From NCBI GenBank assembly GCA_973851085.1, contig OZ316776.1, positions 10,602,001-10,666,000 on the forward strand: a stretch of DNA of 64,000 nucleotides, given 5' to 3'. Origin of the DNA: Ptychomitrium polyphyllum (taxonomy: Eukaryota). How positions within the stretch are numbered: position 1 is the first letter of the stretch; each line of letters starts with the position of its first letter. Positions 1 to 64,000 of the stretch are shown here, one piece after another. The notes beneath the pieces were generated by a model that worked only from the letters and a program-made list of their open reading frames with translations, was not told the origin of the DNA and did not search any database. Both the position numbers and the translations under genes were made by a program.

Positions 1-42
1 AGAGGACGCTGAGTTTAGTGTTCTGAGTTTCTTAAGAAGAGG

Positions 43-147
43 ATGACACTGCTTGAGCAGATGCACATCGTTTCAGGCGTACCTGTGGAGCTCTTTGCTT
101 GCAGAGAGGGACGGGCACCTGTGCGATTATTATCCCCTCTACTCTGA
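43..147 (+). CDS. Conserved-peptide upstream ORF (34 aa, MTLLEQMHIVSGVPVELFACREGRAPVRLLSPLL) in the leader of mitochondrial carrier copy 1
   Basis: ATG at 43 and TGA at 145-147. Aligns codon by codon with the ORF at 6066-6179 upstream of carrier copy 2, with many synonymous differences and a frame-preserving 6-nt indel. Confidence 0.75.
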   Translation: MTLLEQMHIVSGVPVELFACREGRAPVRLLSPLL

Positions 148-738
148 TTTTGTGAAGATACCCTTCTGTCGTTTTGTAAAATACTGTAAAGGAATTGTTG
201 ACTGCTCTACGGGGGTTTTAGACTTGGAACAGGTGAGGAAGTTTTTAATTTTGAGCCTGATTCTCTGCGACGCATCCCTGGGTGTTAGCACTGTGTATAT
301 AGTTTCTTCCGACGGAGCAGAGGGGAAGGGAGGGCTACCACCGCAGCTTCGTACCTTCGCTGTAGCGGCATTGTGTTTGCAGTCTTGTGTTTGCATGCAT
401 TGTAGCACGTACTTCTCCTGGCACGGATAGAGTGAGATGTTTTGATCTGGAAGGAGTTCACGTACCGGACACGTTATTACGGAGGTGGTATGTGAGCACG
501 ACGAAGGACAGTTAATGCGAAGCATATCAAAATTGAATAGTATTTGTATCGGCTTTTCAAGGAAAGGCTTGTTTTTTACAGCGGTGTGATTTAGGCGTAT
601 TCAGACCCTATTTAAGCGGAGTTCTGAAGTGAGTCTAGCAGTTCCCTGAGAAGTTGAGAATTAAGAGCTTTTGTTCAGCAAAGAGCAGTGGCACACAGAA
701 CGGAAAACCTTAGTAGGAAGGAAGAATCTAAAATAGGG

Positions 739-1722
739 ATGACTCTTCAACAGCAGCAGCAGCATGCTCCCGAGATACGGCTTCCTGCAGATGTGGACTG
801 GCACATGCTTGACAAATCCAAGTTCTTCGTCCTGGGAGCTGCACTTTTTTCTGGAGTCTCCGCAACGCTGTATCCGGTTGTGGTTCTCAAAACTCGGCAA
901 CAGGTTATGTCGGTGAATCAGTCCTGCACATCTCTGGGCTTGAACATTTTAAGAACACAGGGGCTTCCGGGTCTCTACAAGGGTTTCACCACCTCGCTTA
1001 TGGGGACTATCCCTGCCCGTGCGTTGTACATGTCAACTCTGGAAATTACAAAAACAAATGTAACATCATTTGCTACGAAGGTTGGAGGAATGTCTGAGCA
1101 TACGGCGGCAGCAGCGGCCAACGCCGCAGCAGGATTGACGGCCTCAGTTGCTGCCCAGCTCGTATGGACCCCGGTTGATGTAATCAGTCAGAGGCTCATG
1201 GTGCAGGGAGGACAAGGAGGTCTTGCAACGAAATATACAGGTGGCATTGATGCTTTTCGAACGATCATGAACCTAGATGGCGTGCGGGGCTTGTATCGAG
1301 GGTTTGGCATGTCTGTGCTAACATACGCTCCATCTAATGCTCTTTGGTGGGCGTCTTATTGTGTTACTCAAAGATCTATTTGGATGTCTCTTGGATACCG
1401 AGGAAAAGATGGTGAGCTCTGCGTGCCCAATTCAGCGATGCTGGTCGGCGTTCAGGGCTTCAGTGCAGCCTGTGCAGGGGGTTTCGCAGCGGTGGTAACA
1501 ACCCCATTTGATACAGTGAAAACCCGAATCCAGGTATTAGAAAATGAGGCTGGTAGGCGTGCGACTGTTGGACAGACTTTGAGAACTCTTGTGAAAGAAG
1601 GTGGTTGGAAGGCACTCTACAGGGGCCTTGGCCCACGGTGGGCGAGCATGTCCATGTCTGCCACGACCATGATTACTACTTACGAATTTCTGAAGCGCTT
1701 ATCTGCCAAACCACAAGAGTGA
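739..1722 (+). CDS. Mitochondrial substrate carrier family protein, SLC25A44-like (copy 1), intronless CDS
   Basis: Three carrier repeats with PX[D/E]XX[K/R]X[R/K]-type signatures (PVVVLKTR, PVDVISQR, PFDTVKTR) and GLY[K/R]G motifs. The N-terminal 'ADVDWHMLDKSKFF' is typical of the plant SLC25A44-like clade. First ATG at 739 (MTLQQQQQH) matches the start of the paralogue. Confidence 0.93.
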   Translation: MTLQQQQQHAPEIRLPADVDWHMLDKSKFFVLGAALFSGVSATLYPVVVLKTRQQVMSVNQSCTSLGLNILRTQGLPGLYKGFTTSLMGTIPARALYMSTLEITKTNVTSFATKVGGMSEHTAAAAANAAAGLTASVAAQLVWTPVDVISQRLMVQGGQGGLATKYTGGIDAFRTIMNLDGVRGLYRGFGMSVLTYAPSNALWWASYCVTQRSIWMSLGYRGKDGELCVPNSAMLVGVQGFSAACAGGFAAVVTTPFDTVKTRIQVLENEAGRRATVGQTLRTLVKEGGWKALYRGLGPRWASMSMSATTMITTYEFLKRLSAKPQE

Positions 1723-4700
1723 AGCAGTGACGTGAACAGGTATAGAAACCTGAATATATTGTTTGCTTCTGTTGTGTGTACTCGTGCAGAGCATTATGTG
1801 GGTTGTTGGCATGAATCTTGTGTAGATTGCTCATTTGATTTAGCAGTAAATCACTCGTACGATTTTGTAACACGTGTACATTGGAATGTCAAAATGAACG
1901 TGCTCTACTGGTTTAGTTGTTCTGCTACTGGATAGTTGAAAGATGACAAAATTGCGTTATGTAAATTTTCTTAGGGTGAAAAGCAGCTGTTCGAAGCAGA
2001 GCCCTGGAGTTAAACACATGAAACTACAGTCTCCGACCCTCTATAAGGGAGTTATCAGGGAAGTAATCTGCTAGTGCATCTGCCCGTGTTTGGGTGTATA
2101 GAAACACTTTGAAAGCCTTTTTAGAGTGATGATGAGAGATGTGTTTTAGAGCTTGCTCAAGCAGATTAGGAGTTTGATTGGCAGGACCAGATGGGTGTGG
2201 AGATGGCCAGTTGGAATCAGGCGTTTACTTTGATGGAGTGCCTGTGTGTGAGTCAGAATGCTATATATTGTATTGTAACAGGTTAGGGCAAAGGTACATC
2301 AGCATTATAAGATGTACTATGTCAACCATGGTTGTCGGACACACATGGACTACCTTCAGAGGTGGCTGGCTCTAAAGATTATCTATCTTCTGCAATGTAT
2401 ACTATTATATGGATGAGAGGTCGCTGTATATTGATATCAGAAACTGCATTCTACTGGTGGGTTGTTTTCCTCCTTGTGTTGATTGTAATGAGGATTTTCT
2501 AGTTTGTCAAGATGGTTTGCAATATTGGGATAGTTCTGTAGTCATACTTGTGTTTCATGAAAACTCTTACACAGTATGAGAGTGTGGCAGGATGTACGTG
2601 AAATAATAGTAACATAGGAAAGACATGGTCCATCTGCAGTGTCCTTGTGTAGATTAAGAGAGGACATTTTCTGAAGTGCTTTTTTGGGCATGCACCAAAC
2701 TTGAAACTGACATACCTACATAATCAGTGAGGTGGGTAGGATGGCACTCACATGGAACCTTCACTGAGAAGCAGGAGCCTCAGGAACCTGACAGAGGGAT
2801 GATGGTACATCTACATTTCTTAGAACTTGTATTTCTGCAATGGCTAGATCTTTTTCATACGGCCAAAAATCCAGGATGCCAGACCCACAAACCAACCTCA
2901 TGTTTACAAAAAAGGGTCTCCAAGATCCACATAGCCAATTTATGCAAAGGTGGAATTTGCAATACCATGGCTCCACTGGGAATGTTCTTCTGTGTGAGTC
3001 AGGTTATCCCCAGCTAGGCTGGAATGGTCTTTCTGTTGAGGTGTTCAGGAGAGTTGGACATGATGTACTGTATAGATTGATTCTCAAAATTCATTTGGTG
3101 AAAGTAGCAATTGATTGGGTGTACACAAATCCATACACTTCAAATAATAACAGCATCTCACCCTATTTTCTTTTTCTTTATTTTCTTGCACTAGTGAATA
3201 AACTATATTATGCATCTCACTTTGTTGAATTCAAACATATCATACTGTGGGTTCATGGCTCCAAGTTAGTGTGCTTCAGATGATGAATTATGACGTGATT
3301 GTAAACCATGACAGGACAAAGTTGATTATGCTTGCCATCATGTGTATAAGTACACTAATGTACTGTTTGTAACATTATAACTTCTTATACAGTGCTGTAG
3401 ACTTGAACAGTAGTTAATTCAATTTGGGGGAGTTCAAAAAATTAGAAAAATATTGCAAAAGGTGTTCGAATCTTACAAACTTTTTGTAAAATTGTTTAAA
3501 TATCATATAATTGTCCTTTCACAAGTACATGTTACTTGTTATTATTTTCAAGGCTATTTTCACTTTCAATATAATTTAGCTACAAGGCCTGATTCTAAAA
3601 CACAAGCTACACCATGCAATTTTGTATCGACCTCCCATTAACAATTAGATATGGCCTCTTGAATTTGAATCTCATTTAATTGATTGAAAAACAAAAAATC
3701 TTAGCTATTTAGTCCACTTACTACATTAGCCTATCATTTATATATATTAATATTCTAAACCTTACTAAGTTGTTATTCAAGTTGAAACTTTTGTTTACTT
3801 TTTATGTTCAAATTATGAAAATTTAATCTTTTGAGGTATTCAATTGACACAGTGGTACAAAAAGATTAGATGAAATCTAAAAGTGTGTAGTTTAATAAGA
3901 AAATAAACTATCAAAATTTCATTTGTGGTTACAATATACTCCAATTTTGGTAGTATTTTTAAAATATCTTTAAAAATTATCCAAAAAATTGTTATTTACA
4001 ACTAAATTAGAGCAAAAATGAGTTGTTTTGTTAATTCTATTTACTTGCAAAAAAAAGCTCAAATGAATGTTTATTGCATTGGAATAAACATTTATTTGTT
4101 GTCTTACATTATATTTGTAATTTTTAGGATCTTAAATAAAATTGAACATAGTAAAACATGTAAAATGGATATAATAATTTTCCATAAATTGGTTACAATT
4201 TTTTCAATGTGAAACTTTAAACAAAAATATTGTATTTTCTTTAAACATAACAATAAAATTTATAGAGAGTTGCTTCTAAAGTTCAATAAAAGTTCTATAG
4301 ATAATTTTCCAAATCAAATAAAATATCAATATAATTTTTTTACCATCTATGGCGTTTATACTTGTAATCAACATCATGAAAAAACTCTAAATAAGGAACA
4401 TTGATTTTTAATTTACAATTAGACTTCAAAGAAGGCATTTCAAAAATCAATTTTCAAACATTGTTAATGGTTGTAATAATGGTTTTATCTGTATAAATAT
4501 AATCTTCATGTTGACATTTACAACCTTGTTTAACGTTAATACATCATATTAGTAAATCATCAAATCTTTTATAATATATCTTGTAAAAACATTTAGTTTC
4601 CTACCTTCAAAAATTAAAACCTAGCATCTAATATCTACAAATTTCTAGCAAAAAGCAGAAATCGCTACATACGTCTTAAGGACTAAAAAAGTAAGGGTAA

Positions 4701-5349
4701 TATACTTTGCAAAGCAATCCCAACAACCATTCGTTATTATACTTCTACCCAACTCACGACTTATAAAAATATAGTTACTAATAGAAAAACATACCAAAAT
4801 TCTCACCAAAAAAACACGAAGATGTATAACTGAATTAAACCGCGATAGAAATGTGATAAATATGTTGAGGGTGGAAATTCTGGATTTAATTATTTAAAAC
4901 AAACAGAGAAATCCAGTGCTGGAAAAGCACCCCAAGAGCCCAACAAGGTGTTGAAGAACCAATGGTGTTTACCAAGGGTAAAGCGAGGATAGTAAATAAA
5001 GAGGCAACGCAGGGAAAGCAGGGCAAAGAGAAACCGCACTGAATCCCTGTGAGGCAAGGCAAGGGACGAATCAGGAGCCGGCATGAGGAACGGAAGTGAC
5101 TCACGCGCAACCGATACTTTCCTTCGTCGCGCTTTGTCCCCCACACCACAACACGACACATTCTCATTCCGCGCCTTTGTAGGGGCCGCAGGAAACACCG
5201 CGAACGGTGATCGTCGGGAACACCCGCGAACCCCCGCGAACCCGTTCGAACGGGCCGCACCGGCAGGCCGTGGCGCTGTCCACCGGCGGGGGCCGGTGCG
5301 AACAGAGGCGCAGCGAGTGTGGGCAGCGGCCGAAGGAATTTCTGCTGCC

Positions 5350-5406
5350 GTGCAGTGCAGTGCAGGGCCGGGCAGGGCAGGGCAGGGCAGGGCAGGGGAG
5401 GCAGGG
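5350..5406 (+). repeat. GCAGT/GCAGG pentanucleotide microsatellite in the GC-rich 5' region of carrier copy 2
   Basis: gtgcagtgcagtgcagggccgggcagggcagggcagggcagggcaggggaggcaggg. Confidence 0.8.
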
Positions 5407-6065
5407 TGGTGTGGCATTGCCGCCCCACTCCTGCAGCTTCACAAGTGTCGTCTGCGTCTGCCTCGCGTCCAGCCTCGGCGTTGCATCCCTTGCACTGCGC
5501 TCCGTCGCGCTGCAACCTCAAATATCCGCCGTGGTGTCCCCCAAGCGAGGCATTTCTGTCGCTCACTCGTGCACTACTAGGTCCTCATTGCCGCCGCGCG
5601 GTGCAAGTGGTGGGAGTTGCTTGTGTGTGGGCTGCGCATTGGCTTCGACTTGGCTTTCTGTGAATGTGGCTTCCGGTGGGGAATGCAGCAAGCAGGGGGT
5701 TCTTGAGTCTGGTTGGGGTGGCTGGAGGTTATTCAGTGGTTTGGATTGAGTTTGATGTGGGGCGGGTGTTTGTTGTTGGGGTGAGTTTTGGGTCGGTGCT
5801 GGGAGAAGGTTGTGTGGGGTGGTTATGACCTATCCTACATTGTGAGGATTTGGAGAGTTTGTGGAGGTTTCTTGGGTTTTGTCCGGATCTGGTCGAGTTT
5901 TCTGTGGCTTTGTGATCCATTGTTGGATTGTGGACGTCGATTTTTTCTTAGCAGCTTTGCGTTTTAGCTTTCTTGAAACCTGCTTTTAGAAATTTTATGA
6001 TTTGAACAGGGGAATTAGGACGAGGAGGTTGCAGTAAGGAAGGAAGGTTTTGCGGCGATAAGAGA

Positions 6066-6179
6066 ATGACACTGCCGGAGCATTTGCACATTGTTGCGGG
6101 CGTGCCTGTAAAGCTGCTTGGGTATACCGAGGGTAGAGCTCCTGTGCGCTTGGGGGTTTTATCTCCTCTATCCTTATAG
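6066..6179 (+). CDS. Conserved-peptide upstream ORF (37 aa, MTLPEHLHIVAGVPVKLLGYTEGRAPVRLGVLSPLSL) in the leader of mitochondrial carrier copy 2
   Basis: ATG at 6066 and TAG at 6177-6179, just downstream of a likely leader-intron acceptor (ttttatgatttgaacag at 6009). Peptide matches 43-147 (MTL.E..HIV.GVPV.L....EGRAPVRL..LSPL). Confidence 0.75.
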   Translation: MTLPEHLHIVAGVPVKLLGYTEGRAPVRLGVLSPLSL

Positions 6180-6511
6180 AGTCTTGCTTTGTAGAACATC
6201 ATGTGTTTTTCGTTCTCCCACATTCTGTCTGACCTATCAAGAACCAGATCTGAGCAGAGCGTTGAAATCTGGACCTGCCCAGAGATCTTTCTGATCCGGT
6301 GTTAAGAGTCCCCCGTGAAGATATTCACGTACATCATCATGGACTAGCTATTTTGCTCAGGCATTTGCGAATGCGGGGTGAATTTCTTTAATTCAACGTT
6401 CTAACCTGTTGGACAGACTGAACCTAATTCAGACCTATAGTCATAGTTTGTTGAGCTTAAGAATATTCTTGTACGGTACCCAGTTGAAAGCCCGCAAGCC
6501 CTGACCGTGGT

Positions 6512-7498
6512 ATGACTCTCCACCAGCAATCTCATCAGCATGCCGAAGATGTTCGGCTTCCTGCAGATGTGGACTGGAACATGCTCGACAAGTCAAAGTT
6601 TCTTGTGCTCGGTGCTGCACTTTTCTCTGGAGTGTCAGCAACGCAATATCCGGCTGTGGTGCTCAAAACCCGACAGCAAGTCATGGCTATGAACCAGTCT
6701 TGCACATCCTTGGGGTTGAGCCTTTTGAAAACACATGGGCTCCCGGGGCTCTACAAGGGTTTTACTACTTCTCTCATGGGAACCATTCCAGCTCGTGCAA
6801 TTTACATGTCAACATTGGAGTTTACCAAGTGTAACGTCAACACTCTTGCCAGAAGCGTTGGAGGCATGTCGGAGTCTGGAGCTGCAGCAGTGGCGAATGC
6901 TGCAGCTGGGTTGACAGCCTCCTTTGCAGCCCAGTTTGTGTGGACTCCTATTGATGTCGTTAGCCAGAGGCTCATGGTGCAGGGAGGCCGGGGCGGTCTT
7001 TCCACTGACTACAGAGGCGGCGTTGATGCGTTTCGGACAATCTTGAAGCAGGATGGGCCGCGAGGGTTGTACCGAGGGTTTGGCCTTTCTGTGTTCACAT
7101 GTGCCCCATCAAATGCCCTCTGGTGGGCGTCTTATTGTGTGATTCAGAGGTCTCTGTGGACGACTATCTGTAAGGAGATGAATGGAGGTGAGAATTTTGA
7201 GCCCAGTTCGGTTATGCTTGTTGGTGTCCAGGGTTTCAGCGCATCCCTTGCGAGTGGTGTTTCGGCTGTATTGACAACCCCTTTGGACACATTGAAAACC
7301 CGGCTTCAGGTTTTAAAGGATGAGAGTGGTAGGCGCCCTACTCTGAGGCAGACTCTGAATGCTCTTGTAGCTGAAGGTGGATGGATGGGTTTTTACAAAG
7401 GCATTGGTCCTCGTTGGGCTAGCATGTCCATGTCTGCGACATCCATGATCGTAACTTATGAATTCTTAAAGCGCATGTCTACCAAGCCTGAGGTGTGA
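6512..7498 (+). CDS. Mitochondrial substrate carrier family protein, SLC25A44-like (copy 2), intronless CDS
   Basis: 328-aa ORF collinear with 739-1722 (RLPADVDW.MLDKSKF, GLPGLYKGFTTSLMGTIPARA, APSNALWWASYCV, GPRWASMSMSAT). Confidence 0.93.
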   Translation: MTLHQQSHQHAEDVRLPADVDWNMLDKSKFLVLGAALFSGVSATQYPAVVLKTRQQVMAMNQSCTSLGLSLLKTHGLPGLYKGFTTSLMGTIPARAIYMSTLEFTKCNVNTLARSVGGMSESGAAAVANAAAGLTASFAAQFVWTPIDVVSQRLMVQGGRGGLSTDYRGGVDAFRTILKQDGPRGLYRGFGLSVFTCAPSNALWWASYCVIQRSLWTTICKEMNGGENFEPSSVMLVGVQGFSASLASGVSAVLTTPLDTLKTRLQVLKDESGRRPTLRQTLNALVAEGGWMGFYKGIGPRWASMSMSATSMIVTYEFLKRMSTKPEV

Positions 7499-9611
7499 TG
7501 CAGCAGTGTCGTTGTTCATTTATCATTCTCTACAAGGTACGCTTTGCTTTGTGAATCATGTCTGACTCATGTTCAGGAGTGAGTAATGTGTGAATTTTAA
7601 CTTAAGCTTTCAGCATATCCTTGGACACTCGCTGCCAAACAGGATAAGTTTTACAATCGTTTAAGAAGTGTCTCTTGAGACTGGCAATGGTGTTCTCATC
7701 CGTGAATCTGATATTAGTTGCTACTTTGTTGATTCTTCGCAGGTATGTAGCAGACTGCACTTAGAGTAGAGTCACTTAGATTAGATGCGTTCTTCAAACC
7801 CTTTTGTGCCGATTGTTATGGAGGAAAGGCGCGACAGTAGTTGAGCAGTTTTTCAATTCTTCGACGGGCTTTTCGGTGAAGTAATGGTGCTTAGGATTGT
7901 TGGGGTATCTCTTTGTTCATTCATTTGGTCGCAGCGTAATGCGTCTCTGTTAGGCAGATGTGGATGTAGATTTAGGTGTAGATATAGATGTAGGCAATGC
8001 ACACCCGCAGAGTGTTTGCTTCCGTGCAACAGATCCTTTAGATTCTTTTGTACAGTAGTTAGATGTAGGTTGAACTGCAAGAGGCAGGTTCAGCAGTTAT
8101 GCTGGTTTCTGCTGACGGGTCTTATTTTTATCCGCAACTCTGCTTGAGGTGGTTTGCCGCTGTATATTTTTCCTCTGCCATGTATAATAAACTTTATGGC
8201 CTTGACAGCAAGCGATATGACAAGCATCAGCTAATGCGATGAGAAGTTGACTTCAGTGCTTCCTGAATGTGGTCTTTCATAATCACCTCACTCAACAGTG
8301 CCTGACGTGCAATACCGATACCGGGACGACGGCAGGAGGTGACGATTCAAGACACTTAGCAATTACTGGCACCGAAAATCACCATGTCTCAAGCACGTTT
8401 ACAAAGGAGGCGAGAGAGTGAGCGACACAGCACTCCAGGGGGATTCAGCCCAAAGTTCTGAGAAGGTTCCTACCCACCAATCTGTTTACCCAGCACGCAC
8501 TTCAGCGACATTATCGAGCCACATAACAGACGTTACCTTGGTCAGCTCTACTACGAAAGCAAAATCTTGTTCCATATTCATTTGATGTTAGTATTTGGCA
8601 AACATGACCACTACATCTGGAGTCGTCAGACCTACAACCGGTAAACAACTGGTACGACATACAACTCCGTGATCGTCACCAGCTGGGTGTAGCTACTTCA
8701 AATTTTGAGATCCATAACTTTTCTTTCACCACAATCTCGTTTTTTAGCAACTAACTGTTGAAGAACTATACTGGCTTCTCCAAGAACAAGTCTCGAGAGC
8801 ACTGTAACCCCCACCTTCGACTGCTTTTGCGGTGCCGTCACAAAAAGTAGCAAAGTGCCAAGCAAAAAGATTATGACTTTCAAATGATTGATTTTATTCA
8901 ACAGTAAAATTCTATGGCAAATCTTAGAAATAAAGATTCAAGTTTAGGAACCTTTAACACGAGAATGCTCAGGCGAGCCTAAAATCTCCTGAAGTTGGGG
9001 ATTCTCTGGTCGACGTGGCGGTAGCCTATAAGCCTGCTGAATCTTTGTCTGATATGAACTAGAAGCTGGAAGCACAGGTAGGAGGGGGAAGGTGCTCCGC
9101 CGCGAAGCTCCAGATGCATTGCCCACCACTTCTTTGGCCTCCCAATCTTCGACCACAATCTCCAACTTGTACTGGGAGTAGTACAGCAGCTCTAGACCAT
9201 CAGCTAGAAATCAATCATGGTGTAGTAGCACTCGTTTCTCTACGCTTCATTGCTGTGACTGCTCGTTCAAGGAGCTGAGTGCCAGGAGCGTTCTCAAGGT
9301 ATGTCTATGTTGATCTTGCTCGCCTCGCAATGTTGGATTTTTGCTACTTTGAAATGAGAGCAGGATAGTGTTAGCATTTGTGTGATTTCGGGTGGTGTGA
9401 GGATTGGGTACATAGCTAATGCTTTTTTCTGGTTAGCAGTAGTGTAGAGGGGTAAATGATTCACCGCTTGCAGAATGTGGCGAAATTAGTTAAATTTTTC
9501 TGATGAGCTCAGTGACGTGCAGGGCGTTGAGCTTTTTGAAGATCTCCGGAGATCCTCTCTCTTTCTCTCTCTCTCTCTCGTGAGGGGTGCCACAGGGAGG
9601 GAGAGATAGAA

Positions 9612-12444
9612 ATGGCGCAAGCAACGAGAAGTCTGCAAGTGACTGCCTTGAATGGCGCATTGGCAGGTTCTTCGCTAAATATTGATACATCTGTGTCACT
9701 CAGAACCTCGAAGAAGGCCCCTAAAAGCAGGCGACCAGCACTCTCATGGAGAGTTTCTATGAAGGATGAATGTGATGCCCAAATTTCCGTTGTGGCGCCT
9801 CCTACCATCGCATCCATCATTGTGTTGGCCGATGCTAGTGTAGCTAATGCCCTCACCGCTGAAGAAGTTACTCAAGCTTATGTGAAGGTTACTTATCTGC
9901 TCGCTGAATTTGCAGTTTTCTTTCTTTTAAAAACTTGGAGTTGTATTCCATTTGATTGGAATGGTTGTGATATTTCTGTTCTGCCAAAGGATCTTGATTA
10001 CATTGTCCCTCTCATCCTACTCCTTTACGCTCTGTAACCTATAGAACACTCACAGATATCCATACTCGACTTAATATTAGTAAAAAATGGTTTATATCTT
10101 AGAACAGTGAGTCTCGTAATTTTCAGTGGTTATAACTACCACCATCTATTACATACGCCATTTCTTACTCAATATATACAAAATCTGATCAGTCATGGCA
10201 TATTAATCTGCCTCAATTGCTTTGAAAGCTTTCAGTCTAATTGTAAATTAGTAATGAAATCCGTTTGTACCACGTCTCTAAATCCACTTCCTATCTCAAC
10301 CCGATAGTCTTTAGTCTCTTTTCGCTTTAGTGTTGACACTATTGCTGAGAGGATTTGGCTTTTATAACTGTCTACCCTGCTTGAACATACTGTATCCATC
10401 AGGCCAGTTCGTTGTAAGTTGTTACGGGTATACAACGTCAGCTAGAGGTACTGTGCTTCTTTAAAGAAGACGTGCAGAGTTCTCCACTCCTATGAATTAG
10501 GTACCGTTAGCTGATAATGAAAAAATTCTGCACATTTATAATTTCTTCGCTGTTGTCTACTGTATCGTGGAAAGTGATAACAAGGATTTTTCAACCTGTT
10601 TTTCTTCAGGTGCAATCTGCCGCTTCGCAAGTGTCCAATGCTGCAAGCGAAACATTTGACGTAGCGAAGAATGTCTTCGGGCAAGTTATATACACTGTGA
10701 AGCCCGCTGTGAATGCTGTGACTCCATATGCCAAACTGTGTGCGGACTTCGTATACAAGACTTTGTTTCCCTTTGCAACTGATCTCGAGAAGCAGGCTGA
10801 GAAGGCCCTCCAGAGCAGTGGCATTGATACCAGGCCTGTATTAGATGCGGCCAAGGTAATGTAGAGAACTCAAAATCCTTTTTAATATCATTCTAGCACT
10901 TCTTGCAACTACATTTTGAAGCTGACCACACAATGTCACCTAAGTCTATATTCCGAATCCCAGGATGATTCCTGTCCACATGAAGAATGGCCGTTGCTGA
11001 TGGGATTTTTCCTTGTATTTTGTTTATGCCTTATGTTTCTCTCGTCAATGTGGTTTACTTGTGGAATGCACTGATCCAAGTCTTACGATGATTTACAGAC
11101 AGCTGCCTTCGCAGCAGGTGAGGTGGGAAAATACGTCGAAGGAGCGCAGCCATCAATTTCAAGTACTGTTCAAAACGTTTTATCCTCGGATCCCATCGTG
11201 TTGGCCACTGGTGCCGGAGCCTTGCTGCTTCTGTACCTGATAGCCCCTCCTCTGCTCTCCAGCATCGCCCATGCTGCTCGCGGTTTCAAGGGTAAATTTT
11301 CCAAAGCCAGGGCTTATTATCTGTACCCCGATCTGAATTTGTGCTTTGTCTGCCAGCTTCTCGATTTATTTCAGAGAGGTGTATTGGAGATCCCTACGTA
11401 CACGGAGCTTGTTGATAAGGAGAAGCACATTGGCAAGTGCGAAAGGTGCTTAGCAACTAGTTAGTATTGCTTTAGACCCGGTACTTAAATTGCACACAGT
11501 CGTGCTTGTTGAAGTGGGCATTGTCTTGGCTGGAAGAGACTTTACTATTCGGGTGGGACATGTAGGTGAATTTACAGCACCTCAGGCTCTTGATCTCTTG
11601 TCGAAGGAAGACTACATTCTCATTGACGTACGAAGTGAAAAGGAAAAGGCCCAGGCTGGTATCCCAAGTCTGCCTAGAAATGCCAAGAACAAGTTCCTCC
11701 CTATTCCGTGAGTTACCCTTTATTTCATTTAGAAATGACCGAGAACTCCTCCACGGAGCAGAAGAAATACCATTAAATTTGAATAGAATGCTCGTGTAGG
11801 AATGCATTTTAAGATATAGTGATAAATCAGTGTAGTTTCTACTTCCCAAGGAGTAGAAATTTTAATGTCACATGCTGATTTATGAGTTCGGCCTGGAATC
11901 AGAGTTGAGGAGTTGCCAGGAAAGGTGAGGGGTCAACTACGTAACATTCGCAAGGTTGAAGCTGAGATTGCTGCGCTCAAGATTTCATCTCTGAAGAGAA
12001 TTAACAAGGGCTCCAGGCTTTTCATCATTGACTCGTAAGACTTTCGCTTCTCAGCTTCTTATACTTGAGTGCTCGAATCGTGACAGAAAAACGCAAGAGT
12101 CAGTTCTGCTCATTACCTAGGTTCATCAGTCACTAATCTTATCTAGTCCTTCCTTTGGTTGTGTCACATTTGACCATTTGCACGAGAACTTATTTACGAA
12201 GACTAAACTGTTCCAATTTTGTAAACTTCTTAGGAACGGAGACGTTGCCAAGACAATAGCAAGGACACTCTCTGGATTAGGCTTCAAAAACACTTGGGTG
12301 ATCACTGACGGTTTCGATGGAGGAAGGGGCTGGGTGCAAAGCAGGCTTGCCACAGAGTCTTGGGGCATCTCCTTCACCGAAATCCTCTCTCCTTCTCGTA
12401 TCATCTCTTCAGGTACAAATTTTTTGCAATCTGGAAGTGATTGA
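9612..12444 (+). CDS. CAS: Chloroplast calcium-sensing receptor (thylakoid, rhodanese-like domain). Predicted exons 9612-9887, 10610-10855, 11099-11291, 11566-11707, 11903-12034, 12234-12444
   Basis: Ser/Ala-rich transit peptide, 'ALQSSGIDTRPVLDAAK', hydrophobic helix 'ATGAGALLLLYLIAPPLL', rhodanese-like 'LIDVRSEKEKAQAGIPSLP', 'KVEAEIAALKIS', 'GFDGGRGWVQSRL' and C-terminal 'LSPSRII'. GT-AG sites join in frame. Confidence 0.9.
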
Positions 12445-15400
12445 TCATAGAGGGTCATTTGCAGTAGTGGACAACATCAGTAGGTAAACGAAGTTAAGAT
12501 TCAAAACGTATCCCCTTACATCACTGTGACGATTAGATTCATTTCGACAGCAAAAAACATTGTTTTAGCACCTATTTTGGTGCAATGGAGAGCTAGGTTT
12601 CAACTCAACGGAACGTAGGCATTTCAACATAAGAGTACCGTACGGTCTCTGAATGGGGAACACCCGCGCTTGTAATCTGTTCCTGCTGATTTAACACAGT
12701 AAGCATGAGACCATTACCCTGACTTTGACATTGAATGCATGTTCCGATTTTTTTCCCCCAAAACTTTGCAAATTATGCAGTACCATACTACCTTGCCATT
12801 AAGAGCACAAAAAATTACAAATGGGCACATGAGAGTAAAAGTTATTTATCTTCAAAGTGAAGAAAACTCATTCAACAGTAATCTCCCGAATAAAGACTAG
12901 CACAAAGTTTGATCTCATCAGCCATATATCAAATTGCCAATCTAAATAAGAAGTCGTTTTCCGACCGCCCGGATCTATGTTTCCAAGATGTTGTCCAAGA
13001 GGCACTCAACTAGTTTATGCTGCTGCACAGCTGAACAATCTGCACTTGCACTGGTATTCTGATACATACAGTACATAAATTGCGTAGCTCAATTAAAGAA
13101 CTCGATTCGATTGCCCTTAGAGCGCTTGTGGTTCACAAAAAATCTTGGTGGAATTTACAAAATGAAATAACTGAAATGGTTGTGCACTGTTCCATCCGAA
13201 CTAGGAACAGCCCGCTGATAGACTGTAGCAGGGGTGAATCATAGAGTTGAAAGCAAGGCTACTAGGCTAGGACTACTCCGTCTCCAACCTCAACTAAGCC
13301 ATTGCTGAAGCTGTTGCCTCGCTTCTTCCTAGAGTTCATTTTTGTATATTTTGGTGAGTTGTTGAAGGAGACGGTTGCAAGGGCGTTATGGAGAGCATTG
13401 CGAAGCAACACTCGGCGGTTCGCAGGTAAGCATCTCTGGTTCCGCCTGTGTCAGTGCTATATTGTTGTCGATCAATTGAGAACTTGTTATGCTTGGTTTC
13501 AAGTTGCTACTTGACGAAGTCCGTTTATCTGCAACAAGACACATCTCTCTGTTGGGCCTGTTGCGGGGTTATTTTCTGTGGGAAGCGGTTTGGACAAGTC
13601 TAGAAAAATGGATTATTTTTTCTTCAACTGGTTTTGAAGCGCGCACTTGCATCGTTGCAATCAAATTTGGGTGGGTGGAGTTTACCTCACTGTTCCCACA
13701 TTCATTCAACATGTCTCGCCCTGCTCACAGACTTCTTGGAAACTGGAATGCTGGAACCCTCGATTTCTCTCGCACTAGAGCAGATCCAGGTAGTGGGAAG
13801 CTAGCTATTGGAGTTTGTGCTTGCATTTCCAATGTTGACTGATTTGTGTACACCCTCGGCGCGTTGAAGGACTTTCTAGCGCATCGTCGACTCTGCAGAG
13901 CGAAGCAAGTTTGTTCACCACCGGTATTTCAAATGCAATTACCATGGCAAGCTCTCAAGTCGTAAAGTTAGTTTGACTGACGAGGAAGACAATGATCGGA
14001 TGGGAATGTCACCACATGGTTGCATTCCATGGAATCATCGGACTGCGCAGTTGCCATGGCGAACACAGGCCCAGGTTGCGAGACGCAAGAACCTGGCATC
14101 TCCGAACAACACTTCACAGCCCCATCATCTGCAGCATGGCCACTCTGTTCGCACTCAAGACATGGTGGAAAAGTACAGAGGCCAGTTCGGCACTTCGAGA
14201 TGCCGAGGCTGATATCGCCACGTCGAACATGACCTGAAGCGACGTTAATCTCATAACTTCGGAGACACAACAGTCGGCAGAGGTGAACTGCGAATACTGG
14301 GAGACGAGACTGTCTTTCAGCAAATTCCTGAGTTTCATGAAGGACTCCATCTGCGTTTCATGACGGATTCTCTCTGAGTTTGCTTCAGGGTTTGCTGCTA
14401 CTTTCGGGTCCGGTCGTACTCCGTAGGTGGTGAAGGTGTTCCAGGGTGACAGTGTCGTTCAACATCAGTGGCCTCCTGCTTTCTTGCAGCATGCGCAGTG
14501 TGATGACCCGGATTCAGCATACTTGCCATTGCATATATCCAGGCAACAATGATGTTGGCAGATGAGAGGTTGGGGTGCCACCGTAGATTTGCATTTGTCA
14601 TGCGGAGCGGGTGGGGAGACTTGTGCAACAATCACGGCCTACAATCTAGTGATCAAGTGGGAGATTTGTGCAAGACTATCCATCTTGTGGATTCTGAGCG
14701 GGTTGCACAAGTAATGTTTGGTGATTTTACAAAAGGATCTCAAAGCAGAAACCGTGCTTATGTAGATGTATGATATAGTTAGAGGACTAGAATTGGATGA
14801 GCATGGAGGATTCATAGCACAAGTAATTGATTATGATTATGAGCGCTCATAGGAGTGACTTAAGGGAGGTATTGAGAACTTTGAGGGTGCTTGAGGTTCT
14901 TCAACAATTGAAAGATATGGATTGCAGGTCCAAATTGAAATTTATATAAAAATGTGATGTGTACAATTATGACATGACATGTTATAGATTTGTAATACAG
15001 TACATTCCATCTAAGGAGGATTGTGATTTTGTATGGAGTGGGATGAAATCTTAATTTTTGAAAAATTTATAATTATGGTTAAAGAGATGATTATAAGCTA
15101 TTGGCATGGCTCTACTTTAAAAAGACTTAATTTGAAAGTGGTAGAAAAGAAGCTAGACATTGCTTGCTCCTTCTTTGGTATTAAAATTGAATTTGTTGAA
15201 AACTTGTTTTAAAAACAAAATAAAAATATTTTCTTTCAATTGATTAGCAGACATTGTATAATGATAGTTGTAGTTTCTTGTGCTTTCATTATAGGTTTGA
15301 TGTACAAGAGTTGTAAATTTGAATTTAAAACCTTTACAGTTTGATTATGATATGTAATTGGCATTTGATTTTGTTTCCTCTTATAAAAAAGTATCACCTT

Positions 15401-17064
15401 TTTGAAATTTAAATCAGATATGGTGGTTTATGATACTAATCAATTTCTAGTGTTTGGCATAAGAGAACAAGCTTTATTCTAAATTATTTGAATATCAACT
15501 AAAATTTGAGACGTTCTTATTAATGCTAATAAAAATCAAATATCATTTAAGCTTTTTTTTTTTTAATCTAAAAAAATAGTTTAAATCATAATATTCATTA
15601 TAATGGGACAAAACAATAATTTTGGAACTATTGTAATTTGTATAAATTCAACTCAAATCAAGTTGAAATAAATTTCTCATTTAAGTACAAATTAAGTGGC
15701 TTTTATTACTGTGGTTCATCTTTTAGCAAAAAACTTGTTATATAATTTCAAAAACATAACAATCATCGTTAATAAATTTAACCTCTTTTAAATCTATTTC
15801 ATATTTGAGATTATTTTACAACATTTGAATTTTTTATTTTAATGTTTATGATGGTTTGTACGTTTTATTTTTACCATTGTATATTAATTCTTTCCTTGAA
15901 TAATATATCATTTTACAAATCTATATAACAATCTTTATTTTTTTTAAATTGCATCAACATATATATAAAAACAAAACAATGGAACAACTTTGAATATCTA
16001 AGTAACCTTAGATTTTTAGTTATATGAAGTGAAGATTAATCCAATAAACTTTTAATCCAAATCTATGCTTTAAAATTGTAAAAGTAAGAACTTTTTGAAA
16101 TTGATTTATATAAATAAGCATGTTTTAAGGACATAACATGTATGCATGTTAGTTTATAAACGTTTACTTTAAAAGGTACTTTATCCATTGTAAACTACAA
16201 CAAATAAGCAATAAGTTGTATTATGATATGTTTTAATTACCAATTATTTTTCTTTCTTGTACCACCATGCTTAAAGGCCTAATTATCAACATTCAAATAT
16301 AATTTACAACAAATCACTTTTCATATTGGTAGATTTCTATAAACAACTATTGAAGTTAAATTAAATTAATAGCAATTGATTTGAAACATTTTTTTCAACA
16401 AAAAGCCTAGAAATTAACATTAAGCCTAAAAATCATATTATTACTATTATAATAGGATTCAAGATTACAATTTATAAAATATTAATTAATAAATTGCATG
16501 ACTAACTCCAATTACTCTTTTATTATATCAAATAATCAATTAAAAGCATTACCATTGGCAAATCACTAGCCCTTGTTTGTTTTATAACAATGTAATCCTA
16601 GAACTTCTTTACATTTTTTTCAAAAAATGTGCAATAAACCTCATTTTATAAATTATGCCAAATTTTTTATATATGTTGCAAAACTTGGAATTATTTATAA
16701 AATAAAGCCATCCTAAATGAAGCCCTATACTTCCAATTTATTTTATAAGTTATATTTTCATTTTTAATTCCAAAAAAAATTCTTTTACAAATTACTACTA
16801 CAAAAATTTGAGCTTTATAACAAACACATACATAAAACATCAAGCATATACATGCATACATACATGTATATGCTTAAGATAATTTAGCAATAAGACATTT
16901 TTCCAAATTTTTTTTATTAATTTTTTTTTCATTCTTAGATGATTCAATAGTTCTCTTAATAGCTTCAAAATAATCTCTCTTTTCCTAATAGTTATGAAGA
17001 TCTTTCAAATATTATTTGCTCCTTCCTTCAATCTCAAATAAGTTTCAGATGGTCCAATTTCTTA

Positions 17065-17380
17065 TTTTTTCTACTATAATTTACTCCTGTATTCTCTTCT
17101 TTAGTAAGTTCAATAGTTCCTTCTCTTCTACAATCCACTCTTTCTTCTATCCTCGAATATGGTTCAGGTGCTCCTTTTCTACTATGATTTACTCTTACAT
17201 TACATTCTTACTAACTCTAGTTGCTTCTTCTCTCCAATGATTCACCTTACATTACATTCTTTGAAAAGTTCAGCAATTCCTTCTATATGATAATTCACTC
17301 CTATGTTATATTTTCTAGTAATGCCAGTCACTCCTTGTTTTACTATGATTCACTCCTACATTCTTCTCTAGTAAGTACCT
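17065..17380 (+). repeat. Degenerate minisatellite, about 54-56 bp period, about 6 copies
   Basis: Recurring core resembling ctactatgattcactcctacattc near 17071, 17127, 17179, 17232, 17286 and 17341. Confidence 0.6.
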
Positions 17381-17504
17381 TCTAGTAAGTGCTTTTGAGT
17401 AAATGATTCACGTCTGTCCTTTGTTCTCAAATACGATTCAGTGTAGTCGGAGGATGGAGGAAGAACAGTGAATTCATGGCAACCACATAAAAAGAATTTT
17501 TTTT

Positions 17505-17805
17505 GAAAAAAAAAGAAGAAGAGAAGAGAAGAGCAAAGAAGAGAAGAGAAGAGAAGAAAAGAGAAAAGAAAAGAAAAAGAGAAGAGAAGAGCAGAGAAAA
17601 GAAAAGAAAGGAAAAGAAGAGAAGAGCAAGGGAAAGAAGAGAAAAGAAGAGAAAAGTAAAGAAAAGAACAAAGGAAAAGCAAAGCAAAGCAGAGAGAAGA
17701 AAAGGAGAGAAGAGGAAGAAAAGAAGAGGTAAGAAGAGAAGAGGAAAGAAGAGAAGCGAGAAGGAAAAAAGAGAGAAGAAAAAAAGAGAGAAGAAAAGAA
17801 GAGGG
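17505..17805 (+). repeat. About 300-bp polypurine (AAG/AAGAG/AAAAG) low-complexity tract
   Basis: The + strand is almost entirely A/G. This produces the spurious K/R/E-rich and F/S/L-rich ORFs in the track. Confidence 0.9.
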
Positions 17806-17881
17806 CAGTGCCAGAGGGGGGCCGTGGGTGCAGGGGGGAGGGCCACGTGTGCCTAGGGGAACGACGCCGCGGAAGACTGGA

Positions 17882-17947
17882 ATGGTGATGGTGATGATGA
17901 TGGTGATGGAGTGGTGACGGAGAAGGTCGTCGTCGTCGTCGTCGTCG
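17882..17947 (+). repeat. Compound trinucleotide microsatellite (GAT/GGT)n plus (GTC)n
   Basis: atggtgatggtgatgatgatggtgatgg ... gtcgtcgtcgtcgtcgtcgtcg. Confidence 0.8.
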
Positions 17948-18497
17948 AGAGATGGCCAACAGAGGATGGGGCAATCTGCCATGCAGAGGAGGCGACATGC
18001 ATGCACAGGGGAGCGCACTCACTCACATTGATCGCTTCGAGGGAAGGAACAAGCATTGCACAGCTGCTGTGGCTGATTGACTGGAGAACGCTCAAGCAGG
18101 AGATGAGGGAGGTGCGGACTTCTCTCGTCGGCTGTCTTGCTTCGTGGCGTGGATCTTTCCACTTCTGTGTTCAAGCTAGAAAGTGGAGTTTTGTGGATGG
18201 GACGTTGAGGTGATGAGGGAATTGGGGTTGTGGAGTTCCCGGAAAGTGGGTATGGTGGTGTGAGGTCAACAAGCGGAAGACGAGGATGAGGTGGGATGTT
18301 GGATGATGCGGTCGGTGATTGAGGGTCAGTGGTGCCCTAGATTCTGTGGGGAGGGAGGGTTTGGGTCGTGGTTGGGATGTGGAGGAGAAGGACTTGAATT
18401 GGAGATGAGCAGGCGGTAAGAAAGCGTGAGTGGAAGGGAGGCAAGGGAAGGGAAGGGAAGGGAGGGCAGCGTGGAGGGCAGGCAGGGTGGAGCCAGG

Positions 18498-21400
18498 ATG
18501 CCGAAGGAGGTCGTGTTCGTTGCGCTTCGGCGATGGGGAGCTGCAGCGAAACCTGGAAGCCGAACTCTGACGACATGCAGAGCTGTCGTCTTGCCTCGAT
18601 TTGGAGGCCCCGAGGTAGCCTCTGGCCTTCTCTTCTTGTTAGCCGATTCCAGGGTATGCATATGGTTCGTCCGTTGTTCGTTTTCGGAATGTCTTTGGAT
18701 TTGAATGTGTTTCTCCAGTGCAATCTTGGCTTGCCTGTGGCGAGTGTTGCATCGAAGTATGTAGGATTGTTCAAGTATTCAAGCGTTCAAGTGGTTTGCG
18801 ATCTGGGTTTCTTTTGCTCTTCATGAGCTGGTCATGAGTTGTGAGCATTACTATGTGCGATGGCTCTGGAGGTCGATCTCTTTGGGAATCGATTGGGGAA
18901 TTTTAGCAGGGTTTTTTTGTTCCCTGAAAATATGTGAATCATGATTGACTAGAATAGATTTCAGTGCATGCATTCTTGTTGTGGAGATTCTTGTGATTTT
19001 AGCGTTGAATTGCAACCGAGTCGGTACTAATAGCTCGAAGTGAACTCCAGGTTTGACTTCGGAGCTTGTAAAATACTCTCTGAACGTGGGTCTTTGTATT
19101 TGTTTAGTACGTTTTATACTTTTTTTGTATCACTTTCTATTCATGTGCTTGGCAGGTCCTTGAGGTGCGGGATGATTCGAGACTTCCAGACTTGTGTGCA
19201 TCTGATGTATTGGTGCGCACACATGCAGTGGGCGTCAATCCATTGGATATGCGGGTATGCTTTGTTTGCTTCAGTTCCTTAAATGCTATTGCTTAGAACC
19301 GACTCAGTTTCCAGTCTCCGGATTGAAGGGATATCGTTCATGATTTTTCGCGATTCTTGTATGTCTGCATTAGTTGGTTGTTTTGACGCTTGTTTAACAG
19401 TCAGTTATGAATTTTGGATTGACCCATACTGCTTAAATTCACGATCCTAACGTAACTGTCTTTTAATTGTCTCTTGTGGGATGTAGATGAGGGAAGGGTA
19501 TGGTCGGTCATTGTTTGAGTCTCTCTTACCACTTGTCCTGGGGCGGGACGTGAGTGGAGAAGTCACGGCGGTAGGGAGCAGCGTGAGGCATTTTCATATA
19601 GGGGACCAAGTGTTTGGGGCATTACATCCAACTGCAACCCGTGGAACGTACAGTGAATACGCAATTCTTGGGGAAGAACAGCTGGCTCCGAAGCCTGAGT
19701 CACTTTCTCATACTGTAAGTGAAACAACCCTCCGTTCTCCTTTGTAACATATTGCCTCATATTTTTCTTCCTATGAATGCTGATAATTTATGTATGCCGT
19801 ATGCAAGGGTCAGATTGAACACGTTTCTATTGAATGATTATTTAAATTGGGAAAGAAGGATTCAACGCTTGAGAAAGATTATGAAAAATTCCACATCGAT
19901 TGTAGAAGCTTATCTGCACCATTCTCTCCCTTTACACAGCTTTCAGTAACCTTATTAATTCGACAGTTTAGCACAAGTAGAACTAGACCCTCATTGTTGG
20001 GGGCATTTTACAGAATCACGATGATGGGACAGCAACTTTGGGTGAAATTATCGTGGGTGATGTATTCAAGTACATTTAGAATTGGTACGAAGAACCTGCA
20101 TTGCATCGTATTGTTGTGTAGATTGTCGAGTCTGGGCTATTCTGACTCTTTGGTTACATCCAGGACGCTGCTGCTATTCCATTTGCTTCGCTTACGGCTT
20201 GGAGAGCTTTGAAGAGCACGGCGAATATTCAAAAGGGGTATATTTTTCCTCCTGAGAACAGCACAATGGAGATGAGATTCCACGTATAGAGTTCTTTTAG
20301 AATATTATAAGTTGGAGAGCTTGGAAGTTGGTATAAATGCAGGTCCTGTTTTAAACTTAGATTAGCAAAGAATAGTTGTGAAAACTGTACGAATTTTAAA
20401 AAGTTTGTTATTGATCTCTTGACAATAATGCTGCAGGCAGAAAGTCCTGATAATGGGAGGCGGAGGAGCGGTTGGCCTTGCTGCGATCTATATAGCCAAA
20501 GCTGCAGGGTGTTATGTTGCCTGCACATGTGGCAAGAGGAGTATGGAGAAAGTAAAGGAAGCAGGCGCTGAGGAAGCTGTTGATTACGCTTCTTTGGTAA
20601 GTTCAAACGGCAGTAATTTTCTTCTGGAGTTGAGAATGTGGAGGCTAGGAGATGCATGATAGATGAGTAGGAGATGGATTTTAGTAAATGTTATTGCGGA
20701 ATCTTCCTCCTAGTCTTGATTGTTGGTATCTGTTGATTATTTTCTTTGTGGAAGCAACAGCCATTCAGGCCATTTTTGACATCGCTGTTTGAATTTCACA
20801 CAGAAAGAGATGATTTGAACTTCCTCGTGTATTAGTGGACATTTCGTAATTGTGGGTTTTGATGTTGCCGGTTATAGAATTTGAAGGATCAATTTCGAGA
20901 GAAGTTTGATGTTGTCCTAGATACAATTGGCATGCCAGAGACTGAAGCTTCTGGAATCTACCTTCTGCGACGAGGTGGACAATATATGACTCTGCAGGTA
21001 TCCTATTTTACGTCCTTGTGTAACACCTTACAATTTGCGATGCTTTTTAGGTTTGATTTTGTTTGATGCGGTTTGCATCAACGGACAGCTTTGGGTTGCA
21101 GGCATGTTTTGATAGGCATCCTGCCGACTTAGACAAACAGGCACCGGGTGAATCTGTACACTGACCACTCTGCAGGTATAAGAGAAATGAAGGTGAGTCT
21201 TTTGTAAACTTGGGGACAGTAGTGTTCTAAAATCTTGCATTTATTGCAGGGAGAAACAGTAACGTACACCGATAAGTATGGTCTCATTGCAGGAGGTGCT
21301 GCTGCAGCTGCTGTATTGCTGCAGAAGCAGATGAAGTATAGGCAATCACATGGAGTTGGTTAGTTCATCACATCTTTTTTCAATAGCTAAAGTCTTAATT

Positions 21401-21750
21401 TGCTGCAACTCTGCTGTAATCTTGCTGTTGCATGCTCTCCTTGTCATTTGGATTTGTGTTGACTCCAAGTTCTGGAGTTGTTCTGGATTTCAAAATAATC
21501 TGGAGTTTTTATGGTAATGGTGGCGAGAATATGGTTTTCTTTCCGTGTGCTAGAGTATTGGTGGCCCATTATGCGAACAGATGCAGAGGGCTTGGAGGAG
21601 ATTTGCAGACTGGCAGCAGATGGACGTCTTAAAATACCCGTAGGGCAGACTTTCCCATTAGAGATGGCGGCAGAAGCTCATAGAGCAAGGGATGGCAAGA
21701 ATGCTGGTGGCAAAGTTGTTCTAGAAGTGGATCAGAAGCCAAATTTTTAA
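18498..21750 (+). CDS. RTN4IP1: Reticulon-4-interacting protein 1-like mitochondrial NADPH:quinone oxidoreductase (MDR/QOR family). Predicted exons approximately 18498-18614, 19156-19254, 19487-19714, 20164-20237, 20437-20596, 20878-20997, 21250-21358, 21554-21750
   Basis: 'CRAVVLPRFGGPEVL', 'AVGVNPLDMRMREGYGRSLF', 'LGRDVSGEV', 'AAAIPFASLTAWRAL', nucleotide-binding 'GGGGAVG' and C-terminal 'GGKVVLE'. The start ATG is inferred. Confidence 0.87.
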
Positions 21751-23102
21751 TGTAGAAGTACTATGCCAACGTCATGTGATGCAGGCGTTTTGGGTCCACC
21801 TTCAAGATGTAGAGTTATTAGTTTCAAGAGGGATATGATGTTTCTCTTGCTTTAGATGACGTTATCAATACTTAGGATCTGATACATCCTATGCCTTGTA
21901 TGCCCAAGTCTTGATACGGTTTAACAGATCTTTAACATATCCTTATCATTGTGTAGACGTTTCAAAACTAGTTAGAGCTCTATACTTCAAGAACTTCTGT
22001 GCGCATCTACCATGGTTGTCACCAATTTTGCATACTTTAGCCTTATCTTTTCTAATGCGGAATGTCGCTGACTACATCAATGGCTACTCTTCAAACCTGG
22101 TCTGTTTGATATTTTTCACCACCAACATAAGTGAAGGAAATGAGTGCGACAAAATTTGAGCAAAGAGGATCTGTTGCATCTGAGGACTGTTGGGATACTG
22201 TAACTGTCACAACTGAGTACAAATATTGTACATTTGCCTTCAAATGTCTTCGCAACGAGCATAAACAAATAGGACATATAAGTGAAAACATAAAAGTTGT
22301 AGTATATAAGTTCTTCATCCCAGAGTGCAAGTAAATAAATTTCGAAGCTAGCAGCCATTCAAAAATTTAGTTATGATCATCCAGCAAAACATTACAAAAT
22401 TATTTAAAAAGTCATCTCAAATGTACATTTGCATGTTTTCATCAATCGTTTAAGATCCATCTTCATTAGTACTGCAAAAAGCAAACATACACATACTTAA
22501 AAATTATACAAACTAGAAGGAATCATTTACATGATTTTCGAGGTTCTTAACGAAACGTTATCCACAATCACAAATATTCCATGTGTTGCAAAACAACCCT
22601 TCTTGCATCTTATTGACCTTGCATTTGAAACACTCGTTATACTCAACAACCTAATAAATCGTATTAATAAATTGTCCAGAAGTATCATGTCATGGCTTTT
22701 CTTCATTCCACTTGTGTTGAAGTTATTTTGCACAGTCAGTCCTTTTAAGCACGACATCAGATGCACTTATACAAGCTTACAATGGTCTGCATGCTGTACT
22801 TTATCCTCATCATATGAAAATGAATATCATGGTTTATCCTCATCATGTCAATATTAATATCTATAACTAAAAGTCTGGTCGCACAAAGATGTCATGTAAT
22901 CAAGGTTGTCGCATGATGGAGGATGAGGAGATTACAGTGCAGTTCCCACAGAGGAGCTCTGGCTCTCCAACTCCACTGGATTCTCAAAAGACCAGGAAGA
23001 GTGAGAGCCGAGGGGACTATAGTTCTTGAGGATGGAAATGCACCAACTTTAGTACAGCACTTGCATCTCTGCTAGTTTCTGAATGTCCATGTAACAGTGC
23101 AG

Positions 23103-23118
23103 TTTAGGGTTTAGGGTT
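23103..23118 (+). promoter_or_regulatory. Double telomere-type repeat (TTTAGGG)2 / telo-box upstream of the NYN gene
   Basis: tttagggtttagggtt; the reverse strand contains AAACCCTA. Function here is not demonstrated. Confidence 0.4.
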
Positions 23119-23479
23119 TTACACGGAGCAGGGGGAGGGCTCATGTAGGAAGATAAGGCAGGAGGATGGTGGATTGAAGATTGGGGAGTGCAGGACTCTG
23201 GAGCGGCAGTAAAAGATTCTTTTACAGTTTTTCGTTGTTGTGGAAGGACGGCGCAGGCAATGGTGAGTTTTGTCTCAGGTTAGCGTAGTTCGACGCCCAT
23301 GGAATTGCGAGAGAATGTGTTGGATTAGTGGGGGATGGAAAGACAGGATTTGTAGCCTCACAGCAGTTTGTTTTATTCTGGTCTCTCGGAGGTGACGTTT
23401 GGAATGAGGACTTGGCTGTCAGACCGGCGCTTGTACTGGAGATGATTCGGGTCGCAGGTTGCGACTTAATTTGAGAGCG

Positions 23480-25275
23480 ATGGCGACTCTTTGTTATGTT
23501 GCTAGTGTGAGTGGTGCTGTCCAAAGGATTGCCGCTGTCAGTTCAGTTTCTAAGATTCGCAATGAACGACGAACGAGGCTGCCATCCTCGTTCACCGCGC
23601 GGCCTCTACACATGGATAAGAGAGAACTCTTGACGAAAGCAACGGTTTCTAGGTGGAATTCCCTGGTTTGTAGTGTGTATGATCCTCCTATTGATGGCGT
23701 TGAGGAAGGCGAAGCAAGCACAGGTTCTCATGCGCCAGACCCAGCTGTAGAAGTGAACGACGAAGATAAGCGGAGAACTGTAGGAGTATTTTGGGATCTG
23801 GACAACAAGCCGCCCAAGGGAGTGGCGCCCTACAAGGCGGCCATCAGCCTCAGGGACCTTGCCAGTAAGTTCGGGCTCGTTGTGGACATGGTCGCGTACG
23901 CCAATCAGCACGCGTTCACGTACGTGCCGCAGTGGATCCGCGATGAGAGGCAGGAGAGGAAACGCTTGAACGTCCTGGAAGAGAAGGGCGTTCTCAAGCC
24001 GGAGGAACCGTATCGATGCCAATATTGCGGGCGCAAGTGCGAAACCTACTTGAAGCTGAAGAAGCATTTCAAGCAGCTGCACGAGAGGGAACGCAATAAA
24101 CGAGTGACCCACTTGAATCATCTCAAGGGGAAGAAGCGGCAAAGGTACAAGGAGAAGCTGGCTGAGAAAGAAGAGAAGTATCAGGCCATCGCGACGCAGA
24201 TCCTGGTGCCCAAGAAAGGCTACGGCCTTGCACCCGAGCTCAAACGCGCGGGCGTTTACGTGAGAACTGTGGAGGATAGGCCGCAAGCCGCCGACGAAGC
24301 GCTCATGAAGCACATGACTGTCTACATCAACAGGTTGAATTCCCTATCTCAATTGTTTTCTGGAATCTGTAAGATACAATTTGTTGCAGGAGATATGCTC
24401 ATCTAGAACTACTTTCTCAGAGACTTGTCTACATAAATGCTGTTCTTATCGCAACCCATTGCGTTGTGTACCCCATGAGTCTTGACATGCTTTGATAGAT
24501 CTTTGATGATCTTTCAATCGCTCTGTAGGTCAGTTCAAGAACTAGTAAGAGCCTTACAGTTCAAGAATTGCTGTTCGCATCTAAGTTACAATGAATGACA
24601 TCTACTTGGGCCCAATCATTTCTTATGTGGAATGTCGCTGACTAAATCAATTGCTGCTCTTCAAACCAGCGCAAAACTAAGCACATTAATATCTTTTTAT
24701 TTCGTCTGTTGGCTTGGTATATTTGCCATCAATTGTACTAAACAAACTAATTAGTTGAAAAAAGTAAGTTGAAACCGAACATATTGACTCCACCTGAGGA
24801 CTTCGATTTATGCGAGTTGACCTTGTTCTGCAGGGGACTCGAAACGCTAATTCTGGTATCAGACGACTCCGACTTCATCAACATTCTAAGGCTGGCGAGC
24901 ATGCGCAATTTGCAAACGATTGTGATAGGGGACACACTGACACTGAGCAGGCACGCAGACATCTCGTTCTCGTGGGACGAAGTGGCGTCGGGCAGAGCGC
25001 AAGCTGGAGCTGTCGAGGCGCACAGAGAGTGGACCAACAAGGCGGCGTTAATTAGAGAGCTGGAGGATGACTCGGATCTGTACCCTGAGCAGGAGAAAGA
25101 TTTGGAGTTCGTAACGTTGCGACCGAATTCGACCGTGTCGGCGTTCTCGGAAGAGGAGTCTTTTGATTCGGACAGCGATGGTGAGGCAGATTGGGAGACA
25201 ACTTGGGAGGACGACTCTGACGACAAAGATTATGAGGAGTCAGCGTTTGAGGAGTACTCCTCGTGGAGTAGATGA
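23480..25275 (+). CDS. NYN (PIN-like, LabA/DUF88) domain protein with an inserted C2H2 zinc finger, probably organelle-targeted. Exons 23480-24333 and 24834-25275
   Basis: 'VGVFWDLDNKPP', C2H2 'CQYC...HFKQLH', 'QAADEAL', 'LILVSDDSDF', 'LSRHADISFSW', and an acidic C-terminal tail. The single GT-AG intron joins in frame (N-R|G-L). Confidence 0.85.
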
Positions 25276-25728
25276 TCAGTAGTCGAGTCCAACAAAGGTT
25301 TACTAGAATTTTCTACATGTAGCATATTTTTCAATCAAAAGAAATTTTCTCGAAACTGAAATGTATGCGCTAAGTATGTCGCCTTGATTGCAACTCCTCA
25401 AATGTGCATGATATCCCCAGAAAACTTCAATTGCAGTAGAGTTTGAGTACGAAAAAGGCTTCAGCAAAAGTGGAAGTAGTACTGGGAAATAAAGAGCTCT
25501 TAATACGAGCTCTTGCAAATTCATTATCATGGGAATTTCAAAGCTGGTGTACATGTACAATGGGCTGTGGCGTAGAACTTCTTTACAATTTACCCTCTTA
25601 AGATAACTGAGGTATCACTAATCTTCAGCAGGAAAATCAATTGTACCTTTGTCACTAATCACTCACCTAAATCCCTCACTGTTGACTGGAACTAAAGTCC
25701 ACACCTGAAAACCATTTCAGGTGCTAAG

Positions 25729-28700
25729 CTAAAAATTCAGCAATGCTGAAAGACCGTTCCAACCGAACATATGAGGCCTGTCAGCATGGTTTGGGGGAGC
25801 GAAATTGAGTGCGAACATCTCCTTGGGGGCAGATCCGGGATTGATAATGCCAACAATCCTGGCTACAAGTTCAGCACTGGCTTGGATATGGCCGAGGTTG
25901 TGAGGGTCCATCCACAACTTGTAGACCAGCTGGAGCTTCCTCTGTTTTCCGTCGAGAGGAACACCCCATCGAATGAAGAGGTCTTCCCTCTCCTCATTCG
26001 TCAACCTTCGCGACATCTGCCTAGCTAGAAGTTCTCGTTCTTTTTTCAAGCTTTTAGCGCTGCACAGTACAAGTTGTTGAGATAAGGCAGTTCAGTCCAC
26101 TTGGTAACATGAGAAAGGCAAGGACATCCACAGTCGAAGAACATCATATGCTACTCCCGAGAGTCTACTGCAGTAGAAATCGAAAAGTGATTTTCGTCAA
26201 AGTGTGATCGCGAGGTTAGAAAACCAACCTGTTTGAGATGCTCGGGCTAGCAGGTATTAGATGCTCCTGGATATTCGGGCTAGCTGTGTTTACGTTGCAT
26301 TGGTTAGCTTGAGCCTCGGCGTTGAAATTCTCCTGCAGCCAGGTTAAGCGGCGCAACTCCACTTCCATGTAAATACCATCAGAAGGATCTCCCTTGAATA
26401 GAAGATAAAACTGTGTTCTATGGATGATAGAAACATTGCATGTATCCCATAACTCAAAGATAAGTGCTCTTTGTTGCTCAAATTGACACTTCCAGCTGCC
26501 TGGTGATTGCACAGGCTCCAGAGCAAGCTCATCATCATTGAGATCATCCTCTCCTTCCTCCTCTTCATCGTTCCCGCCAGCCTCCAGTTCGAGCACCTGT
26601 TAAAATTATTGACAATCAGTAAGCGACCAAAGTGAATTCTACGAGAAAAGCAACCTGCTCCTTCGATCATACATGCAACACAAACGAACAAACCATTTCT
26701 AGAGCTAATTCAAAGAGATGTAATGAAAATAATTAGCATATTGAGATTCACAGTGAGCCCATACCTGACAGACAAGAAGCTGTTTCTGATATTGAAGCTT
26801 GGCCACACGCTCCTTCAAGTCCGTTACGTACGAACGGATGCTCTTTATATTGTCCTCAGCTGCGGTCTTAAACAAGTTCTGCATTTTTCGAATGTCTACT
26901 GAATTTGACCTCTTGTGCCCACCACCAGGGCTCTCCTTTGATTGACTTGTATTAACATCAGACTTTGCTGGCGATGCACCTTGCTTTTGGTGTCCATTCC
27001 CTCGAGATGTTGCATGCTCTCCTCCATTAGGAGGATTATTGTCACGCGGTGCTCGTGGGGGTGTATTCTCGTTGTTCTCATTATTAGCATATCTCAAACT
27101 CCTCCGCGTGGCAGGGGAGCACGGAGTATCGGCTGTGAGGCGCTGCCTAGCCATGCCTGCAGGGGTTAAGGGAACATTCTTCTTGCGAGCAGGAGTCCTG
27201 GGTGACTCTCCAGTCTGATCCTGAAACAACATAGATTATGACACGTCCATTTCAGTGGTCAAATCAATACATGAAACATAAAATGTCTTGCGAGCTGTGA
27301 CTTGAGGCCACTTCAATTGCATCTATAATCGCAGAAGTTCTTTAGGGAATGGGTGTTTTTTGAGAATGAGCAGTAAATGAAGAAGCCAACAAACTACTGC
27401 ATCGTCACAATACAAAGCTGTGCTACATGCTCTTTTACTTTTCACTATCTTGAGTTGAAGAGCAAAACGTACCTTTGGTGAGTTTGTTTCGTTGGCAAGA
27501 ATCATCTTGTCTAGGGATCTCTGAACACTCTCCAACTGCTCCTCCAAAGTTGCTATGGCCGCATCGGCGTCAGTTTTATCCTTTTCTCCCAATCTAGAGA
27601 GCTCTTGACGCAATGTTACATGGTTCATACTGATGGACTGGCGAAGAGTGGCTACATCTTCCTTGTTCTCTGAGCCCTTGAATTTTGAAGTTGTAGAACG
27701 AAGGCTGTGCATTGTATGTATCTCATCTTGCAGCTTCTTGACTGTAGAAGCAGCGTCATGATTCATGCCCGCTTGAGCTAACCTTAAACATTCGACTTCC
27801 TTCTGAAGAGCTTCAAGAGCTCGATTGGCATCCTCGCCCAACTCATCCTGGAGGTTTTCAAGCTTGCGAATCTCCTGTACCAGCATGACGGATGCAGCAG
27901 TGGATTGCCTGATGGACATGCTTGGTCCTTTCGGCCGGATCGTGCTAGGGGGAGTTTGCGGTTGCTGGTTTTGACCCTCCAATTTTCGGATGAGATAATC
28001 CCCTGAATCAGACCACCTTCTTCGGTTCGTGCTAATTGAGAGAGGAGTACGGGAGATAGGTTCCGGCCCAGGTGTTGATGGCTATTATGCACACCACGTG
28101 AACATTAGAAGGGTGGAACAGAAGATAGGTACAGTAGATCAGAAACAAGTAAGCACTTCACAGCTACTTCAATACTCAGTGGTTTAAAATGTAACCGGGG
28201 TCTTACAGGTCTCTTTGCAGCCTCGTCCGCAAGTCTCTTTGCTGCCTCTTCTGCTAATCTTTTAGCGGCTTCTTCTGCCTCAAGTTTCCTGCTGACCTCG
28301 TCAAGCCGAGCTTGTGCAGCATCACGCTGTACTTGGAGCTCCCTAAGTTCTTCCTCCATCTATGAAACTTCCAGGCTCAGTAATTTTCCTTAGCAAGGCA
28401 ACTTCTTTAATGATTTAAAGAACACTTCTCTACTACTCGAACCAGGACAGTATAAACGTACAAACCTTTTGAATCTGGAGGTCTTTAGCTTGGAGTAGTG
28501 CTTCCGATGACGCGGCTTCAGTTCCTAAATCGGGAACTTTCAGCTCAGCCTCCAGTCGGGCCACCTCTTTCTGTAATTGCCTCACCAGTACCTTGTCTGA
28601 CACAACCTGACAGAGTACAGCAAAACTCCAACAATTTTGGAGCAGGGACCCAACATGAGGAACTGATCAATTCAAGCATATGTTGATTAATTTACTAATA

Positions 28701-31700
28701 CATTGAAAGCCAGAGATGGAATTGCAGAACAACCGAAACGCAGTGAAAGTTGGTAAGTTAATTCTGAAACCGAAACGTACATAGCGAATGCAACAGATTG
28801 GAATATGACTGCCGAGGGACCTTACCATGTTGATATGGGTGGTGTTCGTTACTTCCTTCGCCCTGGTAGCAAATGCAAGAGTGTTACGCGATTGCTCGAC
28901 ATGGCTATGGGCAGGGCTCATGGTGCAAATGATAGCAGTTCTTGCATTTCCTCCCAAAGAATGTTGTAAGATCCTTGTAAGCTTGGAGTCTCTGTATGGT
29001 ACATGTCCGTTTTTCTTGCTTCCTCCACTGAAAGCCAAATACATGAGTTCGACAACGAGTTATTAAGGACAGGACTAAGCAAGTACTGGCAATGGATTCT
29101 GGATAAAAATTTGAAATCATGTAAAATGTCGGTACCTAAGTTTGCGAATACAAGTGCTTAGAGTCAATAGACTGCGATTAATATGGGCTCCTTCCTTCAG
29201 CCTGGCGCCATCAGCTTGAGTTTGTGATGCTCGTTCACTTCCAGCCAGATCCACAAAATTCTGCGAAATAAACATGGCAGATGTTAGAACAGAGGGCTTG
29301 GTGAGTTACTGTTGAATATGCATGGATAAGATAATGATGCGCGTCTACACTACGGCATTGAAACCCATCCGGGAGGCAATCTGTAGTTCCAAACGAAGTG
29401 ATAGACAAGTCATTTACCAAACTCGCCACTAGAGAGGTTGCTGGAGTCCCTGGAGCAACTCCAGAAGGATGGCTCTCCACAGTCTGCACAGGCAAGAGGT
29501 ATGCTTATATCAACTGACTATATTCGTAAATACGGAATGCCAACTGACTGTATCCAAGTTCACAAAACACCATTACACTAGCAGCTGCAGATCAGACAAC
29601 CCCTGATTACCAACAAGTTGCCTAAAGCGGAGCAATATGAGAATCATTAGTTCATTTGTACTAGTAAACCAGAACTCACCAATCGAATGATCTGATGTGA
29701 CCTTGAGGATGTGTCATTTAGACTGGTCTCTCCGACTTGTCTTTGAGCTGCAGGAATACAAGGATAATCAGTGTAAAGTGAGTTGTGTATGAGCGCTATA
29801 TGTTACAATACAACTTCCGTCCTGTTCACATGGACTCGAAACAAATTCTACAGTGGCAGAAATATTTGTAGAGCTGAGCTCTTCGTACCTTCGCAAATCT
29901 TAACAACCTGCCGCAGATGTTCTACATTACGGACAACCTCCTCTTTCAACTTGTCCACAACAGTACCTTTCTGCGAATCAGAACAGTTCAATTAGAGGCA
30001 AATACATCGCCCTGGTCACAACAGGTAGAAGAATTGCAACGAAGAGTACGGAAGTACCCAGTAGAAGTATCCAAGAGAACCTCAGGTAAAATGAAACTAA
30101 ATGCCTCCCTACTTACCTCTTTGTCGTCAAGCAACCTAAGAGGTGCGTTATCAGAGGTAAGTAGATCTTTCACCACCTCGTTGTAAATTTCAAGTGCTGC
30201 TACTTTCAGTATAAATTCTCTGTCTGTGTTCTGTGACAAAGAGGAGAATCAGCCCATATGCACGAGGAATTCATCACCACTGAGCAAGTCTAAGTGTTCG
30301 TGAAACTCACATTCCACTGTTGTATGTGACAACCCTGGAGTGTGCTGATATAATTAAGGTGTCCAATCAGTATACAAAGCTGGACCAGGCAACACATGTA
30401 GAGGGAAGCGAAGCTCTAAAATCCCAAAATATGTCGAAGGGACGGAGTGTACAAACTATTCAACATAATTCGGAAATCCATTCTCATGCGATAATACAAA
30501 TTTCATGCAAGCAAACTGTAATGAAAGCAAGCCGACTCCACAAATACGCAAGAATGGAAGACCTACATGTTGGATGTACTCAAAAATATCTGCAATGGCG
30601 CTTTCAGTGACTCCCCTCATTGTGAAAGTCTTCCCACTGCTGGTTTGCCCATATGCAAAGATCGTAGCTGCTCGACCCAAATCAAGTCAGAACAATCACT
30701 TCAGAATGAACATGGAGGGTGCTAGAATCGCTATAGGAACAACCTGGTTCATTACACTTGCACTGTTACCATAAAACGTTTTCAGGTCATGGATGAAAGT
30801 CTTACAATTGAGACCCGTAAGGGCCGAGAGGGCCACGTCTTTGGCACCTTCTTCATAAACCCTCTGTGTTTGGCATTCAGGCCCGAATACACGATCTGCA
30901 AACAGCAGCTTAAACGTCAAATTCTATTCACCAACCTTTTTGCGACAAGACATCTCAGAATCTAATTACTCAGATTCCGAATGTGGCCAGGTCTCAGGGC
31001 GTCCTCTAGGAGCTAAATTGCACAAAAGATAGATCTCAAGCGCATATATTCTCCCGGCAACTCGTGCTAAACAAGCACTTCCCCTCAGCCACTTCATGGA
31101 TCCCATTCTACAACGTCTATAATGGTCATCTAGAGGCCTAGTTGTAGGACCTTCAATAACATGACTCAATTGAGCTTCGGTTCAATCTCTAACCAAAAGA
31201 GATACATACTAAGCAGGATCGTTGTGAGCAAACAAGTTGAATACTGCACAGAATAGGTATAAATTCTGGAAGTTCATAAAGGCGAGTAGGTATCCATCAG
31301 AGCAAACTCTTCAATCCGAAAGTAATACCCAAGTATCTAACTTCCATACCCAAAGGAGACTGGAGTTTCCTACTAAGTAGGAAGATAAACGAACTGACAC
31401 CAACTCTCAAATCACAAAACTTGAAGAAAGTAATGTCCAAACGTACGGGAGACTCAAATTGAAAAATAACAGAGAGTGAAAATCACCTAGCGTATACGTA
31501 GCAGGAAATGGCGAACGTTCCGGTAGTGCATGTTTGTACGCTATCGTATTCTCATTGCTGCACACCCAGTCTGAAACGTCGGAGCGAGCCACCTCCTTCG
31601 TACTAAGAGGCCGAACTCGCACCGTGACATAGATCTTTTCCTCCCCGCTCCTAATCCGAGCAAATTGCGCCCCGCCACTCCTCTCCATGGCCACAGTCAT
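25729..31700 (-). CDS. NACK: Kinesin-7, NACK1/HINKEL-like (N-terminal motor, coiled-coil stalk, C-terminal DUF3490), multi-exon
   Basis: '[10 protein letters not shown]', P-loop '[10 protein letters not shown]', switch I 'NDTSSRSH' (about 29700), switch II 'DLAGSE' (about 29240), '[23 protein letters not shown]', '[37 protein letters not shown]', '[32 protein letters not shown]', 'KEMFALNF'. Confidence 0.92.
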
Positions 31701-34700
31701 GGCTGTAGAAGCAAGAACACCTCCTAGGCCTCCTCTCCTTCAGCCCCGCCCTCCCTCCTGCCCCGTCCTCTCGCACGCACACAGGGCGGAGGGTTCAAGG
31801 CTCCCAGATATCCTTGTCCGCACATTCACTCAAACTCCAAACCCCAAACACGCAAACTCGGGTGAACACTCTTCCATCCAAGCTCCGCTGTTCCCCCTCA
31901 CCAATGCGGGCGCCAATGAACTCACTCCTCAACTCCGCATCTCCTCAACCGCGCAACTCTTCAAGTGAACAATCGCTATCAACATTACAACAACTGGCTT
32001 CGAGCTAACTAACTCTCACTCCACAATCGATCCTCTAACGGTATGCAAACGGATCTCAAATTCTCTCCCACACACCAACACAACCGATACGGCACCAAAT
32101 GAAGCGAGGTTTGGATCCCGGGATTTCAGATTCCGGAGATTAAGTCGAAGGCAGGCACTGTGGGGTGAGGTGAGTGAAGATAAGAAGGAGAGGAGAGAAG
32201 GCAGCATTGTTGGCACGGAAGCGCCGCAACGGTCACAAGAGCTTGCAGAGACGACAGAGGTGAAGCAAACAACCCGGGGCTTCACCAGACCACCACTTCG
32301 ACACCCGACAGCGTCGTCCCCAACGGTCATGCAGGTGCGGAATCGGCCTCCTCTCTCGGGGCGCGACTGTTCTGCGTGGAATTCACGTTCTCACAAGCCG
32401 AAATGTGCTGGTGTTTGTGGTTGTGTGGGTTTTTGGAGTGGAACTTGGGGGTTTGTTGCCAGCGTGGACAGATTCGGGACGCGATTCTGGGGTGGAATGT
32501 GGGAGGTCTGGGATTGCGGAGTGTTTGAAGGGGGTGCTGGGTTCGACAGTTTGCGAGGCCCGGTTAAATTTAGGTTCGGTTCATCTAAGTATGGAGTTAG
32601 GTCCGACAGGCAGTGATTTACAGAACTGATTTGCGTTTTTGAAATGATTAGTTTAGTACAGTGTAGCCTCGTTAATAAACTACTGGTTTCTACAACCTCT
32701 AATTTAAAGTACAGTCTAACCTCGTTCATACAATATAATTTTTATGTCCTCAATTTTGTGTTTGTGTGATTGAGCGTTTTAGTTCAAACTTCTATCTACG
32801 GTGCAACTACAAACACACAATAATATGACATTTAAGACATCTATTTTGTTGTGTTAAAGAAATAATATGGATGTACTTCATCTAATGCCTATGATGTTTT
32901 GAAAAGAAAATAATGTTTTTTTGTCATATGTAAAGAAGAACTTATAGAAAATTATGGAAATTTGAAAAAATAATTTGAAAATATATTAAACACTATGAAA
33001 ACTTAATAATACAACATTTTTTGATATTTTCTAAACAAGTAATTATAAAGGAAAAATAATATCTTTGGTTTTGACTCCTAACACAAAGACTTTAATTAAT
33101 AAAAAATTTCTTTAATAAATAAAAATTATTAAGCATGAAATTGTATTTTTATTTTTTAAAATTATTACTTCATTGATATGGTTTTTGGTAGTGGTTATAG
33201 GAATGTTTTGCCAATAATTATTTAGAAATAATATAATATGATCTTATTCACGTAAAGGTAATTAATGATATTAGTTATTTGGAAAAAAAATGAATTTTTA
33301 ATAATTCATGGATAGTTAGTTATTTAATTATAAATAATAATTAATAATTATTATTGATTGTATGGCATCATGTTAATCATAGATATAAAACTTTTGATGT
33401 CTAAATATTAGTAAAAATTAAGTAAGTGTTTGATTTCTAATGGCTTTTATTTTGTTAAATTCAAATTAAGTTAAATATAATTCAAATCAATCTTTATAAT
33501 GCAATCTTTAATATTTGAACATTTTCCATGCAACAAAATAATCTTTAAAGTGCAAAATTTATTTTTGATACCACAAATTATAATCTAAGCTTTTCAACAT
33601 AACACTTAATTATATGACAACCTCAACTATACAATACATTTTTGCACGACCAATTTACCTAGTTCAAAACTCTTTCATATGATACAACTATGACACACTA
33701 TAATACCACAATCAAACTCCCTCATTTGCCATATGATAAAGGTAATTAATGCTTAATGGAAATGAACTTCATTTAAAATGATAATTACTTGAAAAAAATA
33801 TGATTCTTCATTCATTCACAACTGAAAATCTTATGAAAACTTCCAATGTCTAAGGTTAAAAAATGGTGGCTAGAGTTTGTGTGGGAACTAGGGTTGATTA
33901 CCATTAATAAGCTTAGTATTGCAAATCCTAGTAAACATAAAATATATTCTTAAGATTTTATAACCATTGTAATATGTTTTTATACTTATTTTGGTCAAAA
34001 TTTGAAAACCTCAATAAAATAATACCAAATATCTTAAATATAATAAAATAAAAATACAACATTTCAATTATACAATAATTTTCTTATTTCCCAACTTTGT
34101 CATATAAAAGAGGAATAAGAATATTTACTATATTCTTATATTAAAATATTATATCTATAACAAATTCTTAATATATTCTTTAAAATTCAATTAAGTTCAA
34201 GAAATAAAGGAAAAAAATAATCAAAGTTTTGTTGTACCAAAGTTACATTGCAGGTTCGTCACAATTTCCAACTAGTATTCTATGCATCAACTAATCACAA
34301 ATTAACACATGGCACTACTCGATTTAAAGAAACAGCTATGCAACTACACTATTCTCTCAGGGGTTTCAAATCCTGTCTCATAGTTTTCAGGAAGTTGTCT
34401 TCTTACTTATGTTACAACATCCCCGTTTAAGAGAGTCTTACAGGACCAATGTCGATTTGTGAATTGCTTCTGCATGTTGCACCACACCTCCACCACAAAC
34501 CCCTCTTCAGTTGATCCAAGTCAGACGAGGGTCCAAGAAAGCGTCCAAACAGCTCAGATAAAGCGAAACGAGAAAGGATTCTGCATGGACACCGCGAAAC
34601 CCAAGCACCGAGACACCCAACTCCCGACTTCGAACCGCAAGACACGACTTCTCAACACTTAACAAGCCGGGCCGTCGGCGCTCTTAGTGGTTCCCAAGGA

Positions 34701-35029
34701 CGCCAATATGCTTCCCTGTGGTGGGAACAGCGCAACAGTCCAAGTGGCGTAGATTGTAGCGTTTTTGTGCCATGCAAAACCTTGCTCGCCCATCTCCCCT
34801 CCCACAAATCCGCCATCGCACCTAAAACCAACAGCGCCTCTCACGTACATCTGACAGTCGGAGTCTAGGTAAGGTCTAGATACGGATGCTTTAGAGTACA
34901 CTGCCGGTTTTCTGTGTGCGCTTGCTCCCTGTGCAGTGAAGAAGATGAGCATTGTGTTTTCTCAGTATAGTGCTGTTGTCTCCTTTCACCACAAAGCTTT
35001 CTGCTGTTTTTCTTCCGAGCGCGGCAGTC

Positions 35030-38000
35030 ATGGCGGGCTATGGCGATGGCTATGATGCCACCTTCCGGGACCTGGAGCTTCTCATGGATCGCAACGTCCA
35101 CCGCGCCTTCGCTGGATCTTCATTGCATGCGCCGGTGGCTTCTTCTTCTCTGGCGAATTGTGCTACATTCGGGGAAGAGCGCGTCGTGTTGGAAGGCGAG
35201 GACGCCCGCGAGGACCACGACGATGTAGCAGGTGTGGTTTCTTTTTATGTTTTTTCTATGGAATGATTGGCGTGCGTTGAGGATTGTTTTTCGTATTGCA
35301 GAGGTTTGGAGCGCTGTGAGCTTTGGGAGTTTTGTTGTTGAGAAGAGGTGATGTGTGTGTGAGGAGCGCTTGAGCGGTCGTTGGCGTGGTTGATGTTTTT
35401 GTTCTGTTGGATTGTTACGGGTTTGCGTACTTTCTATTTCGTTGGCATTGCCGAGATCTTTTGAGGCTTTGTTCGTGGTTTTGTCCTAGATTTTGATCTT
35501 CTTTTGCGATGTTTTGCCTTGTAGAGGGAGTTTTAGCTTGCTAGAGTGGTGTTTAGTTTTCTTTAGCGATAAAGTGAAACTAGAAATGCTTTATTCGTGC
35601 TGAAGCTGGATGTTAATCAGTTTATTGTCTACCGGTATTGTGCATAAAGGAGCTTGTGGTTATTATGATACAGAAAAATTCTTACATATTTTGTCAACTG
35701 ACCGTTTTCTTAGTTATGCACATGAGCAGAGCAGCTTCCAATTTGTGAGGCTATAGTTCTAGCAAATTTTAGATAATAATGATGCGATTCCGTTGTCGTG
35801 TAAGGATTACATTGTGAACGTTTTATGAGGATTCAGTTTCACGTGGAGAACTACACTCCTGAGTCGTGAATGAGGATATGAGCTGGAAGCTGTCATGAGG
35901 TTTCGTACAGATGGCAGTGGCGTAATGTTTTGGTATTTGAATTGTGGAAATATTTCCTTAACAGAGTGTCCACTTATCTGTTGTAATTCCGGAAACAAGG
36001 ATTAGACTCGTAACCAGTTTGCATGTCTCATTTTCTTTTTAGTGTCATAGTTCAATGATGTCACTAATTCGAGCAATGGCTCTTCCTCATTTCTTAAACC
36101 GTAGCTGGAACTCACGATATTTTCAAATTGTACTTTTCATCTGGCCTTGCTTTGCAACCATTGTATACCTCACCTGTTTAGTAGCATTTGTTCATATTTT
36201 GCAAGCTTATTGCCGCTGCCTTTTTCTAACAATTTCTGAGGATTGTGACTGTAAACCTTGCTGCAGCGACTCTTGGCAATCCGCTATTTAAAGCTGCTTC
36301 CATCTCCCTTGCTCTTAACTCCGTATTCACTTCTGGCCTCGTTCTGACAAAGAACAATGGATTGACACAAGCGTCACAACACAGTGGATATGGTCCAGCC
36401 ATTTCAGGAGCAGCTCCTTCTCAAAAGAAGAGCTATAGCCCAGTGCCTTTGATGGCTTCTTCAAAGGTTCAGGTTAGTGAATTTAAATCCCAAAGTTGGA
36501 AGAAGGCTTATGTCCGGATTGTTGATTTCTTCTGGAATGTATCTGTTTTTATGCAATCAACCAAGGCTATATTGAGACTTGGGACTCGTTCGACACAGGT
36601 GGCTCTTGATATTCCTGTAGCAACTCCAGTCACCGTTTCAAAGAGATCAGCAAATTATGTGTCAGCTTTTCCAGAGTATGAAAGACTTCAGGGCCCTGAC
36701 TTGAAGGATCCTGCAAATGCCGCTGGTTTACGTAGGGCTTCAATAGTGTGGTTTAGGAATGACTTGCGAGTGCATGATAATGAAGCTCTGGTTTCAGCTA
36801 GTAGAGATTGTCTCTCTATTTTACCAGTATTCTGCTTCGATCCAAGAGACTATGGAAAATCATCTTTGGGTTTCGATAAAACCGGTCCTTATCGAGCAAA
36901 ATTTCTTCTGGAATGTATCTCGAACCTGCGATCAAGTTTGAGGAACAGAGGCTCTGATCTGATTGTCAGGATTGGGAAGCCAGAAGAAGTGCTTGTCGAC
37001 TTGGCAACGAGTGTGGGAGCCGAAGCTCTCTATGTCCATCAGGAAGTCACTTACGAAGAGCTTCAGGTACAGTAGTTTCGTTCTCAAGGACCATGAAAGC
37101 TGTGGAATGTGAAGGCGTGGGAGGTCTTGTGAGGACAGAGTTGAGTATTATTCAAGTAGCTCGCTGTCGGCTGGTTATTCAGCTGTAACTAGATGTGACG
37201 AGTTGGTAGGAAATGATGGTTGCTTTTATTGCAGGAAGGAGATTTTGTTGCAATTTCTAGCAACTCGTACAGACCTTGGTTGTCACATAAGGGTGTCGCT
37301 GTTAAAAGATCATGGAATGTCCTAAACAGAGGACCTTTCCAGGTTTGGGAATTAATCATTCTCCATTATTGTGTGCATGTGGCCCAAGTGTAGAAGGGGT
37401 GACACCTCATTACCTGGAAGTTCCCTACTTTGTGCTAGATCTCTGTAAAGTTTCATGCTTCGAGTGTAAGTTGGAGGATGCTTAAAGCACAGTTTGTAAA
37501 AGTTATCGGTGGCATTGAAGCCTTACTTTTAAAAAAATAGCATGGCAGTGCTGTTCAACCATGTAAATAATGTAGGGATTAACTTGATATCCACGTCAAT
37601 ATCATAAGAACTGGGATTGTACTTGAACTTTGTGTTAAACTCGGAGATGTTTTCAAGGCTGGGTAGGCTGGTTGCATTAGTCTAGGTGGCAGCGCTTAAC
37701 GCAGATAGTCTCTATTTGGACATCTTTCTTTGTGACTTGAGGAAGACGGGTTAAATACGAGGTATACATAATTTTGCAAAGTATGACCAGCGATCTCTTG
37801 CACATGGGAGGAGACAAAACTGAACCCTGTGGAGCCGTCAACTGGATATAGGTCATTGGCCTGTAGTCAATTACGCTATGATCATTTACAGCAACGATAT
37901 CGAGCGTTTTTCCTATGATGCATGCATTTTGGTTTATGGCTTATGTTAAAAGTGTGTTGTCTGTTCAGGCAGAGGAGAAAGTGGCCGCTGCTTTGCAAGA

Positions 38001-39687
38001 GGAAGGTGTTGAGACAAAATATTTTTGGGGCAGCACCCTATATCACCTCGAGGACCTACCTTTTAAGTTAGAGGACATGCCCTCCAATTACGGGGGATTC
38101 AGGGAGAAGGTCCAGAATTTAACTATCAGGGATACAATTGAAGCACCTGAACAGCTGAAGGGCCTCCCCGCACGTGGAAATGTCAAGTCTGGTTGCATTC
38201 CTTCGCTTCAGGACCTTGGCTTGAATCCTGCAGCTACTTTGCGACAGGTCCTTTGCACCATCTGACTTTTGATGTAGATGTGTCTAGGCAGCAGTGACGT
38301 CTTTAACTCTTGGTTGCCAATCTTTGCCATGTTTGGACTGCTAAGGCTTTATTTTTGCTTGAAAAATAAAATAAAATAACGTTCAACTGGGACAGAATAT
38401 TCACCCTATTTTGGAAAGTATCACTGGAGTGACGATTCTATTATATTAGTAGTTGCAACTCTTCATAGATAATCTTTCTGAATTGATTATGCTAGCTCGA
38501 GTCTAATTGTGACTCAGAGCTGTGTTTGGAAACGTTTTGCTTCTATGCTCAGTACTATTTGTCTAGCAGGAGGGCCAAACAGCGGGTGGAGTTGGACTAA
38601 TGGGAGGTGAAGAAGAAGCCTTAAAGAGATTGCAGGAGTTTGCTTTAGCTGTGCCGAGCCAAACAAATATATCCAAAGTGAGCAACAGTCATTCAGAGCC
38701 ACGTGGTGATAACTTATATGGTGCTAACTTCTCTTGCAAAATCTCTCCCTGGTTGGCCTTGGGCTGTCTCTCTCCACGTCGAATGTTTGAAGATCTGAAA
38801 AAGACTATCTCAAGGTTTGCTCCTTAGCCCAAGTGTTGCTACCCTCAAGTTCATTTAGTTTTGTTTTGTTTGTAAATAGACGTTTGATGACATGATCAAT
38901 TGGTGTGCTGCTCTACAATGTAAGGAATTCAATTCAGAAAAATCCTCTTGGAAAAGACTTCATTTGCTACATAGAAAATATCGTTATCTGATTTGTTATG
39001 AGCTGCTTTTGTATGGTTGCTATCAAGTTATCTCTTGTAATAATTCGTATTCTACTGTTTTTGTTGAACTACTATTTTCACTTTATCAGCTGAAATTCTA
39101 GCGATTATTTCTGCTATTGTAGCTCCGTCTCGTGCTTATTGAAGTCTTCCGTAATGACTCTGATGTATAATACGAACCATTGATGTACTAGGTTTTCTTG
39201 CTCTGTCAGGAAGCGCACTTGAGGTAGAATTGAATTGCAAATCTGACAGGTTTTTGATGAGTTCACAGTGCTGGAGAAATGTCGACGTTGGCTGTGAAAT
39301 CTACAGGAACTGGAAGTGAAGACAATGGCCTTAGTTGGCTTGGCTTTGAGTTGTTATGGCGGGATTTCTTCAGGTGCACCTTTCATGCTTTCAGTAGTCT
39401 GGCATTTTTTGTATCATTTTTACTCAATTCGTTTGTTAATAAGGTGTCCATCAACCTCAGTATTGACTGTTCGTATGTCCGTTGAATGATTGTGCGATTG
39501 TTGCATTTAACTCAATGCACAGCTGTGGGTTTCTGAGGTAAGTGTTTTGAGTATTCTAGTTGAACAAATTCTTACGTCCAAGCAATGCGTGGTTTTCAGG
39601 TTTATCACAAAGAAATATGGCACTGGAAAGAGGTTGTCAGAGGTTATCCCAGCTAAAGCTAGCACTCCGTCTCTTGTTGCGGCTTGA
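35030..39687 (+). CDS. PHR2: Photolyase/blue-light receptor PHR2 (cryptochrome/photolyase family, short C-terminus). Predicted exons 35030-35231, 36267-36472, 36566-37066, 37969-38247, 38570-38814, 39269-39373, 39600-39687
   Basis: 'DPANAAGLRRASIVWFRNDLRVHDNEAL', 'FDKTGPYRAKFL', 'FWGSTLYHLEDLPF', 'NLYGANFSCKISPWLALGCLSPR', 'WLGFELLWRDFFRFIT'. The first exon is inferred from a phase-1 compatible splice and is less certain. Confidence 0.9.
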
Positions 39688-41640
39688 AACAGCTTTTAAA
39701 TGGAACCTCCGACCTGAAATTTTTTGGGAACAAATTGCTATGTCAAAACATGGCGTAGGTGTAGTTTTCATACCCTTCAAGTCAATTTAGGAATCAGCCA
39801 GCTTGCTGTAGAAATCACCTAACCAGTGGGGTCTTGCTATCCGCTTCTTGTAATATGAGCATCGGTTGTGTAATCTAGTAGACTCAGGGAGTGTTGCAAG
39901 ACTGACATGATAATTACATGCAAGGTTTTGTATCTGAAATGTATACCAACTCACTCCATAATGGAATTAACAACCATTTCTGTTTATTTTCCTTAAACAA
40001 AATGTATACAATGAAACTCCCTTTTGCCAATTATTAGGCTCACATCTAATGAAGATACTACCAAAAGGGACAAGACCTATTCGGCCTGTTGGCTCTTGAT
40101 TTTGGTGACTAGAATATACATGCTTACAAAAATGGGGCATATACTTCCCAGAGACATTCTTGTTGCCAAATCAACAAACATGATAGATTTAAGTGATAGA
40201 TTTTGGAACCAATGGATCCCTATTTGATTTGGTTTTTCTATTAAGGAATTTTAAACATGGTGGTGATTATTGAATTTTTGAGAAGGTACATAAGTACATA
40301 AGAGTGGTAAAATTTTCTTTTCTTTTAAACATTGTCAATATTTCTTGTTTATTTTGTTACCTATAATAAGGTATTTTAGTAACCTACGATTTTAAAGTAC
40401 AAGTAAATAAGTATTATAAAAGTTTAAATAAGAAATTATCCTTCTAAAAGTGCATAGATTTAGATGCATATTGCAAGTTTATCATCTTTAAAACTCTTAA
40501 AAGGATTTATTGCTATAAATAATTTCAATATGTTAGGATTACATAACTTGGAGAGAATGATTGTGAAGTTTTATAATATTGATGGAGACATGTCCTACAA
40601 GTTGAGAAAGAAGATACAACTTTAGAGATCAAGATAAAGCACGTAATACCAATGCAATGTTCACATTAAACAGTGGAGGCATGAGTAATGTATTGAGACC
40701 TAAACCACCATTTAATGAAAGCTGGATACAGAATTGTTAAAAAATTTACCTGTGGTGCATTAGTTCCATGAAAAGGGGGGGGGGGGCATTTTTCACAAAA
40801 TGGATTTCAAGATATAATAGTTGTCTATAAACAGATGTCTTGTTTTGAAATGATCCAGGAATTTCTGAACCTTCTGATTGAGTTGTAGGACATGGAAGAA
40901 GATTGCAAATCCTGTCGGCTTTCTATGAGTTGGCATATCTGATTTTACGCTGCTCAAGTGCTGCTATTGGCACATAGGTCGAATTGTACAATGTTTCAGA
41001 GAAATCGTTGACATGGTTAATGTTTGCACAATTGTTGGAGTTGCAATACTCTTGTTGCTCTGCTATCTCAGCACTCTTCGTGGCCTGCAATCCCAGACCG
41101 TGGGGTAAGTATGCTACATGTATGGTTGTTTATCTCTTGAAAAGGTGCCAAGTGATGTCCATCTTCTTGTTCATTATTTCACCTTCATCATGTCTTTGCG
41201 ACATAGAGCATGTCTTGGAACATTGACCTCCAACACTCTTAGATATGAGTCCAACAGTTCTCGTCTCTTTTGAGTGTGCATGTTCTCTTTCAAACCAGGA
41301 GACTAGTATAATGGAAACGTTTAAAAGAGAATGAAAAAGAAACTAAACTTTATGCATGAATGGGATTTGGCATCCAGCGTAATCTAAGCAAGATGAGCAC
41401 GCTGTTTGTTTTTTACTTTTAACAAAGATGAGCTTATGTAATTTCAAATTATGTTTATACTCGAGCAATTGCGTTAAATATCAGGTGCAAATTGGACAAC
41501 TTAGTTGAAAAGAAAATATAGCCAAAAGCTCTATGCATTAATCAAAAATGCAAATAATGCACGTTCTAAACTCGAGGCAAAACTGGCCTAACAAACTGCT
41601 CCAACTAATAACTACTGTTCTGTACCACTTGTTGTGAACT

Positions 41641-44600
41641 TCACATGCTCTTGTTCTGTACCACTTGGTTGATTTTATCCGCCAGGTCATCCCAATTGAT
41701 AGGCTTTGTTAAATAGCCCGTTAGACCCATTGCCACAAGACTCTCCTTTCCCTGAGTCAAAACATCAGCAGTCAAGGCGAAGATTGGAATATCACCCACC
41801 CTACCTCCCAACGCACGAATTGCTTTGGTAGCAGTAAGACCATCCATAACAGGCATTTGGAGATCCATTAGAACCATGTCATACTGGCCAGCTTGGATCT
41901 TGTCCACTGCCAGCTGCCCATTAACCACCAACTCAACCTGCATACACAAAATAGACATGAGGGATAAATTAAGATGAATTGAATTAAAGAGAGGCGGTTC
42001 TATCCTGTGTGCAAAAACATTATAGAGCACTCTTTTCAGGCTCCTTATGAAAAAATATCCAAGATGTCGTTTGAGTACAATTTTAGATTCAAGCACATAC
42101 AGAATGAAAGGCACCGTATGTCATAATCTAGGAAATGGAAGAAGTTGGCAAATGGGCACATCTGAAACAACTTGTACTTATGTTTTTATGGCAACAATAA
42201 TAATTCACTTCTTTAAAGCAGCAGGGTACTCTAACTATTTAATAATAACATATCATGGATACAAGTCACTGCTAGTCAACATCATGCAACCAACTAATTG
42301 ACCATAAACATGCTGATCAATCACATAATTAAATTTCAACAGGGCAAGGTTTACGATACCTCATGGCCATAATGCTTGAGCATTTTCCTGATAAGAAGCT
42401 GGTTCACCTTGTTATCTTCAGCAACCAAAACTCGAAGAGTTCTTCCTTTGGTCTTCAATTGTGCTTCTTTCTTATGCTCTTCAGGTGAAGGGATAAGATC
42501 CAACTCTGTACAAGGATTAAATGCTGGTCTTAGTGGCACACAAAATACAAATGTACTTCCTATCCCAGTTTCACTTTCAACCCAGATCCTCCCTCCCATA
42601 GCTTCCACTACCCCTTTGCAGATAGCAAGCCCCAAACCCGTTCCCCCAAACTTCCTTGTAGTGCTACTGTCCGCTTGAGAGAAAGACTGAAACAGTCGCC
42701 CTTGCTGCTCCTTTGTAAGCCCTATTCCCGTGTCTGTAACTCGAACTTCAAACCACGCGGGTAATTCTAAAAACGTTTCTTCTAATTCTTGTTCGTTCTC
42801 CATATTTACAGAGCCTTCGCCATCCTCTCCCATTGTGTCTAAATGGTACTCAAAATCTGCAGAATCGTGTCTTCTATCTATCAGAACATTGGAAGGTTGG
42901 TCCTGGGCTCGTATAGCTAGCTTCCCTAAAACCGTGTCAGGTTCTTTAGAACGTCGTGAAGACTCAGATTGCACGCTCTGCACCTTGTCATCTTCTACAG
43001 GAACCTGCAAATCCTCCAGATTTCAATATCAAAATTGTAGACCAGGAAGAACAAGCATTTATATTTATTCAAAGGCTTCAAAGAAGGTCTGACCTTAATA
43101 TTATAAGATAACAACCAGCCGTTTTATTATTCAATCTCTAATTTGTTAAATTAATCTTCATTTAAAACTTGGAGGAAACATGAAGTGATTTTATATTATC
43201 TCAGACTATTACGCACCTCGTTAGTGAGAACACAGCTATTATCTGCCATATCTGCACCCTCCAAGCCTGGTGGTCGATTAATTTCATCTACACGGGTCCA
43301 TGTAATAGTTATACCGCCGCGCTCGGTAAACTTGATGGCATTGCTGAGCAAGTTTGTGAGTACCTGGGAGCAAATAAGGCATACCACCATCAATGATGCT
43401 GAAACCAACTTCCGACTACACAGAATAACAGAACTTTAGTCTTGTTACGGAAAAGAAGCTTGTCATCAAATTTACCAAGATTAAAACTTAATAATAAATA
43501 TTGCATACCTGCCGGAGTCGATTAGGATCGCCTCTCACTACCATCTCGTCTGCAGGTGGCTTAGATACTATGAGTCGTAACTTCTTCTCTTGTAATTTCC
43601 CTTGAAACAAGGCCTTTACCTGTCACATCAGCCACACCAAGGAGTCTGAAAACCTTGACATTAAACACATGTCTACAGGGAATACGCAGGTATAATCAAT
43701 TATATACGTAAAGAATCAAATTCAATCTATTCCAGAGAACTTATGATCTCACCTGGTCAAGAAGCTCTCCAATGTGGAAGTCTACTATCTCTAGAGCCAT
43801 TTGACCTGACTGGATTTTGGAGAAATCAAGGATTTCATTCAAAACTTGCATAAGACTCTCAGCAGATACTTGCATGACCTTGACATAGGCCCCTTGTTCA
43901 GGGGTCAGAGATGTCAATAGGAGTAGGTCTAGCATTCCCAGTACACCTGTGGACAAGGGAAACAATGATCCTTTTAGCAGACGAATGATACCTGGAAATA
44001 GTTTAAATTATTTGAATTAATGAGGTTCTCACAGCTGCAAATTTACAATACAATCTAAGAATGTTGGCGAGAATTATTACCAGTCATTGGAGTCCGAAGC
44101 TCATGGCTCATCATAGCTAGAAACTGTGACTTGGCAACATTAGCTTGCTCAATTGCATCATGGGCATCCTTCTCAGTGGTTACATCATCAAATAGCCATA
44201 CACGGCCAAGGGTTGACATAGAGGTAATGGGGTATGACCGCACTTTTAAGACACTTCGCGGGTCCTTGAGCTCCCATGTCCACTCATGACACTGATCCGG
44301 GTGATTTACCAAGGAGTTGAAACACCTGTCAACACAATAGTTAATGAAGATTAGAATAGGAAAACTTTGTGCAACAAGATCAATTTTAGCCGTGTAGCAG
44401 CAATTTGAATCTGGTACTGAAAATAGTGAAAGAGATTACCGGTACGTGCTGCCTCGGTCTTTGCACCGATCAGCCAGTCTTCTAATACCACCTGCTACTT
44501 GCACTGGATCTACTTCACCTGCATTCAGTAGACCCAGTACCTTGGCTGCTGCTTCGTTGACCAGGCAGGGTGCCCTCTTATCGTCCACAAATACCACTGC

Positions 44601-46698
44601 CTGTTTGTAGAATTATTGTGTGTCAAACACATCAAAGATCTTGACATATTAGATGCAAATTAATCACAAGAGACCATGATTGATTGGCATCATTATCTCC
44701 AAGAAAAGAGAATTCTTTAATAAAAAACATTAAACATGATAGGACAAATTCCAGTCACTATTTAGGCGTAAATCTTGTTGGATTTAAAATTCAAAGTGTC
44801 TCCCAAAGCGGATCAGATTAACTGCCTATAAAATTGCTTAGAAGCAAATTTATAGTTAACCAATACCAGCAGAATACGGCTGAAATATATGATCCTGTTG
44901 TTAAACTACATAACTACAAAATAGAATACAAATGTTGAAACAGGGTTACCTGTGGCATTCTTTTCATAATAGTGTCAAACCTGCGCCCCATCCTGTCACA
45001 ACATCGAGCTCGGACACGGTTCGCAAGTAAAAGCGGGAATGTGTGACCAGCATCTGACATCACGTCCTCAGCCACATCTGGTACCTTTGCAGGGTCCAAC
45101 CACATTGCAAAGCACATGCCCTCGTAATTGCTGTTTGCAAGCATAACACAAAGAATATGCTGATCAAGTCAGTCCTCATCAAAGGAGGCGCAAAAAGCCG
45201 AAAGGGCAAGTACCTTTCTCTAGAGAATGAGAATGAGAATGAGAGAAATACCACTAAATTCTCTTATTCAGTAGCAGTGTTTAAATTTACCTAGAGAATG
45301 AGAGAATTTACTGGTAGAGCACTTACTCTTCAGCACTAAATTTTGTCGCTAAATACCGTTTTGGTCGAGACCCCAACGCAGCAGTGATCACGCTCGGCAG
45401 CAACAATCCCTGTGTGTCAACAACCTACCATGCCCATCCAGACTACGTTTCATTATTCACTGGACAAGGTTCAGATAAAAGTAAGATACTCAATTGTCTT
45501 GTCAGACTGCGTGCACTCTCAAAGCCCAAAACAATCTGCAAGGAAAAGGAGATAGTGTTCACAGCCCGAATTATATCAAAAAAATCCAAAGTCATTTAGG
45601 ATCATGTAAACCTCATAATAAAGTCTAGTGATTTACTATTACTAGTAGAACTCCAGTGAATAACCCGAAAATAAATGTTCTGAGTAACACTCTCTGTTTA
45701 GGTAGGGTAAAAAGAGGAAATTAAGAACATAGAATTAGGAGGCTAATGTTAAAAGGGAACTATAATCACACGGACGAAACAGACTGAAAAAAAACCACAA
45801 ATAGTCTACTAGGTTAAACAAAATTCCAAGAAAATCCAATGTGAAAAGGCTTTCTTCAGGGTTGATATGATTACGGAAATAAGAAAGAAAAAGAAAAAAC
45901 AAATTCAAACAGAAAGTATCATACCAACAAGCCTCTGAATATCTTAAGCATTGCTGTGCCTTTCGAACAAAGGATACCCTCCAAAAATTCCTCAAACGAC
46001 TCAAATTGTGGCATACAAACCTTATTTTATTACTTAGTAATAAAGAAAATAAACATACAAACACTCTATTGATATGAACAACGCACGGCAAGAAGAAAAC
46101 TAAGACCTACTCATGCAGCTTTGAAGAGTCTTGACTGCCGCACCTCGCAAGTATTCTTCGCCAACAACCCCTTGGACAGCCTTAACGACATATTGATCAA
46201 GTCCCTGGGCACGCAGAGGACGGTCTCAAGCAGCCCTTGTGACTGCAACAGCCCAGCAACGATCAGATCACACTGTAAACCAGTGGCTGTCATCTGTAGA
46301 ACAGCATGAGGCAAGTCCATAAACTCCTCCTTTTGAGCTCTTGTCGCTTGGGATCTAGGTGACGAAGTAGGGCTCATGCCCAGCACTGACGCTGCAACGC
46401 CACCCAATTGCTTAATACTCAAACCAGCGGGTTGAGAACTGTTGTTCCATGAGCTGGAAGAGCCCACCCCTGTTTCTACGCTCAGGATTGACCTAGCGGT
46501 ACCTGCTGCTGACCCATCCGCATGTGCAGGCTCAAAAGTTGATTTAGCGGGCAAATTGATGCTACTTGACTGGCTCTCATCACTGAGTTTGAGCTTCTTG
46601 TTCGGTGAACATGATGTATCGGCCATCTCAGGCTTGCGTATAGAGTTTATATTCGACATTACAGAGCTTGCACTATCACCACCTGAACTCGACTCCAT
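41641..46698 (-). CDS. Soluble hybrid sensor histidine kinase: Ser-rich N-terminus, possible GAF-like region, PAS, HisKA, HATPase_c, receiver. Predicted exons 46698-46144, 45409-45357, 45130-44950, 44600-44440, 44325-44081, 43946-43753, 43619-43509, 43363-43217, 43004-42360, 41937-41641
   Basis: PAS-like 'RFDTIMKRMPQAVVFVDD...VNEAAAKVLG...GRVWLFDDVT', H-box 'AKSQFLAMMSHELRTPMTGVLG', 'GDPNRLRQVLTNLLSNAIKFT', G1 'DTGIG', F 'FQSFSQAD', G2 'GGTGLGLAI', receiver 'VLVAEDN...VLMDLQMPVMDG...TKP'. No transmembrane segment seen. Confidence 0.9.
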
Positions 46699-46994
46699 TG
46701 TACTGAATGGCTTCTAGAAGCTTCAGCTAACTTATAACTGGATGGACTATCAGATTATGATCATATTTTAGAAAACACCAACCTACTCTCTTTTAGTACA
46801 AACTACGAGAAATACCGGACAGATCGGGTTGTCTATTGGAAGTCTTAATCTTAACCTTAAGAGTTGCTGGATAGCCTAAACTAAATCGTTGCATCCAACA
46901 AAGGGCTTCGGCATGAACTTCTAAATTTCCTAAAATCATCACTATCGTCAACCTTGTACCCAAAATCGTAAGCACCTAACAAAGGTCTCAAGTT

Positions 46995-48088
46995 TCAAAT
47001 GCATATGTCGCAGACGATGTGACGTCTCAAGGCCGGAATAACAACATCCGGCGCACTGAGCTGAGGCAAATGACCCTCTGCTTGCAGTATCTCCACAATT
47101 GTCGGACCCCCGAGAGAATGATGCAGGTACGCTGAAACGACGACAGGGACTGCCAGATCCTTGGTGCTTTGGAGAATATGGCAAGGGACTTGAACCTGAG
47201 ATAACCCCAATTGTGGTCAAAATGTGAACGCTGAGTGATAAGCATTCACTACAAAAATAAATGCAAAATATGCAAGAATTTGCAAGACCTAACCTTTCCA
47301 GATTAGAGTCAGTTACGAGCAATGCATGGAGGGGCAGGAAGGACCTGATGTAAAATACTGCGCAAATCACTTGTGAAAATGGTCTTGGCGACACTGAAGG
47401 CAATGTCTGGACGAATATTGAAAAGAGTTCTGCTAAATTCCTGAACTGCCATTGAGTCTATGTCCGCTCCAAGTGCGAGAGGTGCAAAACCCGATACCCA
47501 TGCCTTGAAATTGGATTGCATAGCATGGAACAGTTGGTTGAGATCCTCCTCATTCAGGCCCCCAAGATAATCAACGGTGTTGAGATACCTGCACAAGAAA
47601 AATCCTCTAATGATATAAACTCACACTGTTACAATCCTTATTCCTGCACACCCTCAACTCTCCCTAAGCCAGTACATAGATAAAGATTAGTGGAGATTAA
47701 TATCACATTACCTCGGAGAAGATGAGATCAGAACAATCTTGGAAAAGATGTGCGGCCGTTCAATCGAGGCTAAGCAGCCAATCATACCAGCAACCGAATG
47801 CCCAACGTAAATACACGAATCAATCTCCAGCTCATCTAGAATTGCAAGCAAGTCATCAACGTAACCATACAAGTTGGAGTATCGCGACGCACTAAAATAA
47901 TCTGGGTCCGTGGTGCCAGCGCCCATGCTGTCGAAGACAACGACCTTGAAGTCTTTGAGAAAGTGGGGTACGACATACTTCCAAACGGACTGATCGGTAC
48001 CAAAGCCATGGCCGAACACAACAACCTCCTTCCCATGTCCCTGTACCGTCACATTGTGAACCTCAAGAATTGTAGGAATCTGAGACAT
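46995..48088 (-). CDS. KAI2L: KAI2/D14-family (RsbQ-like) alpha/beta hydrolase, copy A. Exons 48088-47712, 47588-47345, 47195-46995
   Basis: '[10 protein letters not shown]', nucleophile 'GHSVAG', 'SSPRY', 'FAPLALGAD...[17 protein letters not shown]', catalytic Asp 'KDLAVP' and His 'EGHLPQLS'. Introns are GT-AG and in frame; stop TGA at 46997-46995. Confidence 0.93.
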
Positions 48089-50584
48089 GGATCCCGAAGC
48101 CTTGATGAGCAGCCCTAATCTCCACAATTCGCATTAAACGCGCCCTTCCTCCCAACGCTCTAAAAGGTACGCGCAGCAAATACACCTGCGCCCCTACAAA
48201 CATACTCTGTTTAGAACCATAGCCAGAGTCAGTGAAACTAATCAACTCCAACGATTCTCAAACTCTATGGAGCCTCTAAGATGCTCAGTAAAAGTTTGAG
48301 AGCGGCAAGATCTTCCGGGAAGGTGTACCCGGTCACTTGGGTCGTGCCAAACCACCTTCAAAGATTCTAGAGAAACGGCACCGAAGGTTCACCGTCTAGA
48401 TATTCTACAGTGAAGCCCAAATGCAATACATATTGCAGAGTTACTGTGGATAGAATCTTCGCAGGACGAGATGCTTCTCGCGGCTTGTGTGCCGGTCAAA
48501 GGTGCGATTCCCAAGGTGAACCAAATCAACCCTAATTCAAAACAGATTGGAAACTTTCAAAGCACTACACAACTAGTCTCGGAATTCCCACGCAGTAGAT
48601 TGAGAGAAGTACTCGAATCTACTACACCTTGTCGACGACTCTGAAGACTCGCAAGAGCTAAATTCACAACTCAGCGTGATAACGGTCCCCAGCAGCACTC
48701 TAAATGGGAAATCCAACATCCCAGCTTACCAGGCCTCCAACTTGAAGCTACTTCCGTCACAACCACGCAAACCTCGACAGCCAACCGAAGAGACAAACTG
48801 CTACGCGAACTCTGTGAGATGAAGAGCGCGCACTCTCACTTCGTCATCCACAACGCGAACTCACTCACACTGCGACCACTACTCGAAAGATATACTAGAG
48901 GAAAATCAAATAACAAAGAAAAATTTAACCAAAAGAAAAGATAAACCTTTTGCTCCGGTAAAACACACATCCCGAGAAGTCTCGGAAACTCACACTTGGG
49001 CGTGAATCTCGCCCCCTGATCCAAGCCTTCCAAGGACGAGCTCCCGACCCATCCACCTCAGAGGTCCATTCCCAATCACAGCCACAGCTCTCCGCAGCGC
49101 TGGCGCCACATCAACGACTCAACTCAGATCATCACAGAAACTTACCACCCTCTCCTCTCCCTTCACCAAAACGCAAAACTTTGAACTAAGTTCACATCAA
49201 TCAACACCAAGCTTAAATCTGGACACTCACCATTAGTCCCGGTTTTGATCACATATCAAAACAATCATCATCAACATCCTGCACTTAGTAACCTCAGAGC
49301 CATGCAACTTCCAAGCAAGCCCGTCTGATCCTGATCTTTCAGCTAAAGGTGGCGCCTTTGGGGTTGTTTGGACCAGAAAACGAAAGGCGGTAGTTTTAAT
49401 TATTGCGTTGGAGAGAGTCAACTGCTGGGAAGACAATTATGGAATCATGGAACCATGCGATCGGCAAGGCGAGTGAGTGACTGAGTTTAGCGGTTGAACT
49501 TTCGAAGCGGATCAGCGGCTGCATTACTGAAATGCTTGGATTGGTTGCTATAGTAATCGGTAAAGGACTTCTGACGACAGTGGGTCATCGATGGATGAAT
49601 TGCTACCTGATCACAATAATGACGATGACTACACTCCGCAGACTCCCACTAGAACTCTGAAAACGAGTTCATCCTCTCAACTTCTTCCGAGGCCGGACTC
49701 AACAGCGTCGTTCAAGTGTGCCCCACATTCCCTTGGTAAGTGGAGCTTGGGAAGAAAGCGGCAGTAAACTTCGAGTTATGCTTCTTTCCTTATTCCTTTG
49801 CCATAAAACAATGAAAGTCCTCCGCACTGACGAGTCCTTGCGACACCTGCTGCACTACAATCATGCCCGGGACGTCGAGTCAATGTTAAATGCTTTGGTT
49901 GCTTCCACTGCTCTGGCATTCTTTCTTTTGCAGAAGGGACTGTAGCATCCCCTTCACTGGTAATGAGACCAAGAGTTGGGCTCAAGCGCACAGATGGGAC
50001 GATTGTAAATGGGGTACATTTCACAAAAGAAGGGAGTTTTAAGTGGGGGTGGGTGAAAGTTTGAGTGCAAATCTAGATAAGAGGATTATGGTTCATAGTG
50101 AAGAGAATAAGCAAATCTTAATATCTGTGAACACCAAGTGTTTCAAAAACATGAACATGGATAGAAAAATTAGAATCCTAAAAGTTGTTGGATCTTTACA
50201 TTTTATTTTTTTAAATGATGTATTTGATAGGTTCAAGTAATTTTGATATCAAAGTAGGCTTGTATTCTTTGGATATGAATAACCTCTTGGAGCAGTAAGA
50301 AATAAGTCTTTTGAAGTTATGGAAAGCACTATCCACACTTACCATGCAAAATTTCAAACAATTTTTAATTCATAAGAAGTTACTTAGGTTGCAGTTCATA
50401 TTTTGCTTGATGTATATAAAACTAAGGAGTATCAATGTTTTCTAGCAATAAAAGCTCTCCATTCCTTTGGATTTCATTAAACCTAAATGTATTAGGCCTT
50501 AAGACTAAATTGCCCTACTATATAATCACATTAACAATAATAACATAACATTCTTCAACAAAAGCAATTAGTTAGCTTACTAGT

Positions 50585-51060
50585 ATTAAAGCATATTTTA
50601 TACGTAGATGTAATACTTTAATCCATAATAGTAGTAGATAAGGGTCAAATTTCACCAATGCCATAACATGTTGTCTTTATATCTATGATGACATTCAATA
50701 TGAATTAATGCCAGATTTTGAAGCATGTTCTATTTTATCAAAGTACAACTTTAATGAATGATAAAGGTAGGTAAGGATTGAATTTCACTCCCCTAATAAT
50801 ATAAGATATTTTTGTACACAATATCACTGGATAGGAACCAATGTGAGTGTCAAAGTACATAGTACTTAATGAAAGTAGTAATTTAACCAACAATAGCAAC
50901 TAGTAAAAGGCTAATCTTATTAATGTAATAACATATTATACTTTGATTTATAACACCACTATAAAATATCAATGTTAGTATCAAAGCATGTTCTATTTTT
51001 TGAAATATCACTTTAATTTGTAATAGAAGTAAATATAGGATTTAATCACACCACCTTTAT
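50585..51060 (+). repeat. Highly degenerate tandem repeat, about 131-bp period, about 4 copies
   Basis: Core resembling aagcatgttctatttt...actttaat...aggatt.aat..cac near 50589, 50721, 50852 and 50984. The 50721 and 50984 copies share aagcatgttctatttt exactly. Confidence 0.45.
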
Positions 51061-51359
51061 AGCATGTTATTCCTATTGCCTATGGCATATTGAAAACAAT
51101 ACTTAAACTTATTATTCTAATGATTAGCTATGAACTTTCATTGATGCCAACATTTATGAAAATATTACAAATTAAATTTTACATCTTTTTTATTTTTTAT
51201 TCAACTTCTTTCAATTATATTTTACATAAAAACTCCAAAACTAACAAATTTAATGTAAAGAAATAAACAAAAAATTAATATTTTTTTCAACCTCCAATTA
51301 TTGGATTTTAAATTGAATAATAAAAAAAACATGAAATTTTTTTTTAACAAAGTTAATTG

Positions 51360-51992
51360 TGTCACGGACATAGATCATGCAACATAGTCCTTAGAACATT
51401 CTAGAACCTTCTAGTATACTATAATAGCTTCTTAGAATACTTTTAGATGTCTCCATAGTCTTTTCCATGTTTTTAGGAAGCTTCCTAGGGAAGTTCCTTC
51501 ATGTTAGGAAACTTCCTAAAAAAGTTCTATGATCTTAGATAACTTCCTACGAAGATTCCATCACCTTAGGAAACTTCCTAGGAAAGTTCAGCATTTAAAG
51601 AAGCTTCCTAGAAAGGTTCTACGTCTTTAGGAAACTTCCTAAGAAGGTTCCACTACCTTAAGAAACTTCCAAGGAAGGTTCCAACTCCTTAGAAGCTTCT
51701 TAGGAAGGTTCCAATATCTTAGGAAACTTCTTGGGAAGGTTCCCTAAACTTCCATAACATTCTTTAGCCTTGTAGGAAGCTTCTTTAGAAGTATCCTAGG
51801 AAATACAAGCATCATAGTATAAATAGGAGGCAAGACAAGGTATTCCTTAGTCTTGCCAACACAAGTTGTGGATCATCTTGAATCCTGCCTTGTTCTAGTC
51901 TTTGTATCAAGTTCTTGTTAATCATTAGCTCTTTGGAAGCTAATTCTTGGGAAACACTTCGTTTTTGCTTCTTGTTTCTTGTGTCCCTAACA
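51360..51992 (+). mobile_element. Solo LTR (633 bp) of an LTR retrotransposon with 5-bp target-site duplication
   Basis: Begins TGTCACGGAC and ends GTCCCTAACA (TG...CA, 8/10 inverted match). Flanked by AATTG at 51355-51359 and 51993-51997. Internal TATA-like 'tataaatagg' near 51818. No adjacent internal coding domains. Confidence 0.85.
51472..51745 (+). repeat. About 31-bp tandem array (about 9 units, consensus resembling taggaaacttcctaggaaggttcc...) inside the solo LTR
   Basis: Units begin near 51475, 51506, 51537, 51568, 51598, 51629, 51660, 51690 and 51721. Each contains a near-palindrome such as aggaagcttcct. Confidence 0.85.
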
Positions 51993-54900
51993 AATTGCAT
52001 TGATTGAAAGAATATGGTGTTTGAAGTAAAAAAAGTTATTTTTATACCTTTGCAAATAGGATCAAAAAATTTTACTCTTCTAGGCATCATAGTCTAAATT
52101 ATACAAGTTGAAATTTTTTATCATTTTACAAAAAACTTTGTTATTTACTTGTGTACAAAATTCTAAATGCAATAGAAAGACGTAATATTTTTTAAAAATC
52201 TTGTAGCAAAAATAAGTACATAACATTGCCAATCTACTATTTTAATAAAATCATATAGATTGATATTTTTAATAATTTTTTTTATAGTAAATATAGGTTT
52301 TTTTAAAACATCAATCCAAATGGTTAACACAAGTATTGTTGCTTCTTGCTAAAAAAGAAAAAAACTATTCAATTTTTATGTTAAAATTTTTATAGATTTG
52401 CTAATTTAATTCATCTAGTGAATTTGATTCTTTTTGAAGTAAATCTTTTGCATTGTAAGCAATTTTTATTACAAAAAAGATGGCATTAGCTTTTTCTACA
52501 CCAAATTTCAAAGATGATAGACGAATTCTAAAGAAACTTTTTAAACACCCTAAAACAAAAAGAGTTTATTTAATGAATATAATTTATTTTTATGTTTAAT
52601 AAAAAAATTATTTTATAAGAAGTTGAGGCATTTTTTTGTTATATAATTAAATGAGTTTTTATAATTGAAATCAATGATTATGGATGTTGAATGAATTTTT
52701 AATAAATTAAAAATTAATAGATTTGAAATAATAGCCAATCCAAAGTATTTCAGTTTGATAATTTATGATACAACTTAAATATTTATATTGTAAAAGATCA
52801 TCAACTTTACTTATACCATAACCATAAGGAATGAAACTAAAGAAATTAAAACATACAAATTAGTTTATTATTAACTTAGCCAAATACATTCTATTCTACT
52901 CAATGTTAGCATTTCCAATTAACAATTTTGGCATTGCAAAGCCTGGAGATGTCAAATGTTGTAAAAGATGCAATAATATTTTATAATGAAAAATTATATT
53001 TTTAAAACAATTTTAAAGAGTTTTAACTTTTAATTGGTAAATCATTTCCTATTTCTTAATATTTTTAGATTTATTAGTATTATATGGCCATTTTTACTTT
53101 CAGTAATACAAAAACATTGTTCACACTTAGTAAATTGACATCCATGATTTATAAATTTGTAACTTGCCACATTAATATAATTTGACATAAGACATGCTTA
53201 TGAATATAATAATTGTTATTTTAAATAGAATAAAATATACATTTCATAATATAAAATATTTTTAGATTATAAATTCGGATTTGAATTAAGATTTATATAT
53301 GGATTTTAAATATCAATTATTATCACAAGTCTTTTATTTTTCACTAAATTTTTATCTTTATATTATGATTACATCAACATCATATAATATGGAAGTCATT
53401 ATTTAGAAACTACAAAAAAAAATTATACGAAATTATTGAGCTAAAACAATGTAGCAATTATAATTTTTTGGAATCTTTTGAATTTAGAAAAGAACTTGGC
53501 ATTATTAGTTGCTTATGTAGCTTGCTACCTATTAAATCTATATTTCGAATTTGTAAGTAGTATTATTATTTTATTTATTTGTATACTTATATATGATCAA
53601 AACATATACCTAGCTATTTATTCATGGTTTTGTAAGGCACCTTTAATAATCTTTAATAGATACAATGAAACATCTAAATTAGATATTCTTTTGCAAACAA
53701 TACAATTATTTATGAAATATAATTTCTTTATCTTATATTGCTAAAGAATGTTTTAATTTAAAACAATAGTTTCCAGTAGATTTTGGCACACGTATCAAAG
53801 TATTTTAGATTTAAAAAGAGCAATTGGAAGAATTTTAGAATTTTAAGACAAACTAACAATTGACTTGGAAGAACTTGGCTGACTTTATGAATGTTCAAAG
53901 TTTGAGGCTTTTTTAGCATGCTTTAATAATGCTCATGATTGATTCATTAAAATATAATAAAAAAACATATATTTATTCTTTATTTTTTCAAAAAAACTTT
54001 AAAAGTATGTTTTGCAAAATTTTCCTTTTAAAAAGCACTTAGCTCATAATTTTAATATTTAGCAAGTTTAACCTCAAAAAAAAGTAGAGAATATAAATAA
54101 AGAATGTAATGATTCAAGATTGTCATGTTATAAAGTGTCATATTATCAAAGCTACCAATTATATAAAAATTAATGCTTTCCGATAATAAAACTACATGGG
54201 ACAAAAATAAACATTTATTTTGAGCAAAAAACAATGAGCAACTTGAAGTTCAAAAATAATAAATAGTATCTAAAATAGGAAAAATCTAAATTTGGATTCA
54301 AATTTTAGAATATTTAAATCATACATATTTTTTTAAATCCTTAAATTTTTTTCTTCCATTATCCAAAACTATGGAAGAATTGAACCAATTACTGCTAAAA
54401 GAATCAATATAGAATTGAAGAAGCTTCTAGAAATTTCACCATGGAGGAAAAATTCTATTTCTACTTAAAATTTAGGTTTATTTAAAGGCAATTACATTTT
54501 TGTAGTCTTGCTTGATTGCATAGTTGGTACTAGTCAGAGCATTTTCATTAATTTTAGCTTATTTTTTCTTATTATTCATCAGTTTCCATATACTATGACT
54601 ATTCCATCCACGTGGTTAGAGCTAAATGATTACATATGTTGGATAAAATCCTCTTTGTAGATGGAATTGCCTTGGGCTAAGGTCAAAACCTAACTATTTT
54701 AAGATTTGTACATTCTTCTTTGATCCTGAATCAAACTCAAAAAATAATTTTGTATAGTTGGATGAACTCAAGTTTGCCTTCCGTTAGGTGGAGAGCTAGA
54801 TTAGAATGCACTTTATTGATTTCTTGAAGGAAAAAGCCATCATAGCTAGAGGAATAAGTGGTAGCCATAGCTAAATTTACGTATACTTTGAAACTTTAAA

Positions 54901-57900
54901 GTCAATGGCCAAAAGTAACATAGGGTGTTGTTTAAATAGACATTTGATAGTCGCAATAGAACTTATCATGTATTAAAAAACATTCAATGATATACATCCA
55001 TACTGTTATTGTAGCATAGATTTTACAATCACAATTGTGTACCCTGGCTAGAAATTCCTCTCCACTATTTTTACGTTTTATTATGATGTATATATAAAGA
55101 ACCATGAGGCAGAAATTAGAAGTCCATTGTGTTTAAAGAAGAGGTAAATGTGAGAACCAAGTCCAAGTTTAGGTCAAAAATAGTATGAAAAAATCTCAGT
55201 GTGTAGATCATGAATGAATGGAATAAAAAAGCAGGTATATATAGATAGTGGAATTTATGGCTTTAAGCCTACAATAACAATTCCAAAATTATTAATCTAG
55301 TCAAAGCTACCCTACACAGAGAGAAACACCAGAAAATTAAAAAATGAAATGAACCTGGGATCACATTTATATTTATCTCTTAGGATTATATAGAATTAGG
55401 ACTATATAGAATGAAAGAGATGGCGTTGTCACTGGAGGGGATGACTGAGCAGCACTGTGTGCACGACGTCCATTGCTGCATAACTGCAGTATACCAGAGA
55501 ACAGCTATGCATACGCAATTCAAAGAAAAAACTCAAAATCCACTTGACAAGTGTGACGCGGTGATTATTTGGTCTGATCTCTTTATATCCTCCGGAGACT
55601 TTCAATTGCAGATTCTGTACGCACAGAGAGCTGTTCGTGAATTTCCACACACGCCAAGGTGGATCATTATGTGCTTGGGAGGTTGGGACTCTCCAGCCAG
55701 TAGAAGTTCACGGCAACAATGAGAATTTTCGCCTTCGGCTTTTGACACTGGATGCATTGAGTACATTCGGATTGGTGAATCCGTTGCCGCGAAATGCTTT
55801 TACAAGTTTGCAGCGGCTATAAATGACCACTTTCAAGGTCTGATTTTCTCATTGTTGCGGGGAACTTTCAACACACGCCGATCAAAGAATTGCAGGGGTC
55901 TCCTAGAATATTTAGATTGGTGGACTAATTTCACTTGAGTGGATGAAGTGCCCGGTTGATTGGCAAAGAATGTACCAGGACAGGGAAGGCCACAAAAGTT
56001 AGGTTGTGGAGGCAATTGCAACCAAACATTTGTGAATCTGGCACTCATTTGTAGGACTTTCGAGCTGTCTAAATGGTATCGATATAATTGTTAGGTACCT
56101 CTCATTGTGTACTACTTGGGCGGCGTTGCCCCTATGCGAAGTTCAGCATCATCTGCGTGTACGACATGTGCTACCTCCTAGCAGATGGCATCTATTTCAA
56201 TTAAATTGGTACGCAACCAAGCAAGAGGGGGCTTGTAAGGATGTCGAGTGTGTGTTTGGTAGCTTAGAAGCCAAATGTGGAGATGTGCGCTATCCATATC
56301 GTTTATGAAATGAGACTATCATGAAGATGGTTTAGAAAGTAGTTGTAATCATGCACAACATGGTGGTTGAGGGTGAAGCAGGCAAACTTGGAGTTGAATT
56401 TTGATTTTTGGATACAACAAACTTTAGCTCAGCTGAAGCAGTTCTGTCGTTTTAGATAATTGCTTGCGAGTCAATGGCAATTCAAAATAAAGATGCTTAC
56501 TACTAACTATCAACAACAACATGATCAACTGCCTTTTACCAGTGAAGGCAAACAAAACTAATGTGCATGTTTGTTTGTATGAATTGTGTGCTTCAGAGGC
56601 AATAGTAAGAGCATTGTATTCAATTGATTTGTACTTCCTTAAAATGGAATTTGTCTCCACTTCCTTCTTGCTTCCATATCTTATTTTTTCCACTCTTCTT
56701 CTCTCCATTTCTCTACTTGAAGTCAGAAAACACAAAATTGAGGTGAATTGGGGCGTAGACTAACCATAATCCAATGTTTGTAATATTCACAATGTTCCAA
56801 TTTATGATAAGCACAAAGTTTAGCAGCCTTGAGCTGAGATTTGTTCTAGGTGATCACTATAGAGTGTGCTATATATTATAAAAATCTTAGATCAAATCAC
56901 CAGCTATATCAATTGGTCAGAATGTCGCATCCGCGCTCAAACCCTTGCTACTCTCTTCATTCATGCCATCTGCTGGTTCTAAACTATGCTGCTTGTAGGG
57001 TGCCGATGGAAGTGTATGATGCACTTGCCACTTTGGCCCCAATTCACCGACAATTCGTTGAAATTGAATTGGCCGACAATTCGGTGAACTATAGCGCCTT
57101 CATAGCCTAACTACTTGAAGGACTCAACTAAAGAAGCACAAAAATTATCAGACTTTTGACCTGTACCTTTTCTGGAATTCTGAATAGCATTCAACCAGGC
57201 TCTACACAAGTGAACCAACTCATTATCATTGAAATTATTACCATGAATCGACGATGAAGGAGGTGCTCCAACATCTACCATGACCATGGTCTCAGAGCTA
57301 TCAACCTCATAGCAATCAGAAGTATAGGTTCTGAAAATGAAGGAAATAACGTTGAAGGAATCCTGTCAAAGTCGACGTGGGGGAGAGTGAATGCAGGAGC
57401 TAGGAACGGGAATGACCAACAACATTCTTCCCCTACAGACAAAGTCTAAACGAACACTTTAGCTGCCAAATATAACTCGCCACTTGGTCCGATCCTTAGT
57501 CTTCTGGGATTTGAGAAGTGCAACAAAGCTCTCTCGAAATGAAGCCACTAAGTAAGGACAAAGTCAAATTCTCATCGCCCCACTCTACAATTTGGCGCTG
57601 TCGAGTTCACAATGAATCGGTTTGTTCTCATATTTTTCTCAAAACTGCGTCAATTCGTAGAAAACACAGGATTTATACTTCCCACCGTGCAGATGCTCTA
57701 AGATGGACAGCAGGCTTGTCAATGTAACTCTCAGTGTTCCAAACTCTTAACTTGAAAAGGGAAAGGAAGGCAACCACTACTAATCTAACCAGTGAGATCA
57801 CCATGCACCGCTCCTGCCAGCACTGTTTTATGGAGACACTATTGGTATATTCGTATCCAAGCTTGAATAAGAATATCTTGCTGCTAATTGGTACTTAGTC

Positions 57901-58453
57901 TATTACACGTCGATTTTGAATACCAAAAAGCCATGGGAAGGTAGTCGGTGAAACAAAGGCGAGTGAACGAGTGAAACGAAGGCAAGTACGAAAAATTGTC
58001 GAAAAACCTCCCTCTTGGATGCAAAAAAGTACATATAATCTAGCTTGTAAACAGACATTCCTGAGCAACAATGGGCTTAGAAAAAAAACGCATCTTGTAT
58101 ACACTGCTTACGCATTAGTAGCTTATAGTGATACTCCTTTACCATTGCCTTTTCTCTAGTGTAATAGCTACTAATTCTCAAAAACCAGTCAGTACTCCTT
58201 TCTCAAAAAGTACTCCCATTGCCTCCAATGTGGTAAGGCCCTTAGTCTGTGACAATAAGCTGCAATGACCCACTCGGACTTCTGCAAGAGATTACCAAGC
58301 TAACGACACTGGCAGATTGCGGTTCTGATCCTTCTGGAAGAGTTGTTATTTCCACTCTCAGCATGCACAGGCTTTTTTCTCTCTCTCTCAATACTTGCAC
58401 ATGGACAAATTTCCATGAAATCGCTTAAATAGTAGATTCTCTCTCTGTCGTGT

Positions 58454-58457
<4 letters not shown>

Positions 58458-58495
<38 letters not shown>
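58458..58495. repeat. (TA)n microsatellite downstream of KAI2-like copy B
   Basis: Uninterrupted atatat run of about 38 nt. Confidence 0.95.
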
Positions 58496-58497
<2 letters not shown>

Positions 58498-58679
58498 ACC
58501 TATTCACTTCGGATTCTTCCATGAGAACTCGCCCTCTAAGAATCAAGGATGATAGGTTCAGGTAGCCCAACTCAAGAATATCTGATACGAAAATCTATTG
58601 CTAGCACAAAGGGGCATATTCTTCTCCAGAAAGAACAGACATATTAAGTCCAAGGTCTAGAAATCTTTTACAAACCTTT

Positions 58680-59863
58680 TCATAATTTAAGGCAGTGGAG
58701 AAGAGCAGGGATAACCACTGCAGGATCACTCAAATGCGGCAGATGGCCCTCCGTGTTCAAGACCTCCATCGTCGCCCGCCCTCCCAAGTGTTGTTGCAAA
58801 TAATGCGCTGCTGCAAGCGGTACAGCCATGTCTTTCATGGTTTGAAGAAGGTGACATGGCACCGTCACCTACATTACACCAGAGATGCTCAATGCTCCTA
58901 GAAACTAAATAAATTTTGAATTCATGGTACACTTCTTCTACTGTAATGAAGTTTTTTAGAAAAAAAAATGTACTTCGGTCGTTCGACCACCAGCAGATGG
59001 GAGGGGAGCAAAAAGAGCTTCGGGTTGTTCTTACCAGCGGCAACATTGCGCGCAAATCGCTCTGAAAAATCGTTTTGATGACGCTGAGTGCAATGTCTGG
59101 TCTGATGGAATAAAACGTTCGGCAAAACTCCTGCACTGATCGGCTCTGAAGATCCGCTCCTGACAAACGCGGCGCAAACCCTGTCACCCAGGACCGAAAA
59201 TTGGATTTCATGTCACCATAGATCTGTTCAAGCTCTTTCTGGTCGAATCCCCCGTAGTACGACTCGTCGTTCACGTACCTAAACATCACAATTTCACTCC
59301 ACAGGTGACCACGCATCCCTTCATGAAATCTCAGAAATCCTTCTCAGCTTTCACAAGTTACTAGCAGAGATTCGCACGAGTGAGAATATCCATCACAGCT
59401 GACCGACTGTCAGGGCCACACAAAGGAATGAAAATTGTTAGGCCGTTAGACTTGTGATCCACTTGGCTGCAAAAGCCTACCTCGGCGACGATGCCAACAA
59501 CACAAGCTTCTTAAAAACCTCCGGCCGCTCAATCGAGGCAATCATTCCAATCGTTCCAGACACAGAGTGGCCAATGTAAACGCAGCTCTGAATCTCAAGC
59601 TCATCCAGGATAGCGAGCAAATCATCCGCGTAGGCATGGAGGGAAGAGTATCTGCTGAAGCTGAAATCCTCCGGATTGGTGCTACCGGCGCCCATCAAGT
59701 CATACAGAATCACCTTATAATCATCTACAACATACGGCAGCACATATTTCCACACCGTCTGGTCGGATCCAAATCCGTGGCCTAACACTACATGTTTCTC
59801 GCCGTTTCCCACAACCGTCACATTATGCGACTGGATCAACAAGGAGCTCGACGGTAGAATCAT
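58680..59863 (-). CDS. KAI2L: KAI2/D14-family alpha/beta hydrolase, copy B. Exons 59863-59481, 59278-59035, 58868-58680
   Basis: 'HGFGSDQTVW', 'GHSVSG', 'SSPRYVND', 'VQEFCRTFYSIRPDIA', 'KDMAVP', 'EGHLPHLS'. Both intron positions are the same as in copy A. Confidence 0.93.
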
Positions 59864-62514
59864 AATGTAAAAATCCCTGCTGGTTCCAGATTACATTCTA
59901 CGAAGAATCCTTGCAGAAACTTTCCTACACCTAGCGGTTGATAATAGTTGATTTGTGAGCAATCTTCCTCCGCATTGACCACGACATCTCATTCATGTAC
60001 TGCCATCGAATTGAAAGTCCTGACCGTGCACAGTTACCAATATACGACACTGTTGTTGCAAAACGGCGACCTAAATCCTCTATCAACTTGACTCACTTGA
60101 GGTAACAAAACGACATACCGTAGTTCCATGCTAATCCTTGCTCTTATTCAAGATCAGACAGGAGCTCAAACTTAGATTCTAAAGAACTCTAGAGTAGAAG
60201 TCTGCGTTTCGTCAAGTACTGGAACTAGTATCTAAATCATGTCCAACGACTTCAGCTGCTTTCAACTTCAACGCCCACGTACTGAACGATATGATCACCT
60301 CGCGACACCGGATCCCAACAGAAAGTTCTATCTGTTGCATGACTTACAAAACAAATAACTTTTTCTCGCTAACTGCACATAAATATCGACCGCAAGCTGT
60401 CACTCTCTACCTCAAGAAAAAGAGCAATCCACAACACACATCGAAACGCGCCAAGTCATGAGCCTGATCGTTACGGTTCATGAGACCCAACCTACTATTC
60501 AAGGCTGCGAGGGGTTCGTAGAATGAGGTACCAAAAACCAACATCATCTACATCTTTGTAGATCATCAGAAATGAAATGTAAGTTTTTAGCAGATAGTGC
60601 TGGCCTTGTGTACAATGACGGTTTTGTGTATGGGAAAGTAGGGGAGCCCTAAATCATCAACCCAGGTGAAGGCCCAAGGGAGGTTGCAACGGAAGCCGGA
60701 GTGGCCAGGCCCACGAGAGGAGGTTGTGACAACAGAGGCCCCAAGTGGGTGTAGAGCATTCGTCCACATCTAAATCCAGCTTTGATCGGGAGCCATTCCT
60801 AGGTTCTATCGATCTGGGTGCCACCTCATCCGTTATCGACATGCTTCCTTGGAGTCCGTCTGCCAGCCTCTAGGACCCACTGTTTGCAGGTAATATTCAC
60901 CGAGCTCAAGTTCAGGCGCTGAACCTTTTAGTCTAAATAGGAACACAGGCACTAGGTGACTTACTGCGGCTTGGTTATCGTGATGGCAGTTTCTTCACTT
61001 GAAATCTGCAAGTTTGGTGAATCTCAGAACTTCAGAAGGTAACTAACCTGTTCCCAACAATACTCCATTAAAAGCCTATAAAAACAACAAAGAAGGCAAA
61101 TTTCGAAGGGGCCCAGCTTGCTGACTCTGTAGTCATATCAACTACTGAAGGAAGCTTCTTCTGCAAGAACCATACCCTTGATACTGAACCTTTCTGGAGC
61201 TCTTCATTTACACCTACACTGTTTGCCCCTCCCGAGTCCACAGGGACTCATCTGTTTTTTGGCTCTTCACTTACTGAATGTTACTCAGTTTAAGTTTATT
61301 AGACTGAGTTATTAGACTAAAATGATTAATAGGAAACACATTCATTGTTACTTGCCCTCCTTATTATATATTGTTAATTTTTCATTTTTCTAAGTAAGGT
61401 CAATTGCTTTAAGTAGCAAGAAATGTTATGACATTCAAGTTGAACATGCTATACGTTTTTTTAATTCTCTCCATTAAATAAATGATATGTCTGTATATAT
61501 TAATTTAATATTAAAATGTTTATTAGACATCACCAAAGAATATTAGACCACCAAAAAATCATATAACCTTGATAAGAAACCAAATTTGATAACCATGTTC
61601 TTTAACGTTAAATTATATTAAATTACAAATTAACATCATTATGAAGTAACATAAAACACTTCTACAAATTGAGTCTCACAAAAGATAAGTTTTGAATGCA
61701 TAATCCAAATACATATTTGTTTGTGAGAATCTATAAGTGGAATGTTTTACTAGCATGACAAATGAGTAACATATGGCATGGTTTACAATATTTCTTGACC
61801 ATATAGATTTACTCTTTGTAAGCTTCATTTTTCTCTTATAGGAAGTATGTTACAACAATTATAACAACATTTTATGATAGTTTAAACAATTCACTCTCAC
61901 CTTGAAAATTGAGAATTGACAAATAATAAACAACATATGAAACCAAGGGCAAGTAGAACTGACCAGACAAAAACATTAGTCTAGTCTGGTGACTTTACAC
62001 ACAAATTCCCTCAGTCTCCATCTGAACATGGTTTTAACAGTGGAAATATTCCTTTAAATGATGGGATAATTCCTACTGCAGAGGGTGGTTGCAGAGGTTC
62101 CCTGACGAATGCCATGTGAGGACTGCGTAAGCAAGACAACGACAACTGGCAGCCAAACTATTACACCAACGTGTCGGTACTTCAGGACCCACTAACAAGA
62201 TTACCACCCTAATGCACATTATCCGATGATTAGTGCTAATCCGATCACAGGTACAGAGAATCCGATCTCGTCATGTTATCATAAATAAAGCCGCCCTGTT
62301 TTGCCGAACCATCTAGTACCACCTGTCGTCAGCATGCTGCCAGTCTAGTTGTATGCACCCAGGCTCTACACTGGGACAGATATAAGGGCGAGCATGCTTG
62401 TCTAGAAGCACCCAGTTTCAGTTTGCGCGCTAGTTGGCCAACGTGATACCTTTGCGTTGTGGAGCGAGCTTGTGAAGAACATTTCGGTGATATATCACTT
62501 GGGTTGCTGCAGTA

Positions 62515-63555
62515 ATGGCTCCTATCGCTGTGGGCGACAAGATTCCTAACGTCACGTTGAATTATCTGGACGATGACAACCAAGCGCAGAAGTTTAACAC
62601 GCACGAGGAGCTCAAGGGGAAGAAGGTCGTCCTGATTGCAGTTCCCGGCGCCTTCACTCCCACTTGCAGGTAGAGATCCGCAGGATGGCACTTTTATGTT
62701 TGTGGGGTTCGTGTCACACTTTACTGATTCGTGTTGTGAGATACTTTGCTTTTCCTCCGTTTTTTATATCATGGCACGAGTGGTTCCATATTTACCTTCT
62801 GTTCGGGACATGGTTGCTAAGGTTGAAAAAACTATTTCAGAATGTGAGATCAAAAACTTCGCAAATGATGCGAATCTGAACAACATCTGGGGGTTCTTTT
62901 TTTTTGTTGTTGAACGGGGTGTAGCTTAAGTTTTTCGCAGTTCTGTATTTCTTTGTTTGCGAAACAGGGGAACGGGTGACACTTCGATAAAATCAATCAA
63001 GTGCGTCGTTACCTATCGCTTGGTTATGAGCCGCTCTCTTATTCACTGTTTGTACTTCGGGGCTAACTTTTTGATTTTTTCTGGCAGCCAAAAGCACATT
63101 CCTAGCTTCATTGAGAATGCCGAGAAGATTAAGAGCAAGGGTGTGTCGGATCTCATCGTCATTTCAGGTCTGTTTATTTTGTTGTTGTAGTTCGCTCACC
63201 AACATGGGATTTTATTTAGTTCAACTTAGCCGTCAGAGTTTTCTATGTTAAATAAACATTCATTGGGAGACGTTAATCATGTGAGGTTATTTGTTGTGCA
63301 GTCAATGATCCGTATGTCATGAAGGCTTGGGAGCGATCTTATGAGGGTGCTGAACACCTCAAGTTTTTGGCTGACGGCTCGGCCGAATTTACCAAGGCGC
63401 TGGGCTTGGAGCTTGATATGACTGAGAAGGGTTTGGGCATTCGTTCTTACAGATACTCTCTCCTGGTTGATAACTTGGTTGTGAAGGTTGCCAATATTGA
63501 AGAGGGTGGGGCATTCGCTGTTAGTGGAGGCGATAATATCTTAAAGGCTCTGTAA
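62515..63555 (+). CDS. PRXII: Type II (PRDX5-like) peroxiredoxin, cytosolic type. Exons 62515-62669, 63088-63167, 63302-63555
   Basis: 'MAPIAVGDKIP', active site 'VPGAFTPTCSQKH', 'SVNDPYVMKAW', 'FLADGS', 'GLGIRSYRY'. No transit peptide. Confidence 0.92.
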
Positions 63556-64000
63556 CTGCGTTTGAGGAAGTATCAAACTAAGTTCTTTTTTGGTCTGATG
63601 GCTCTTTAGAAGTAAAACTTTACACCTTTCAAGTCTTCTTTTCCAGGAAACTGGAAAAAATGTAGTACTTGCAAAGATGTGGAGTGTTTACTGAGCTATG
63701 TCATGTTTTAGTAAAGGCTGTTTATATGAATGTGGGAAAGTTCATCTAGCTCGTTTGGATTTGAAAATTGTCAGGCGTGTGCACTTTCACCTTGGAAATT
63801 CTCAATGTGATGCGTGAATTTTTTGAAAAATCGATGATTGTCAATTGAAATTGCTGAAACTGTTGCTAGGCTCTTGTTCTCTGTGTTGTGTGCAGGGCTT
63901 AGGAAGTTGAATCATGGAATAAGTTGGTCCATTGGTTACTCAGTCTTCTTTCGTTGAACATTGTTTTTAAAATATCCTCTTTGACCGTCTTTGTTGAACC

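Follow-up and report, generated by a model that had tools for sequence, protein, structure and literature searches.

More than 150 groups of upstream open reading frames that encode a conserved peptide (CPuORFs) are known. Those that sense metabolites (S1-bZIP/sucrose, AdoMetDC/polyamine, GGP/ascorbate) share with the moss element described here a conserved uORF ahead of a metabolic gene; however, stalling in the S1-bZIP and AdoMetDC uORFs occurs at a conserved stop codon or close to it, whereas the stop of the moss uORF floats. In the plant CPuORFs that arrest elongation the arrest has been shown, while in the moss uORF, which has no sequence match to them, we infer it; the moss peptide is of a size that fits the exit tunnel, as theirs are. 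A conserved internal block with a non-conserved stop, as in the moss, is described in the available parts of two reports, for the uORFs of AT4G36990 and AT5G53590 (PMC5587730) and for the AtHB1-type CPuORFs, in which the RHK stall of AtHB1/ZmHB115 occurs at the internal conserved motif (PMC13578316). In the accessible text of the first of these, two of three arrest uORFs stall in elongation, and 19 of 22 conserved uORFs gave little or no sequence-dependent arrest in vitro, a count that weighs against arrest by the moss peptide (PMC5587730). A CPuORF is also described for a carrier gene of the family studied here: HG48 of AT1G72820, of class II and with a published range restricted to eudicots (tables of PMC7106846, PMC6380273 and PMC9305500). 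HG48 resembles the moss uORF in its SLC25A44-like host, its length (22-36 aa in the loci analysed), its conserved middle and free tail, and its distance from the main frame, the HG48 stop lying 215-435 nt before the main AUG.

Mammalian SLC25A44 transports branched-chain amino acids. For peanut AdSLC25A44, the portion of the report that was available gives small effects on the transport of p-coumaric acid, cinnamic acid and 4-aminobenzoic acid; there, LWW (LWW206) was mutated as the signature of the family (PMC8199184). The moss carriers resemble the peanut protein in having PF00153 with three repeats and LWW in both copies.

Two carrier genes and their leaders

The window, that is, the whole stretch of DNA analysed (64,000 nt of Ptychomitrium polyphyllum, contig OZ316776.1), holds two paralogous carrier genes, each preceded by a uORF.

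739..1722, + strand: SLC25A44-like mitochondrial carrier, copy 1 (327 aa in a single open frame, PF00153)
6512..7498, + strand: SLC25A44-like mitochondrial carrier, copy 2 (328 aa, PF00153; long-branch paralogue clade)
43..147, + strand: uORF 1, of carrier copy 1 (34 aa; A at -3 of the AUG)
109..129, + strand: GRAPVRL core of uORF 1 (codons 23-29; likely arrest motif)
6066..6179, + strand: uORF 2, belonging to carrier copy 2 (37 aa, with the core at 6132-6152; retains a G-[IV]-[LV]-S tail that is likely ancestral)

Coordinates and peptides agree with the initial annotation, which had placed both uORFs 5' of paralogous carriers, and the SLC25A44-like identity given there is upheld by PF00153, by close relatives named SLC25A44 and by the LWW of both copies. 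Each uORF runs from AUG to stop wholly 5' of its main frame (43-147 ahead of 739, 6066-6179 ahead of 6512). A purine stands at -3 of the uORF AUG in both window copies and in nearly all classes of sequence, and uORF 1 has a second in-frame AUG at 61. Additional uAUGs occur 3' of the uORF, four in leader 1 and three in leader 2, and these complicate a model based on one uORF.

The two peptides are identical in 25 columns, and a tBLASTn search with the peptide against the window and the best 80 of 88 carrier loci gave an E-value of 1.2e-9. When the leaders were compared with each other by blastn, the uORF stretch was the sole match between the copies (92 nt, 74%), in agreement with the claim that the flanking leaders have diverged; nine of the ten synonymous codon pairs that had been named lie within codons 1-29, and the tenth (TCC/TCT) is present in the sequence. 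Pfam contains no family for either uORF peptide (E up to 1). Window positions 25-165 show 0 differences from contig X22, which may itself be the window's source.

That the uORF is exonic, for which an RNA check had been proposed, is supported in relatives only, where uORF and carrier lie on one RNA-type contig. A 2,353-nt contig of the relative X1 (of RNA type by guess) covers 41-463, 628-1736 and 2002-2384 with the 3' UTR intron spliced out, and a second X1 record joins uORF 2 and the start of carrier 2, so that in these relatives each uORF shares a mature transcript with its carrier. In poly(A) runs of two relatives (X2, X3) uORF 1 is covered on separate short contigs. An RNA run of the window's own organism was looked for and none was found. 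Three introns were placed:

1740..1974, + strand: 3' UTR intron of copy 1 (17 nt past the stop, GT..AG; joints in X1, X2 and X3, boundaries from the window)
7537..7742, + strand: 3' UTR intron of copy 2 (38 nt past the stop; joints in X1, X3 and X4)
5607..6009, + strand: probable intron in the leader of copy 2 (good acceptor AG at 6008-6009; donor position uncertain)

The coding region of both carriers is intron-free, yet each has a 3' UTR intron less than 50 nt past its stop. The leader intron of copy 2 is suggested by a loose end in X4 before 6022, which by eye resembles 5590-5606 joined to 6010. Leader 1 has a donor-like CAG/GTGAGG at 230-238, past the uORF stop and altered in X1 and X2, which may mark a leader intron 3' of the uORF stop in the window organism only; an intron from 233 found no support from the contigs, which show presence and not absence.

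The best named relatives of the carriers are proteins of Ceratodon and Physcomitrium. A tree of 56 proteins puts the two copies in different clades, both starred: copy 1 falls with Ceratodon M758_2G099000 and a Physcomitrium protein, and copy 2 is joined by Ceratodon M758_2G098800 and a different Physcomitrium protein. The Sphagnum carriers form four classes of their own. Since both clades hold Ceratodon and Physcomitrium members, the duplication predates the split of those two mosses; the near-adjacent Ceratodon identifiers suggest an old tandem arrangement as well. The branch of copy 2 is long (0.32), and in the first carrier motif this copy has TQYPAVVLKTR versus TLYPVVVLKTR; it may have a different cargo.

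The neighbouring genes of the window are ordinary moss genes, with exons that match a kinesin (28670-29059, - strand), a DNA photolyase (36230-37075, + strand), a histidine kinase/receiver protein (41641-43022, - strand) and two alpha/beta hydrolase domains (47708-48133 and 59477-59890, both - strand), the last two perhaps another duplicated pair.

Selection on the peptide and its range in mosses

Selection on the peptide had been claimed and a Ka/Ks estimate proposed to check it. Over codons 1-29 the two window copies differ at 5, 4 and 15 sites in codon positions 1, 2 and 3, respectively, and in the uORF frame dS is 1.41 and dN 0.17, with a dN/dS of 0.12 (NG86; Fisher p 2e-4 for the comparison), the same ratio as for the carriers (dS 1.34, dN 0.163). 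In the shifted frames the ratio rises to 2.6 (+1) and 2.1 (+2). One reverse-strand frame is also low (0.28), as expected because its third positions coincide with those of the uORF. Against the moss locus L001 the uORF ratios are 0.40 and 0.34, and the shifted forward frames across comparisons range from 1.0 to 4.1. The core is without replacement change in all 21 pairs among seven classes (the window's two included), while each pair differs by 2-6 synonymous changes and the carrier is close to saturation at its synonymous sites; the variable core columns are distributed 1/0/6 over the three codon positions. By these substitution patterns the uORF peptide is shown to be under purifying selection in mosses.

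The conservation proposed for two paralogues was found to be wider, reaching Sphagnum. A scan by carrier alignment yielded 88 confirmed loci, of which the best 80 were used; 25 of these are from mosses by tree and identity (L001 and 24 of Sphagnum type). Among these best 80, the GRAPVRL core lies 5' of the carrier in 24 of the 25 moss loci, 195-640 nt before the carrier match, and the single locus that lacks it (L013) has a leader of only 86 nt. The 24 core-bearing loci are not 24 independent events: as extracted, they comprise 11 distinct DNA sequences (13 with the window's two) in 5 classes. Each of the four paralogue classes of Sphagnum retains a uORF of its own, as does each of the two window copies. 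GRAPVR has no further occurrence in the 862,962 translated residues of the loci and the window. The first AUG of the uORF stands 22, 24 or 26 codons before the core and is kept in 22 of the 24 loci, the other two (L018, L019) having GUG at that site and an in-frame AUG six codons on; differences in length before the core are whole codons (0, +2, +4).

Protein searches contributed further uORF peptides, namely P0182 (of copy-2 type, with F for the last L), P0183, P0190 and P0188. Within the copy-1 lineage, identity over the first 29 residues is 28 in P0183, 26 in P0190 and 23-24 in P0184/P0188, whereas in Sphagnum the first two thirds of the peptide are largely replaced. The core described as an invariant EGRAPVRL is therefore invariant as GRAPVR[L/F], since the E is V in Sphagnum and the last L can be F. 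The confident matches of the protein searches are these uORFs or upstream-extended readings of them, and no stand-alone or longer homologue was found. In a library-wide HMM search three of four matches were the uORF and the fourth, the repetitive protein P0185, has an EGRAP by chance; P0191 and P0195-P0197 (E 5-9) were likewise set aside as chance matches.

The motif is absent from the 55 non-moss loci among the best 80 of 88, 39 of which have more than 700 nt upstream; this set includes three conifer-clade loci with only 341-801 nt of leader, and no liverwort, hornwort, lycophyte or fern leaders. Literature searches, with subscription papers outside their scope, gave no match for the strings GRAPVRL, EGRAPVR or VGRAPVR, and topic searches found no published description of a moss CPuORF on an SLC25A44-like gene. 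The strings GRAPV, RAPVR, APVRL, CRVGR and CREGR have no match in the ESUCA catalogue (8 supplements) or in 27 of the 28 supplements of a P. patens sORF study whose tables may not print peptides (PMC6724668); the gene identifiers looked for in PMC4330380 gave no match. The uORFs are a genuine CPuORF family of mosses, apparently undescribed.

The end of the peptide behaves differently from the core.

130..147, + strand: LSPLL tail of uORF 1, ending in the stop (frame peculiar to Ptychomitrium polyphyllum, with one base fewer than relatives at 128/129)

Runs of seven relatives (X1-X4, X6, X8, X9) have an extra base at 128/129 compared with the window, seen as an insertion in X1, X2 and X4 and as a loose end in X3, X6, X8 and X9. 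Their tails, read by eye, are ILPSTLV-stop (X6), ILPSSLGL-stop (X8) and IILSTLVL-stop (X9), and P0183 ends in IYPFKLIL. In all sequences the stop floats 3-9 codons past the core, and a tail start of G-[IV]-[LV] is common to copy 2, P0182, P0190 and L001 and is likely ancestral. Read against these relatives, the LSPLL tail of the window is a local frame change that matches copy 2 by happenstance. An in-frame indel of 6 nt and a shared LSPL tail had been offered as evidence of peptide conservation; as the relatives carry the extra base and read another tail, these features are no evidence for it. Class I CPuORFs are conserved to a fixed stop; the moss uORF has a tail of 3-9 residues whose frame changed in the copy-1 lineage.

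Probable elongation arrest in cis and its alternatives

Taking the evidence together, we think it probable that this family, extending from Sphagnum to the window organism, acts through a GRAPVRL core that stalls its own ribosome and represses the carrier in cis. Scanning ribosomes would mostly start at the uORF AUG, with its purine at -3; the motif x-R-[EV]-G-R-A-P-V-R-[LF] would pause elongation at or just past the core; and, once paused, the ribosome would keep others from scanning on to the start of the carrier, 200-600 nt downstream. A short invariant block within a peptide of 34-38 residues, followed by a free tail, agrees with arrest in elongation at or just past that block. A stop that floats between 3 and 9 codons past the core and a tail that changes frame make arrest at the stop codon less likely. 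Termination at the uORF, 5' of the 3' UTR intron, could in addition expose the mRNA to nonsense-mediated decay (NMD), 3' UTR junctions being triggers of NMD in moss according to the accessible part of PMC6009662; the introns lie 17 and 38 nt past the carrier stops, within the limit of the 50-nt rule, and normal termination would thus escape NMD. The presence of an own uORF in every paralogue is expected of a cis element. The pause might respond to a small molecule, most plausibly the cargo of the carrier or a related metabolite, although this is the least supported step and can be put forward only tentatively, with the balance against it. The copy-1 lineage retains 26-28 of the first 29 residues, more than a short arrest motif needs, and this goes against the arrest reading.

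Conservation at the nucleotide level in the copy-1 lineage has to be weighed separately.

30..129, + strand: nucleotide-conserved stretch in copy-1 orthologues, synonymous sites included (cause unexplained)

In this stretch three copy-1 orthologues (X6, X8, X9) have one difference each in 100, 100 and 89 nt, with several just outside; for comparison, the X1 carrier differs from the window by 77 in 1,109 nt. Copy 1 and L001 use different codons for the same residue in 3 of 21 cases in the uORF and in 138 of 262 cases in the carrier (p 0.001), and 0 of 324 carrier windows are as low in synonymous difference as the uORF. At the DNA level, GTG-CGA in the core hardly varies. The peptide hence does not account for all of the conservation, and it could be argued that the main constraint acts on the RNA, as a protein-binding site, a splicing element near the leader-intron acceptor or codon-level timing, with the frame secondary. 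A TTTCAG/G at 71-77 resembles an alternative acceptor whose use would remove both uAUGs; all contigs there run through 77 unspliced, and the acceptor was set aside for want of support, contigs showing presence and not absence. The deep comparisons speak against the RNA as the main target, since the changes in them are found at third codon positions (1/0/6 in the core) and the two window copies show no synonymous deficit (9 of 19 same-residue codons differ in the uORF, 111 of 222 in the carrier). Neither a conserved fold nor an Rfam family was found: z-scores were -1.1 to +1.6 in seven sequences, the consensus energy of an 11-row alignment (-5.4 kcal/mol) did not go beyond shuffles, and Rfam gave no match near either uORF, with two weak miRNA matches far off. 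A constraint mainly on RNA is consequently judged unlikely; it is probably an extra layer in one lineage and not the whole story.

A free micropeptide made from a bicistronic mRNA and acting in trans, for example on the carrier or another mitochondrial protein, would account for a copy-1 lineage in which codons 1-29 are conserved more strongly than the carrier (28, 26 and 23-24 of 29) and for tails that are hydrophobic in all frames seen. It fits poorly with the replacement of the first two thirds of the peptide in Sphagnum, with the uORF copy of every paralogue and with the lack of a stand-alone or longer homologue in the protein searches, and we hold it improbable. Most uORFs act independently of their sequence, and an ordinary uORF that dampens the carrier by being translated, its peptide match a relic of duplication, would agree with the fairly strong start context and the free tail and stop. 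The age of the duplication (Physcomitrium and Ceratodon in both clades, carrier dS 1.34), the rest of the leaders having no blastn match between copies and a core unchanged to Sphagnum make this very unlikely. A further reading makes the frame a coding exon that, by splicing or by being read through, extends the carrier at its N-terminus; the donor-like site at 230-238 could be related to this. It has a negligible chance: that site lies past the uORF stop, its sequence is changed in X1 and X2, an in-frame stop precedes the carrier in 24 of 24 loci, the frame from uORF to carrier takes all three values, and GRAPV occurs in 0 of the 168 carrier-like proteins fetched, so that the uORF is not a fused part of the carrier protein.

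HG48, the upstream GUG and the cargo of the carrier

The initial annotation had mentioned an angiosperm CPuORF on this carrier clade as a possible homologue; it exists, as HG48, but has no similarity to the moss peptide. HG48 was detected in 22 of the best 80 of 88 loci, with the exact AT1G72820 peptide in L030, a locus retrieved with the moss carrier alignment and included in the same tree, so that the host gene is an AT1G72820-type carrier in both cases. The HG48 motif DP...RSK[TI]W[FL][HR][KR]RKK is unlike GRAPVRL (hhalign probability 0.03%, E 0.96), RSK[TI]W[FL]xxRKK does not occur in the moss uORF, and neither profile detects the loci of the other group. A common origin of the two is unsupported, short peptides of this kind being able, in principle, to diverge past recognition.

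In three grass-type loci (L062, L064, L078) a stretch of the form FKDPK..SSFSRPWF, without a nearby AUG, lies about 270 nt 5' of the carrier; it is loosely like DP...SKTWF, obtained no score from the HG48 profile and is possibly a non-AUG or diverged uORF.

A second conserved feature of the leaders lies close to the carrier start.

688..690, + strand: conserved in-frame GUG, followed by GC, 17 codons before the AUG of carrier 1 (candidate non-AUG start)

An in-frame GUG occurs 18-40 codons upstream in 24 of 24 moss loci with enough leader (from among L001-L023, L073 and L076, of the best 80 of 88), and length changes between GUG and AUG in mosses are whole codons. In many eudicot loci a GUG-G stands three codons upstream (AAAGTGGCKAAGATG; e.g., L030, L031, L036, L041), and the upstream GUG is absent from copy 2 and from the three conifer-clade loci. 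This pattern suggests that the conserved GUG may be the non-AUG start of a longer carrier isoform, a start for which nothing was found in the literature searched. HG48 is not an other-frame reading of the region around 688, since it ends 215-435 nt upstream and the eudicot GUG stands 9 nt upstream.

A broader proposal is that two arrest peptides without relation to each other, GRAPVRL and HG48, arose independently in mosses and eudicots on one orphan SLC25A44-like carrier, that each responds to how much of its cargo is present, and that in mosses the uORF additionally adjusts the ratio of the AUG isoform to the longer GUG isoform. We regard this as doubtful in its entirety; if it were true, a uORF reporter would be a sensor that names the physiological substrate of the carrier.

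This kind of element is well known, and for the specialist the moss family is useful rather than startling. The CPuORF catalogues consulted start from angiosperm genomes, which a moss-confined family would escape, and the family is directly testable in Physcomitrium by gene targeting. A different conserved peptide on the same carrier family in eudicots suggests repeated selection for its translational control and, should either peptide prove to be a metabolite sensor, a simple reporter could help to identify the cargo of plant SLC25A44.

What the first reader, a model, noticed from the sequence alone, without database searches (positions are those of the whole stretch)
41641..48088. KAI2-like hydrolase tightly coupled to a PAS hybrid histidine kinase: candidate operon-like KAI2L-HK signalling module resembling bacterial rsbQ-rsbP
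Seen in sequence: an intact KAI2/D14-family gene (Ser/Asp/His triad present) stops at 46995, and the ATG of a complete soluble PAS-HisKA-HATPase-REC kinase follows on the same strand only 296 nt later (46698). Other co-directional gene pairs in this window are separated by kilobases. Established: KAI2/D14 proteins are homologues of Bacillus RsbQ, which is co-transcribed with and required by the PAS-containing RsbP, and strigolactone responses in the moss Physcomitrium were reported to be MAX2-independent. Inference: this locus may co-express a butenolide-type receptor/hydrolase with a PAS sensor kinase, providing a two-component, F-box-independent output. I know of no description of such a pairing in plants but could not search the literature.
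Basis: partly seen in the sequence, partly recalled or inferred. Interest (0 to 1): 0.9.

Follow-up and report, generated by a model that had tools for sequence, protein, structure and literature searches.

The report
Plant KAI2 kept its bacterial kinase
In this moss the gene for the plant hormone receptor KAI2 sits directly in front of a sensor-kinase gene, the same pair is adjacent in another moss, four liverworts and many bacteria, so plants likely took both genes from one bacterial operon and the kinase is likely an overlooked partner of KAI2.

Summary
Observation confirmed and extended. An intact eu-KAI2 gene (273 aa) ends 296 nt before an intact 877-aa hybrid histidine kinase whose input is GAF-like plus PAS, not PAS alone. 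The two genes carry consecutive locus tags in Ceratodon, two Marchantia species, Riccia sorocarpa and Calypogeia (both copies); no adjacency was seen in Sphagnum, Diphasiastrum or Spirogloea. A spliced contig from another moss-like plant holds both reading frames (a hint, not proof, of one transcript). In bacteria, 55 of the 80 best KAI2-like loci (38 of the top 39) have a homologue of this very sensor as the next gene (median gap 2 nt); conversely 8 of 8 strong sensor hits have the hydrolase upstream. Both trees place plants at the same spot and reject a cyanobacterial origin. Best reading: a bacterial hydrolase-sensor operon transferred as a unit and kept linked in bryophytes; binding and signalling are inferred only. 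This scan noted the bacterial form once before on other DNA; I found no paper on the plant pair.

The parts
46995..48088 (-). eu-KAI2 (clade A-E) alpha/beta-hydrolase gene, exons 48088-47712, 47588-47345, 47195-46995; 273 aa; S98/D220/H249
46699..46994 (-). 296-nt spacer, 38% GC, four upstream ATGs (frames of 4-48 aa), no AATAAA; must hold either a shared leader or an overlapping 3' end / promoter
   Evidence: the equivalent spacer is 430 nt with five ATGs in contig L009
41641..46698 (-). hybrid histidine kinase gene, ten exons: 46698-46144, 45424-45327, 45130-44950, 44600-44440, 44325-44081, 43946-43753, 43619-43509, 43363-43217, 43004-42360, 41937-41641; 877 aa
46321..46698 (-). poorly conserved Ser-rich N-terminal extension of the kinase (about aa 1-126)
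   Evidence: 16-53% identity to land-plant homologues against 61-88% for the next region
44970..46320 (-). GAF-like domain and linker helix (about aa 127-272, exons 1-3), homologous to the N-terminal domain of the bacterial partner proteins
44168..44967 (-). family-specific PAS domain (about aa 273-385, exons 3-5)
42590..44141 (-). HisKA (phospho-His H406) and HATPase domains with an acidic insert
41641..42430 (-). receiver domain (phospho-acceptor D804), split by the last intron

Best explanation
The two genes are an intact KAI2 receptor gene and an intact GAF-PAS hybrid histidine kinase gene lying head to tail, and they likely descend from one bacterial operon that likely entered the streptophyte lineage as a unit and likely still works as a receptor-kinase pair. 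Shown: gene structures; adjacency in five other bryophyte species (by locus tags); the same order and strand in bacteria, where the sensor drives a kinase, a diguanylate cyclase or stands alone. Inferred steps, with my odds: joint transfer from a non-cyanobacterial bacterium (0.85); shared or overlapping transcription in bryophytes, as a read-through or dicistronic RNA or from one promoter (0.65); KAI2 binds or hydrolyses a small butenolide-like ligand, contacts the GAF-PAS region and changes autophosphorylation at H406, with transfer to D804 and on to the HPt/response-regulator relay, in parallel to the known MAX2-SMXL route (0.5), by analogy with RsbQ-RsbP.
For: Plants: consecutive tags or accessions in Ceratodon (two assemblies), Marchantia paleacea and Riccia sorocarpa, M. 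polymorpha (MpKAI2A = Mapoly0023s0137; kinase = MARPO_0023s0138, named 'protein MpKAI2A' in three later records) and both Calypogeia copies. Contig L009 holds an intron-free KAI2 frame and spliced kinase exons (7 of 9 junctions tested are spliced); L002 carries a decayed KAI2 sequence in the leader of a kinase frame (52.8 bits; best of 200 shuffles 28.1). Bacteria: 55 of 80 best KAI2-like GTDB loci, 38 of the top 39, have the sensor as next gene, same strand, median gap 2 nt; 8 of 8 new strong sensor hits found without the hydrolase have it upstream; the only plasmid hit of the plant sensor also has it. Four Leptospira loci have exactly the plant domain order. The plant-built profile does not hit ordinary PAS domains next to RsbQ-like genes. 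Hydrolase and sensor trees are congruent (Mantel rho 0.72 over 56 bacterial pairs). Plant KAI2 shares G159, F160, R185, I196, A222 with 96-100% of sensor-linked hydrolases and with 9-35% of the others. Direct RsbQ-PAS contact is shown for the Bacillus pair (PMC3183031, abstract and passages).
Against: No RNA of this organism was seen; an assembled contig across two genes does not show one transcript, and the kinase copy in L009 has a premature stop and a frameshift and keeps two introns. Adjacency was not seen in Sphagnum (kinase on 10G, KAI2 copies seen on 02G, 05G, 15G; none in 9.7 kb upstream in L012; kinase-only mRNA L001), Diphasiastrum (12G against 19G) or Spirogloea (scaffold 6 against 4, 7, 11), so linkage is dispensable and the algal state is unlinked in the one alga checked. 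No seed-plant kinase was among the 18 hits although seed plants keep KAI2 and its signature residues; no residue set specific to kinase-linked plant KAI2 was found. Marchantia and moss eu-KAI2 phenotypes are already explained through MAX2-SMXL. Deep tree branches have modest support (SH-aLRT 84-93, quick search), the donor is unresolved, and shared ancestry alone raises a Mantel correlation. Locus tags show order, not strand or distance. No control for general microsynteny of neighbouring genes could be run.
Confidence: 0.62

Rival explanations
1. Relic linkage: the pair came in together, but the proteins no longer work together. The genes stay adjacent because the kinase's promoter or leader lies inside or upstream of the KAI2 gene, so separation is costly.
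For: The 296-nt gap leaves little room for a 3' end, promoter and leader; L002 keeps a decayed KAI2 sequence in front of an open kinase frame and L009 an intact KAI2 in front of a broken kinase, so each gene can survive without a working neighbour in cis; linkage is not seen in Sphagnum, Diphasiastrum, Spirogloea.
Against: The GAF-PAS region is as conserved as the kinase core across land plants (61-88% for the GAF-like part), so it still has a ligand or partner; L002 and L009 could be complementary duplicates acting in trans; lineages without linkage still hold both genes.
Confidence: 0.26
2. One reading: the kinase is the missing MAX2-independent output of strigolactone perception in moss.
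For: The output of clade JGM receptors is unexplained; a DDK-clade KAI2L gene lies 10.6 kb upstream in this window, and paralogues could bind the kinase in trans.
Against: The adjacent gene is eu-KAI2 (100/96 support with PpKAI2L-E; 504 against 357 bits for C/E against H structures), the MAX2-dependent clade; the pair is conserved in M. polymorpha, which lacks CCD8 (bioRxiv 10.1101/2020.11.17.387852, passage).
Confidence: 0.07
3. Independent acquisitions and chance or passive synteny.
For: Moss genomes keep local gene order (recalled); neighbouring-gene control not run; unlinked in the one alga checked.
Against: It needs the two genes to meet by chance in the same order as the bacterial operon, for a sensor family found in only about 1 in 100 sampled bacterial genomes and tied there to this hydrolase; adjacency spans mosses and both complex-thalloid and leafy liverworts.
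Confidence: 0.05

Closest known systems
RsbQ-PAS bipartite sensing module (Bacillus subtilis RsbQ-RsbP; Nadezhdin, Brody and Price 2011, PMC3183031; seen: abstract, section 5, passages)
   Same: RsbQ/KAI2-family hydrolase encoded directly upstream of a PAS-containing signalling protein; outputs include histidine kinase, hybrid kinase and diguanylate cyclase; intact triad.
   Different: [quoted passage not shown] The hydrolases are of the KAI2-signature subtype. The paper lists bacteria only; this pair is in a plant nuclear genome with introns.
eu-KAI2 / MAX2 / SMXL pathway (MpKAI2A; PpKAI2L-A to -E)
   Same: The hydrolase is a member of this receptor clade; the Marchantia orthologue in the pair is MpKAI2A itself.
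   Different: No kinase partner or neighbour is mentioned in the passages read (the word 'kinase' does not occur in the MpKAI2A preprint).
PHK1/PHK2 PAS-histidine kinases of Physcomitrium (PMC6137987; seen: passages)
   Same: Soluble hybrid kinases limited to seed-free streptophytes and close to bacterial kinases.
   Different: PHKs are PAS-PAS kinases on chromosomes 16 and 27; the two Physcomitrium homologues of this kinase lie on 30.3 and 26.0 Mb sequences (chromosomes 1 and 2 by recall) and have GAF-like plus one PAS below the Pfam cut-off. Not compared by sequence.
Horizontal origin of D14/KAI2 from proteobacterial RsbQ (as stated in bioRxiv 10.1101/2025.03.14.642314 and 10.1101/2023.12.05.570042; seen: passages)
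   Same: Bacterial, non-plastid origin of KAI2.
   Different: Those texts treat a single-gene transfer; the word 'kinase' occurs in neither. Here the downstream partner gene came too.
E. coli DhaR(N) GAF-PAS regulator bound by enzyme subunits (PDB 4LRX/4LRY/4LRZ)
   Same: Among the best fold matches (E about 1e-7); an enzyme docking on a GAF-PAS input is a precedent by analogy (mechanism recalled).
   Different: 11-12% identity, TM about 0.3 over the two-domain model; different enzyme and output; fold resemblance only.

Membership tests
eu-KAI2 (moss clade A-E) | Ser-His-Asp triad in a D14/KAI2 fold | tested here: met
   S98/D220/H249; Pfam Abhydrolase
eu-KAI2 (moss clade A-E) | Placement with PpKAI2L-C/D/E rather than the DDK clades | tested here: met
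   22-row moss clade with PpKAI2L-E, 100/96; orthologue scores 504 bits with C/E, 357 with H. No named F/K or J/G/M sequence was in the tree.
eu-KAI2 (moss clade A-E) | Ligand binding and MAX2-dependent signalling | not testable with these tools
   needs biochemistry and genetics
Hybrid histidine kinase | HisKA with phospho-His, HATPase boxes, receiver with phospho-Asp | tested here: met
   H406, N523, G1/F/G2, D761/D804/T835/K857
RsbQ-PAS module (Nadezhdin 2011) | RsbQ homologue encoded immediately upstream, same strand | tested here: met
RsbQ-PAS module (Nadezhdin 2011) | [quoted passage not shown] | tested here: not met
   an extension and a GAF-like domain precede the PAS; definition
RsbQ-PAS module (Nadezhdin 2011) | PAS belongs to the RsbP-PAS class | tested here: inconclusive
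   the plant profile finds no hit (E < 0.01) in the N-terminal PAS proteins beside RsbQ-like genes in L077, L084, L088, which points to a different class; RsbP itself was not compared
RsbQ-PAS module (Nadezhdin 2011) | Direct hydrolase-PAS contact | not testable with these tools
   needs a binding assay
PHK1/PHK2 PAS-histidine kinases | PAS-PAS-HisKA-HATPase-REC with two complete PAS domains | tested here: not met
   one weak PAS preceded by a GAF-like fold; definition
Nuclear polycistronic locus | Single full-length mRNA molecules carrying both open frames | tested here: inconclusive
   one assembled, mostly spliced contig with both frames in another plant (L009); no long reads, no RNA run for this organism

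The most novel reading that the evidence does not exclude
The ancestral output of KAI2 is a histidine kinase: streptophytes acquired a complete bacterial receptor-kinase operon, bryophytes still transcribe it as one unit, and KAI2-ligand perception feeds directly into the His-Asp phosphorelay (shared with cytokinin signalling) alongside, and older than, the MAX2-SMXL route; seed plants lost the kinase.
Probability: 0.4. Interest if true: 0.96.

Novelty: new variant of a known kind. Interest (0 to 1): 0.88.

Why it matters
KAI2 is the ancestor of the strigolactone receptor and its own ligand (KL) is unknown. A second, kinase-type partner would add a branch to a core plant hormone pathway, explain what KAI2 did before MAX2-SMXL, and give a direct biochemical read-out (phosphorylation, or c-di-GMP in the bacterial cyclase versions) for hunting KL. 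It would also be a rare case of a bacterial two-gene operon kept in order in plant nuclear genomes since the moss-liverwort split (over 400 million years, recalled). Practically, Mpkai2a alleles and MpKAI2A expression values may also touch the kinase, since later Marchantia records file it under the same name.

Tried and rejected
No whole genome is held for the window, so paralogues and wider synteny were not searched. RNA: no RNA holder listed; the two runs are DNA-type contigs without joints. Complex prediction of the Ceratodon KAI2 with the kinase's residues 78-345: no verdict (score 0.00, alignments not used). First fold from 9 sequences was poor (pLDDT 54; search) and was replaced. VIA structure searches did not run, so no domain-wise Z-scores. 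KAI2-kinase fusion proteins: none among the 150 best representatives. Plastid (cyanobacterial) origin: rejected for both genes (p-AU 0.0068 sensor, 0.0041 hydrolase; quick trees). Alignment A7 carried kinase/cyclase tails, so one search returned mostly generic hits; only its two new full-length sensor hits were counted and 27 generic loci served as a lenient control (0 of 27 with a hydrolase; flanks only 1.5 kb, so upstream genes can be missed; the same limit applies to the four weak hits). A candidate extra exon at 45535-45490 was rejected because homologues skip it. Interface residues specific to linked plant KAI2: none found. Physcomitrium adjacency: unresolved; recalled gene ids gave no paper and the journal version was not held. 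Marchantia supplements (two papers) gave no annotation of the kinase. Literature: 10 searches showed no description of the plant pair; only the first 20-40 rows of the large result sets were seen, subscription papers and bioRxiv supplements are not covered.
Full report
1. Observation. The window is from a moss (the KAI2L protein is 83% identical to Ceratodon and Physcomitrium proteins). The KAI2L gene has three exons and encodes 273 aa with an intact triad. The kinase gene starts 296 nt after its stop; ten exons with GT-AG introns give 877 aa without internal stop and all catalytic motifs are present. The gap has four upstream ATGs and no AATAAA. Two DNA runs from one sample, probably the source, cover the stretch without listed differences.

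2. What the proteins are. The hydrolase groups with moss eu-KAI2 (clade A-E; 100/96) and forms a subclade (100/100) with Ceratodon 6G206600 and a Physcomitrium protein (54 rows). That clade works with MAX2; the MAX2-independent strigolactone receptors are clade JGM (bioRxiv 10.1101/2020.11.24.395954, abstract and passages). The kinase's input region (about aa 127-385) is weakly PAS_7 in Pfam; a model of the Sphagnum homologue from 60 sequences has pLDDT 92.8 and matches tandem GAF/PAS structures; the atlas gives GAF + PAS clusters. The family was found in mosses, Sphagnum, liverworts, a lycophyte and Spirogloea; none of the 18 hits was named as a seed plant (candidates were capped).

3. Conservation in plants. 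Of ten named species or genera with the kinase, five show consecutive tags for KAI2 and kinase: Ceratodon (M758_6G206600/206500 and KC19_6G215700/215600), Marchantia polymorpha (Mapoly0023s0137 = MpKAI2A; MARPO_0023s0138), M. paleacea (Mapa_003792/003793), Riccia sorocarpa (R1sor_010806/010807) and Calypogeia fissa (two copies, CAM6093963/964 and CAM6094661/660). Three show no adjacency among the copies seen (Sphagnum, Diphasiastrum, Spirogloea). Two are undetermined (Physcomitrium, Riccia fluitans). Tags show order only. In three later M. polymorpha records the 941-aa kinase is itself named 'protein MpKAI2A'; I infer that the annotation merged both into one locus.

4. Transcript hints. The metagenome scan gave 18 loci. 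L009 (4,407 nt) has an intron-free KAI2 frame (84% to Ceratodon), a 430-nt gap and kinase exons; 7 of 9 junctions tested are spliced, the last two introns are kept, and the kinase has a premature stop and a frameshift. An assembled contig does not prove one molecule. L002 has an open kinase frame with a decayed KAI2 sequence in its leader (52.8 bits, best shuffle 28.1). The Sphagnum mRNA L001 and the other plant-like loci have no KAI2 in the DNA held.

5. The bacterial operon. The plant sensor's only hit among 72,556 plasmids is a sensor-cyclase with a KAI2-like gene directly upstream (314 bits); metagenome locus L016 has the same layout with a hybrid kinase; L017 and L018 (weak, PAS only) do not. 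A GTDB scan with a KAI2 alignment found 279 relatives; the best 80 were kept. A profile built only from nine plant-type sensors hits the next gene on the same strand in 55 of 80, and in 38 of the top 39; the median gap is 2 nt and 54 of 55 gaps are at most 50 nt. Outputs: 29 diguanylate cyclases, 14 histidine kinases (10 with receiver; four Leptospira loci match the plant layout exactly), 12 with none of these detected. The triad is intact in 56 of 57 linked hydrolases. Ordinary PAS proteins beside the remaining RsbQ-like genes are not hit (16 of the 25 negatives scanned with Pfam). Reverse test: in samples of 401, 301, 291 and 291 genomes, twelve new sensor loci were found; all 8 scoring at least 40 bits have the hydrolase directly upstream, none of the 4 weak ones, none of 27 generic kinase/cyclase loci (short flanks make the negatives lenient). 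The module is rare, about 1 in 100 genomes sampled. A search of 1.84 billion representatives gave 345 relatives, bacterial-type ones following the plant hits.

6. Origin. In both trees plants are one clade (99 and 100) that attaches between the proteobacterial pairs and the Leptospira/Cyanobacteria/Bacteroidota pairs (SH-aLRT 84-93 on the deep branches, quick searches, so the donor is open). A plant + cyanobacteria clade is rejected for both genes. Hydrolase and sensor distances track each other across 56 bacterial pairs (rho 0.72; kinship contributes). Plant KAI2 carries residues typical of sensor-linked hydrolases, but seed-plant KAI2 keeps them as well, so they do not mark a kinase interface.

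7. Mechanism. Shown: anatomy, conservation of order, bacterial operon. Inferred: joint transfer (0.85), shared or overlapping transcription (0.65), physical and functional coupling (0.5). By analogy with RsbQ-RsbP, where contact is shown and two models are proposed (PMC3183031), KAI2 would bind or cleave a small ligand, touch the GAF-PAS region, and switch phosphorylation H406 to D804 to HPt. Main rival: relic linkage through a shared promoter (0.26).

8. Novelty. The horizontal origin of KAI2 alone is in print (passages). Ten searches showed no account of the plant pair or of joint transfer; subscription journals and bioRxiv supplements were not covered. Papers seen: PMC6137987 passages; 10.1101/2020.11.24.395954 abstract, outline, passages; 10.1101/2020.11.17.387852 passages; PMC12993094 passages; 10.1101/2025.03.14.642314 and 10.1101/2023.12.05.570042 passages; PMC3183031 abstract, section 5, passages; PMC13190419 and PMC9729187 supplement look-ups only. 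Verdict: real, new variant of a known kind, interest 0.88.

Noticed in passing
window 59863-58680 (-): A second intact KAI2-like gene (271 aa, three exons) of the DDK side of the family, 10.6 kb upstream on the same strand.
   Followed up: partly
L003-L008: A second plant-type clade of this kinase (with P0190, P0244, P0245, P0247); in genomic-length contigs L004-L008 the frame has no introns and no KAI2 lies within the DNA held.
   Followed up: partly
L002:502-976 and L009:2444-3773: Complementary decay: one contig keeps the kinase with a KAI2 remnant, another keeps KAI2 with a broken kinase; both come from one data set but differ (69% identity), so they may be paralogues or two species.
   Followed up: partly
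L049, L066, L068, L071, L080, L083, L089, L092, L093, L098: In Bacteroidota (mostly Chitinophagaceae) the partner is a stand-alone GAF-PAS protein of about 280-300 aa with no output domain, which suggests the hydrolase-sensor pair is the functional core.
   Followed up: no
L016:1630-2460: The hydrolase in this metagenome locus has Ala in place of the catalytic Ser yet is still paired with the sensor kinase.
   Followed up: no
window 658-1722 and 6488-7498 (+): Tandem intron-free mitochondrial carrier genes.
   Followed up: no
window 36230-39700 (+), 25729-31739 (-), 23408-25275 (+), 63277-63555 (+): Neighbours: photolyase/cryptochrome-like gene, kinesin with DUF3490, a zinc-finger/NYN-like gene ending 454 nt from the kinesin stop, and a peroxiredoxin.
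   Followed up: no
L001:241-627: The Sphagnum kinase mRNA contig has a helicase-like fragment frame in its long leader instead of KAI2 (identity read by eye).
   Followed up: no

What the first reader, a model, noticed from the sequence alone, without database searches (positions are those of the whole stretch)
46699..46994. KAI2L-HK spacer looks like a spliced intercistronic linker rather than a terminator plus promoter
On the minus strand the KAI2L stop is followed by 19 nt and a donor-like AG|GTGCTT (GT at 46975-46974; an alternative AAG|GTTGAC lies at 46952). A branch-like CTGAT then precedes the acceptor CCAG| at 46738, 39 nt before the HK ATG. Splicing would leave a 58-nt, ATG-free linker, suited to reinitiation. 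The 39 nt contain in-frame stops (TAA, TGA, TAG), so a read-through fusion via this acceptor is excluded. I saw no AATAAA in the spacer. The whole KAI2L CDS could therefore behave as a giant uORF of the kinase.
Basis: partly seen in the sequence, partly recalled or inferred. Interest (0 to 1): 0.7.

Follow-up and report, generated by a model that had tools for sequence, protein, structure and literature searches.

The report
Bacterial operon relic beside moss KAI2
In this moss the hormone-receptor gene KAI2 sits just ahead of a sensor-kinase gene, a neighbourhood shared with other mosses and liverworts and matching a two-gene unit in bacteria, so the pair is likely a surviving bacterial operon and the kinase a likely overlooked partner of KAI2; the splice sites proposed in the gap between the two genes remain unproven.

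Summary
The real finding is the gene pair. An intact moss KAI2-like hydrolase lies 296 nt ahead of an intact GAF-PAS hybrid histidine kinase. Their orthologues carry consecutive locus tags in Ceratodon, two Marchantia species and Riccia sorocarpa, and the M. polymorpha kinase is even filed under the name MpKAI2A. One RNA-derived contig from another moss runs through both spliced ORFs. In bacteria, 67 of 80 KAI2-like rsbQ genes are followed directly by a protein with the same GAF-PAS sensor (profile match 99.8%), 15 of them hybrid kinases; searching from the kinase side, 5 of 6 new matches had rsbQ upstream. Best reading: KAI2 entered plants together with its operon partner, and bryophytes kept the pair, likely in one transcription unit. 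Binding, co-transcription in this species and the way the kinase is translated are not shown; reinitiation after 273 codons is the weakest step. Not found in print in ten searches.

The parts
47712..48088 (-). KAI2L exon 1 (ATG 48088; catalytic Ser98 in GHS)
   Evidence: exon ends match the spliced junctions in L001
47345..47588 (-). KAI2L exon 2
46995..47195 (-). KAI2L exon 3 (Asp220, His249, stop); protein 273 aa, 83% identical to Ceratodon M758_6G206600
46699..46994 (-). 296-nt non-coding spacer between KAI2L stop and kinase ATG; four ATGs at 46939, 46914, 46894, 46764
46738..46975 (-).
46763..46800 (-). TGTA followed by a T-rich and an A-rich stretch; could serve as a loose plant poly(A) signal (consensus recalled, not tested)
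   Evidence: sequence
46144..46698 (-). Kinase exon 1: start ME-x-x-x-GGDSA as in Ceratodon P0001, low-complexity N-terminus, start of GAF domain
44950..45424 (-). Kinase exons 2-3 (45424-45327, 45130-44950): rest of GAF domain and linker helix
   Evidence: fold (model of paralogue L002)
44081..44600 (-). Kinase exons 4-5 (44600-44440, 44325-44081): PAS domain ending FDDVT, then H-box SHELRTP
42360..43946 (-). Kinase exons 6-9 (43946-43753, 43619-43509, 43363-43217, 43004-42360): HisKA, HATPase_c (N, G1, G2 boxes), start of receiver
41641..41937 (-). Kinase exon 10: receiver with MDLQMP, stop; whole protein 877 aa without internal stop, all nine introns GT-AG

Best explanation
The spacer is the short gap of a conserved KAI2 / GAF-PAS histidine kinase gene pair that is likely the remnant of a bacterial two-gene operon taken up whole by a streptophyte ancestor. 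Shown: both ORFs are intact; order and strand are the same in this window and in L001; orthologues have consecutive tags in Ceratodon and three liverworts; the kinase's GAF-PAS sensor is homologous along its length to the protein encoded directly behind KAI2-like rsbQ genes in bacteria. Inferred: the two genes are read as one primary transcript from the KAI2L promoter; KAI2L is the first ORF, and kinase mRNA most likely arises by alternative processing (an upstream leader spliced to an acceptor in the spacer, or a spacer intron), with reinitiation on a two-ORF mRNA as the less likely route. Inferred by analogy with RsbQ-RsbP: ligand-bound or ligand-hydrolysing KAI2 acts on the sensor part of the kinase and feeds a His-Asp phosphorelay, an output separate from MAX2/SMXL.
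For: Ceratodon: kinase M758_6G206500 / KAI2 M758_6G206600 and KC19_6G215600 / 6G215700, each the top hit of its own search. Marchantia paleacea Mapa_003792 / 003793; Riccia sorocarpa R1sor_010806 / 010807. M. polymorpha: MpKAI2A is Mapoly0023s0137, the 941-aa kinase is MARPO_0023s0138 and its records carry the name 'protein MpKAI2A'. L001 spans both spliced ORFs; L002 of the same assembly is the intron-free form of L003, so that assembly holds RNA. The kinase-linked moss KAI2s form one clade, support 99. Bacteria: 67 of 80 KAI2-like loci have the plant-type PAS within 1.1 kb downstream on the same strand, 12 do not, 1 is cut off; 16 of the 67 are kinases, 15 with a receiver; no other hit among 2821 ORFs; the partner starts -17 to +47 nt from the rsbQ stop in the 58 of 67 where a start was found. 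Profile-profile match 99.8%, E 3e-30, 259 columns over GAF and PAS. In 5 of 5 whole genomes (chosen for having the pair) the rsbQ neighbour is the only match. From the kinase side: 9 matches in two samples of 301 genomes, 8 with rsbQ upstream; 5 of 6 after removing the two centre genomes and one locus already held. Of the best 150 among 1.84 billion proteins, the one non-plant-type protein that matches through the PAS is identical to the rsbQ neighbour in L030.
Against: No reads or junctions for this species. L001 is one assembled contig with retained introns, which overlapping transcripts could also give, and its kinase has a stop and a frameshift. Locus tags give neither distance nor strand; the merged Marchantia gene model was not seen. 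The pair is not seen in the copies listed for Sphagnum (kinases 10G062700, 10G060400; KAI2 tags on 02G, 05G, 15G; 15 of 39 cluster members listed), Diphasiastrum (12G, 16G vs 19G) or Spirogloea (s6, s96 vs s7), and the moss paralogue L002/L003 has no KAI2 upstream in the DNA held; linkage in an alga is therefore not shown. Trees do not resolve a donor. The 67 bacterial loci include many near-copies and were picked with plant-KAI2 motifs. In Marchantia the Mpkai2a phenotypes resemble Mpmax2 and are largely suppressed by Mpsmxl (passages), so known KAI2 outputs need no kinase.
Confidence: 0.6

Rival explanations
1. One reading: one mature two-ORF mRNA, the 46975/46738 intron spliced out, and the kinase made by reinitiation after the full KAI2L ORF.
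For: It is the best ATG-free pair in the spacer; the relative L001 offers the same design with stronger sites (2070/2424, 75-nt linker; 5 of 500 shuffles); a contig spans both spliced ORFs.
Against: Chance-level scores, low T content and a too-close branch site in the window; L001 retains the stretch; reinitiation drops with ORF length; a stop followed by nine introns would be a nonsense-mediated-decay substrate (recalled).
Confidence: 0.2
2. Operon relic in position only: two separate, overlapping transcription units, KAI2L ending at a poly(A) site in the spacer and the kinase starting from a promoter in KAI2L's 3' part or the spacer; the overlap keeps them linked and there is no signalling between the proteins today.
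For: A loose poly(A)-like arrangement at 46800-46763; absence of AATAAA is uninformative; kinase paralogues live without KAI2; MAX2/SMXL accounts for known Marchantia phenotypes.
Against: RNA contig continuous over the whole spacer in L001; kinase filed under the KAI2A name in Marchantia; linkage kept in both mosses and liverworts.
Confidence: 0.25
3. The two genes came to plants separately, or were separated early, and met again by rearrangement in a moss-liverwort ancestor.
For: No linkage seen in the algal, lycophyte or Sphagnum copies listed.
Against: It would have to rebuild the exact bacterial partner, order and strand by accident.
Confidence: 0.07
4. A KAI2-kinase fusion protein made by splicing KAI2L exon 2 to the AG at 46714.
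For: The frames fit.
Against: Acceptor score -6.3; it would drop Asp220 and His249; no protein with both parts among 120 listed KAI2 hits (220-2000 aa searched), 22 kinase hits (482-1537 aa) or 152 further proteins.
Confidence: 0.02

Closest known systems
RsbQ-PAS bipartite sensing module (Bacillus subtilis rsbQP; Nadezhdin, Brody and Price 2011, PMC3183031, passages read)
   Same: RsbQ-type hydrolase encoded directly ahead of a PAS-containing signalling protein; histidine or hybrid kinase is one of the known outputs.
   Different: There the PAS is always the most N-terminal domain and lacks the DIT motif; here a GAF precedes the PAS, which ends in DVT. The host is a plant with introns in both genes. 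Direct binding is shown for RsbQ-RsbP, not here.
Bacterial rsbQ / GAF-PAS pairs found here (Myxococcota, Cyanobacteria, Acidobacteriota, Pseudomonadota)
   Same: Same two genes, order and strand; homologous GAF-PAS; kinase plus receiver in 15 of 67.
   Different: Bacterial genes abut or overlap; the proteobacterial partners checked end in GGDEF and several kinases carry a second receiver and Hpt; plant copies have a 296-430-nt spacer and an added low-complexity N-terminus.
eu-KAI2 receptors (PpKAI2L A-E clade, MpKAI2A) signalling through MAX2 and SMXL
   Same: Window protein has the Ser-Asp-His triad and groups with moss eu-KAI2 proteins; its liverwort counterpart by position is MpKAI2A.
   Different: No kinase partner or linked kinase gene was mentioned in the passages read; origin from bacterial RsbQ by gene transfer is in print but for the hydrolase alone.
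Bicistronic nuclear mRNAs of green algae and plant CDC26-TTM3 (PMC11291117, abstract and passages read)
   Same: Two ORFs on one strand with a short inter-ORF stretch (algal medians 40-183 nt).
   Different: Those work by leaky scanning with few ATGs before ORF 2; here ORF 1 is 273 codons with 17 ATGs, and a mature two-ORF mRNA is not shown.

Membership tests
KAI2/D14/RsbQ alpha/beta-hydrolases (eu-KAI2) | Ser-Asp-His triad and placement among plant KAI2 | tested here: met
   S98, D220, H249; inside the plant clade, with moss eu-KAI2 proteins
KAI2/D14/RsbQ alpha/beta-hydrolases (eu-KAI2) | Butenolide binding or hydrolysis; MAX2-dependent signalling | not testable with these tools
   needs biochemistry and genetics
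Hybrid histidine kinase | HisKA His, ATPase N/G boxes, receiver Asp | tested here: met
   SHELRTP, NAIKFT, DTGIG, GGTGLGL, MDLQMP; Pfam, and in 26 of 26 family members
RsbQ-PAS module (Nadezhdin 2011) | RsbQ homologue encoded directly upstream of the partner | tested here: met
   window and L001; consecutive tags in four other species
RsbQ-PAS module (Nadezhdin 2011) | RsbP-type PAS as most N-terminal domain, without DIT motif | tested here: not met
   GAF comes first; PAS ends FDDVT; the plant PAS profile did not hit the PAS-first partners of L071 and L074
RsbQ-PAS module (Nadezhdin 2011) | Physical and functional coupling of hydrolase and sensor domain | not testable with these tools
   needs two-hybrid, pull-down or genetic tests
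Bicistronic eukaryotic mRNA | Mature mRNA molecules that hold both ORFs | tested here: inconclusive
   one assembled RNA-derived contig from another moss; a contig does not show single molecules
Bicistronic eukaryotic mRNA | ATG depletion before ORF 2 (leaky scanning type) | tested here: not met
   17 ATGs in each of the two KAI2 coding sequences, 4 and 5 in the unspliced spacers
Spliceosomal intron in the spacer | Donor, branch and acceptor above background; junction reads | tested here: inconclusive
   window at chance level, L001 above it; no reads to lay

The most novel reading that the evidence does not exclude
KAI2 reached plants as half of a bacterial sensor operon, and bryophytes still run it: one transcript gives the butenolide receptor and its cognate GAF-PAS hybrid kinase, and ligand-bound KAI2 controls a phosphorelay. 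This would be the original, SMXL-independent output of the karrikin/strigolactone receptor family, and a eukaryotic operon kept since before mosses and liverworts split.
Probability: 0.35. Interest if true: 0.95.

Novelty: new variant of a known kind. Interest (0 to 1): 0.82.

Why it matters
A review states that KAI2 must have worked without SMXL in charophytes and that remnants of such functions may persist (PMC10504578, passage); no effector was named in the passages read. This locus names a candidate, Mapoly0023s0138 in Marchantia, that can be knocked out at once. It extends the published transfer of rsbQ to plants from one gene to a two-gene unit. It gives a simple bacterial pair in which to look for the unknown KAI2 ligand with a kinase read-out. 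If the unit is co-transcribed, kai2a frameshift alleles and expression counts for Mp2g11710 may also reflect the kinase.

Tried and rejected
No RNA holder listed for this stretch; the two listed runs are DNA-type contigs with no joints. No whole genome is held for the window. Complex prediction of Ceratodon KAI2 with the kinase's residues 76-420 gave no answer (score 0.00, alignments not used). A motif seen by eye in the spacer alignment was rejected: the local score was reached by 453-468 of 500 shuffles. A scan of prokaryote genomes with the kinase alignment found no confirmed locus among 373 pattern hits. Foldseek's top hits (DhaR GAF-PAS with DhaK) had TM-scores near 0.3 and were used only as a hint. 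Physcomitrium adjacency could not be tested: PpKAI2L-A is Pp3c2_19340 and a kinase copy is PHYPA_002927, but no table linked the two numberings; calling P0045 'KAI2L-A' is my inference. Whether the GR24-induced kinase Pp3c6_15020 belongs to this family stayed open. The careful GAF-PAS tree did not finish; the quick tree used 40 of 67 bacterial rows (27 near-copies left out) and 18 plant rows; the hydrolase tree used 28 of 80 bacterial rows. Print searches without a report of the linkage: (listings only, open-access library; supplements of preprints closed; the journal version asked for is not held; Wang et al. 2022 on the RsbQ transfer and the Marchantia annotation papers were not read and may mention it). 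Earlier-finding look-ups by place and by the first word set were empty.

Full report
The window is moss DNA: its kinase and hydrolase are closest to Ceratodon and Physcomitrium proteins. On the minus strand a three-exon KAI2-like gene (273 aa, triad S98-D220-H249) ends at 46995, and a ten-exon hybrid histidine kinase (877 aa, nine GT-AG introns, no internal stop) starts at 46698. The start is supported by the same ME...GGDSA opening in Ceratodon and L001. The spacer is 296 nt. Two DNA-type runs cover the stretch without joints, but may be the window's own source.

Observation. The splice signals are not above chance here. With a matrix from 15 introns the donor and acceptor are in the top 8-9% of sites; 85 of 226 AT-matched tiles have an equal pair, 10 of them with an ATG-free remainder. 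T content (33% against 37-41%) and a branch adenine 12 nt from the acceptor weigh against it. The matrix is small, so this neither proves nor excludes the intron. Missing AATAAA is uninformative (33 of 226 tiles have one).

Conserved neighbourhood. Two independent searches gave consecutive Ceratodon genes as top hits: kinase M758_6G206500 and KAI2 M758_6G206600, and KC19_6G215600 / 6G215700 in a second assembly. The same holds in Marchantia paleacea (Mapa_003792 / 003793) and Riccia sorocarpa (R1sor_010806 / 010807). In M. polymorpha MpKAI2A is Mapoly0023s0137 (preprint 10.1101/2020.11.17.387852, passage; Mp2g11710 in PMC12993094, passage); the kinase is MARPO_0023s0138, and its 941-aa records carry the name 'protein MpKAI2A'. 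I infer that annotators merged the two ORFs into one locus; I did not see the gene model. Tags give no distance or strand. Against generality: the copies listed for Sphagnum, Diphasiastrum and Spirogloea are not consecutive, lists being incomplete, and a second moss kinase clade (L002, L003) has no KAI2 in the DNA held upstream. None of the 22 kinase hits carries a seed-plant name. The linked moss KAI2 proteins form one clade (support 99).

Transcript evidence. A metagenome scan gave 3 loci from 209 pattern hits. L001 holds a KAI2 coding sequence with both introns gone, a 430-nt spacer, and the kinase with introns 1-5 gone and 6-7 kept. L002, from the same assembly, is the exact spliced form of L003, so the assembly holds RNA. 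RNA thus covers the whole spacer in another moss, but a contig can be built from overlapping or unfinished transcripts, and this kinase copy has a stop and a frameshift. The two spacers share no sequence. In L001 the best donor (2070) and best acceptor (2424) enclose all five ATGs and would leave 75 nt (5 of 500 shuffles, 1 of 157 tiles).

What the kinase is. A model of the paralogue's N-terminal region (mean pLDDT 84) shows two domains, matching GAF structures over residues 2-141 and PAS/LOV structures over about 140-275 (Z about 10, rmsd 3-4). Pfam sees HisKA, HATPase_c and receiver in 26 of 26 members and a weak PAS_7 in 20.

Bacterial counterpart. A scan with the plant KAI2 alignment kept 80 of 85 confirmed prokaryotic loci. 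In 67 the next gene on the same strand matches the plant PAS profile (25-67 bits), in 12 it does not, 1 is cut off; no other ORF of 2821 matched. Sixteen of the 67 are kinases, 15 with a receiver, from Myxococcota, Cyanobacteria, one acidobacterium and one alphaproteobacterial bin; the three proteobacterial partners scanned end in GGDEF. Starts lie at a median of -1 nt from the hydrolase stop in 58 of 67. The plant and bacterial alignments match over GAF and PAS (99.8%, E 3e-30, 259 columns). In five genomes picked for having the pair, the neighbour is the only match (placed by the ranges). Searching two phylum samples from the kinase side gave 2 of 301 and 7 of 301 genomes; 8 of the 9 matches have the hydrolase upstream, 5 of 6 once the centres and one known locus are removed, the miss being the weakest hit. 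In a search blind to context, the only non-plant-type protein among the best 150 that matches through the PAS is the L030 neighbour. Many of the 67 loci are near-copies, so they are not 67 events. Quick trees show each plant family as one clade (99 and 97); plant KAI2 joins a group holding all kinase-linked hydrolases and six others at support 90; no donor is resolved.

How it likely works. Shown: intact genes, conserved neighbourhood, homology to a tightly coupled bacterial pair. Inferred (about 0.85): both genes arrived together and stayed linked in mosses and liverworts. Inferred (about 0.6): one primary transcript. For making the kinase I favour alternative processing over reinitiation, since reinitiation falls with ORF length (PMC11291117, passage), leaky scanning faces 17 ATGs, and a stop ahead of nine introns invites decay (recalled). 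Inferred (about 0.4-0.45): KAI2 still controls the kinase, by analogy with RsbQ and RsbP, which bind through the PAS (PMC3183031, passages). Against this, Marchantia kai2a behaves like max2 and is largely suppressed by smxl.

Comparison and novelty. It works like the RsbQ-PAS module but is not a member as defined: the partner begins with GAF and its PAS ends in a DIT-type motif. Transfer of rsbQ to plants is in print (10.1101/2025.03.14.642314, 10.1101/2023.12.05.570042, PMC10504578; passages); the words kinase and operon did not occur in the first of these. Two surveys of plant and algal kinases did not mention a hydrolase or KAI2 link in the passages found (PMC6324907, PMC13730384). Other papers seen: 10.1101/2020.11.24.395954 (passages), PMC5100863 (passages and Table S1), PMC11787308 (no hit for five terms), PMC12917456 (supplement search only), 10.1101/2023.04.11.536386 (one passage). 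Ten searches of the open library found no report of the linkage; subscription papers and preprint supplements were not visible.

Verdict. The pair itself is the surprise: new variant of a known kind, interest 0.82.

Noticed in passing
window 59863-58690 (minus strand): A second, more divergent KAI2-like gene about 10.6 kb upstream on the same strand, three exons, 55-61% identical to the Ceratodon KAI2; clade not determined.
   Followed up: partly
window 46759-46788 and 48309-48338: A 60-nt contig of run X2 joins these two pieces in inverted orientation; both end at GATC, which looks like a ligation junction of the library, not a splice or rearrangement.
   Followed up: no
L001 2110-2205: Three tandem copies of a unit of about 32 nt in the spacer of the related moss.
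   Followed up: no
L001 3113-3160: The kinase ORF behind KAI2 has a stop and a frameshift in this contig: decaying copy or assembly error.
   Followed up: partly
Physcomitrium Pp3c6_15020 (literature): A histidine kinase gene used as a GR24-induced, MAX2-dependent marker; Physcomitrium has a third copy of the GAF-PAS kinase on a 19.5-Mb contig that also carries a KAI2L gene. Whether they are the same gene is open.
   Followed up: partly
P0187, P0211, P0213 (Sphagnum models): These kinase models begin with a helicase/P-loop-like fragment, probably a neighbouring gene merged in by annotation.
   Followed up: no
P0199-P0202, P0240, P0243, P0244, P0250: A second, deep plant clade of the same GAF-PAS kinase (Diphasiastrum, Riccia and unnamed), so the kinase duplicated early.
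   Followed up: partly
window 36230-38262 (+), 25732-30686 (-), 658-7495 (+), 63277-63552 (+): Neighbours: a photolyase/cryptochrome-family gene converging on the kinase, a kinesin with DUF3490, two mitochondrial-carrier ORFs, a redoxin; a transposon fragment near 56036-56305 (82 of 172 ORFs scanned, some added by hand).
   Followed up: no
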